DNA from: Macrostomum lignano
Taxonomy: Eukaryota
Reading direction: 5' to 3'
Length of the DNA stretch: 64,000 nucleotides
Assembly: GCA_002269645.1 (NCBI GenBank)
Contig: NIVC01000856.1
Span: 124,001-188,000 of the forward strand
Shown here: positions 1 to 64,000 of the stretch, one piece after another
How positions within the stretch are numbered: the first letter of the stretch is position 1
Layout: every line of letters starts with the position of its first letter
The notes under the pieces: model-generated
Seen by the model: the letters and a program-made list of their open reading frames with translations, nothing else
What the model was told of the DNA's origin: nothing
Database searches by the model: none
Translations under genes and position numbers: made by a program

Positions 1-334
1 ACTGTGATTGACGCCTGGAAGCTGCTGCATGCGGCTTTTGTTAGCAGGGCATGGGGGCTGCTGAGAAGCAGACTTATTAGCTGCCCAATGGGAGGGCTCT
101 GAGAGACGCAGGACGGAGTGAGAAGCACATTCATTCTGCGTCTCCGAAGGTTCGGCCGTCACTCAACGCCCTAGCTATTTGTTTTCATTTTAACGTAATC
201 TCTTTTTAACATAAACTCATAACCATTTGTCAGCAGCTGTCAGTCTTGATTTTGCCTGTGAAAAAGTTTTACAACCTCTGTCATTCGAGTCCCAAGGAGA
301 GCTTCTGATGGCTGAGCTATCAATCTGCCTCTTC

Positions 335-1802
335 GCCTCTCCTTCGGTGTCCTTGAATCCACCTCTCCGCTCCCTCGGTGTCCTTGAATCCGCCTCTCCG
401 CTCCCTCAGTGTCCTTGAATCCACCTCTCCGCTCCAACAGTGTCCTTGAATCCGCCTCTCCGCTCCCTCAGTGTCCTTGAATCCGCCTCTCCAAACTCCC
501 TCAGTGTCCTTGAATCCGCCTCTCCGCTCCCTCAGTGTCCTTGAATCCGCCTCTCCAAGCTCCCTCAGTGTCCTTGAATCCGCCTCTCCGCTCCCTCAGT
601 GTCCTTGAATCCGCCTCTCCGCTCCCTCAGTGTCCTTGAATCCGCCTCTCGCTCCCTCAGTGTCCTTGAATCCGCCTCTCGCTCCCTCAGTGTCCTTGAA
701 TCCGCCTCGCTCCCTCAGTGTCCTTGAATCCGCCTCTCCGCTCCCTCAGTGTCCTTGAATCCGCCTCTCGCTCCCTCAGTGTCCTTGAATCCGCCTCTCC
801 TCCCTCAGTGTCCTTGAATCCGCCTCTCGCTCCCTCAGTGTCCTTGAATCCGCCTCTCCACTCCCTCAGTGTCCTTGAATCCGCCTCTCGCTCCCTCAGT
901 GTCCTTGAATCCGCCTCTCCGCTCCCTCAGTGTCCTTGAATCCGCCTCTCCGCTCCCTCAGTGTCCTTGAATCCGCCTCTCCGCTCCCTCAGTGTCCTTG
1001 AATCCGCCTCTCCGCTCCCTCAGTGTCCTTGAATCCGCCTCGCTCCCTCAGTGTCCTTGAATCCGCCTCTTCGCTCCCTCAGTGTCCTTGAATCCGCCTC
1101 TCGCTCCCTCAGTGTCCTTGAATCCGCCTCTCCACTCCCTCAGTGTCCTTGAATCCGCCTCTCCGCTCCCTCAGTGTCCTTGAATCCGCCTCTCCGCTCC
1201 CTCAGTGTCCTTGAATCCGCCTCTTCGCTCCCTCAGTGTCCTTGAATCCGCCTCTTCGCTCCCTCAGTGTCCTTGAATCCGCCTCTCCACTCCCTCAGTG
1301 TCCTTGAATCCGCCTCTCCGCTCCCTCAGTGTCCTTGAATCCGCCTCTCCGCTCCCTCAGTGTCCTTGAATCCGCCTCTTCGCTCCCTCAGTGTCCTTGA
1401 ATCCACCTCTCCGCTCCCTCAGTGTCCTTGAATCCGCCTCTCCGCTCCCTCAGTGTCCTTGAATCCACCTCTCCAGTGTCCTTGAATCCACCTCAGTGTC
1501 CTTGAATCCGTGTCCTTGAATCCGCCTCTTCGCTCCCTCAGTGTCCTTGAATCCACCTCTCCGCTCCCTCAGTGTCCTTGAATCCACCTCTTCGCTCCCT
1601 CAGTGTCCTTGAATCCACCTCTCCGCTCCCTCAGTGTCCTTGAATCCACCTCTTCGCTCCCTCAGTGTCCTTGAATCCACCTCTCCACTCCCTCAGTGTC
1701 CTTGAATCCGCCTCTCCACTCCCTCAGTGTCCTTGAATCCACCTCTCCGCTCCCTCAGTGTCCTTGAATCCGCCTCTTCGCTCCCCCAGTGTCCTTGAAT
1801 CC
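335..1802. repeat. Minisatellite, ~31-bp unit GCTCCCTCAGTGTCCTTGAATCCGCCTCTCC
   Basis: Direct tandem copies with small indels; ORFs 227..418, 240..437 and 718..939 are by-products of the repeat. Confidence 0.95.
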
Positions 1803-2404
1803 TAAACTTGAATGTTAATGACGGTTTCAATATTTTCACGACTTTAATTTTCGTAGGAAGCAAAAGATTTCAAACTTTCTCGGACTAAACAAATCCTGTT
1901 TACTGTTTTTTTTTCGGTCAGGAAACCCAGCTACTCAACGGAGTCCGCCTTCAGTTAAAGTCCTTTGAATAAAATCCCCCTTGACGCCCTCCACTTGACG
2001 GAATTCCGGGCACACAAATTTAAACAAAAACCGACAACCGTGGACGGAATGCTAATGAAGCAAGCCAGCTCAGTCCAGTGCGCTGTTCTGAGCCACGTCA
2101 AAACTGAAAGATAGCCTTCTTCAAGCTGATAGCTGCAGCACAGTCTTCTTCTTTTATCAGCGGGATGCCAGTCTGACCGTTTTAAAAAGTTTCCCCACAC
2201 AGGGCGCGAAATCCCATGCACTCGGCTCCTTCATCGATTAGAAAATGGCAGCCTGTCATTCAGAATTTGCTCTGATTTTCTTCGAATATAAACAATAATT
2301 TATTAAAAGAAAAATTGGCTGCATCATACTACTTATCAAGTAGACAGTCCGGAGAATTTTTAAATTACTTTCGCTAATAAAGTATCTACCGGTATAAAAA
2401 CCAT

Positions 2405-3255
2405 GATTTCAGCAGTCCAGCTGGATGTCAGTGAATGATTTCAGCAGTCCAGCTGGATGTCAGTGAATGATATCAGCAGTCTAGCTGGATGTCAGTGAAT
2501 GATGTCAGCAGTCTAGCTGGATGTCAGTGAATGATGTCAGCAGGCTAGCTGGATGTCAGTGAATGATGTCAGCAGTCTAGCTGGATGTCAGTGAATGATT
2601 TCAGCAATCCAGCTGGATGTCAGTGAATGATGTCAGCAGGCTAGCTGGATGTCAGTGAATGATGTCAGCAGTCCAGCTGGATGTCAGTGAATGATGTCAG
2701 CAGTCCAGCTGGATGTCAGTGAATGATGTTAGCAGGCTAGCTGGATGTCAGTGAATGATGTCAGCAGTCTAGCTGGATGTCAGTGAATGATGTCAGCAGT
2801 CTAGCTGGATGTCAGTGAATGATGTCAGCAGTCCAGCTGGATGTCAGTGAATGATGTCAGCAGTCCAGCTGGATGTCAGTGAATGATGTTAGCAGGCTAG
2901 CTGGATGTCAGTGAATGATGTCAGCAGTCTAGCTGGATGTCAGTGAATGATGTCAGCAGTCTAGCTGGATGTCAGTGAATGATGTCAGCAGTCCAGCTGG
3001 ATGTCAGTGAATGATGTCAGCAGTCCAGCTGGATGTCAGTGAATGATTTCAGCAGTCTAGCTAGATGTCAGTGAATGATTTCAGCAATCCAGCTGGATGT
3101 CAGTGAATGATGTCAGCAGTCCAGCTGGATGTCAGTGAATGATGTCAGCAGTCCAGCTGGATGTCAGTGAATGATTTCAGCAGTCTAGCTAGATGTCAGT
3201 GAATGATTTCAGCAATCCAGCTGGATGTCAGTGAATGATGTCAGCAGGCTAGCAG
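2405..3255. repeat. Minisatellite, 32-bp unit GATGTCAGCAGTCTAGCTGGATGTCAGTGAAT
   Basis: Tandem copies; the unit itself contains GATGTCAG twice. Confidence 0.95.
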
Positions 3256-3894
3256 GATTCTAGTGCATACGTTTTTCAGCAAAAAAATGTTTTTGTATTT
3301 TCGATGTTCCTGTCAGGTGAAAAATGTATTTTAGTGCATCAAAGCAGTTCAATCTCCTTTGACTAGCAGAGCTCCACATTGTCAATTAATAACTGCAAGG
3401 CTTTCCCTCACTAATCCTTCACAGATTTACACGTAAGTCACAAAAAAGACTGTCACCTCAGCATTTAGATTAAAATTCTGTCCTTAAGAGGGAGGCTTTG
3501 ACAGGTTGCTGCATGGCAACTTGCGCGGATTAACGAACTGAGTTTTTTTCCCAAGCAAAGGGATTTGTTCTGCCCCCGCTCCTTTGGGAAATTACCAGGC
3601 ACTGGATTGAGAGGCTGTCAGTCGAACAGCCTAACACCGCATCAGGATTTCTTCAGAATTTTCAGAATCAGTTAATTACCGAATTCGCACCTGTCAGCAG
3701 AGACTGGCCGGATTCCAAATTAATGTCCTCCTCTTTGCCAGCTTTGAGTCGGCAGAGCCTGCGAAATTATTCAACTGTGGTTTTTTCTGACGTCAATTGG
3801 CGGTGCATGTTGGCTGTCAGCTGCGGCCGGTTCTGCATCTGGTTTTTTGGCGTCTTACAGCACCGCCTCTATCGGACCCAAATAGATCTCTTCA

Positions 3895-4265
3895 CAGACC
3901 CCTACAGCATCTCCTACAGCACCCCAGCAGCATCCCTAGAGAATCCCCTATGCCACCCCAACAGCAGCAACTCTTATAGCACCTCAACAGCACCACAATA
4001 GCACCCCAACGGCAACCCCAACAGCACCCCAGCAGCACCCCAACAGCACCCCAACAGCACCACAACAGCACCCCTACAGCATCCCCTACAGCACCCCAAC
4101 AGCATCCCCAAAAGCATCTTAACAGTACCCCCACAGCGCCCCAAAAGCATCTCAACAGCATCCCTACAGCACCCCAACAGCATCTCAACAGCACCCCCAC
4201 AGCACCCCAACAGCATCTCAACAGCATCCCTACAGCACCCCAACAGCATCTCCACAAGCGCCCCC
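3895..4265. repeat. Imperfect C/A-rich tandem repeat (CAGCACCCC/CAGCATCCC)
   Basis: Degenerate short-period repeat visible directly; gives low-complexity ORFs. Confidence 0.8.
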
Positions 4266-5019
4266 AACAGGGTCTTAGATCAATCGCTAGATGCTTCTCT
4301 ACTCTCTCTGTTGTTCTCCTTCTGTTGTCCCCTGACTAAAAAATCTGCTTTTGCCGCATATTTAGAAACCAAATCCACCCTAGTAACGAAAGCAACAACA
4401 GAGAACCAGCAGCAAGCAGTTGTTTTTCACGATCTCCCCTCTTGATGATTAAGGTTGACTGGTCAGTTTGATTGGATCACAGGTTCACATCGGAGCTTGT
4501 CAATGCTTGCCAAAGCAGTTGGAATGAGATGATAAAGTCAAAGGAGCGGCAGGTCATCCGTGCTCCGGGCAATTTCTCATTCACAAAGGAGAAACTCTTA
4601 ACACACACGGTGGCTTGAGTCAGTATATGATAAAGTCAGTCGCCCACAATCTGAGCAATGGGCATCTTGCCACTCCAAGGATACCTATATATGGGCCCTA
4701 TTGTGCTGGCTTAGTATCTGGACAGCTGCGCCCATCCGCGTGTTAGCGGCACATGCCAATTATCTTCACTGTCTAATGTCTAATTAGCGTAATGCAAAAA
4801 TGAGGGAGGGTACCGTTGCGTAATATCTACGTGATTATACATCTCTTCTATTTTATTATCTTGATGTAGCCAGTTGTAATATCTATTGAGTAAGTTTTCT
4901 GTTACGAGCTAGTTCCTCGTGCGTAGTATGTCTCTAATGGTATTTATTTTATTTGAAAAAATCCGAGCTAAAATATACTGTTTCTTGTTGAATTGTTGCT
5001 CTGGGAAACTACTAGTACC

Positions 5020-5165
5020 GGAATGGTTGCTATAGAAAGGTACGGTTGCTATGGAAAGGTATGGTTGCTATGGAAAGGTTTTCGTACCGGGATGGTTGCT
5101 ACGGAAAGCTACTCGTACCGTGATGGTTGCTATGGAAAGCTACTGGCACTGGGATGGTTGCTATG
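5020..5165. repeat. Short cluster of GGTTGCTATGGAAAG motifs
   Basis: About six spaced copies immediately left of the LTR. Confidence 0.7.
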
Positions 5166-5362
5166 TGTAGTGAGCGAGAGACAAGCCAGTCAGATTTAGT
5201 CCAGAAAACAAAATCGAACTCTCCCACGAAGGGTGGAGTTACTTTTATATTTAATCAGGAACGCATGTACATATAAAATCAGAGTGCGCAAGTACATCGC
5301 ATTCCTTAACCCCTAATCACTAACTAGCAGAACGAGCCAGTGAGTAAACTCACTTTACAACA
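5164..5362 (-). mobile_element. 3' LTR (~200 bp) of Ty3/Gypsy element
   Basis: On - strand starts TGTTGTAAAGTGAG and ends CTCACTACACA (TG...CA, imperfect terminal inverted repeat). It is preceded by the polypurine tract AAGGAGGAGGGTGAA (5363-5377) and has an internal TATAAAA (5243-5249). Left edge could be 5164 or 5166. Confidence 0.8.
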
Positions 5363-5408
5363 TTCACCCTCCTCCTTAACAGTCACTAATTCCCATCACA
5401 GCTACCAA

Positions 5409-8034
5409 TCAGTGCGTCACGACCTGGCCGTACCACAACGGCGGTGCCCGCAGTCGCGTACTGCGCCGCAGCTCTGCGTCGGCCTCAGCGGTCGCCGGCA
5501 GCGGGTCCGTCGGGCCTTCTGGCGCTGCCGGCTCCGCAGCCACTGGCGGCTGTGGCGGCATTGCCGTTGCCGAAGGCGTGCTGGCACCCTCGGGCTCCGC
5601 ACGAGGCATACAGAGGCTGGTGTGCCACCTTGAGCCGTCCTCTAACATGACGATCGTCAGGCTGATGATGTCGCTGACCCGTAGAGGTGGTGACACGTGG
5701 CTCTGCAGCTTGCCTCGCATCCGTGGAGATCGCACTCGCACCAGGTCGCCGACCCGGAATTGGCGCGGCGGCTGCCGGGATCTGTTGAGCCGCTTGAACT
5801 GCCGTCTCTGCCGCTCCTGGATCTGATCGGCCAGTGGGTGCTTCTGAGTCGCTCGCCTCGGCTGCAGCGTCCACAGCGGCGTGGTGATCTTGCGGCCAAG
5901 CATTAGCTCCGCTGGCGTCACGCCGGTCAGCGCATGCGGTGTCGATCGGCACGCCCACAGGATGGACTGCACCGCTTCCAGGAACGAGTAGTCGTCCTGA
6001 AGGTGGCTCTTCAAGCCCTCTTTGACTTTAGGAAGTCGTTGAACTCCTGGGAGACGAACTGGGGTCCTCCATCGGTGGTGATTACGCGCGGAATGCCCCA
6101 GCGACAAAACAGCGCCATGAGACTCTTTATAATAGTCGCAGATGTCGCTGAAGAGAGGCAGACCAGTTAGGGCCACTTTGAAAGCAGGTCGTGTACACCG
6201 AGTATGAAGCGGCAGTTCTGTGGTGCACCCTCGTGCAGCTCTCCAAACAAGTCGATCTGCAATTCTGTCCACGGTTTCTTGGGCCACTCGGTCGGGGTCA
6301 GCACTGTCCGATGCGGCTTGAAGCTCTTTTCACTGAGGGTACACGCAGAACAGCTGCTGACGAACCGAGAGGTCGAGAGATGTCGCTGTCCATTTTGGGC
6401 CACCACGCGGTGTCTCGGCAGTGATGCTTGGTTCTGCTGACCATCTTGTGACCTTGATGCGCTAAGTCGAGCACTCCCTGACGCAGTTCTTCCGGTATAA
6501 CGGCGCGAGTTCCCATGGCCAAGCACCTGCCGTTGCTCCAGACAGTCAGTTCGTTCCTGACACTCCAGAAGGGCAGCAGGCGCTCATAGTTTTTTCTTGT
6601 CCGACCAACCGGCAACTGTGAACTCAGCGACTCGTACCAGGAGCTCGTCCTTTGAAGTTGCCTCGGCCAGTTCATCCTCGGTGACCACGGTCAGCGCCTC
6701 CGCCAGGAGCACTCTCTGGACTTCCAGATCGTCCGTTGCATCGCCTTCTGTCGGCTCGGCCGTGTCCTGGCAGCGCGACAGAAAGTCGGGCACGATGTTC
6801 TTGGCACCCGGGACGTACTTGACGATACCCGCTCCCAGATGCTGACAGCAGCGTGGTGAGAGCCTGGTGATCGGTGTGGAGCTCGAACCGTCGGCCGTAA
6901 AGGAAGAAGCGCTCACAGGCGAAGATGCAGGCCAGGGCTTCCCTCTCGCTCGCCGAGTAGCGGCGCTCCGTAGCACTCAGAGTTCGGCTCGCAAAGGCAA
7001 CCGGGTGCCACTGGCCGTCGGAGTCTTGCTGGAGGAGCATCGCACCGAGAGCTGATGCTGAGCTGTCGCAGCTGACGATGATCGGCTGATCTGCCTCGAA
7101 AAACTTGAGGCAAGGTGGCTTGCACACTCCTGCCTTCAGCTGCTCAAAAGCCTGCTGGCACTCACTGGTCCACTTTCACGACTCGTCCTTCCTCAGCAGT
7201 TTCATGAGGGGCTCCGCCGTGCTGGAGAGGCTGGGAATGAAGTTGCCGAAGTACTTCACGACGCCTAGAAACGCAGCCACTTCCTTGGTGTTCGTTGGCG
7301 GCTGTACCTTCTCGATAGCTTCGACGTGTGACTGCAGCGGGCGGACTCCAGAAGCGCTCAGCTCATAGCCTAGGAAATTGACCTTGTCCTGGCGCCAGGT
7401 GCACTTGCCCGTATTGATAGTCACGTTGTGCGTCACTTCACAGCTTGCAGCACCTTGAACAGGCGCTTGTCGTGCTCTTCTCTTCATGCCGCGTGCACTA
7501 CGATGTCGTCAATAAAGTGCACTGCGCCTTTGATGCCACTGAGGATCTTAGCCATCACCTTCTGGAACGCAGCCGGTGCACTACTCAGGCCGAAGCACAC
7601 CCTGCGATATCGATATAGGCCTCGCTCCGTCACGAACGTCGTCAGATTTCTGCAGTCCTCGGCCAACTCAGTTGCAGGTAAGACGAATTCAGGTCCAACT
7701 TGGAGAAGCATCGCGACCCGGCAAACTCGGCGGAGAGCTCCTCAAACGTCGGAAGTGGGTATCTGTCCGGTATGATGCTCTTGTTTGGGCCTCTCAGGTC
7801 GTTGCAGATCCGGATCGAGCCGTTCGTCTTTGGCACCACGACTAGGTTTGACACCCAGTCCGAGGCGTCGACCTCCTCGATGATGCCTTGCTGCAGCAGC
7901 TGGTCGATCTCCTTTTGAACCGAATCTCTTAGGCTGAGCGGCACTCTGCGCAACGGTTGAGCAGTCGGTTGCACCGCGGGATTGACTCGCGGCCTGTGCT
8001 GAACTCCTTTGATGTGTCCGAGTCTCTGAGTCAA
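5409..8034 (-). pseudogene. Gypsy pol pseudogene split across at least eight reading-frame segments
   Basis: ORFs 7642..8034, 7484..7711, 7176..7487, 6672..7127, 6584..6976, 6298..6675, 6167..6526 and 5409..6287 each carry consecutive pol motifs in different frames. Confidence 0.9.
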
Positions 8035-9289
8035 CTGGTCGACCTACGTCGTATTAATAGCGTGATGGTTGCTATGGATTTCGCTAGTGAAAAACTTTCA
8101 GTGCCGAAAATCGAGTTGACAGTGACCCGTAGCCAGCTTAAACCCCGAGCTCGCACACGAATGCGTTTATAGAGACAGCTGTGTACGCCTTGGCTTTTTA
8201 ATCGCTATGGTTACCAGCTGGGTGCCCTTTTAAAGCCATTAGGCGGCTCGTTAGTTAAACAGCTCATCTCAGCTACACTTCTGTTGTTAAGTAAGGGATT
8301 TTTTCCTTGTTGATCCCCTGTCATCATCAACTGTGCTTCATTAACAACTTGCCTGCGTGAGTACTGCACAGATACTTCTAAATTTAAATTTGACTCGATT
8401 CAAGGCATACAATCGGCCTTCTGGGCCTTCTGGGCCTGTCATCGCGGGTGAGTGTTGCCGACAGGGAGGCCGCTGGTATTAGAAGCAGAAATTCTTTCCA
8501 AGGCTGACACAGTCGGACAGAAGGGAATATAAAACTGCGGTGAGAGATGATGAGAGGCTGGACTCGCGGCAACTCGAAGGCAAAGTAATCGAATTCCCGA
8601 TCCCCCGGTACTGCCCGTTAGCGAAGAAACTCAACTGCCCCATCATTTCACACAGCATCCGCTTGCCGTACAGAGCTGGGCGTCCTTTGTACCTTTGCCT
8701 ACCTATGCAGTGCTTACCTGCTACACATAGCCTCTCTCTCTGTCTCTTTGAAAACGAATTTCCGAAATCTGAACCAATCAGGGTTTGAGTTGTTTGCCGA
8801 TGACTGCACAGCGACTCGGAGTTCGATTCCTTGATAAACCAACCCTTGAGCAGCTCATGCTAGTTGAGACTCTCGCCAGAGCAAGCTGAAAAATCATTGA
8901 CCACCAGATCAGCAGTCGATAAAGAAGACGATTGGGACCTTAATAAGCAATCGAATAGCTACAAATGCGTCGATATGTAAGTGTATAAGTTCTGTAAATG
9001 TGTAAAAATTGTGCTATTTGCGCTACTGATTGCGCACAGTCAGAGCTTTAGTTCTAAACTAGCAATCTAGCGCCCCCCTTCGGGGTGGCCAATAAGCAAG
9101 GGACGAATCCTTTAAAGTGAAAAAAAATTCTTAGGGAGGGGGCTAGGAATCGAATTCTCATTTTAATTCCAGGCTTATGTACCAATAAAACATGTTTGTG
9201 CAGAATTTTATAACAGACATTGAAATTCAACCATACTTGCCTTCTTTCAGAGCTACTTCTACCAGTATGCTTCAGTACGCTACCAGTAC

Positions 9290-10230
9290 CCTTGTAAGCC
9301 TTGACATGTCAGCAATCCCTCCCCACAAGCCTTAACATATCAACTCCCCCCTTGACATCTCAGCGATGCTCCCATAAGCCTTGAAATCTTAAAAAATCTG
9401 TCTACTTTCTAACCCTAACCCTAACCCTAACCCTAACCCTAACCCTAAAGCATTGAAATTTCAGTAATTCTCTCTAAGAGTCATTATAGCACTACTACAG
9501 CATTATAGCGATTCCCTGCAAGCCTCGACATCGTAGGGATTCCTAAATGAATCTCTTAACTTCGACATGAAGCTTCTTTTTTTTACATTACGCTTTTTCT
9601 ATCAGCGATCCCTCCCGTGAGGAGCCAACAAATAATGTAATAACTTTTTTCCAATAAACTACATGTAGCTTCTGACATTAGCCTTGACATCTCATTTATT
9701 CCCCCGTGAGCCTTGACATCTCAGCTATAGATAGATAGATAGATAGATTCCCCTCGTAAGCCTTGACATGTCAGCGATGCCCCCCATAAACCTTGAAATC
9801 TAAAAAATCCCCTGTTAACCTTGAAACGCGCTAAAATCTAACCCTCAACCCAAACCTGACGTAAACCTAACTTTCACCCAACCTAAAGCCTTGAAATCAC
9901 AGCAATTCTTCTTCCCTAAGCCTTGGCATTTAAATGATTCCTTCTTTAAGAATCACAGCACTATAACGATTCCCTCCAAGCTTTGACATCGTAGCAATTC
10001 CCAAATGAATCTTTTAACTTTGACATGACTTTTATTTTATGTATACATAGTGCTCCTTTTATTTTTACATGACTCTTTTTCTATCAGCGCCCCCCCCCAC
10101 CGTGGCAAGCCAACAAAGAATGCAATAAAAAAACTTAAGTAAAGTACATGTACTTTGAAGTAGCTTCTGACTTTTGCTTTAACATCTCAGAAACCCCCCT
10201 GTAATCTCAGTTATTCTCTGTGAGCCTTGA
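9290..10230. repeat. Diverged tandem duplication (~420-470-bp unit)
   Basis: Colinear motifs occur twice: GTAAGCCTTGACATGTCAGC, CAGCGATGC.CCCATAA.CCTTGAAATC, GACATCGTAG..ATTCC.AAATGAATC, TTTTTCTATCAGCG, GTAGCTTCTGAC. Confidence 0.75.
9409..9448. repeat. Interstitial telomere-type (CCCTAA)n run, ~6 units
   Basis: CTAACCCTAACCCTAACCCTAACCCTAACCCTAACCCTAA read directly. Confidence 0.9.
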
Positions 10231-10409
10231 CGTCTCAGTGATTCTCCCCAGCACAGCACTATAGCTTCATTTAATTTTTATGACACTTGTTTCATGTCTG
10301 ACATGACGCTTCTTTTGATTTTTACGTTACGCTTCTTTTATTCTTCCATGATGCTTCTTAATTTTTTAAATGACACACTTTCATTAGTTTTTATATGAGG
10401 CTTCTGTGA

Positions 10410-11620
10410 TTTTTTCATGACGCTTCTATGTTAACATGACGCTTCTATGCTTGTTTACATGACGCTTTTATGATTGTTTACATGACGCTTTTATGATTGT
10501 TTACATGACGCTTCTATGCTTGTTTACATGACGCTTTTATGATTGTTTACATGACGCTTTTATGATTGTTTACATGACGCTTGTATGATTGTTTACATGA
10601 CGCTTCTATGATTTTTTACATGACGCTTCTATGATTGTTTACATGACGCTTGTATGATTGTTTACATGACGCTTCTTTGATTTTAACATGACGCTTCTAT
10701 GATTGTTTACATGACGCTTCTATGATTTTTACATGACGCTTCTATGATTTTTACATGACGCTTCTATGATTGTTTACATGACGCTTCCATGATTGTTTAC
10801 ATGACGCTTCTATGATTTTTTATGACGCTTTTATGATTTTAACATGACGCTTCTATGATTTTTTACATGACGCTTCTATGATTGTTTACATGACGCTTGT
10901 ATGATTGTTTACATGACGCTTCTTTGATTTTAACATGACGCTTCTATGATTGTTTACATGACGCTTCTATGATTTTTACATGACGCTTCTATGATTTTTA
11001 CATGACGCTTCTATGATTTTTTCATGACGCTTCTATGATTTTTACATGACGCTTCTATGATTGTTTACATGACGCTTCTATGATTTTTTACATGACGCTT
11101 CTATGATTGTTTACATGACGCTTCTATTTTTGTTTACATGACGCTTCTATGATTGTTTACATGACGCTTTTATGATTGTTTACATGACGCTTCTATGATT
11201 TTTACATGACGCTTCTATGATTTTTACATGACGCTTCTATGATTGTTTACATGACGCTTCTATGATTGTTTACATGACGCTTGTATGATTGTTTACATGA
11301 CGCTTCTATGATTTTTTATGACGCTTTTATGATTTTAACATGACGCTTCTATGATTTTTTACATGACGCTTCTATGATTGTTTACATGACGCTTGTATGA
11401 TTGTTTACATGACGCTTGTGTGATTTTAACATGACGCTTCTATGATTGTTTGCATGACGCTTCTATGATTTTTTATGACGCTTTTATGATTTTACATGAC
11501 GCTTTTATGATTTTTACATGACGCTTCTATGATTTTTACATGACGCTTCTATGATTTTTACATGACGCTTCTATGATTGTTTACATGACGGTTGTATGAT
11601 TGTTTACATGACGCTTCCAT
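10410..11620. repeat. Minisatellite, 22-23-bp unit CATGACGCTTCTATGATTGTTTA
   Basis: About 50 tandem copies. Confidence 0.95.
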
Positions 11621-11669
11621 AATTTTTTTTGTCTTGGCGTTAAAAAGCTTTAATTAAAAAAAACTCTTC

Positions 11670-11740
11670 TCTCTAAAAATTCGAACCATCGTCCCTGCAT
11701 TTAGCAGTTTAGTCTGTTTACCTCTAGGCTAGCTCTCATG
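11670..11740 (-). mobile_element. tRNA-derived (SINE-like) head, copy 1
   Basis: - strand: GAGCTAGCCTAGAGG (A-box-like) ... ACTGCTAAAT ... GGTTCGAAT (B box). Confidence 0.55.
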
Positions 11741-12039
11741 AATTTTAGTCATTACCCCTAAATAGAAAATATTCCCAAGACAGCAAGCATCCCCCAGTAG
11801 CAAGCATCCCCTTATACTCCTAGCAAGCATCCACCCAGATAGCAAGCATCTGCAGATAGCAAGCATCTGCAGATAGCAAGCATCTTGCAGATAGCAAGCA
11901 TCTTGCAGATAGCAAGCATACCCCAAATAATGTAGAAGCATCCTTCCAGATAGCAAGAATCCTGCACATAGCAAGAATCCCTAAATAGCAAGCATCCCTG
12001 GATAGAAATAATCCTATACATGTAGCCAAGCTTATCAAG

Positions 12040-13705
12040 CGCAGTAATCCTTGGCTATCGAGTGCAGTAATCCTTGGTTTATTAATAGCAATAATCCATG
12101 GCTTATCGAGTGCAGTAATTCTTGGTTTGCCAAGTGCAGTAAGTAATCCTTGGTTTATTAATAGCAATAATCCTTGGCTTATCGAGTGCAGTAATTCATG
12201 GTTTATTAATAGCAATAATCCTTGGCTTATCGAGTGCAGTAATCCTTGGTTTATTAATAGCAATAATCCTTGGCTTATCGAGTGCAGTAATCCTTGGTTT
12301 ATTAATAGCAATAATCCTTGGCTTATCGAGTGCAGTAATCCTTGGTTTATTAATAGCAATAATCCTTGATTAATCAAGTGCAGTAATCCTTGGTTTGCCA
12401 AGAGCAATAGTCCTTGGTTTATTGAGTGCAGTAATCCTTGGTTTATTAATAGCAATAATCCTTGGCTTATCGAGTGCAGTAATCCTTGGTTTGCCAAGTG
12501 CATAATCCTTGGTTTATTAATAGCAATAATCCTTGGTTTATCGAGTGCAGTAATCCTTGGTTTATTAATAGCAATAATCCTTGGTTTATCGAGTGCAGTA
12601 ATCCTTGGTTTATTAATAGCAATAATCCTTGGCTTATCGAGTGCAGTAATCCTTAGTTTGCCAAGAGCAATAGTTCTTGGTTTATTGAGTGCAGTAATCC
12701 TTGGTTTATTAATAGCAATAATCCTTGGCTTATCGAGTGCAGTAATCCTTGGTTTGCCAAGTGCATAATCCTTGGTTTATTAATAGCAATAATCCTTGGT
12801 TTATCGAGTGCAGTAATCCTTGGTTTATTAATAGCAATAATCCTTGGTTTATTAATAGCAATAATCCTTGGCTTATCGAGTGCAGTAATCCTTGGTTTGC
12901 CAAGAGCAATAGTCCTTGGCTTATCGAGTGCAGTAATCCTTGGTTTGCCAAGAGCAATAGTCCTTGGTTTATTGAGTGCAGTAATCCTTGGTTTATTAAT
13001 AGCAATAGTCCTTGGTTTATTGAGTGCAGTAATTTTTGGTTTATTAATAGCAATAATCCTTGGCTTATCGAGTGCAGTAATCCTTGGTTTGCCAAGTGCA
13101 TAATCCTTGGTTTATTAATAGCAATAATCCTTGGTTTATCGAGTGCAGTAATCCTTGGTTTATTAATAGCAATAATCCTTGGCTTATCGAGTGCAGTAAT
13201 CCTTGGTTTATTAATAGCAATAATCCTTGGCTTATCGAGTGCAGTAATCCTTGGTTTATTAATAGCAAAAATCCTTGGCTTATCGAGTGCAGTAATCCTT
13301 GGTTTATTAATAGCAATAATCCTTGATTAATCAAGTGCAGTAATCCTTGGTTTGCCAAGAGCAATAGTCCTTGGTTTATTGAGTGCAGTAATCCTTGGTT
13401 TATTAATAGCAATAATCCTTGGCTTATCGAGTGCAGTAATCCTTGGTTTATTAATAGCAATAATCCTTGGCTTATCGAGTGCAGTAATCCTTGGTTTATT
13501 AATAGCAATAATCCATGGCTTATCGAGTGCAGTAATCCTTGGTTTGCCAAGAGCAATAGTCCTTGGTTTATTGAGTGCAGTAATCCTTGGTTTATTAATA
13601 GCAATAGTCCTTGGTTTATTAATAGCAATAATCCTTGGCTTATCGAGTGCAGTATTCCTTGGTTTGCCAAGAGCAATAATCCTTAGCTTATCGAGTGCAG
13701 TAATC
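12040..13705. repeat. 24-bp minisatellite with alternating monomer types (higher-order repeat)
   Basis: Monomers TTGGTTTATTAATAGCAATAATCC, TTGGCTTATCGAGTGCAGTAATCC and TTGGTTTGCCAAGAGCAATAGTCC alternate. Confidence 0.93.
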
Positions 13706-13774
13706 TAAGTGTTTTTATTTAGTCCTTTAATAAAAGCTTTTAATAAAAAATTTTACACTACTACTTTTAAACTA

Positions 13775-13842
13775 CTTAGATTCGAACCCAGGTCGCTGCA
13801 TTAGCAGTCTGGTCTGCTCAGCTCTAGGCTAGCTCTCATCGA
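13775..13842 (-). mobile_element. tRNA-derived (SINE-like) head, copy 2
   Basis: - strand GATGAGAGCTAGCCTAGAGCTGAGCAGACCAGACTGCTAATGCAGCGACCTGGGTTCGAATC: A-box-like, GACTGCTAAT anticodon-loop-like segment and B box at tRNA spacing; stems broken. Confidence 0.65.
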
Positions 13843-14804
13843 AGTTATCAGTGAATTTGTACCACTTATATAATTCAACACTCACACCAAGTCAGGTAGA
13901 GTAAAAAGTCACGCGAAGCAGTTATGACATAATCAATTTCTTAGGCAAGTCAGTACCAGTGTCTATGAAAGATAAGAAAGGAGCAAAAATAGTTCATGGA
14001 AAACAATAAAAAACACATTTTCTTAAACACTAATTCCTTCTTCACATTTTAAAAATCACCTTATTCGTGTAAAATTGTCACGGACTAAGATGTTTGCAAA
14101 ATTAAAAAATCACTTTTTCTCTAAAATTAACAAACAGTCAACAAAATATCGTTTCCCTAAATAGAAAATATTCCCAAGACAGCAAGCAACCCCCTCCAAA
14201 AGTGAACAATCGCAGATAGCAAGCATCCTCTAATGCTCATAGCAAGAATCACCACAGATAGCAAGCATCTGCAGATTAGCAAGCACCCCCCAGATATTAT
14301 AAAAGCATCCACCCAGATAGCAAGCATCCACTCAGATAGCAAGCATTTTGCAGATATCAAGCACCCCCAGATATTATAAAAGCATCCACCCAGATAGCAA
14401 GCATCCACTCAGATAGCAAGCATTTTGCAGATATCAAGCACCCCCAGATATTATAGAAGCATCCTGCAGATAGCAAGCACCCCCAGATATTATAGAAGCA
14501 TCCTGCAGATAGCAAGCATCCTGCAGATAGCAAGAATCCCTAAATAGCAAGCATCCTGCAGATAGCAAGAATCCCTGAATAGCAAGCATCCCTGGATAGA
14601 AAGAATCCCATGCATGTAGCCAGTACCCCTCTCCCAAATAGCAAGTATCCCCCTCGAGAGCAAGCATCCACGAGACAGCAAGTAGCTAGTGCAAATGTTA
14701 CTTCCGCTAATGCAATAATCGCTTTCTCAGGTTGTGCAACAATCCACGTCTCAGCGAGCGCAATAATCTCTTTTTTAGACAGCGCAGTAATCAGCTTCTC
14801 AGCT

Positions 14805-17112
14805 AGTGCAATAATCCTTGGTTTATTAATAGCAATAATCCTTGATTAATCAAGTGCAATAATCCTTGGTTTATCAAGTGCAATAATCCTTGGTTTATCA
14901 AGTGCAGTAATCTTTGGCTTATCAAGTGCAATAATCCTTGGTTTATCAAGTGCAATAATCCTTTGTTTATCAAGTGCAATAATCCTTGGTTTATCAAGTG
15001 CAATAATCCTTGGTTTATTAAGTGCAATAATCCTTGGTTTATCAAGTGCAATAATCCTTGGTTTATCTAGCGCAGTAATCCTTGGCTTATCAGGTGCAAT
15101 AATCCTTGGTTTATCAAGTGCAATATTTGTTTATCAAGTGCAATAATCCTTGGTTTATCAAGTGAAATAATCCTTGGTTTATCAAGTGCAATAATCCTTG
15201 GCTTATCAACTGCAATAATCCTTGGTTTATCAAGCGCAGTAATCTTTGGCCTATCAAGTGCAATAATCCTTGGTTTATCAAGTGCAGTAATCCTTGGCCT
15301 ATCAAGTGCAATAATCCTTGGTTTATCAAGTGCAATAATCCTTGGTTTATCAAGTGCAATAATCCTTGGTTTATCAAGTGCAATAATCCTTGGCTTATCA
15401 ACTGCAATAATCCTTGGTTTATCAAGTGCAATAGTCCTTGGTTTATCAAGCGCAGTAATCCTTGGCCTATCAAGTGCAATAATCCTTGGCTTATCAAGTG
15501 CAATAATCCTTGGTTTATCAAGTGCAATAATCCTTGGTTTATCAAGTGCAGTAATCCTTGGCCTATCAAGTGCAATAATCCTTGGTTTGCCAAGAGCAAT
15601 AATCCTTAGTTTATCGAGTGCAGTAATCCTTAGTTTTCCAAGTGCAGTAATCCTTGGTTTATTAAGAGCAATAATCCTTGGCTTATCGAGTGCAGTAATC
15701 CTTGGTTTGCCAAGAGCAATAATCCTTGGTTTATCAAGTGCAATAATCCTTGGTTTATCAAGTGCAATAATCCTTGGTTTATCAAGTGCAATAATCCTTG
15801 GTTTATCAGATGCAATAATCCTTGGCTTATCAACTGCAATAATCCTTGGTTTATCAGATGCAATAATCCTTGGCTTATCAACTGCAATAATCCTTGGTTT
15901 ATCAAGTGCAATAATCCTTGGCTTATCAAGTGCAATAATCCTTGGTTTATCAAGCGCAGTAATCTTTGGCCTATCAAGTGCAATAATCCTTGGTTTATCA
16001 AGTGCAGTAATCCTTGGCCTATCAAGTGCAATAATCCTTGGTTTATCAAGTTCAATAATCCTTGGCTTATCAAGTGCAATAATCCTTGGTTTATCAAGCG
16101 CAGTAATCTTTGGCCTATCAAGTGCAATAATCCTTGGTTTATCAAGTGCAGTAATCCTTGGCCTATCAAGTGCAATAATCCTTGGTTTATCAAGTGCAAT
16201 AGTCTTTGGTTTATCGAGTGCAGTAATCCTTAGTTTTCCAAGTGCAGTAATCCTTGGTTTATTAAGAGCAATAATCCTTGGTTTATCGAGTGCAGTAGTC
16301 CTTGGTTTATTAATATCAATAATCCTTGAATAATCCAGTGCATTAATCCTTGGCTTATCAAGTGCAACATTCTTTACTATCAAGTGCAATAATCCATGGC
16401 TTATCAAGTGCAATAATCCTTGGCTTATCAAGTGCAATAATCCTTGGTTTATCAAGTGCAATAATCCTTTGTTTATCAAGTGCAATAATCCTTTGTTTAT
16501 CAAGTGCAATAATCCTTTGTTTATCAAGTGCAATAATCCTTGGTTTATCAAGCGCAGTAATCCTTGGCTTATCAAGCGCAGTAATCTTTGGCCTATCAAG
16601 TGCAATAGTCCTTGGTTTATCGAGTGCAGTAATCCTTGGTTTTCCAAGTGCAATAATCCTTGGCTTCTTGAGTGCAGTAATCCTTGGTTTGCCAAGAGCA
16701 ATAGTCCTTGGTTTATCGAGTGCAGTAATCCTTGGTTTTCCAAGTGCAGTAATCCTTGGTTTATTAATAGCAATAATCCTTGGCTTCTTGAGTGCAGTAA
16801 TCCTTGGTTTGCCAAGAGCAATAGTCCTTGGTTTATCGAGTGCATTAATCCTTGGTTTTCCAAGTGCAATAATTCTTGGCTTCTTGAGTGCAGTAATCCT
16901 TGGTTTGCCAAGAGCAATAGTCCTTGGTTTATCGAGTGCAGTAATCCTTGGTTTTCCAAGTGCCGTAATCCTTGGTTTATTAATAGCAATAATCCTTGAT
17001 TAATCAAGTGCAGTAATCTTTGGTTTGCCAAGAGCAATAGTCCTTGGTTTATCGAGTGCAGTAGTCCTTGGTTTATTAATAGCAATAATCCTTGGCTTAT
17101 CGAGTGCAGTAA
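14805..17112. repeat. 24-bp minisatellite dominated by TTGGTTTATCAAGTGCAATAATCC
   Basis: Tandem copies; long ORFs 15067..17085 etc. arise because the unit is a multiple of 3. Confidence 0.95.
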
Positions 17113-17183
17113 TCTAAGTGTTTTTATTTAGTCCTTTAATAAAACCTTTTAATAAAAAATTTTACACTACTACTTTTAAACTA

Positions 17184-17250
17184 CTTAGATTCGAACCTAG
17201 GTCGCTGCATTAGCAGTCTGGTCTGTTCAGCTCTAGGCTAGCTCTCATCG
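17184..17250 (-). mobile_element. tRNA-derived (SINE-like) head, copy 3
   Basis: Near-identical to copy 2; B box reads AGGTTCGAATC on - strand. Confidence 0.65.
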
Positions 17251-17699
17251 AAGTTATCAGTGATGTTGTACCACTTATATAATTCAACACTCACACCAAG
17301 TCAGGTAGAGTAAAAAGTCTCACGAAGCAGTTATGACATAATCAATTTCTTAGGCAAGTCAGTACCAGTGTCTATGAAAGTTTACAATATGGTTACGTAA
17401 TATAAATTCAGTACTGCGCTATGCTTTCACACTCAAAGCTGTGACGCAATTCAATTGAGTGTCAAATTCAGCCAGTACACAGACGATAAATAAAGTGTAT
17501 TGTGATGCAATCTATTTCAGAATCAGAATTCAACCAGTCAGTTTTTCTGCTAGCATTCTTACGATGCATTTCAAGTCGAAAGAGCTGCTTGACCTTTGCA
17601 AAAAAGCATGTTTTTCGAATATTTAATCCCTTTAGCATCAAGCAATTTCTTAGCCACGATGCATGTACTGTCACGGGAAAATTTCTGATCGAACAGTGC

Positions 17700-17802
17700 A
17701 AGTTCGAAGAAAATCGGTTGAGCCGTTTTTGCTAAAATCGATCACACACACACACATACACACACACACATACCGACAGACCATTTTTAGTATATGGATT
17801 TC
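17700..17802 (+). mobile_element. Probable non-autonomous Helitron/Helentron-like 3' end with (CA)n
   Basis: GAAAATCGGTTGAGCCGTTTT..AAAATCGATCAC(AC)n..ATACC..AGAC.A.ACCATTTTTAGTATA; related copy at 35145-35222. Class assignment is from resemblance only. Confidence 0.45.
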
Positions 17803-17889
17803 TAATCTAGCTCGTAATTGTAAGGTTCTGTCGGAGCGTTGCGACCAACGTTAGGCCAGTGTCGAATTCCCATCAAAAAGATTCAGTAT

Positions 17890-18125
17890 CCCTCAGATCA
17901 TCACCTGTAGATCCCTCAGATCATCACCTGTAGATCCCTCAGATCAGCACCTGTAAGATTCCTCAGATCAGCACCTGTAAGATTCCTCAGATCAGCACCT
18001 GTAGATCCCTCAGATCAGCACCTGTAAGATTCCTCAGATCAGCACCAGTAAGATCCCTCAGATCAGCACCTGCAAGAGCCCTCAGATCAGCACCTGCAAG
18101 AGCCCTCAGATCAGCACCTGTAAGA
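17890..18125. repeat. Minisatellite, 23-24-bp unit GATCCCTCAGATCAGCACCTGTA(A)
   Basis: About 10 tandem copies. Confidence 0.9.
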
Positions 18126-18134
18126 TCCTTTAGG

Positions 18135-18895
18135 TAGCACCAGGGGCTTTAGCACCTGGGCTTTAGCACCAGGGCTTTAGCACCAGGGCTTTAGCACCAG
18201 GGCTTTAGCACCAGGGCTTTAGCACCAGGGGCTTTAGCACCTGAGTTTTAGCACCAGGGGCGCCAGCACCAGGGGCGCCAGCACCAGGGGCGCCAGCACC
18301 AGGGGCGCCAGCACCAGGGGCGCCAGCACCAGGGGCGCCAGCACCAGGGGCGCCAGCACCAGGGGCGCCAGCACCAGGGGCGCCAGCACCAGGGGCGCCA
18401 GCACCAGGGGCGCCAGCACCAGGGGCGCCAGCACCAGGGGCGCCAGCACCAGGGGCGCCAGCACCAGGGGCGCCAGCACCAGGGGCGCCAGCACCAGGGG
18501 CGCCAGCACCAGGGGCGCCAGCACCAGGGGCGCCAGCACCAGGGGCGCCAGCACCAGGGGCGCCAGCACCAGGGGCGCCAGCACCAGGGGCGCCAGCACC
18601 AGGGGCGCCAGCACCAGGGGCGCCAGCACCAGGGGCGCCAGCACCAGGGGCGCCAGCACCAGGGGCGCCAGCACCAGGGGCGCCAGCACCAGGGGCGCCA
18701 GCACCAGGGGCGCCAGCACCAGGGGCGCCAGCACCAGGGGCGCCAGCACCAGGGGCGCCAGCACCAGGGGCGCCAGCACCAGGGGCGCCAGCACCAGGGG
18801 CGCCAGGCGCCAGCACCAGGGGCGCCAGAACCAGGGGCGCCAGCACCGGGGCGCCAGCACCGGGGCGCCAGCACCGGGGCGCCAGCACCGGGGCG
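18135..18895. repeat. Minisatellite, 15-bp unit GCACCAGGGGCGCCA with 14-bp variants at both edges
   Basis: Central block 18250-18805 is essentially invariant; the GAPGA/LVLAP/WCWRP ORFs are artefacts. Confidence 0.95.
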
Positions 18896-21800
18896 ACAGC
18901 ACCATTAAAAAAGACGCAATGTACTGTCGGGCAGCCGATTGCGGAGGCTGCAGCCCCAATGGCTGCGCCACTCACTGCACTTATAGCTACGCTCGTATTA
19001 GTTTCTTTAACCCACACCCAATTCCTCGCCTAAAAGGGTGATTTTTTTTAGTTTGGCTCTTTATCTCTCCCCGATGCTTAACATCGTTAACTCTGCCCAA
19101 CCGCAGCTACAGCGAAGGGCTTAGGGAAGATTCTGGAAGGCCCAGCTACATGTAGGGAAGTTCTGCAGATAGCATGTAGATACCTCCTCCGGCTGCAACT
19201 CCAAATACCTTTTTTGTTATCGCTCCCTGTAACCTCTGCCGGGGCAGGGGGTAACTGGACTAATAGTGTGGTGACCCAGAGGTTTTGGGTGATTAGAGCT
19301 GAGAACTCTTATTCTGTTCGATCGTTTAAACTTGAGCTGATGACCGGGCATGCAGTGAATAAGCAGTGAAGCCACACAAAAATCGACCGCACCAGAACTA
19401 ATGAGATATCTCACTTTCAGAGAAAAAAGTAAAGCTCAAATTTCTGTCACTGATTTCGATTCGATATTTAGAACTTAAAAAAATAAAACTATAGATCAAG
19501 TCGCGACTTACGACTATACCATGTATATCAGTAATCGGAATTGAGTTGCTCTTTTAAAGCAAGATTGTACTAGATTGTATATTAAAGAACAATTTTTTAT
19601 TAAATTTATATAAAAGTAATAAAATGAAAAAAAACTTAAGCTAGCCGAATGCCTAGTATAAAATCTGCCCACAGTAAGGCAACGGTCTACGTCCAAAAAT
19701 CAGTCGTATGCGCTACTGTAAGTAGCATGCTCTGCTCTTGCATGTATCGATGGACTGACTGATCGATGAGTCATTTTTTAGATTTTGTTATTTTTAAACT
19801 CACAGTCTTTAGTTTTCGAATTTTATTTTTAAACCGTCTTACAGAGCTGCCACGATAGTATTTATACACTTTTTTCTGATTGCTATTACAAACGCTTGTT
19901 TAACTTTTTTGTTTCTTGTTAAGCGAAAACAATTGAATCACAGGGAATAAAAGTTAATTTGTACTCATTTTTGTATTGATATTTATACTCGTTGTCACTT
20001 TTCGTCTAAAAATACCGTAAAAATTCTGGCGCGCTTTCAAATACTTTATCTTTTACAATAACTCAGCAAATCGTCGTCAAATCGTCTTTATAAACTTCTA
20101 TATTCGAAAATTCCAAATACATAGCTCTATAATATATTGGCCAAACAGGCTAATTGCCTGAGCCAAATTCTCTTACTACTACTACTCTAAAATCACCATG
20201 TTACACGAGAGCAAACTTAGAACTTTTAGATAGGCATAGTCTAATTATACTGGGCCTAGTAGTAGGCCTAAGGTTGATTTTGACTTTTCAATTCGTTTTT
20301 TTTCTTAAAGTAGCATTTTGTTGCATACCACAGTTTGTCGGCTTAGAAGTTAGAATGTAAAAAACAGGCCTATATTTGTGTCCTATCTAATAATTAGATC
20401 ATAAAAACTTGAAACAGACCTAACTTAGAAGCAAATGTGTGTGCTGGTCTCAATGATATAAAGTATCTTAAACTATAAAAAAAGGCTTATTAGGCCTGGG
20501 TAAATTGTCCTTTTGAGTATGATTTGCTGAAAATGTTATGCTGGTAACTGTGAATTTAATAAACAGCATAGCATACTGACAACTGATAGATATCCATGCA
20601 TTAACAGCATGGGATTTTTAAATCAGTTATTATATTTTCAAGTAAGTAAAATAATCTATTTTAAGCTCACTCCTATGTATTTTCATTTCAAAGTTTTAGT
20701 TAGAAGTTGAATTAAAAAAATAAATTAATATAGTTTCTAATATCACATTTTTTTAATTTTATTTAGACCTAAAAGAATAGGCCTATTATTATTATTGTTA
20801 GAGTCTCCATAGAGCTTTTTAAAGTTTAGGATTTTTAGTTTTTTAGATCTGCATCTAAATTCTAATAGAGGACAATAACAACATTACAAAATGGCTTTAG
20901 GCCCCTAATTATTTAAGGTTGGGTAATAAAAGGTTAAAACATTTTTTATCCTAAAAATTCATTTTTTTCATAGGAAAAAGTATATTATATTTATAGTTAT
21001 AAGTTGCCTCCTCGCTGTTTCCGGATGCATGGAGCCCCCTGCAGCTAAGTCAAGCTAAGTCATAGTTATAAGTTGGTACTATTTAAAAATTATATACCAT
21101 ATATCCATAGGCTTATTTGTAATTTTAAACTAGGCCTATTGGCCTTATATTAGAAAATATTTGTTTAAAAAACAAAAATTAAAATGAAAGTAACAGAAAA
21201 TAAAAATGAAACAAAAAATAAAAACTTATAGAAGATATAAATATTTTAAATTTAGTAAAAGTCTTATTTTTTAAATATTGCAAAAAAGATATATAACCAG
21301 TATTAGTAAAGGCCTTAAAACTAGTTTTTTGCCATAGCTGTAGCTACGGCTACAGGATCCTATGACAAATATGGTAAAATAGATGCCTATGGCAGCTATA
21401 GATATGCCTACAGTAGCTAGCTGCTCTTATGGCTATGACTATGGAAATATGGTAGTTGCTGTCACATTCCATAGATTTCCATAGCCATAGTTATTAATGT
21501 TAAAAAATTGAAAAAATATTAGAAACAGGTAGAGTAAAACAAAGATACTTTTAGTAAACTGTATTATCAACCTAGAAACTTATAAAATATACCTAAAAAG
21601 TATAATAAAACACTAGCAAACTCTAATTTTTATTAATGTGAAAAAGTTTGGCATTTGTACTTTCAGTAACAATTAAGTATTGTTGCTCTGAAAAAAGACA
21701 AAATATAATCTTACAAAGGCAATCAAGTGTTTCTTTTATTTTCTAACTTAATTTGCAGTTGTTTAAGCACTAGGTTATTTTCTTGGTTTAAAATATTTTG

Positions 21801-22096
21801 TTTTCTAGACTTTTTGTTAAAACTACGGCTATGGGAACTATGAGAATATAGTAATTTCAAGGTCCCTACAGCTATAGAATATGGAGAATTGGAATAAGCC
21901 GTAGTTTTGCTTATGGCTACAGCTACGGTACGGTACGGTACATATCCTTAATTACAAGTTTGTATTTAATTCTTTTCAAGAAAAAATCTTCAGAATGACC
22001 CTAGCTTTCATATTCAAGAACAAGCTGACACTATTTTTGTCTTCATTTGTTTCTTGCCTACCAGGAGCCAACTTCCATTGGCACAGCAGTGTGCAT

Positions 22097-22250
22097 AATG
22101 CCTGACAATGAGATAGTCAGGGCCTGACAATATGCCTGACAATGAGAGTCAGGGCCTGACAATATGCCTGACAATAAGATAGTCAGGGCCAGACAATATG
22201 CCTGATAAAAATGAGATAGTCAGGGCCTGACAATGAGATAGTCAGGGCCA
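22097..22250. repeat. Short tandem repeat of GAGATAGTCAGGGCCTGACAAT(ATGCCTGACAAT)
   Basis: About five copies. Confidence 0.8.
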
Positions 22251-22333
22251 CTATTTGAATCCTTTGTGTGTCTATGCATAGTATCCATGTGCATGCTAAA
22301 CTAACAGAAATCTCTCATCCCAATCCCGAGCAG

Positions 22334-22772
22334 TGCCTCCTGCTGGTTATAGGCCTGGTGGCCGCAGTGAACGAGCTGCAGCTCCAAGCCAATGCCACTT
22401 TGATGCAAAACGAAACCGCAGTTCAAAGAGTTCGGGCTGGCACGCTTGACTATGGTATAAACTGCTCCGTGTCTCGCTATATTATTTTCACCTCTGGCGA
22501 GAAACCCACTTTGGTTGCCTGGGAGGTGGCGCCAGATGATGGCGGCGTCGGCAGCGGCTCCTGCCACGTCTACCTGCCAGACAGAGCTGGCGCCAGCGAT
22601 CGGAACTGCGCCAGGATGTCAGAACAGTTGGGAATTCGACTGGGCGATGCTGATCGACCGGAGACCGGATTAAAGATTGGATTAGTGAATGCTAGTCACG
22701 GCGGTTGGTACAAGTGTCGAGTGTACATCGATAATCTGCTGTATATTGGCCACACCAGGCTGCTGGTTGAAG
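22334..22772 (+). CDS. RPTP exon: hydrophobic signal-like stretch and Ig-like domain
   Basis: [11 protein letters not shown]; [22 protein letters not shown]; donor AG|GTGAGT. 5' boundary uncertain. Confidence 0.75.
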
Positions 22773-25700
22773 GTGAGTGACGTTAATGGAGTGTGGTTTT
22801 AATTCGAGGTAGGACGGGATCCCCATTTCTAGATTCTATCCCAATTCCCAAAATCCTGGAATATCCAGTTTAATCCCAGTATCCGAATCCTGGGACCATG
22901 ATTCCAATCCCGATATCCCAAAATCCTGGGATTCCTATTCCAATCGCGAAATCCTGGGATTCCAATCCCAATATCCCAAATCCTGGGATTCCTATTCCAA
23001 TCCCAATATCCCAAATCCTGGGATTCCTATTCCAATCCCAATATCCCAAATCCTGGGATTCCTATTCCAATCCCAATATCCCAAATCCCGGGATTCCTAT
23101 TCCAATCGCGAAATCCTGGGATTCCAATTCCAATCTCAATATCTCGAAATCCCGGGATTCCTATTCTAATCCCGAATCCTGGGATTCCTATTCCAATCCC
23201 ATTATTTCAAAATCCCGGGATTCCTATTCCAATCCCAATATCCCAAATCTTGGATTCCGTTTCCAATGCCAATATCTCGAAATCCCGGGATTCCTATTCT
23301 AATCCCGAATCCTGGGATTCCTATTCCAATCCCAATATCTCAAAATCCCGTGATTCCTATTCCAATCCCAATATCCCAAATCTTGGGATTCCGTTTCCAA
23401 TGCCAATATCTCGAAATCCCGGGATTCCTATTCTAATCCCGAATCCTGGGATTCCTATTCCAATCCCAATATCTCAAAATCCCGTGATTCCTATTCCAAT
23501 CCCAATATCCCAAATCTTGGGATTCCTATTCCAATCCCAATATATCAAAATCCCGGGATTCCAATTCCAATCCCAATATCTCAAAATCCCGGGATTCCTA
23601 TTCCAATCGCGAAATCCCGGGATTCCAATTCCAATGCCAATATCTCGAAATCCCGGGATTCCTATTCTAATCCCAAATCCTGGGATTCCTATTCCAATCC
23701 CAAATCCTGGGATTCCTATTCCAATCCCAATATCCCAAAACCCTGTAGCTGTAATGAATTGAAGCTTTTATGAACTCAGTCACTAAAGTAGAAGGGCGCT
23801 CGCTACACTTTATTATCTTAGAAATAAGCTGGTGCATTTCGGAATCGATAGATAACGGAACGATTTCGCAGGTGCAGTATTCTAACTGAGTACATGTACT
23901 TTGATAATTCATCCGTCAATTTCAGACAAGCCGTCAGCTCCCACTGACCTTCGATTGACCCCGATTTCGTCGGATACCCTGGTTGCCAACTGGAGTCCTC
24001 CGGCTAGCAACGGTAATTTGCAGTTGCTGCGCTACGAGCTGAGTGGCTCCGGGCTCCGGCTGAACGGCAGCTCTAAGCTCAAGCTGCTGATCGGTAATCT
24101 CAGTCCGCACAAGGTCTACTGTCTGTCTGTTCTGGCTGTCAATGCAGCCGGCAGGGGCCCCTCAACTGAGTCCGTTTGCAACAGAACTTTAGAAGGCTCG
24201 CCTGAACCGGGCGCACTCAGAGTTGAGTTGCACTCTGTTAACGATACAATGGCGGTATTGCGCTTCCATATCGCCTTGGACAAGATGGCTGGACAGTTTA
24301 GACTGGTCAGACTGGAGCCGCGTCTGCTCTGGCATCTGGAGGCCCCCGGCCGTCTGTCGGCCGGTTCACAGGCGCAAAAAAATATTGTCATAGCGGCTGA
24401 AGAATTTAATAACAGTATCGTTACTGTAAGTATTTCTTTGTTTCATTTGATGTTCTGCCTAAATAGTTCTGTCCGATAATTGTCTCCGTCTACTGTCCGG
24501 AATTTCTACCGGTCTTTGTGTCCACCTTCTGTCCGGAATTACTTCCGGTCTTTGTGTCCGGCCTTTATACGGAATTACTTCCGGTCTTTGTGTCCACCTA
24601 CTGTCCGAAATTTCTTCCAGTCTTTGTGTCCACCTTCTGTCCGGAATTACTTCCGGTCTTTGTGTCCGCCTACTGTCCGGAATTACTTCCGGTCTTTGTG
24701 TCCACCTTCTGTCCGGAATTACTTCCGGTCTTTGTGTCCGCCTACTGTCCGGAATTACTTCCAGTCTTTGTGTCCACCTTCTGTCCGGAATTACTTCCGG
24801 TCTTTGTGTCCGCCTACTTTCCAGAATTACTTCCGGTCTTTGTGTCCGCCTACTTTCCAGAATTACTTCCGGTCTTTGTGTCCACCTTCTGTCCGGAATT
24901 ACTTCCGGTCTTTGTGTCCGCCTACTGTCCGGAATTACTTCCGGTCTTTGTGTCCGCCTACTTTCCAGAATTACTTCCGGTCTTTGTGTCCACCTTCTGT
25001 CCGGAATTACTTCCGGTCTTTGTGTCCGCCTACTGTCCGAAATTTCTTCCAGTACTTTCCGGAATATCGTCCCGTTCAAATGTCTAACTTGTGTCCGTAA
25101 ATTTTTCTAGGTCTTCGTACTATCGTCCATTAATTGAATACCACAGTTTCCGCTTTTAATTTTGTTCTTTCGCAAACTCGGTATACGGAAATCACGTCGA
25201 TTGTTTTTTTTCCACAGACCCGCGCCCTTACCGACCTGAAGCCGTACAGCCGCTACCGACTGTTATATTCAGTGTCCAACGGAGCTGAATCCGGCTCAGC
25301 CGGCTCGATCGACTTCAATACTACCGACGGACGTGAGTCAGTGCCATTCTTTGCTTTTTGGATTGTTGCCAGCAAAATTTGAGAAATTTCAACCACACTA
25401 TTTAAATCTGATCTATTTATTCGACCACAAACTTGGGAATCGTTTTAACCTCCGGCAACGAATCGCCCTCACCTCCCAAAGAGAATCGCCCTCACCTCCC
25501 AAAGAGAATCGCCCTCACCTCCCAAAGAGAATCGCCATCACCTCCCAAAGAGAATTGCCCTCACCTCCCAAAGAGAATCGCCCTCACCTCCCAAAGAGAA
25601 TCGCCCTCACCTCCCAAAGAGAATCGCCCTCACCTCCCAAAGAGAATCGCCCTCACCTCCCAAAGAGAATCGCCCTCACCTCCCAAAGAGAATCGCCCTC

Positions 25701-28700
25701 ACCTCCCAAAGAGAATCGCCCTCAACTCCGGCAAAGAATCGCCCTCACCTCCAATGAGAATCGCCCTCACTTCCCAAAGAGAATCGCCCTCACTTCCCAA
25801 AAGAGAATCGCCCTCAACTCCGGCAAAGAATCGCCCTCATCTCCAATGAGAATCGCCCTCACCTCCCAAAGAGAATCGCCCTCACCTCCCAAAGAGAATC
25901 GCCCTCACCTCCCAAAGAGAATCGCCCTCACCTCCCAAAGAGAATCGCCCTCACCTCCCAAAGAGAATCGCCCTCACCTCCCAAAGAGAATCGCCCTCAC
26001 CTCCCAAAGAGAATCGCCCTCACCTCCCAAAGAGAATCGCCCTCACCTCCCAAAGAGAATCGCCCTCACCTCCCAAAGAGAATCGCCCTCACCTCCCAAA
26101 GAGAATCGCCCTCACTTCCCAACGAGAATCGCCCTCACCTCCCAAAGAGAATCGCCCTCACTTCCCAAAGAGAATCGCCCCCACTTCCCAATGAGAATCG
26201 CCCTCACTTCCCAAAGAGAATCGCCCTCACCTCCCAAAGAGAATCGCCCTCACCGCCGCCACCCAGAGACTAAGCCAGAAGCAGTCAGGGTCAGCAGCAA
26301 GTCCCTCATCTTCTTACTCCCACAGTCGCGCCCGCGCCCACTCTGCTCCTCTATCAATTGTCGATCTTCGACGTGAACCTGACGGCCTCTTGCGCGCCAA
26401 AAGGCCGCGTCAACGGCCGCTTCAACGGCTACAGACTGTTCGTGTACCTGCAGAGCAACAAGTCCATAGTGTTCGAGCGCAACTTCGGTCCAGACGCTGT
26501 GAACCTGAGCGTCACCGGGCTGAAGCCGTACACCAGCTACTTGTTGAGTGCGGCCATCGTTACTACAAGGGTCGGAGAGGAATCCTCGCCAACGCCGGTG
26601 CTGACAGATCCGGGCGCCCCGACTGCGCCAATTAATTTCACTGCGTCACCGGCCAAGGCTCGCGCCGGCCTGCTACTGTCCTGGGATCATAAACCTGTGG
26701 GATTTCGCGACACCGCGGATGATAAAAGCTTCCCAATTTACATGCTGACCTACCGGGTCTACTGGCTGTTTGTTATTAATTCCGGCTTAGAGCTGCCACC
26801 GTCTTATTGGGATGTGCCGCTCACATTGGATCAGCTGTCTAACTGTGATTGCAAACTTGCCACTCATGTTAGCTGCCGGCCAACGACTGAGAGAATCTGC
26901 GTGAGTCCTTTCATAATCATACGAGCTAGATTTCATAATCATAAATTTCATAATCATAGATTTCATTATCATAGATTTCATTATCATAGATTTCATAATC
27001 ATAGATTTCATAATCATAGTTCATAGATTTCATTATCATAGATTTCATAATCATAGATTTCATAATCTCAGATTTCATAATCAAAGATTTCATAATCATA
27101 GATTTCATAATCATATATTTCATAATCTCAGATTTCATAATCAAAGATTTCATAATCATAGATTTCATAATCATAGATTTCATAATCGTGATTAAACCGG
27201 CATTAAACTGCCCCCTCTCCCGCCTGCAGCTGCTGCTGCCCCAACGTGAGCTGACCAGAAGCCTGTCACTCATAACGGACAAAATCGGACAATCGACTGT
27301 CGGTCTGTCTGACCAGCTGCGGATCCGCCTGTGGATTCAAGCCGTCGGCAAGTCCAGCTACGACACTGAGCATCGGCGCTATTTCGGCGACCGATCCGAG
27401 CCAGCAGACGCTTCGGTGTCGATCAGCGATTACGAAGCTGGCGGCCTCGGCCGAGCCTGGAGCAAATTTCCTGGCGGGAGAAGAAAGAATGGCGAATCGG
27501 CGACTGACAATGACGACTCAAATCTGTCGCCCGCCGTTGCTGTCGGCGTCGTTGTCGGTAGCATCGCGGCCGTGCTAGGCGTCGGCTTCATCTTGTTGCT
27601 GGGCTGGCGCTGGATCTTCGTCCGGCACAGGGGCTACCAGCGGCCGTTTAGCCAGGGCTTGGAGACTTTCGAGTGCCTCAGTGAGTGCATTTGCGAGTAT
27701 AATGTAAATTTGCGAGTAGATTAGGCCTCTGCTAATCACTTCCGGTCATTCTATTGATCATACTTTACCTCACTTCCAGGAATTATATTGATTATCTTTA
27801 AACTCACTTCCGGTCATTCTTTTGATCATCTTTGACCTCACTTCCGGTCATTATTTTGATCATCTTTGACCTCACTTCCGGTCATTATTTTGATCATCTT
27901 TTTACCTTACTTCCGGGCATTCTATTGATCATCACTTCCGGTCAATGTACTACTCATTATACGACACTTCCGGCTAGTTAATAGGCCATTCTATTCCCAC
28001 ATCCGGTCATTGGAATAATCGTTATATGACACTTCCGGTGAATATATAGGCCATTTCATTCCCACTTCCTTTCATTGGATCGATCATTATATGACTTGAG
28101 TTACTTAACTTAGCTTCAGGGGCTCCAGGCAGTCGGTTACAGCGGGGAGAAATCGTTGGCAATTTCTGCTCATCATAATTATCTTTATCAGATTCGTCCA
28201 TTTTTTTTATTTATAATTTTGCTCGTGTTTACTTTAAGTAGCAAGGTTCGCTTTCAACTCCTTTAACAGCCGCAGACAACGAGCAAGGCGGCCACAGCAG
28301 TCACAGCGCCGGCAGTTCTCGTGCGCAGTTAAAGCGCTACTCCCAGACAGAGCACAAGGCCATGTCCGTTGCCGAATTCCGCGATCACGTGATTGCCAGC
28401 CACGCAAACGATAATTCCGCTTTTCAACTCGAATTCGAAGAAATTCAACGAGTGACGCACAAGGATTGGCAGGCGTATCACGCCAAGCATCCTGATAACC
28501 TGTCGAAGAACCGTTACACTGACATCTGTCCTTGTGAGTATTGGCTTTAGTTGTGTCTCTGGAGTGAAGTGCTGTTGCATTGATGTCTATGGAGTGGAGT
28601 GTTGTTGCATTGGTGTCTCTGGAGTGAAGTGCTGTTGCATTGATGTCTATGGAGTGAAGTGCTGTTGCATTTGTGTCCCTAGGGTGAAGTGCTGTTGCAT

Positions 28701-29524
28701 TGGTGTCTATGGAGTGAAGTGCTGTTGAATTGGTGTCTATGGAGTGAAGTGCTGTTGAATTGGTGTCTATGGAGTGAAGTGCTGTTGAATTGGTGTCTAT
28801 GGAGTGAAGTGCTGTTGCATTGGTGTCTATGGAGTGAGGTGCCGTTGCATTGGTGTCTATGGAGTGAAGTGCTGTTGCATTGGTGTCTATGGAGTGAGGT
28901 GCCGTTGAATTAGTGTCTATGGAGTGAAGTGCTGTTGAATTGGTGTCTATGGAGTGAAGTGCTGTTGAATTGGTGTCTATGGAGTGAAGTGCTGTTGAAT
29001 TGGTGTCTATGGAGTGAAGTGCTGTTGAATTGGTGTCTATGGAGTGAAGTGCTGTTGCATTGGTGTCTATGGAGTGAAGTGCTGTTGCATTGGTGTCTAT
29101 AGAGTGAGGTGCTGTTTTCATTGTCTATATTGAAATGTCAAACATGTCGATCGCATCCCTAACACACACGCCTATAAATCAATCAACCCAGACGATCATA
29201 GTCGAGTTGTTCTGCTGTCAAACCCGGGCAAAAAAATGGGCGACTACATCAATGCTAACTATGTTGATGTAAGTAGTCACTTGCTATTTTTATCTGTCAC
29301 GAATTTTTCTTATTACTCCGTTTCCTAAGTCCATGTCCTACTCGAATCCAGGGCTACCGCCGGGACAAAGCTTACATCGCTTGTCAGGGTCCGGTGCCGT
29401 CCACCTTTGACGACTTCTGGCTAATGGTGTGGGAGAACCGCTGCACGGCTATCGTTATGATCTCCAACTTTGTGGAGCGGGGGCGGGTGAGTCACTGCTT
29501 GATGATTCAGGCACTGAGTAGATG

Positions 29525-29571
<47 letters not shown>

Positions 29572-29590
29572 GATAGATAGATAGATAGAC

Positions 29591-29640
<50 letters not shown>

Positions 29641-29649
29641 ATAGATAGG

Positions 29650-29708
<59 letters not shown>

Positions 29709-32700
29709 GTAGACAGAACGACAGACATTATATTCTGAATTGAAGGGAAGCAGTAGTCAGGAATATAACGCCAGACTTCCCTCGGCACTCCGCAGCGCAA
29801 ATGCGACCAGTATTGGCCCTCCAGCGGCAGCGAGGTGTACGGCGCCATCTCGGTGAAGCTGATCCGTCAGCTCAATAAGGCGGCCTACTGTATGCGGGAA
29901 TTTTCTATCAGAAATTTGCGCGCAAAAAAGCTGGCGAAAGAGCGCCAATTGTTCCATTTTCACTATTCTGAGTGGCCAGACTACGGCGTGCCGGCTTATC
30001 CGCTGCCCGTGCTCAACTTTGTACAGCGGACGGCCGCCTACTGCGGGGGCGACCAGTCCGGCCCGGTCGTGGTGCACTGCAGGTAAGCTCTTTTAATTAT
30101 AGTTTAGAAGTTATTAACCCCGAAGTAGCTAAATTTTAACCTGAGTCTGAGATTATTATAGGAAAGAGCTGAATTATCATCGGAAGTAGCAGGATTTTAA
30201 CCGAAAGCGGCTGGATGTTAACCGGAAGGGGCTGGATTTTCATCGGAAGTGGTTAAATTTTGACAGGAAGTAGCTGGATTTTAACTGGCAGTAGCTGGAT
30301 TTTAACCGGAAGTAGCTGGATTTTAACCGGAAGTAGCTGGATTTTAACCGGAAGTAGCTGGATTTAACCAAAAGTAGCTGGATTTTAACCGGAAGTAGCT
30401 GGATTTTAACCGGAAGTAGCTGGATTTTAACCGGAAGTAGCTGGATTTTAAATGAAAGGAGCTGGATTTGAACCGGAAGTAGCTGGATTTTAACCGGCAG
30501 TAGCTGGATTTTAACCAAAAGTAGCTGGATTTTAACCGGAAGTAGCTGTATTTTAACCAAAAGTAGCTGGATTTTAACCGGAAGTAGCTGGATTTTAAAC
30601 GAAAGGAGCTGGGTTTGAACCGGAAGTAGCTGGGTTTTAACTGGAAGTAGCTGGATTTTAAATAAAAGGAGCTGGATTTGAACCGGAAGTAGCTGGATTT
30701 TAACCGGCAGTAGCTGGATTTTAAACGAAAGGAGCTGGATTTGAACCGGAAGTAGCTGGATTTTAAATGAAAGGAGCTGGATTTGAACCGGAAGTAGCTG
30801 GATTTTAACCGGCAGTAGCTGGATTTTAAACGAAAGGAGCTGGATTTGAACCGGAATTAGCTGGGTTTTAACTGGAAGTAGCTGGATTTTAAATAAAAGG
30901 AGCTGGATTTTAACCGGCAGTAGCTGGATTTAAACGAAAGGAGCTGGATTTGAACCGGAAGTAGCTGGATTTTAACCGGCAGTAGCTGGATTTTGAACGA
31001 AAGGAGCTGGATTTGAACCGGAAGTAGCTGGATTTTAAATGAAAGGAGCTGGATTTTAACCGGAAGTAGCTGGATTTTAACCGGCAGTAGCTGGATTTTG
31101 AACGAAAGGAGCTGGGTTTAAACTGGAAGTAGCTCGATTTTAACCAGAAGTAGCTGGATTTGAACCGGAAGTAGCTGGATTTTTCCCGGAAGTAGCTCGA
31201 TTTTAACCAGAAGTAGCTGGATTTGAACCGGAAGTAGCTGGATTTTAACCGGAAGTAGCTGGATTTCATCCGGAAATGGCTCGATTTTTTACCAGAAGTT
31301 ACTTACAGGAATTGTATAAAGTATATATAGAAGTGTATTTAGAACCCAGCCTAAATTTAGTATCTATAAATTTATATCGAGTCTGAAGCCAATTCTCACA
31401 CAGTTATTTTCATTTTGTTACTTTGCCTACCCTCAGCGCCGGGGTTGGCCGCACTGGCACCTTCATCTGCATCGAGTCGCAGATTCGCCAAATCCTATGC
31501 GAGAAAACCATTAACGTGCGCGGCTTCCTTGAGCACATCCGGCAGCAGCGAATGCGCCTGGTGCAAACTGAGGAGCAGTACATCTTCATTCACGACGTAC
31601 TGCTGGAGTTCCTGCTCTGCCCTGAACGGGAGATCCCCATGGAACGGTTGCCGGATTATTTTAGCAACCTGATGGAGGAGACTGAGCCGTGCGGCTGCAC
31701 GGGATTGGAGACTCAATACCAGGTGCGAGACCGAGGCCTGAGAATTGTTTTTATTGATAGTAGTTTAAACAGTAATCCGGTTAAAAACGGTACCGTGACA
31801 AGAGTCGCTAAAAAGTCATTGCAAACAACTCACTAGTGACTCTTGCGACTCTTGTGAGTTTTTAACGACTCAAACGACTGGGGTCGTCTGGGGTCACTTC
31901 TTGTCTATTTTACCTGTTTTACCTGCAACCACTCTGGGGCGACACAGGTGACTCCAGGGACACACACTTCTTGGCCTGGGTACCGTTTTCATCTGGAATA
32001 TCGCAATGCCTTTTATAAAGACGCTGAGGGTCCAAATAGGCGCCTGAGTCAGACTTGAGAAGATTTTGCATCGTCAAAATCGTGGCATTCTGTTAGTGAA
32101 AATTAATTTAAAACATCTTTGCAAAAAATTTGCAGCTTTGCGTTGCGCATCAACCGGCTGATTACGAGTTGGCGTCGGCGCTGAAGGCGTGCAACTATGC
32201 CAAGAACCGGGCGGATGTGTATCCCAGTAAGTGGGGGGGGCGGCGTAGCCCAGTGGCGTTCTGGTGTGCCAGCGCCCCAGGCTCGATTCCAAGCGCAGTC
32301 GCATTAATTTTCTGGCTAAATTGGAATCTCGGCTTGGCTCTGCTCGTGCAATTAACGCCATTGAGTGAAGTGTACATGCCTTAAGATAAATAAAGTTAGG
32401 GCTGCTGTACACTCCTGTGTGACTGCTCAGGGGAGTCGGCGGAATGGGCCATTATGGGCAGCAATGCCTCTTACAGTTTAGTCCTTAGATGATAGGTCAA
32501 CTTATAAGCTCACACTGCACCGGACCAGTCTAACCTGTCTATCCATTTGTCCGCAGTTGAATCTCGTCGAGTCAAGCTGACCTGCAAGCCAGGAGTTGAT
32601 GGATCGGATTACATCAACGCGTCTCACGTTCACGTACGTACGAGTATCATTGATGATACCTATATGTAGCGATATTGATTGTAACAAGGCGCCAAGGGGG

Positions 32701-35648
32701 TTGCAGCCTAGTGGTCAGAGCGTCGGACTCGCGACTGATAGGTCGGGGGTTCGAATTCGATTCTCGACCCACTCGGACACAATTTGTGTCCTTGAGCAAG
32801 ACACTTAGTGTCCTTGAGCTGTAAACTGGGTGCCAGCATTAGCTGGGGTAATTGAGGGTGTGGCGACCCCCCGCCCCCCAGTCCTTGGACTGAACAGCCG
32901 TACGTAGCCTTCAGATGCGCCGCGCAATGGCTGCGGCTGAGCTGTCGGATCCACATCTGCCCGCTAATTATTTCTAGGCGTTAACATGTAGAGTTTTACC
33001 CGATTCACCTATATTGCGCTGACATCTCACTATTTCCAGGGCTACCAATCAGTGAACGAGTTCATAGTCACCCAACTGCCAATGAAGGACACTCTGTTCG
33101 ACTTCTACAGAATGATTTGGGAGCAGAACTGTGTGTGCATTGTGTCCGTGCATCCCAGCCTGTACTCAGATGGGGCAGGCGACACGGCTAACAATGAGCA
33201 GGAAGGAATCGACCTGCCAGAGATGTGGCCAACCAATGAGTCTGAGGCGCTGACTGCAGGCTATCTGCAGGTCTGGTTCAGGTTAGTCCGGGAGCTTCGC
33301 TGGGGCCACAAATGATTCTTTCTGGGTTTCCATTGATATGCCAAGCCATAGGTGTGCCCGTTGAAAACGTTACCATGATAAGAATCGCATTGCTAACAAC
33401 TCACTAGTGACTCTAGCGACTCTCTGGGGGGGTCTCAACACGACGGAGAGGCGACTTTGGTGTAACCACAGATACTTGAATAACTAGATGGCCACTCAGC
33501 ACATTTGCGTGTAAGCTACTTTCAGTTCAGTAGTAAGTTAAACTGAAGCATTTTAATGAATTTTTTAAGCTAAGGCTCATTTATTGGCTACTACCCCCAG
33601 CTTAAACCCTCCAACCCTACACTACCCCCCCCCGCCCCAATTTTTATTGCCTTTCTCGGAATTCCAGCCTAAAGCTGCCATGTACATTTCAGTAGACTGG
33701 CTAATGTACATTATTGCTGAACCAATTAGCAAGTTGTTTACGCCTGCAAGCTTGGGCTTCTAAACTTATCAGAATCATTGCAGCTGCCTTTATTTTTATA
33801 AAATAGCTTATGTATTTTTCTTTGCTACTGAACTGAAAGTAGAAAGATGTTTTACACCTGAGTGGCCCATCCAGTTATTTTAGAATCTGTGGGTGTAACG
33901 AGCGCATCACGTGAAAGAGTACGCTCGTAAAGTCATCTATGAGTCGCTGTGTCTACTAACTCAAGCAGACTAAACAGAATGACGCAGATGCGCTTTAGAC
34001 GCAACTCAGCGATTCTGCAGCGACTCCAGCACGGCTCAGATACGACTCTACGGCCCCAGCGTCGTTTCAGAGTTGCAGACAATCAAAATGCCTCAAACTG
34101 ACTCTAAGGCGAATCTTTGACGACTTTTTAGCGACTCCGGGGTGACGCAGGAGACTCTGGGACGCGTATTGGCCTGGGTACCGTTTTCAATGGGGGTCAA
34201 TAACGATTTAAAATCCGATTACTTTAATCCCACATGCGACACCCACCCAGATCTCGCCAGGACTACCCGTTCGGCGAATGCCGCGAGTTCCTGCTGGCTA
34301 GCAACAAGGACGATTACAGCGTGCTCACCTCTGTGTGGACACTGAAACGATGGCCTGACACGTTTGGCGAATCGATTAGCCTAATTGAGCTGGTCAAGGC
34401 CGTATCTAACACGCGAGGTCTTATCACTTTGTCACCAATTATAGTTATGGATATGTAAGTTACAGTTCCTTGCTTTTAATTAGCTCTTGTAAATTTCCCG
34501 GTTTTTTAATTTTTTTCTCCTACTTAAAATTCTCTTCTCAGGTATGGTGGCAGCTATGCCGGTATCATTTGCTCGCTGTACGTGCTCTACAGGCAGCTTA
34601 TTATGGAGGGCACAGCGGATGTGTACTCTCTGTTTAAACTGTATCACCTGCAGCGGCCGGGAATGTTCAATAGCAAGGTAAGAATTCCGTTCGTGTTGGA
34701 GTCTTATGCTAATTGATGCATACTGCATGCGGCCCTGCCAAGCTTCTCTATCCGGCCCTCGGGTCCTTTGCAACTGCACAATAGCAATCCGGCCCGCTCA
34801 TTGTTTGTGTCTCTTCTCAGCTCTCTTCTCTCTAGTCTCCTCCTCTTCTCTCCTTTCTCATATCCCTTCTTTCTCCTCTCCTCTCCCTTCTCTCCTCTCC
34901 TCTCTCCTCTCCCTTCTCTCCTCTCTCCTCTCCCTTCTCTCCTCTCCCTTCTATCCTCTCTCTTCTCTCCTCTCCCTTCTATCCTCTCTCTTCTCTCCTC
35001 TCCCTTCTATCCTCTCTCTTCTCTCCTCTCCCTTCTATCCTCTCTCTTCTCTCCTCTCCTCCATTCTCTCCTCTCTTCTACCCCTCTCCTCTTTGCTCTC
35101 CCTTCTCTCCTCTCTCTCCCTTCTCTCCTCTTCTCCCTTCTTCAAATCTGTTGAGCAGTTTTTTTCGAAAATCGATCACGCACACATACCTATAGACAAA
35201 CCATTTTTAGTATAGGGTAGATTTTCACTTGACTTTACAGGCCGACATGGAGTTCATCTATGCTGTGATTTCTTTTCACGCCAAGTACTTCTCGCCTAGC
35301 AACAGTCTCTCATTGCGTCGCGGCAACGGCGGCGCTGGGGCCGGGCATCACAATCACCATGGCAACGGGTCCCTAACAACGCAACAGTCGCACGACTCGC
35401 ACGAGCCGACGCCTCGCGCCGCCTCTCCGCCCGAGTCTTTTCCGCTGCGCCAAATTCCGGCGCCGTCGGCCCCGCCGGCGCATTCTGCCGTCGCTTTAAC
35501 CGCAGAGACAGACGACGACAAAGCGCCGGTGGTTCGATTCGCCAACGGTCGGAGGCGCCTGTCTGCAAGCCGCAGTGTGCACGGCAATTTCTGCGTTGGT
35601 GCAGTCAGCTACGGGCCTGCGGAAACTTACTCCACTCATACCGGCTAA
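22334..35648 (+). CDS. Receptor-type protein tyrosine phosphatase (Ig + FN3 repeats + TM + D1 + D2), Ptp99A / R5 (PTPRG/PTPRZ)-like; multi-exon, true start not located
   Basis: Phase-consistent GT-AG exons: 22334-22772, 23926-24425, 25218-25332, 26326-26900, 27230-27680, 28270-28533, 29192-29268, 29352-29486, 29796-30082, 31437-31722, 32136-32226, 32557-32633, 33040-33281, 34251-34454, 34542-34677, 35241-35648. D1 motifs: [59 protein letters not shown]2 has IIVMDMYGG in place of the Cys motif. Confidence 0.92.
22890..23740. repeat. Intronic minisatellite AAATCCTGGGATTCCTATTCCAATCCCAATATCCC and variants
   Basis: Tandem imperfect copies in RPTP intron. Confidence 0.9.
23926..24425 (+). CDS. 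RPTP exon: FN3 domain 1 and start of FN3 domain 2
   Basis: [32 protein letters not shown]; TTCAG acceptor, GTAAGT donor. Confidence 0.88.
24495..25060. repeat. Intronic minisatellite, 36-bp unit GTCCGGAATTACTTCCGGTCTTTGTGTCCACCTTCT
   Basis: Tandem copies; each holds the inverted repeat CCGGAA-TTAC-TTCCGG. Confidence 0.93.
25218..25332 (+). CDS. RPTP exon: end of FN3 domain 2
   Basis: [21 protein letters not shown]; CCACAG / GTGAGT. Confidence 0.85.
25450..26255. repeat. Intronic minisatellite, 23-bp unit GAGAATCGCCCTCACCTCCCAAA
   Basis: Tandem copies. Confidence 0.93.
26326..26900 (+). CDS. RPTP exon: FN3 domain 3 and part of a further FN3-like domain
   Basis: [33 protein letters not shown]; polypyrimidine CCCACAG acceptor fits phase 1. 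Confidence 0.85.
26930..27185. repeat. Intronic minisatellite, 15-bp unit ATAGATTTCATAATC
   Basis: Tandem copies. Confidence 0.92.
27230..27680 (+). CDS. RPTP exon with transmembrane helix
   Basis: [25 protein letters not shown] followed by basic residues. Confidence 0.85.
27735..28075. repeat. Intronic degenerate repeat built on CACTTCCGGTCATT
   Basis: About nine spaced copies of CACTTCC(G)G. Confidence 0.75.
28270..28533 (+). CDS. RPTP exon: juxtamembrane/wedge region to KNRY
   Basis: [21 protein letters not shown]. Confidence 0.88.
28550..29120. repeat. Intronic minisatellite, 30-bp unit GGAGTGAAGTGCTGTTGCATTGGTGTCTAT
   Basis: Tandem copies. Confidence 0.93.
29192..30082 (+). CDS. RPTP D1 exons 29192-29268, 29352-29486, 29796-30082
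   Basis: [17 protein letters not shown] | GY..YIACQGP..FWLMVWE..ERGR | [21 protein letters not shown]. Confidence 0.93.
29520..29710. repeat. (GATA)n microsatellite
   Basis: Read directly. Confidence 0.95.
30130..31290. repeat. Intronic minisatellite, 21-bp unit AACCGGAAGTAGCTGGATTTT
   Basis: Tandem copies; the intron splits the HCS|AGVGRTG codon (phase 2). Confidence 0.93.
31437..31722 (+). CDS. RPTP exon: P-loop and Q-loop of D1, D1-D2 linker
   Basis: [30 protein letters not shown]. Confidence 0.93.
31775..31999. mobile_element. MITE-like element family A, short copy
   Basis: Inverted ends CCGGTTAAAAACGGTACC / GGTACCGTTTTCATCTGG; shares ACAACTCACTAGTGACTCT and TTGGCCTGGGTACCGTTTTCA with 33357-34194. 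Confidence 0.65.
32136..33281 (+). CDS. RPTP D2 exons 32136-32226, 32557-32633, 33040-33281
   Basis: NYAKNR..VYP | [20 protein letters not shown] | [19 protein letters not shown]. Confidence 0.9.
32235..32500 (+). mobile_element. Possible tRNA-derived SINE remnant
   Basis: A box GTAGCCCAGTGG (32245-32256) and B-box-like GGCTCGATTCC (32280-32290); 3' extent is a guess. Confidence 0.4.
32695..32970 (+). mobile_element. tRNA-derived SINE with CORE/Meta-like central domain
   Basis: GCAGCCTAGTGGTCAGAGCG (A box), GGACTCGCGA, GGGGTTCGAATTC (B box), then GTGTCCTTGAGCAAGACACTT..GTAAACTGGGT, which resembles conserved SINE central domains. Confidence 0.75.
33357..34194. mobile_element. MITE-like element family A, long copy (host of nested family B)
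   Basis: Inverted ends CCCGTTGAAAACGTTACC / GGTACCGTTTTCAATGGG. Confidence 0.65.
33479..33879. mobile_element. MITE family B, copy 1 (nested)
   Basis: TIR AATAACTAGATGGCCACTCAG / CTGAGTGGCCCATCCAGTTATT; sub-terminal inverted repeat CTACTTTCAGTTCAGTAG / CTACTGAACTGAAAGTAG; colinear with 35691-36123. Confidence 0.85.
34251..34677 (+). CDS. RPTP D2 exons 34251-34454 and 34542-34677
   Basis: CREFLL..DDYSV..WP..IIVMDM|[29 protein letters not shown]. Confidence 0.88.
34810..35142. repeat. Imperfect CT-rich microsatellite
   Basis: Read directly; inside an RPTP intron. Confidence 0.9.
35145..35222 (+). mobile_element. Second copy of Helitron/Helentron-like 3' end
   Basis: GTTGAGCAGTTTTTTTCGAAAATCGATCACGCACACATACCTATAGACAAACCATTTTTAGTATA matches 17700-17802. 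Confidence 0.45.
35241..35648 (+). CDS. RPTP last coding exon (end of D2 and low-complexity tail)
   Basis: TTTACAG acceptor; [10 protein letters not shown]; stop TAA at 35646-35648. Confidence 0.85.
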   Translation, partial: ADMEFIYAVISFHAKYFSPSNSLSLRRGNGGAGAGHHNHHGNGSLTTQQSHDSHEPTPRAASPPESFPLRQIPAPSAPPAHSAVALTAETDDDKAPVVRFANGRRRLSASRSVHGNFCVGAVSYGPAETYSTHTG

Positions 35649-35690
35649 GGAGCTACTGAGAGTCGTTGGCACAGACTCACGGATTACTAG

Positions 35691-36123
35691 AATAACTAGA
35701 TGGGCCACCCAGAAAATTTGCGTGTAAGCTACTCTCAGTTCAGTAGTAGGTTAAACCGAAGCATTTTAATGTATTTTACAAGCCAAGGTTCACTTATTGG
35801 CTGTTACTCCCCCCCCAGCCTTAAACCCTCCAACCGCGCCTTTCCACACTACCCCCCGCCCCGGCCCAATTTTTATTGCCTTTCTCGGAATTCCAACCTA
35901 CAGCTGCTATGTACATTTCAGTGGACTGGGGGGATGTACATTACTGCTGAACCAATTAGCAAGTTGTTTTCGCCTGCAACCTTTAGGCTTCTAAACTTAT
36001 CAAAGTCATTTCAGCTGCCTTTATTTTTATAAAATAGCTTATGTATTCTTCTTTGCTACTGAACTGAAAGTAGAAAGCTGTTTTACTAAGTATATATATG
36101 CCTGAGTGGCTCATCTAGTTATT
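35691..36123. mobile_element. MITE family B, copy 2, just after the RPTP stop codon
   Basis: TIR AATAACTAGATGGGCCACCCAG / CTGAGTGGCTCATCTAGTTATT; internal sequence colinear with copy 1. Confidence 0.85.
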
Positions 36124-39100
36124 TAAGATAGTTTCTGTTTTTAATTGATCTTATCATCATAAATTCTGGCTTTTTTTATCAACCATCGACCAGCTCTGTT
36201 TTAGTGACGTATATATCTCTGCGAACTTTAGCACAAACTGTGATTGGATGCTGACAATGAAATGATTGCTTGGTAATTTATAGTCAGCTAAATTGAATGC
36301 CATCCTACCGCTACCACCAATGTATATTTTGACCAACGAGTTACTTTACATTGCATATTGTTTTACTGTATGTCCACGCAGTCTGATCTACTGAGCGTAT
36401 TACTTTTGTCACTGAAGTGCAATTATCATAATTGCTGTGTACAGCTTTATTTCATATTAAATAGCTGACAAATTTCCCTCTTAAAGTTTTCAGTGTGCTT
36501 TTATATATACCCTGATAGAGTGCATGTTTACCCAAAGTTTACGCAATTTTTTTTGTGTGTCGGACCAGCAATAACTGCTTATTGTGTACAATTGGTTTTG
36601 TTTTGTATTTCACTTCAATACTGACACCTGCTCGCTTAGTCCTCACCATTTTTATTAGTTAGCAATCTATGCTCAGCTTCAAGCTAACTTTCTTTTTTGT
36701 GGCTTTCATTGCTTCTGTAATTATCGCATGTTGGCAGTCTTTTAAAGCTGGAAAATATTTGAAATCTCTCAACTGCTCCCTCTTCTCAATGGTATTGTGT
36801 TTGCTTTTCTGTTTTGCATTTTTTTACTATCGCTGGCTGAAAGTTTATTCAATACGGTTTCTCGTAACTTGAACAAAAATTGATCTTTTTTTTGATTTTC
36901 TGCTTGACTACATGTGGCTAATTTTCTGCTTGTCTGCCAATTAAATTGCTGACCAAACATTTTGTTAGTAGTAGCTGACGGCTATGAACTACTTTTATAT
37001 TTAAGTTAATTTTGAGCGTCTTGCGTACGCTATTTGCATGACCTGGGATAACCTTGGTAGTTTGGTATCCAATGCATCAGTTTTTAAAGCGCCAGGATTT
37101 CCCGTTTTTTTTATTCAAGTGGCAGACTTTAGCCATCATTTGTTCTGTTTGTTCTGTATATTGTACCAAATTCTAGTACATTACATTTTTAGTTTCTGTT
37201 TTGGTAGTGCTCTAAAACAAATTGTGTTTTAAATTCAAATTGTTTTTGTTTAACTGTTTCTACGAGCGTGTGCCGTCGTACATTTTACTGTGTGCTTGTT
37301 TTATTGTGAACCCAGTGCTATATTGCGTAATAGATGTATGATGAATACTTCTTGTGTATACTTTACACATTTCAATTACATATGCGTTTTTGGTAATAAA
37401 CATGCTTTTATTATGTGTTTCAATTGTACAAGCTACAGGATATCACACAGAATGCTCATTCGCTGCTCTCCGCGTGAAATCGCAGGACAAAGAAGATACG
37501 CATTGAGCCTACTCTTAAATTCTAGGAGCTGTGCCATAGACTTTTTTCTTAAGTACTCACACTTTTACTCACAGCAGTGTCGAACTATAACCGATGAACG
37601 AACGAGCATTGAGCAAATAGCTACTTTTAGATTGTCTGGTAATATGGTTTGTACTACTTGCTTCTTCACCCCAAGAGTAGTGTCCTGGCGTTTTAATTGG
37701 TCCAGATACTCTTAGTTTTTACGCGAATGAGCATTCTGTGTGATATTCTGAGGTACAAGCCCTGTGCTAATCTTAACCAAAAATCATTAGCGTATTAACA
37801 TATTTGCGTTCATTTTTCCTTATTGATGCAAATAACAATCAAGAAAGTCGTCTTTGACAGCAATTATAGCCTTAATTTCGAAAAACATTTTTAACTGATG
37901 ACACTGGGCAATTAATTCTGTTCAGTCACTCCATCATCTAGTGTGCAATCACTTGAACTGGATTTCGAATTTTGATCCTGTCCTCGTTGGTAGTAATACT
38001 ACATGTAATACACTTCACCGTATTCCTAGGCGTGTTCCTTAGCTGTTGAAGGTCCAGCGCAGTCAGGAGTCACGTGATTCTCGCTAGCGGCCTTCCCAGA
38101 TCCATTCTGCCGAGCGTCCGATGCCATGATCTTGGCCACCTTCGCAGATTGGCCTGGCCAATCCCCACGTCACGCAGTGTTTTAGCACAAAGCACACCTC
38201 TTCCTGATCGTAGACTGGTTGGTCTACTTCCCACTTGTTGGCTTGGGCAGACCCAAACGATAGTGCACACTAATAATCTCAGCAACGATAAGATGTCCTA
38301 ATGTATGCATCTTTCCAAGAGAGTTCTCGCGCTGTTTATGTGCTTTTTAGCTTTGCCCCTAAAAAGGCAAAAGGACAAAAAAATGACAAAAGGATGTCTA
38401 CGGCGAACAGCAGAAATCATTGTTTATGTAACATCACGACAGCTCAATGCATAATGCGTGCATTAAGCGCTAAAAGCGTGCTTAAACAGCTCGTGATCCT
38501 TTATGTATTGGCTAGAGTTATTTATAATATAATACAAGAAATATATATCGTGATTACAGTGCTATTTAATATTTAGTTTTTCTGGCTTTAATTTCTATGG
38601 TCAGTCGTGCGCTTAAATAAAACCTACTATTGAACCTCGATCATTTTCAATGATGGAAGTTTCGCTTCGCTCGCCTCGAGACCATCCAATTCAGCTTTGG
38701 AATTTTAACTACAGAATGCACATGAAACGGCTGTGATCATTTAATTGAACAGCAGTCCTACAACATTTGTTTTTTCGCGCATAAAAATTAGATGCTTTGT
38801 GAGCGCAAGTACAGCTGCGATTAGAATCGTCTTTAAATGATACTTTAAAAATGTAGACGTTACAAATGGAAAGGCTGTATTGAATTATGTGATATGTAAA
38901 ATATATCACCTATTACGTAAGCTTAAGCAAGCATATTATATAAACGTTATTTTTCGATGCTTTTAGTAATTCAAAGTTTTGTATAATTTGTTTTATTTCG
39001 CTGAAAGCAGGCGCGTGACGGAAATAGTAAGCAAAATTTCAACTTCGTTTTATTTTCAATCATTTAAAAAATGAGAACTGACAATTGCTTCAATTTTTAG

Positions 39101-40399
39101 TTTCATTTTTATATTTCGATTCTCTGTGTCTATAATGTTTGTAGCTATTGTCTGGGTTAGAACTAGGAACCATGGTATGTGATGTTGGACGAAGCAAGTC
39201 TGTATTCAATCAGTCGAATAGAATTCCTAATATGTTTTTTGCTTTGTGCGTTGTACCAGGGTAAAAACATTCGTACTCAATTATTGCAAACCATTTTGGC
39301 CTTAGTTGTCATTTACCTTTAAGTTTAGTGTAAGAATTATTAATTTTTTAGCATTACCTGCCATAAAAAACAACGAAATATGGTCAATATTCCGGTGACA
39401 TGATGACAGAGCAATTTAAAGATGTGAACGATAAACCCTGACCTTAGTCTAAATCTAATGGCTAATGCCAATGGCTTTTATAATGTTATTCTGCCAAATG
39501 AAATATATTGATAGTTTTATTCTGCAAAAATGATACGACGATTGAAGAATCAGTTTCAATTTTTAGGTTCGAGCTATTTGATAGTGCTAGCTTTGATTGT
39601 ATTAAATTTCTCAGTAGGAAATTAACATAGCTATAAAATAGAAATGAAATTTATTGAGCTAAGATAATGAATATATTTGCAAATTAATTTATGCCATTTA
39701 TGAAATATCATTATGACACAGTTATATATTTTATTATCAGATTATTATATTTCTTTTTTATTCTTACTATGATTATGAATAAATATTTAATTTTGATTTT
39801 AGTAGGTTTAAAAATTTTGCCTTTATTGAATGAAATTTAAAGTTTCAAGCTACATTTAGTGCTTATAATAATTTCTAATAAAGCCATCATTAATTTCATA
39901 CTTCAATGTATGCCAATTTTTGTTTAAATATAGCTTACAATTGTTGGCTTCAATGGCTAACATTGTTTAAACTATTGCAATATATTTTTATTAAAAATTA
40001 ACATTGACTAAGACTTAGCCCTTTAAAAAGTATAAATAGATTGCATATAACTATGTTAGAAATAAATACCATTTCAATGTTACTTTCCTATGTTGACTTT
40101 TAAGAGTAAAAACTTTATGCAGACTTGTTTGAAAGTAAGTTTTCTTAGTAAGTAAGTAGAGGACTAGGCTATAACCTAGGCTGTATCATTGCTCTTATAT
40201 ATGCAATGTATTTCAAAGTACAAAATACTTCAAATACTTTAAATCCAATATTTGATTTGAATTCTAAAAAAGTACAATAAATTTAACTGGTAAGCCACCA
40301 TTGTTCAACTCTAACTTGGTTTTTATAGCCTGTTTTCTCTGCATTTAATAGCAGACAAACAAATTTTAACTATAATTAATAAAAGCAATCACAGAAGCA

Positions 40400-42493
<2,094 letters not shown>

Positions 42494-43070
42494 TATGCTA
42501 CTAAAAGTAGTGCAGGCAATACATAGTTTTACAAAAGTTTAATGTTTTCTCTAACATCAATTGCATGGCTTACATAACTGACTATGTTAACAGAATGTCT
42601 GGTTGTCTGATTTATAACATTCTTTAACTGGAAATTCAAACTTAAAGCCACGTTTCATTCGAGTGCAGAAAAATATTCGCATTCCGATTAAAAATAATCA
42701 ATAAATCCCTGTTGCTTCTTTCAGATGCACCCGCAACTGCGTTCAGCCAATAATGTCAGTACGTCATTTGTCAGCAACCAACAGAGATTTTCATTTAAGC
42801 GCTTTTGTGTGCGAGTTCACAAGTGAATTATATGAATCCATTATATATCTCAGTGTTTTCTACTGTCTTCCGTACTATACTACTTATTGCGTAAGTAGTT
42901 AAGTTTGCCGTTCTCATGATTTATTTAGTTTATTAGCCCAGTTTTTATCCGGTTGCTAATCTGTGCTTGGCCTTTTATTGTATTGTATTTTTGTGTTTTG
43001 TTTTTGTTTTTTTATTCAGGCACCTCTGTCTGTTTAGACGAGACAGGCGCCCCTGTTTTGTTCAGCTCAA

Positions 43071-43298
43071 GGACCGCTGTAGTATTAACAGGACGTACAA
43101 CTCAAAGATCGTGTAACTTTTTAGGAGACCAAGAGTACACTGCGAAGATCGGAAAAAAAGATTTTTCCTATCTCCGCAGTGCACTTTTTCCAGGGAATCG
43201 GCCTCCAAAAATTACACGATCTTTGAGTTTTACGTCCATATTTTAATAATATTTAATTTTGATATAATTTTACGTCCGCAGTTGCACTACAGCGGTCC
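43071..43298. mobile_element. MITE-like foldback element
   Basis: Outer IR GGACCGCTGTAGT / ACTACAGCGGTCC; inner 31-bp IR (43091-43121 vs ~43208-43238) with two mismatches. Confidence 0.7.
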
Positions 43299-43624
43299 AT
43301 GGTCCCATCTGTTTTTAGCAACATTCCATGCGTTTAAAAGTGTTTGCTTTTCCACTAGTTTTCTGTTATTTGTTGTCACATTTTAACGACAGTATTTTAT
43401 TTATATTTACACAAGTTTCTATTTTGAACTAACATTTCCTTCCTTGTATCTGTACTTATTGAGTTGCACTAACTCTATTGTGCTAGTTACATTTATTCAC
43501 CCAAAAATACAATCTAACATCAAACAATAATTTTTCATGCGAGTCTTTTTGCAAGTTTGCTGTTCAATTTTCCGCTTTCTTTAAGGTTGTTGTCGATTTT
43601 TTTGTGCTGAGAGAAAAGTTATTC

Positions 43625-44145
43625 ATCACCATAGCCTACTCAGAACACCACTGCCTACTCAGAACATCGCTGCCTACTCAGAACATCACTGCCTACTCAG
43701 AACATCATTGCCTACTCAGAACATCACTGCCTACTCAGAACATCATTGCCTACTCAGAACATCACTGCCTACTCAGAACATCATTGCCTACTCAGAAAGA
43801 ACACCACTGCCTACTCAGAGCACCACTGCCTACTCAGAGCACCACTGCCTACTCAGAGCACCACTGCCTACTCAGAGCACCACTGCCTACTCAGAGCACC
43901 ACTGCCTACTCAGAGCACCACTGCCTACTCAGAGCACCACTGCCTACTCAGTGCACCACTGCCTACTCAGAGCACCACTGCCTACTCAGAGCACCACTGC
44001 CTACTCAGAGCACCACTGCCTACTCAGAGCACCACTGCCTACTCAGTGCACCACTGCCTACTCAGAGCACCACTGCCTACTCAGAGCACCACTGCCTACT
44101 CAGAGCATCACTGCCTACTCAGAGCACCACTGTCTACTCAAGCAG
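43625..44145. repeat. Minisatellite, 19-bp unit GCCTACTCAGAGCACCACT
   Basis: Tandem copies; a GAACATCACT/GAACATCATT variant block at the left end. Confidence 0.93.
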
Positions 44146-45479
44146 CACTTAAGTAGCAGTTTACATTGTACTTTAATCTGACATGTGACTAAGCGGAATA
44201 TAGTTCATTTCGATGCTTCAAATTTTAGTTTGAATCTCCACCACAGCCGCTGTTGCAGCTGAGGCCTCTCTCACTTAAAGCTGGCTGCATTTTGGCTACA
44301 GAATTTGCTACTACAACAAGCAACTTTTAAAGTTCCTATTTGAAATGAAACATTTTAGCGAAAAAATGTAGTTGTAAATTCCGTCTGACGCTTGGCGCTG
44401 CAATTTTTTTTAAGTTGCTTTTCGCTTTCACAGGGAGGGATCGGATGTTTGCTTCCCTCTAAGAATCCGTTGTGTAATAAAACGATATACAGCGATAAAA
44501 GTGCCCGAGTTCTAATCTAATACACTACACACAATATAAGTTTAGTGTATTGTATTGTAGTAATAAAATTCACGCCACTTGTGGTCGGACCGGACCGATT
44601 TAAGTGGAATTCCAATGCGACGCGTGGCGAAGGCTTCGGAGAATTTTACTAAGTACATTCATTGGTCGGGCGCTGCTAATGTACATAGGGGGCCGCGCCA
44701 CCAACCCCCCCCCCCCCATTTAATCCAGTGCACAACCCCCCGCGAAGGAATGAGAAGAATTTTCTCTGCCCCGCCACCCCACCCGACCGCTCGCTCACAC
44801 AGCTAACAACGCGCGCTCGCATTCTTTGCCCGAAAGAGCGAACTGCCAAAAAAGCTTTAATTGCGAAAACAACATTCCTGCGTGTATAAATGTATAATGT
44901 ATGCAATTCCTATCTGGCTGCTTCAAGAGGTCTTTAACCTTTCTAAACTATTTTCCTTTACTATGTAGTTTTATACAAACTCGCACTTTTGATTCTTCTA
45001 ATTAACTTGCGATAGCATGGGATGCATGTTCATTTGACGCGCGTGTACAGGTGTACTACTACGTGTACTTTAAATATGCTCAAATTCAAGAGTGCCTACT
45101 AATAAAGAGTAAAGACTTACTTAATCTACAACGTGGGGAAAACGATAAAAACTGACAACACTTAGTCACTAGTCACGTTAGACGTGATAATTTTGGTCAA
45201 GAAAAGTTAGGACGCATAGCAGATTCTAGCACACATTCGCCATTGTGTATAATACCTATATATTTGTAGAAATATTAATATATTAACACAAACAAGCACT
45301 TGTAGGCTTATTTTGCATTTTTGCGCAATAATAAAAAAGGCAACGAGATGGAAGCGGGGAACCTTTGGAGAAGAGAGGGTTAACAAAGCAAGCCAATGCG
45401 ACTGGTTTTAAGACAATTTTAACTGCCAAAAATACTGACTTGTTAAAATTGTCCTCAAGCCTGCAGACACTAAATACGA

Positions 45480-45700
45480 AGCTATGTACATTGCGCGACT
45501 AAATTTCATTCTATAACTTTTTAACTCTAAACCAGGTAACGTAATAACCAATGTACATTGTGTGACTCCTAGCGGGAAGGAAACAAATGTACATTGTGTG
45601 ACACATAGTTGGGAAGAAAACCAATGTACATTGCGCGACTCCTAGCTGGGAACTTAACTAATGTAAATAAATAAGGAAACCAATGTACATTGTGTACAAG
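45480..45700. repeat. Degenerate repeat around palindromic AATGTACATT
   Basis: About five spaced copies of AATGTACATTG(C/T)G. Confidence 0.6.
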
Positions 45701-45977
45701 GCCGCAATCTTGCGTATAAGATGGAAGAGCATCGCTTTTGAAAGCAAATGTACGCAGCAACGAAACGCATAAAAACTTAAAGTTAAAAATAATTCCGATT
45801 ATACAAGGCCATCTGCTGCAGGTATTCAACTGCAAATACTATGGAATTATAATACTAGTGAGAATAGCGTTTTGTGCACCTCAATAAAAAAATCATCCCT
45901 GGGCGCTAGAGCGGTGTGCTGAGAATATTTCGGTCAGGACGTGTGTACTTTTAAAAACTGTTCGCAAAATTTGTGCA

Positions 45978-58185
<12,208 letters not shown>

Positions 58186-60845
58186 GCCGAATAGCTGGGG
58201 GTCACTAGCTGGGCTATTGCGTCAGGGTGGGCGGGGACTGCTGGGGGAGGGCACTACTACTGGTTAGATGAGTTCAAGCCACTTTGAAGAGTGAGCTGAA
58301 ATTCAAGGCAAAGTTCAATTTATGATGTAAATCTCTATCATGTCAGACATTTTGCTAAAAATTAACTAGTATCCATAAGTAGCTTATTTACTGCTAGATC
58401 CAATATAATTTTGCAGCATAACATAGTCAAAATATCTAATAAATAATTGAATATTTTAGCACAAGGAAACTGTGGCTTAACAAATAAAGTTAAGTAAGTT
58501 TTATAACTAGAATAGCCAATAAAATTATTATAATAAACACATATATTAAAACTTATCAAATAAACTTATCATTAAAGATGGAGTGAGTTTACCGTATGAA
58601 ATAGCCATAGCTTTGTAGGCATAATTTACTATGACTGAATATTATTGAATAGTAATACAGAAAATTAAATAAATCTTTTTAAATCTACCTCTTGTAGATA
58701 AATTATATTCTTAGTATTTTAAGTTTTTAAGACCTAAAAAAAGCTATAAAACAGTTGACAACATTTTCATCTTACCAATTCCAAACAAACAAGAATGTAT
58801 AACATTAAATAGTTCAGCAATAGATGTATTCTTATTCAATTTATTTGGAATATTTATCTGAACAATAATCTGTTTCTGTTACAGTCAATAGGCCCCACCC
58901 TCTGCATAGGAATAACAACTTAAAACTTATATCTTATGTGTTGGCATGTCTAGGAGGAGATATGTGTTAAACCCAGCCGGTCCACTCAGCTTTAGATATA
59001 GGATTATATTTCCGAACTAAGAGAGATGAATAAATAGCAATATTATTTACCATAATAAGTGCGTAGATGCATATTATTCGCAGAGACTTTTAATCCTAAA
59101 AATTGGGTAAAAATATTTTAAACTGTCAACAAGACACGTCTAGCACCGTTGTAATAGTTCAGGTTGTTAAAATATCGGCTAAGCTTGAGCATTAATAGCT
59201 AGTAGTTCGATCGATCTGCCTGCCGATCATAATTAAACAATCATAACCTTTACGTTTGAACTTATAGTACCACTCTTTGAGTTTAGTTAAACACAGTTTG
59301 CAACTTGAATCCTTATTAATGGCTTGAAAATATAAAAATAGTTACTAAGACTTGAATCTGCAACTATTTTTTGCAGTTGTGCTATATATTGCATATTATT
59401 TGTACAGGTTTGGTTGGTTCTTATTAACGTGTACGTGGTGCAATACATGTATGATACTTTCCGTGGGCAAGCGACAAAAAATAATTTTCGTCTAAAGTAG
59501 ACACTTAATTATATTGATAATTTCATGGTAGTTCGTATCATGCAGTTAAAACGAATGGGATTGGGATGAAAGATTACATGTACCATACAATACAAATGAT
59601 TTACATTTACATGTGTACATGTACATACGAAATCAGACCACGCAGCACACGCGTTTTAGCATGCAAGGCAGCATACAGTACATGATGTGCACAAGTACAA
59701 CAGTAGGTACAAACTCAAAGACTCAAAGTAACTGTTTAGGAGGCCATTTTCGTGGAAAAAATACACTGTGGAGATAGGAAAAAATCTTTTTTCATCACAA
59801 AATCAATGCGATTGCATTCGATCTGGGGCGGTGCAAAGATTACCATTTCTTAATTTAGCATCCACAACATGTTACTCTATTGTATTTTATATAGCTGTGT
59901 AGTGAACGTTTCATTTTCATATCGTTTTCTTTTTTTTCATATACATGTAATGTTCAAATGTTGAAGAGTTGCAAATGTTCACAAGTGAAGTTTTGTCTTG
60001 TCTTTCTTGAATCCACTATATTTGTAGTAAAATTGTTGCACCCAGGTACTCTTAAGCCACTATTGTAGGTATAGTTTCATCGAAAAGCAAATTTGTAGCT
60101 ACATGTACTCCTATACCGGCTGTCATATTGATAATAGTGCAGACAACAATGTTTAGCAATACGCTCGTATCATTTGAAATTTTTCATGTTGTTGATCTAG
60201 TCTTTAGAAAGCTATATCAATTTTTAAGCCAGCAAGCTTTAGCTTAAGACTATGTAAGATCGAGTACCTACATACATTCCAATTAATTTTATTACAATCT
60301 AAATACACTAAATCTCTAAGGTTTGTATGTTTGAACGTCCATAACGCTCTAGTTAATATACTACATGTACTTGATTCAAAAAAGAACAAGAAAATGCCAC
60401 ATTCATGCAGTAATTATACAAGCGTACATCTCCTTAAATTAGGGCGGAAGAAAATTCAGTACGCGTAAGAAGAGCGTCAACACTTAAAATACAATTTGTT
60501 GCGTTATTTCAACGGAGTTTACAAACATTCTTTTAATAGGGGTTTTACCATAGACAAATGCGATCGAAAAAAGAAGAAAACACTCAAGAGATAGGGACAG
60601 CTAAAAATTGCTGTGTGCCACCAGTGCTGCGGTAAAGTCTGACTCACGCAGTTCTCTCGGTGGGCAGCTATATTGCAATGTACAGATTGTGTACACAGCA
60701 CACTATACTCTACATGCATATGTAGAGCGCGAGAACCCAACAGGTGCAGCGCTGCAGTGTTCAGCCTATAAAATGTGGGACAGAATTGCTAGCGTTATAT
60801 ATTCCTAGCTTATAAATTGACAAAACACAATCAAACTGCCTCATC

Positions 60846-61505
60846 ATGCAAGCAACCTCGACAATAGACAAGCTGGGCTACCAGCTGCCACCTCGATCGA
60901 TTCCAGCTGCTCAGATGAGTCTTCAAGCCCGCGTTGACGAGGTGTTCGACCTGCTGGAGAGGTACGGCAGCGAGAACTACCTCGGCGAGGACATCTCCAA
61001 GTGCCAGCACGCAGTGCAGTGCGCCCTCATTGCCGAAGGTCTCAACCAGCCGAGCCACATCGTCCTTGGCGCCCTGCTGCACGACATCGGGCATCACCTG
61101 AGCGGCTTGGATCCCCAGGTGCCTCGCATGGTTACCGACGGCGTTGACTACGGCACGGTGGATCACGACATTCTGGGAGCTCGCTATCTGGAGTTGCTGC
61201 AGTTCCCGCCGGAAATTACCGCCTTCGTGCTGAATCATGTTCAGGCGAAGCGTTACCTGGTTGCTAAGCGGCCCGGATATCGGGAGCAGCTGTCGGAGGC
61301 GAGCAAGGCCACGCTGGAGCACCAGGGAGGCGCCATGAGCACCGCGGAGGCCGACCACTTCGAGAGCCTGCCAGATCACTGCGCCTATCTGGAGATGCGC
61401 ACCTGGGACGAGGCTGGCAAGGACCCGAGCGTGGACTACACAGTCGAGCTAGGACGGTTCAAACAGCTCTGCATGGATTACCTGGCTTCCAAGTCGCCAG
61501 CTTGA
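60846..61505 (+). CDS. phnZ: Intronless HD-domain diiron oxygenase, PhnZ/TmpB family (2-amino-1-hydroxyethylphosphonate dioxygenase-like)
   Basis: YLGEDISKCQH, ALLHDIGH, DHD..GA, NHVQAKRYL, LSEAS..TLEHQGG, RTWDEAGKD: the PhnZ iron-ligand pattern. AATAAA at 61566. Confidence 0.9.
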   Translation: MQATSTIDKLGYQLPPRSIPAAQMSLQARVDEVFDLLERYGSENYLGEDISKCQHAVQCALIAEGLNQPSHIVLGALLHDIGHHLSGLDPQVPRMVTDGVDYGTVDHDILGARYLELLQFPPEITAFVLNHVQAKRYLVAKRPGYREQLSEASKATLEHQGGAMSTAEADHFESLPDHCAYLEMRTWDEAGKDPSVDYTVELGRFKQLCMDYLASKSPA

Positions 61506-62029
61506 TAGGGGAATATGGAGGCACCGCGTTGGTTTAACTTGTTTTTTGTGCAACGTGTTCGAGTCAATAAATAATATATACTCTAACAGCTAGAGTTTCG
61601 GTATTCAAACTGTAACTCATAATCCTCTGCTATTACTCGTAGTACGTGTGGAACGTAGCAACTCAGGTACACAAAATTCAAGAAAAAAGACTAACTTTTT
61701 GTTTCGCACTTTCTCAAATAAGAGTCAATTGTCAACAGTCCTCTGGAAAGTCGAGATATTCGACGATTCTGCCAGAAGGTCGGATTTTTTTCATAATTGC
61801 GCTAGTGCATTCAGTACACCCCTGGGCGCCAATCAGCACTGCGCATCAGTTCAGCCTTGCAAAGCCTCCAAAGCCTCCATCAGCACGTCGACCACATGTG
61901 TCTGCATCAACTCTGACTTCGTTGGTCACTGGCCTTCACCCAGGCGGAGCTTCTGGACCTTCAACAGGTATGACCCCATGTGACTATGGACACTTATGGA
62001 CAGTTTCTCAAGCATTCAGTCGTCAGCAC

Positions 62030-62345
<316 letters not shown>

Positions 62346-63001
62346 ATACTTTGGCATTTTAGTATACTTATCGTAAATAGAAATAATAAAAATAAAATGT
62401 ATTGACGGATGCTGGACGGAGAAGGTCAAAGCAAGTTTAAATATGTGATACTTTCCTCTGAATTTTATTTCAACTTAAAGACAAAAGGCTGTTTTCCAAG
62501 AAGCGTCTAATAATTTTAATAATTTAAAAAGATGCAGCTCAGGTTCTAATTAGGTATATTGACGGTGAGCAGAACCAGAACCATGCGAATGGAGGCATTT
62601 AAACATTTCTAAAAAATTACAAGCAAAAAAGTATAAATGACCTAATAGTACAAAAAGTTGTTGAAAAAGTACAAAAAGCTGCTCAAGATGTTTGGAGTCC
62701 AGAAGGCCAGCTGGAAATATACTCGTATTTTTTTAGACTAAAAAATACAAAAGGTTGCTACCAATGCAATCCAGGCCACGTGAAATAAACAAATAGAAAA
62801 GTAAAATTCTAAGAAAAAATGAGATAGACAGAGAAACAAGACTGTTCGACGGAAGGTAAAAAGAAAAAAATCCGGAATGTTAGAATATAAGAAACCGCGT
62901 GTTAATACGCTCCTAATTGCGATAGTAAAACTGGCATCCGAAATTTATGAGCTCATAATATTTGTTTAAATGAACATGAACATCCAACCGAAAGGCAAGT
63001 A

Positions 63002-63869
63002 TTAAACTAGGTACTTTCTCTTCAGGTATGTCAGGTAGGAGAAGTCACTCTCGCCGGCTGTGACTCCAGGCGACTCCGACAATCGAGTTGTTGATTTGGC
63101 TCGACTCGAGATCAGATTGCGTCTGGCGGTGTCCTCTGAGTTCAGGGATTTATGGGCGGCGGGTTAGAATTGGAGCGCAGGTGAGAATTTGAGCTGAGTT
63201 TTGGGTGCTGGTTTTATGGGGTAGGCGTCCTGTTTGAAGTTTTGGGGTGTCGGTTTTATGGGGTAGGCGGCCTGTTTGAAGTTTTGGGGTGTCGGTTTTA
63301 TGGGGTAGGCGGCCTGTTTGAAGTTTTGGGGTGTCGGTTTTATGGGGTAGGCGGCCTGTTTGAAGTTTTGGGGTGTCGGTTTTATGGGGTAGGCGGCCTG
63401 TTTGAAGTTTTGGGGTGTCGGTTTTAAGGGGTAGGCGGCCTGTTTGAAGTTCCACAGAAGAGGAAATGACAAATTGTTATGACTCACCTGACTCAAGATG
63501 TTTAGAGATGCTGCAATTTAATTCGGCGCGCAGTTCCTCAAGAAGGAACGCGTCCAGCTGCTGTTGCTGCTGCTGATGAGGCAACCGGGGCTGCTGCGGA
63601 GGAGGCGGCTGCGGCAGTCTGGACTGCTCGCCACCGATGTACCCCGTCAGCTGGGCGTCAGTCAAGAAGGCTCGAGACGAGGCGACAGCTCTGGCGCGCT
63701 CCTTTTCCAGACTGAGCGCTGCCGCGGTGTGCGCCTCCGCGTTGCTGACCCGCTGCAGCTCCTCGGTGAGCTTGCGGCGCAGCCGGCGCTCCTGATCGTG
63801 GCTCTGCTTGAGGTGCTCGCAGGTCGAGCTGAGCTGCAAGCAGGCCTGCCGAAGCTGCTCGGCGTCCAT
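63002..63869 (-). CDS. ANKRD26: 3' end of ANKRD26-like coiled-coil gene (DUF3496-like C-terminus); exons 63869-63488 and 63135-63002; gene continues beyond the window
   Basis: KQSHDQERRLRRKLTEELQRV..LSLEKERAR and LEELRAELNCSISKHLES resemble the ANKRD26 C-terminal coiled coil as I recall it. The final exon ends YLTYLKRKYLV*. CCCCAG and ACTCAG acceptors, GTGAGT donor, phase 1. Confidence 0.72.
63205..63450. repeat. Intronic minisatellite, 42-bp unit GGTTTTATGGGGTAGGCGGCCTGTTTGAAGTTTTGGGGTGTC
   Basis: About 5.5 tandem copies. Confidence 0.92.
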
Positions 63870-64000
63870 CTGGGGAGGCGGAAACTATTTTTTCAGGGGT
63901 GTCGCCATGAATTTTATGCTGGGGGTGGGGGGCAAAAAGCCAAGATTTTACATGTACAGTATTTTCAGAATTGGTGTTGTCAGCGCTCATTTTAGCGCCG

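What the first reader, a model, noticed from the sequence alone, without database searches (positions are those of the whole stretch)
60846..61505. Intronless PhnZ/TmpB-type C-P bond-cleaving oxygenase in an animal chromosome
Seen: an intact 219-aa single-exon ORF with all PhnZ-type His/Asp iron ligands and the Y..E gate motif. It lies between two spliced animal genes, has a polyA signal, and has no PhnY/TmpA partner in the window. Known: bacterial PhnY+PhnZ convert 2-aminoethylphosphonate to glycine and phosphate, TmpA+TmpB convert the trimethyl analogue to glycine betaine, and many marine invertebrates make or eat aminophosphonates. Similar genes are, I believe, annotated in other marine invertebrates but are little characterised. 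Inference: an animal phosphonate-catabolic pathway, either ancient or horizontally acquired. The lack of introns fits HGT or retrocopy but proves neither.
Basis: partly seen in the sequence, partly recalled or inferred. Interest (0 to 1): 0.7.

Follow-up and report, generated by a model that had tools for sequence, protein, structure and literature searches.

The report
Intronless PhnZ-like oxygenase gene in flatworm
The flatworm Macrostomum lignano carries an intact, selectively maintained gene for a PhnZ-type iron enzyme that probably cuts carbon-phosphorus bonds. It belongs to an old, untested animal gene family that has introns elsewhere, so it is not a recent bacterial import.

Summary
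Window 60846-61505 (+) is an intact 219-codon ORF. Its product has all six PhnZ iron ligands, the YxxE gate and the PhnZ-type substrate-pocket residues. An AlphaFold model superposes on substrate-bound PhnZ (TM 0.91).

The window is Macrostomum lignano contig NIVC01000856.1. The gene lies between a spliced LIM gene and an ankyrin-repeat gene, has host-like GC3, and has a syntenic 97%-identical copy on a second contig. dN/dS is 0.06-0.23. It is therefore a real resident gene, not a contaminant.

The choice between "ancient" and "HGT" resolves towards ancient:
- Homologs occur in at least eight animal phyla.
- An octocoral, two molluscs and a hemichordate share two intron positions with identical phases.
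- Macrostomum shares a 4-residue insertion found only in animals.
- It scores 48 bits better against an animal-only HMM than against any bacterial group.

Its intronless state is therefore a secondary loss.

No 2OG hydroxylase partner is in the window. The 81 closest bacterial homologs also lack one; they sit in phosphonate clusters with PhnX-like, FAD-oxidase and AEP-transporter genes.

Most likely function: a stand-alone (R)-1-hydroxy-2-aminoethylphosphonate dioxygenase. This is inferred, not shown.

RefSeq already names such animal genes "PhnZ-like", but I found no paper that tests one.

The parts
60846..61505 (+). Single-exon CDS, 219 aa plus stop codon, of a PhnZ-like HD-domain oxygenase.
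   Evidence: An identical protein is annotated on M. lignano NIVC01000856.1.
60978..60989 (+). Codons Y45-L-G-E48, the YxxE substrate-gating loop (PhnZ Y24/E27).
   Evidence: Alignments. The role of the loop is taken from PMC8177086.
61080..61094 (+). Codons H79-D80-I-G-H83: the HD dyad (PhnZ H58/D59) and the His aligned with PhnZ H62.
   Evidence: These residues are invariant in all 126 sequences compared.
61131..61157 (+). Codons V96-T104 (VTDGVDYGT). They contain the 4-residue insertion found only in animals and are modelled as a beta-hairpin between the HD dyad and H107.
   Evidence: the insertion is present in Macrostomum and in 23 of the 25 other animal sequences (not in the two hexacorals), and absent from all 98 non-animal sequences; strands at 94-97 and 100-104.
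61058..61059 (+). Position equivalent to the conserved phase-0 intron of other animals (between H71 and I72). The sequence is continuous here.
   Evidence: Searches give the intron positions in Pecten, Lottia, Glandiceps and Paramuricea. One search gives the alignment.
61287..61289 (+). Codon Q148, equivalent to the conserved phase-1 intron of other animals. The sequence is continuous here.
61566..61571 (+). AATAAA polyadenylation signal, 61 nt after the stop codon.
   Evidence: The 3'UTR is conserved with the homeologous locus to about 45 nt past this signal, where homology breaks.
60607..60845 (+). Conserved 5' flank, the putative promoter and 5'UTR. It holds TATA-like motifs at 60767-60773 and 60811-60816.
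   Evidence: the two homeologous loci are 95% identical over this flank and identical over the last 70 nt before the ATG. Other long noncoding blocks are 87-94% identical. Promoter function is inferred only.

Best explanation
This is a genuine nuclear gene of the flatworm Macrostomum lignano, kept by selection. It encodes a PhnZ-type HD-domain mixed-valent diiron oxygenase.

Origin. The gene belongs to a clade present in at least eight animal phyla. That clade already had two introns in the cnidarian-bilaterian ancestor. The Macrostomum lineage lost both introns, either by retroposition or by cDNA-mediated intron loss; the data cannot tell which.

Likely mechanism, inferred from PhnZ:
1. Two irons are held by H55, H79/D80, H107, H131 and D188.
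2. In the resting enzyme Y45 caps Fe2.
3. An alpha-hydroxy-aminophosphonate binds Fe1 through its 1-hydroxyl and its phosphonate. E48 then swings in to hold the amine and releases Y45.
4. O2 binds Fe2. The resulting superoxo species abstracts the C1 hydrogen, and the C-P bond is cleaved to give phosphate plus glycine.

Substrate. The most likely substrate is (R)-1-hydroxy-2-aminoethylphosphonate or an N-methylated analogue, coming from the diet or from turnover of the animal's own phosphonolipids and phosphonoglycans.

Partner. Like its closest bacterial relatives, the gene is not encoded next to a 2OG hydroxylase. It probably works as a stand-alone scavenger of ready-made hydroxyphosphonate, or with an unlinked hydroxylase.

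Status of the claims:
- Shown: gene integrity, residency, selection, family membership, fold, the animal clade with shared introns, and the absence of a partner in the window.
- Inferred: cofactor, chemistry, substrate and physiological role.
For: Integrity and family:
- establish the intact ORF and the family matches.
- All ligands, the YxxE loop and K135, R136, S153, T156, Q160 and R185 are invariant.
- AlphaFold2 model: pLDDT 89, pTM 0.87.
- Foldseek places substrate-bound PhnZ 4n71 first (TM 0.91, rmsd 1.8 A) and TmpB next (0.80-0.84). The next hit after those is nine orders of magnitude worse in E-value.

Residency:
- The window is NIVC01000856.1, with LIM and ankyrin-repeat neighbours.
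- A second contig, NIVC01000019.1, is colinear over window 45.5-64 kb at 87-94% nt identity. It carries a 97%-identical copy next to the same LIM gene.
- ORF GC is 0.61 and GC3 is 0.76, like host exons. The flanks are 0.37-0.45.

Selection:
- dN/dS is 0.23 against the homeolog.
- dN/dS is 0.059 (dS 1.36) against a divergent copy on Logan contig L002. The constraint includes the N-terminal extension.

Ancient animal clade:
- Named homologs occur in Platyhelminthes, Mollusca, Brachiopoda, Crustacea, Echinodermata, Hemichordata and Cnidaria.
- Two intron positions with identical phases (0 and 1) are shared by Pecten, Lottia, Glandiceps and Paramuricea.
- The 4-residue insertion is shared by Macrostomum and 23 of the 25 other animal sequences, and is absent from all 98 non-animal sequences.
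- An HMM built from 25 other animals scores the protein at 248.6 bits. The best bacterial group scores 200.7, the PhnZ-like group 196.8 and the TmpB group 173.1.

PhnZ-type rather than TmpB-type: T156 and W187 match PhnZ, where the TmpB clade has S and L/Y/C.

Partner-less relatives:
- Neighbours in 81 bacterial loci are a PhnX-like HAD hydrolase (37 loci), DUF5690 (37), the TIGR03364 FAD oxidoreductase (17) and the phnS2 AEP-binding protein.
- None has a PhyH or TauD gene.

The mechanistic roles of the ligands and the YxxE loop are taken from PMC8177086.
Against: - No expression, protein or activity data were available.
- The protein falls below the curated equivalog cut-offs of all three NCBIfam models: 162 against 214.6 (TIGR03276), 133 against 300 (TmpB) and 97 against 300 (PhnZ1). 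Its exact substrate is therefore not settled.
- Animals carry H159 where PhnZ and the bacteria have Tyr or Phe. They also carry an extra hairpin near the active-site region. Either change could alter specificity.
- My neighbour-joining tree does not recover animal monophyly (8% bootstrap). It places the long Macrostomum branch beside the TmpB clade at 37%. Orthology therefore rests on the insertion, the HMM scores and the hit ranking, not on a resolved tree.
- I could not test whether M. lignano makes or meets hydroxy-aminophosphonates, or whether it has any hydroxylase elsewhere in the genome.
- A PhnZ-like HD enzyme that cleaves C-C instead of C-P is known (SmaX, PMC12186529). That enzyme lacks the second iron site, which is present here.
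Confidence: 0.65

Rival explanations
1. The gene was recently transferred from a bacterium into the Macrostomum lineage. Being intronless would then be the original bacterial state.
For: - The CDS is intronless.
- No other flatworm appears among the named homologs.
- The NJ tree does not recover animal monophyly, and Macrostomum sits on a long branch.
Against: - The ten best non-self hits are all animals, at 47-53% identity. Bacteria give 45% or less.
- The animal-only 4-residue insertion is present.
- The protein scores 48 bits better against an animal HMM built without Macrostomum.
- GC3 and codon composition match host exons.
- Other animals share ancient introns, so the family was already in the animal stem.
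Confidence: 0.05
2. The gene is a bacterial contaminant or a chimeric assembly join.
For: No reads could be inspected. The protein family is mostly bacterial.
Against: - Two separate contigs (395 kb and 1.57 Mb) carry the gene in the same LIM-gene context. Their noncoding flanks are 87-94% identical.
- The gene is embedded in AT-rich eukaryotic intergenic DNA with retrotransposons and minisatellites.
- It has a eukaryotic polyA signal.
- The protein carries the animal-only insertion.
Confidence: 0.02
3. The enzyme is a TmpB-type oxygenase acting on (R)-1-hydroxy-2-(trimethylammonio)ethylphosphonate and giving glycine betaine.
For: - The TmpB model matches at 9.6e-39 and 6npa at 3e-27.
- The NJ tree weakly joins Macrostomum to the TmpB clade (bootstrap 37).
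- From my own knowledge, trimethyl-AEP has been reported from sea anemones.
Against: - The protein scores lower against TmpB than against PhnZ by every measure: 133 against 162 bits, 99 against 112 bits, 173 against 197 bits with the group HMMs, and TM 0.80-0.84 against 0.91.
- At the discriminating columns it has T156 and W187, like PhnZ. The TmpB clade has S and L/Y/C.
- No TmpA-like (TauD) frame is in the window.
Confidence: 0.1
4. The protein keeps the PhnZ scaffold but acts on something other than an alpha-hydroxyphosphonate. It might carry out another four-electron C-C or C-X cleavage, or work as a hydrolase.
For: - HD oxygenases with other substrates exist: MIOX, and SmaX.
- The animal clade has its own changes, H159 and the extra hairpin.
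- It falls below all equivalog cut-offs.
- No phosphonate genes are nearby.
Against: - Every residue aligned with the PhnZ phosphonate and amine pocket and the YxxE gate is invariant across animals, PhnZ and the bacteria found in phosphonate clusters.
- The closest bacterial relatives sit in AEP-type phosphonate clusters.
- SmaX lacks the second iron site, which is intact here.
Confidence: 0.15

Closest known systems
PhnZ of uncultured marine bacterium HF130_AEPn_1, an (R)-2-amino-1-hydroxyethylphosphonate dioxygenase (PDB 4MLM, 4MLN, 4N6W, 4N71)
   Same: - It has the same HD fold (TM 0.91, rmsd 1.8 A).
- It has the same six iron ligands, YxxE gate and H62 equivalent.
- K108, S126, T129, Q133, R158 and W160 all have equivalents.
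- About 34-39% identity over about 170 residues.
   Different: - The host is an animal.
- There is no adjacent PhnY.
- There is a 24-residue N-terminal extension.
- A 4-residue insertion forms a hairpin between the HD dyad and the third His.
- His replaces Tyr132.
- The score is below the TIGR03276 cut-off.
Bacterial TIGR03276 'phosphonate degradation HD-domain oxygenase' of Bacteroidota (Chitinophagaceae, Algoriphagus) and Pseudomonas
   Same: - These are the closest non-animal relatives, at 39-47% identity.
- They have the same PhnZ-type pocket residues.
- They are likewise not encoded beside a PhyH or TauD hydroxylase.
   Different: - The bacterial genes sit in operons with a PhnX-like hydrolase, the TIGR03364 FAD oxidoreductase, a DUF5690 transporter or the phnS2 binding protein.
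- The animal gene stands alone between unrelated genes.
- The bacteria lack the animal insertion and have Tyr or Phe at the H159 position.
Metazoan '2-amino-1-hydroxyethylphosphonate dioxygenase (glycine-forming)-like' genes, the RefSeq name used for example in Pecten maximus, Glandiceps talaboti, Palaemon carinicauda and Lytechinus pictus
   Same: - They form the same clade, at 44-53% identity.
- Bilaterians and the octocoral Paramuricea share the insertion; the two hexacorals lack it.
- H159 is shared and invariant.
- All are single-domain proteins.
   Different: - Those genes have two or three introns at conserved positions. The Macrostomum gene has none.
- Macrostomum adds an N-terminal extension and sits on a long branch.
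TmpB of Leisingera caerulea (PDB 6NPA)
   Same: It belongs to the same family, with the same ligands and YxxE loop. Identity is about 36-44%.
   Different: TmpB has S, L and L at positions 156, 159 and 187 and is encoded directly after TmpA (compare). The query has T, H and W and no such neighbour.
PhoF of the fungus Fonsecaea multimorphosa, the only eukaryotic PhnY/PhnZ-type enzyme mentioned in the review PMC10574752
   Same: It is a eukaryotic representative of the oxidative C-P cleavage chemistry.
   Different: PhoF is a PhnY-PhnZ fusion.

Membership tests
[quoted passage not shown] | HD-domain all-helical fold superposable on PhnZ or TmpB | tested here: met
   Pfam HD scores 28.1 bits against a cut-off of 22. 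The AF2 model (pLDDT 89) matches 4n71 at TM 0.91 and 6npa at 0.80-0.84.
[quoted passage not shown] | Six-ligand motif H...HD...H...H...D for two irons (PMC8177086) | tested here: met
   H55, H79, D80, H107, H131 and D188 are aligned and invariant.
[quoted passage not shown] | YxxE substrate-gating loop (PMC8177086) | tested here: met
   Y45-L-G-E48 aligns with PhnZ Y24/E27 and TmpB Y30/E33.
[quoted passage not shown] | Fe(II)/Fe(III) cofactor and O2-dependent C-P cleavage of an alpha-hydroxyphosphonate | not testable with these tools
   This needs purified protein, EPR or Moessbauer spectroscopy, and a 31P-NMR or phosphate-release assay.
[quoted passage not shown] | Works in tandem with an Fe/2OG hydroxylase (PhnY, PhnY* or TmpA), usually encoded next to it | tested here: not met
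   None of 150 open frames of at least 70 aa in the 64-kb window has a PhyH, TauD or other 2OG-oxygenase domain. The rest of the genome was not searched. The 81 closest bacterial homologs also lack such a neighbour.
NCBIfam TIGR03276 (Phn-HD), NF049941 (TmpB) and NF052439 (PhnZ1) equivalogs | Score at or above the curated cut-off | tested here: not met
   Scores against cut-offs are 162.1 / 214.6, 133.1 / 300 and 96.8 / 300. Other animals score 188-193 on TIGR03276, also below the cut-off.
TmpB subtype (trimethyl substrate) | TmpB-clade residues at the columns that separate it from PhnZ (S156, L/V159, L/Y/C187 in window numbering), and an adjacent TmpA | tested here: not met
   The query has T156, H159 and W187. 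No TauD frame is in the window.
Metazoan PhnZ-like clade | 4-residue insertion (M-[VI]-T-x-G-x-x-x-G) between the HD dyad and the third His, and His at position 159 | tested here: met
   Both are present in Macrostomum. The insertion is in 23 of the 25 other animal sequences and in none of 98 non-animal sequences. H159 is invariant in animals.
Metazoan PhnZ-like clade | Conserved phase-0 and phase-1 introns | tested here: not met
   The CDS is continuous at both equivalent positions. I read this as secondary loss.
Metazoan PhnZ-like clade | Monophyly with other animals in a phylogeny | tested here: inconclusive
   NJ with bootstrap gives 8% support for animal monophyly, with Macrostomum on a long branch. 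HMM scoring favours the animals by 48 bits.
Horizontally acquired bacterial gene | Closest relatives are bacterial, composition is foreign, and the gene is absent from related animals | tested here: not met
   The closest relatives are animals. GC3 matches host exons. The family is present in at least eight animal phyla.
Processed retrocopy | Intronless copy with a polyA-tract remnant and target-site duplications, plus an intron-bearing parent elsewhere in the genome | tested here: inconclusive
   The gene is intronless. No flanking direct repeats above chance and no A-tract follow the polyA signal. No parent gene could be searched for. The event is old (dS 1.36 to the L002 copy), so any hallmarks would have decayed.

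The most novel reading that the evidence does not exclude
Animals have kept, by vertical descent since before the cnidarian-bilaterian split, a stand-alone C-P bond-cleaving diiron oxygenase. It lets them recover phosphate and glycine from hydroxy-aminophosphonates of dietary or endogenous origin, without a PhnY-type partner. If so, this would be the first phosphonate-catabolic enzyme of Metazoa. The intronless Macrostomum gene would give an easy entry point in an animal where RNAi and transgenesis work.
Probability: 0.45. Interest if true: 0.7.

Novelty: new member of a known kind. Interest (0 to 1): 0.5.

Why it matters
Many marine invertebrates store large amounts of 2-aminoethylphosphonate in lipids and glycans. 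No animal enzyme that breaks the C-P bond has been characterised. [quoted passage not shown]

This gene belongs to a widespread, intron-bearing and therefore truly animal family. The family keeps the complete PhnZ catalytic machinery.

If it is active, then:
- Phosphonate turnover in animals is host-encoded, not only microbial.
- Metagenomic and metatranscriptomic phnZ counts in animal-rich samples may include host genes.

Macrostomum lignano is a laboratory model in which RNAi and transgenesis are established, so the question can be tested directly.

Tried and rejected
1. A 'second paralog 9 kb upstream in the homeologous locus' was my own artefact. The BLAST database held both L001 and L002. 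The 86%-identical copy exists only on the 989-bp Logan contig L002, whose species and genomic position are unknown (corrected).

2. A neighbour-joining tree with 200 bootstraps (126 sequences, 186 columns) left the deep nodes unresolved. It pulled the long Macrostomum branch towards TmpB, so I rejected it as decisive evidence. I used the rare insertion, shared introns and group-HMM scores with leave-one-out controls instead. No maximum-likelihood tree software was available.

3. A genome-wide search for PhnY, TmpA, PbfA, PhnW, PhnX or PEP mutase in M. lignano was not feasible. The protein search lists only the best 120 hits, which would all be bacterial for a bacterial query. I had no animal query sequence. 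The third protein search was therefore left unused.

4. The primary PhnZ and TmpB papers (PMC3986159, PMC3839769, PMC6503667) are not held. Residue roles beyond the ligands and the YxxE loop rest on my own knowledge of those papers.

5. Literature searches for animal PhnZ found nothing relevant.

6. The loci around the homologs in Cafeteria, Pecten, Lottia, Glandiceps and Paramuricea have no 2OG-oxygenase neighbour.

7. Retrocopy hallmarks were looked for and not found.

8. No transcript evidence was available. Whether L002 comes from RNA or DNA could not be determined.
Full report
**1. Observation**

Window 60846-61505 (+) holds an uninterrupted ATG-to-TGA frame of 219 codons. Only ten open codons lie upstream of the ATG.

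The product matches the following:
- Pfam HD, above its gathering score.
- NCBIfam TIGR03276 'phosphonate degradation HD-domain oxygenase' at E = 9.5e-48.
- The TmpB model at 9.6e-39 and the PhnZ1 model at 1.1e-27.
- In the PDB, only PhnZ (4e-31) and TmpB (3e-27) match.

In the printed alignments the PhnZ numbering can be read directly. Y24, E27, H34, H58, D59, H62, H80, H104 and D161 correspond to Y45, E48, H55, H79, D80, H83, H107, H131 and D188. A 12-sequence alignment shows all of these as invariant, along with K135, R136, S153, Q160 and R185.

An AATAAA lies 61 nt after the stop codon.

**2. Where the window comes from, and whether the gene is resident**

The identical protein is annotated on Macrostomum lignano contig NIVC01000856.1 (395 kb, GCA_002269645.1). 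On one side is a 446-aa LIM-domain gene on the minus strand, whose first exon ends at window 58185. On the other side is a 1342-aa ankyrin-repeat gene on the minus strand, from about 63002.

A 97%-identical protein (P0001) lies on a second contig, NIVC01000019.1 (1.57 Mb), again beside a LIM gene. The two loci are colinear from window 45.5 kb to 64 kb at 87-94% nucleotide identity. The exception is a 5.7-kb non-LTR retrotransposon, present only in the window and inserted in a LIM-gene intron.

The ORF has GC 0.61 and GC3 0.76. This is like the neighbouring host exons (LIM 0.62/0.82) and unlike its AT-rich flanks (0.37-0.45).

The 250 nt upstream of the ATG, and the 3'UTR to about 45 nt beyond the polyA signal, are 95-100% identical between the two loci. 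Homology breaks after that point.

Contamination or a chimeric join is therefore very unlikely, although reads were not inspected.

**3. Selection**

- Against the homeolog there are 9 synonymous and 7 non-synonymous differences, giving dN/dS 0.23.
- Against a divergent copy on the 989-bp Logan contig L002 (86% amino-acid identity, dS 1.36), dN/dS is 0.059. The N-terminal extension specific to Macrostomum (residues 11-24) is equally constrained.

The gene is maintained as a coding gene and is probably translated from the first ATG.

**4. Ancient or acquired?**

The best non-self hits are all animals, at 47-53% identity. The best bacterial and metagenomic hits are 45% or less.

A profile of ten animal sequences retrieves named homologs from these groups:
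- Mollusca: many bivalves, Lottia and Patella.
- Brachiopoda: Lingula.
- Crustacea: decapods, krill and a barnacle.
- Echinodermata: Lytechinus.
- Hemichordata: Glandiceps.
- Cnidaria: Paramuricea, Oculina and Exaiptasia.

RefSeq calls many of them '2-amino-1-hydroxyethylphosphonate dioxygenase (glycine-forming)-like'.

I reconstructed exact exon-intron structures for four of them:
- Pecten, Lottia and Glandiceps have two introns. Paramuricea has three.
- All four share a phase-0 intron immediately before the 'V/I-x-L/V-G/A-A-L/F-L/F-H-D' segment.
- All four share a phase-1 intron in the codon before 'L-S/T-x-A-S'.

Identical positions and phases in a cnidarian, two molluscs and a deuterostome mean the gene already had introns in the cnidarian-bilaterian ancestor.

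A neighbour-joining tree was too poorly resolved to place Macrostomum. Animal monophyly had 8% bootstrap support, and the long Macrostomum branch sat beside TmpB at 37%. Two other lines of evidence do place it:
- A 4-residue insertion (M-V-T-D-G-V-D-Y-G against bacterial M-D-G-F-G) is shared by Macrostomum and 23 of the 25 other animal sequences. It is absent from all 98 non-animal sequences, including PhnZ, TmpB and the protist Cafeteria. Among animals only the two hexacorals lack it.
- An HMM built from the 25 other animals scores the Macrostomum protein at 248.6 bits. The Bacteroidota group gives 200.7, the PhnZ-like group 196.8, the TmpB group 173.1 and Pseudomonas 166.0. Leave-one-out controls with other animals show the same preference.

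The gene is thus a member of the animal clade, and its lack of introns is a secondary loss of both ancestral introns. No target-site duplication or A-tract remains. Retroposition and cDNA-mediated intron loss therefore cannot be told apart.

**5. What it most likely does**

The AlphaFold2 model (pLDDT 89, pTM 0.87) finds only PhnZ and TmpB in the PDB. Substrate-bound PhnZ comes first (TM 0.91, rmsd 1.8 A) and TmpB next (0.80-0.84). The next hit has an E-value nine orders of magnitude worse.

At the columns that separate the TmpB clade from PhnZ, the animal proteins follow PhnZ: T156 and W187, against S and L/Y/C in TmpB. Position 159 is an animal-specific invariant His, where PhnZ and the bacteria have Tyr or Phe and TmpB has Leu or Val. 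The animal insertion is modelled as a small beta-hairpin.

The published mechanism for PhnZ and TmpB runs as follows (PMC8177086):
1. The substrate chelates Fe1.
2. The Tyr of the YxxE loop leaves Fe2 when the Glu engages the amine.
3. O2 binds Fe2 and the C-P bond is cleaved oxidatively.

This mechanism can be transferred to the animal protein residue by residue. I therefore propose (R)-1-hydroxy-2-aminoethylphosphonate, or an N-methyl analogue, giving glycine (or its N-methyl form) plus phosphate. This is inference only. The protein scores below all three curated equivalog cut-offs, as do other animal members.

**6. The missing partner**

A Pfam scan of all 150 non-repetitive open frames of at least 70 aa in the window found the following and no PhyH, TauD or 2OG-oxygenase domain:
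- tyrosine-phosphatase and fn3 exons
- EF-hand
- LIM
- retrotransposon domains
- this HD domain

The loci in Pecten, Lottia, Glandiceps, Paramuricea and Cafeteria have no such neighbour either.

I fetched 80 loci with the closest bacterial homologs, plus one Algoriphagus locus. Their neighbours are:
- a PhnX-like HAD hydrolase, TIGR03351 (37 of 81 loci)
- a DUF5690 transporter (37)
- the TIGR03364 FAD-dependent oxidoreductase (17)
- alkaline-phosphatase-like proteins (16)
- SusD and TonB proteins
- in Pseudomonas, the phnS2 aminoethylphosphonate-binding protein

None has a PhyH or TauD gene. By contrast, a TmpB-clade member sits directly after a GBBH_N+TauD gene.

The branch nearest the animal clade therefore belongs to phosphonate catabolism but is not hard-wired to a hydroxylase. 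This makes a stand-alone role for the animal enzyme plausible. Such a role would act on ready-made hydroxy-aminophosphonate from food or from turnover of the animal's own phosphonates. Whether M. lignano has an unlinked hydroxylase or makes phosphonates could not be tested here.

**7. Comparison with what is known, and novelty**

Characterised members of this chemistry are bacterial PhnZ, PhnZ1 and TmpB, and the fungal fusion PhoF (PMC10574752). A related mono-iron enzyme, SmaX, cleaves C-C (PMC12186529).

I found no paper on an animal member. Automated RefSeq names already flag the animal genes as PhnZ-like.

The finding is therefore a new, intronless member of a known enzyme kind, inside an animal clade that is annotated but uncharacterised. 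What this analysis adds:
- The clade is ancient and vertically inherited.
- It has its own sequence signature.
- The Macrostomum gene is a derived intron-less form under purifying selection.
- Lack of a partner is shared with the closest bacterial branch.

**8. Verdict**

HGT and contamination are rejected with good confidence. The biochemical role is plausible but untested. Interest is moderate (0.5). It would rise if C-P cleavage by an animal enzyme were demonstrated.

Noticed in passing
window 49595-55316 (+): An intact-looking non-LTR retrotransposon sits in an intron of the LIM gene. ORF1 is 49975-51528. ORF2 is 51525-54422 and has endonuclease and reverse-transcriptase domains. An RNase H-like frame lies at 54254-55201. 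The element is absent from the homeologous locus L001, so it is a recent insertion.
   Followed up: partly
window 5400-8050 (-): Frame-shifted remnants of an LTR-type pol gene (RT, RT_RNaseH and integrase zinc-binding domains), split over several open frames.
   Followed up: no
window 22200-31900 (+) and 41500-42300 (+): Exons of a receptor-type protein tyrosine phosphatase with fibronectin-III domains, and a separate EF-hand gene. Both are ordinary animal genes that confirm the host context.
   Followed up: no
window 11800-17100, 18200-19020, 22900-26400, 28200-29100, 43600-44200, 48570-49630, 61980-62400: Numerous long minisatellite and microsatellite arrays give spurious long ORFs in several frames. 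The 18.2-19.0 kb array is 71% GC. Trinucleotide runs start only about 480 nt after the HD gene's stop codon.
   Followed up: no
L002 (Logan SRR28338165 contig, 989 bp), CDS 33-704: A second Macrostomum-type copy, 86% identical in amino acids and 80% in nucleotides, with dS 1.36. Its homology to the window is limited to the CDS. The species, the genomic position and whether it is RNA or DNA are unknown. It could be a paralog or an ortholog from a related species.
   Followed up: partly
L007-L087 (bacterial loci): The HD oxygenases closest to the animal clade recur in a cluster of the form TonB/SusD - alkaline-phosphatase-like - HD - PhnX-like HAD - DUF5690 (Bacteroidota), or phnS2 - TIGR03364 FAD oxidoreductase - HD (Pseudomonas). 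None has a 2OG hydroxylase. The substrate of the HD enzyme in these clusters appears to be undefined in the literature I could read.
   Followed up: partly
P0138 (Oculina) and P0142 (Exaiptasia) compared with P0008 (Paramuricea): The two hexacoral proteins lack the 4-residue insertion that the octocoral and all bilaterians have. This is either a secondary loss in Hexacorallia or a sign of a more complex history within Cnidaria.
   Followed up: no
L003 (Pecten maximus) 10001-12711 and 15890-17658: Pecten has two tandem copies of the gene about 3 kb apart (P0005 and P0123).
   Followed up: no
L089/L090 (Cafeteria roenbergensis) 10001-10825: The stramenopile Cafeteria also has a PhnZ-like gene. 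Its span is longer than its CDS, so it presumably has an intron. It is flanked by ordinary eukaryotic genes. The family is therefore not confined to animals and fungi among eukaryotes.
   Followed up: no
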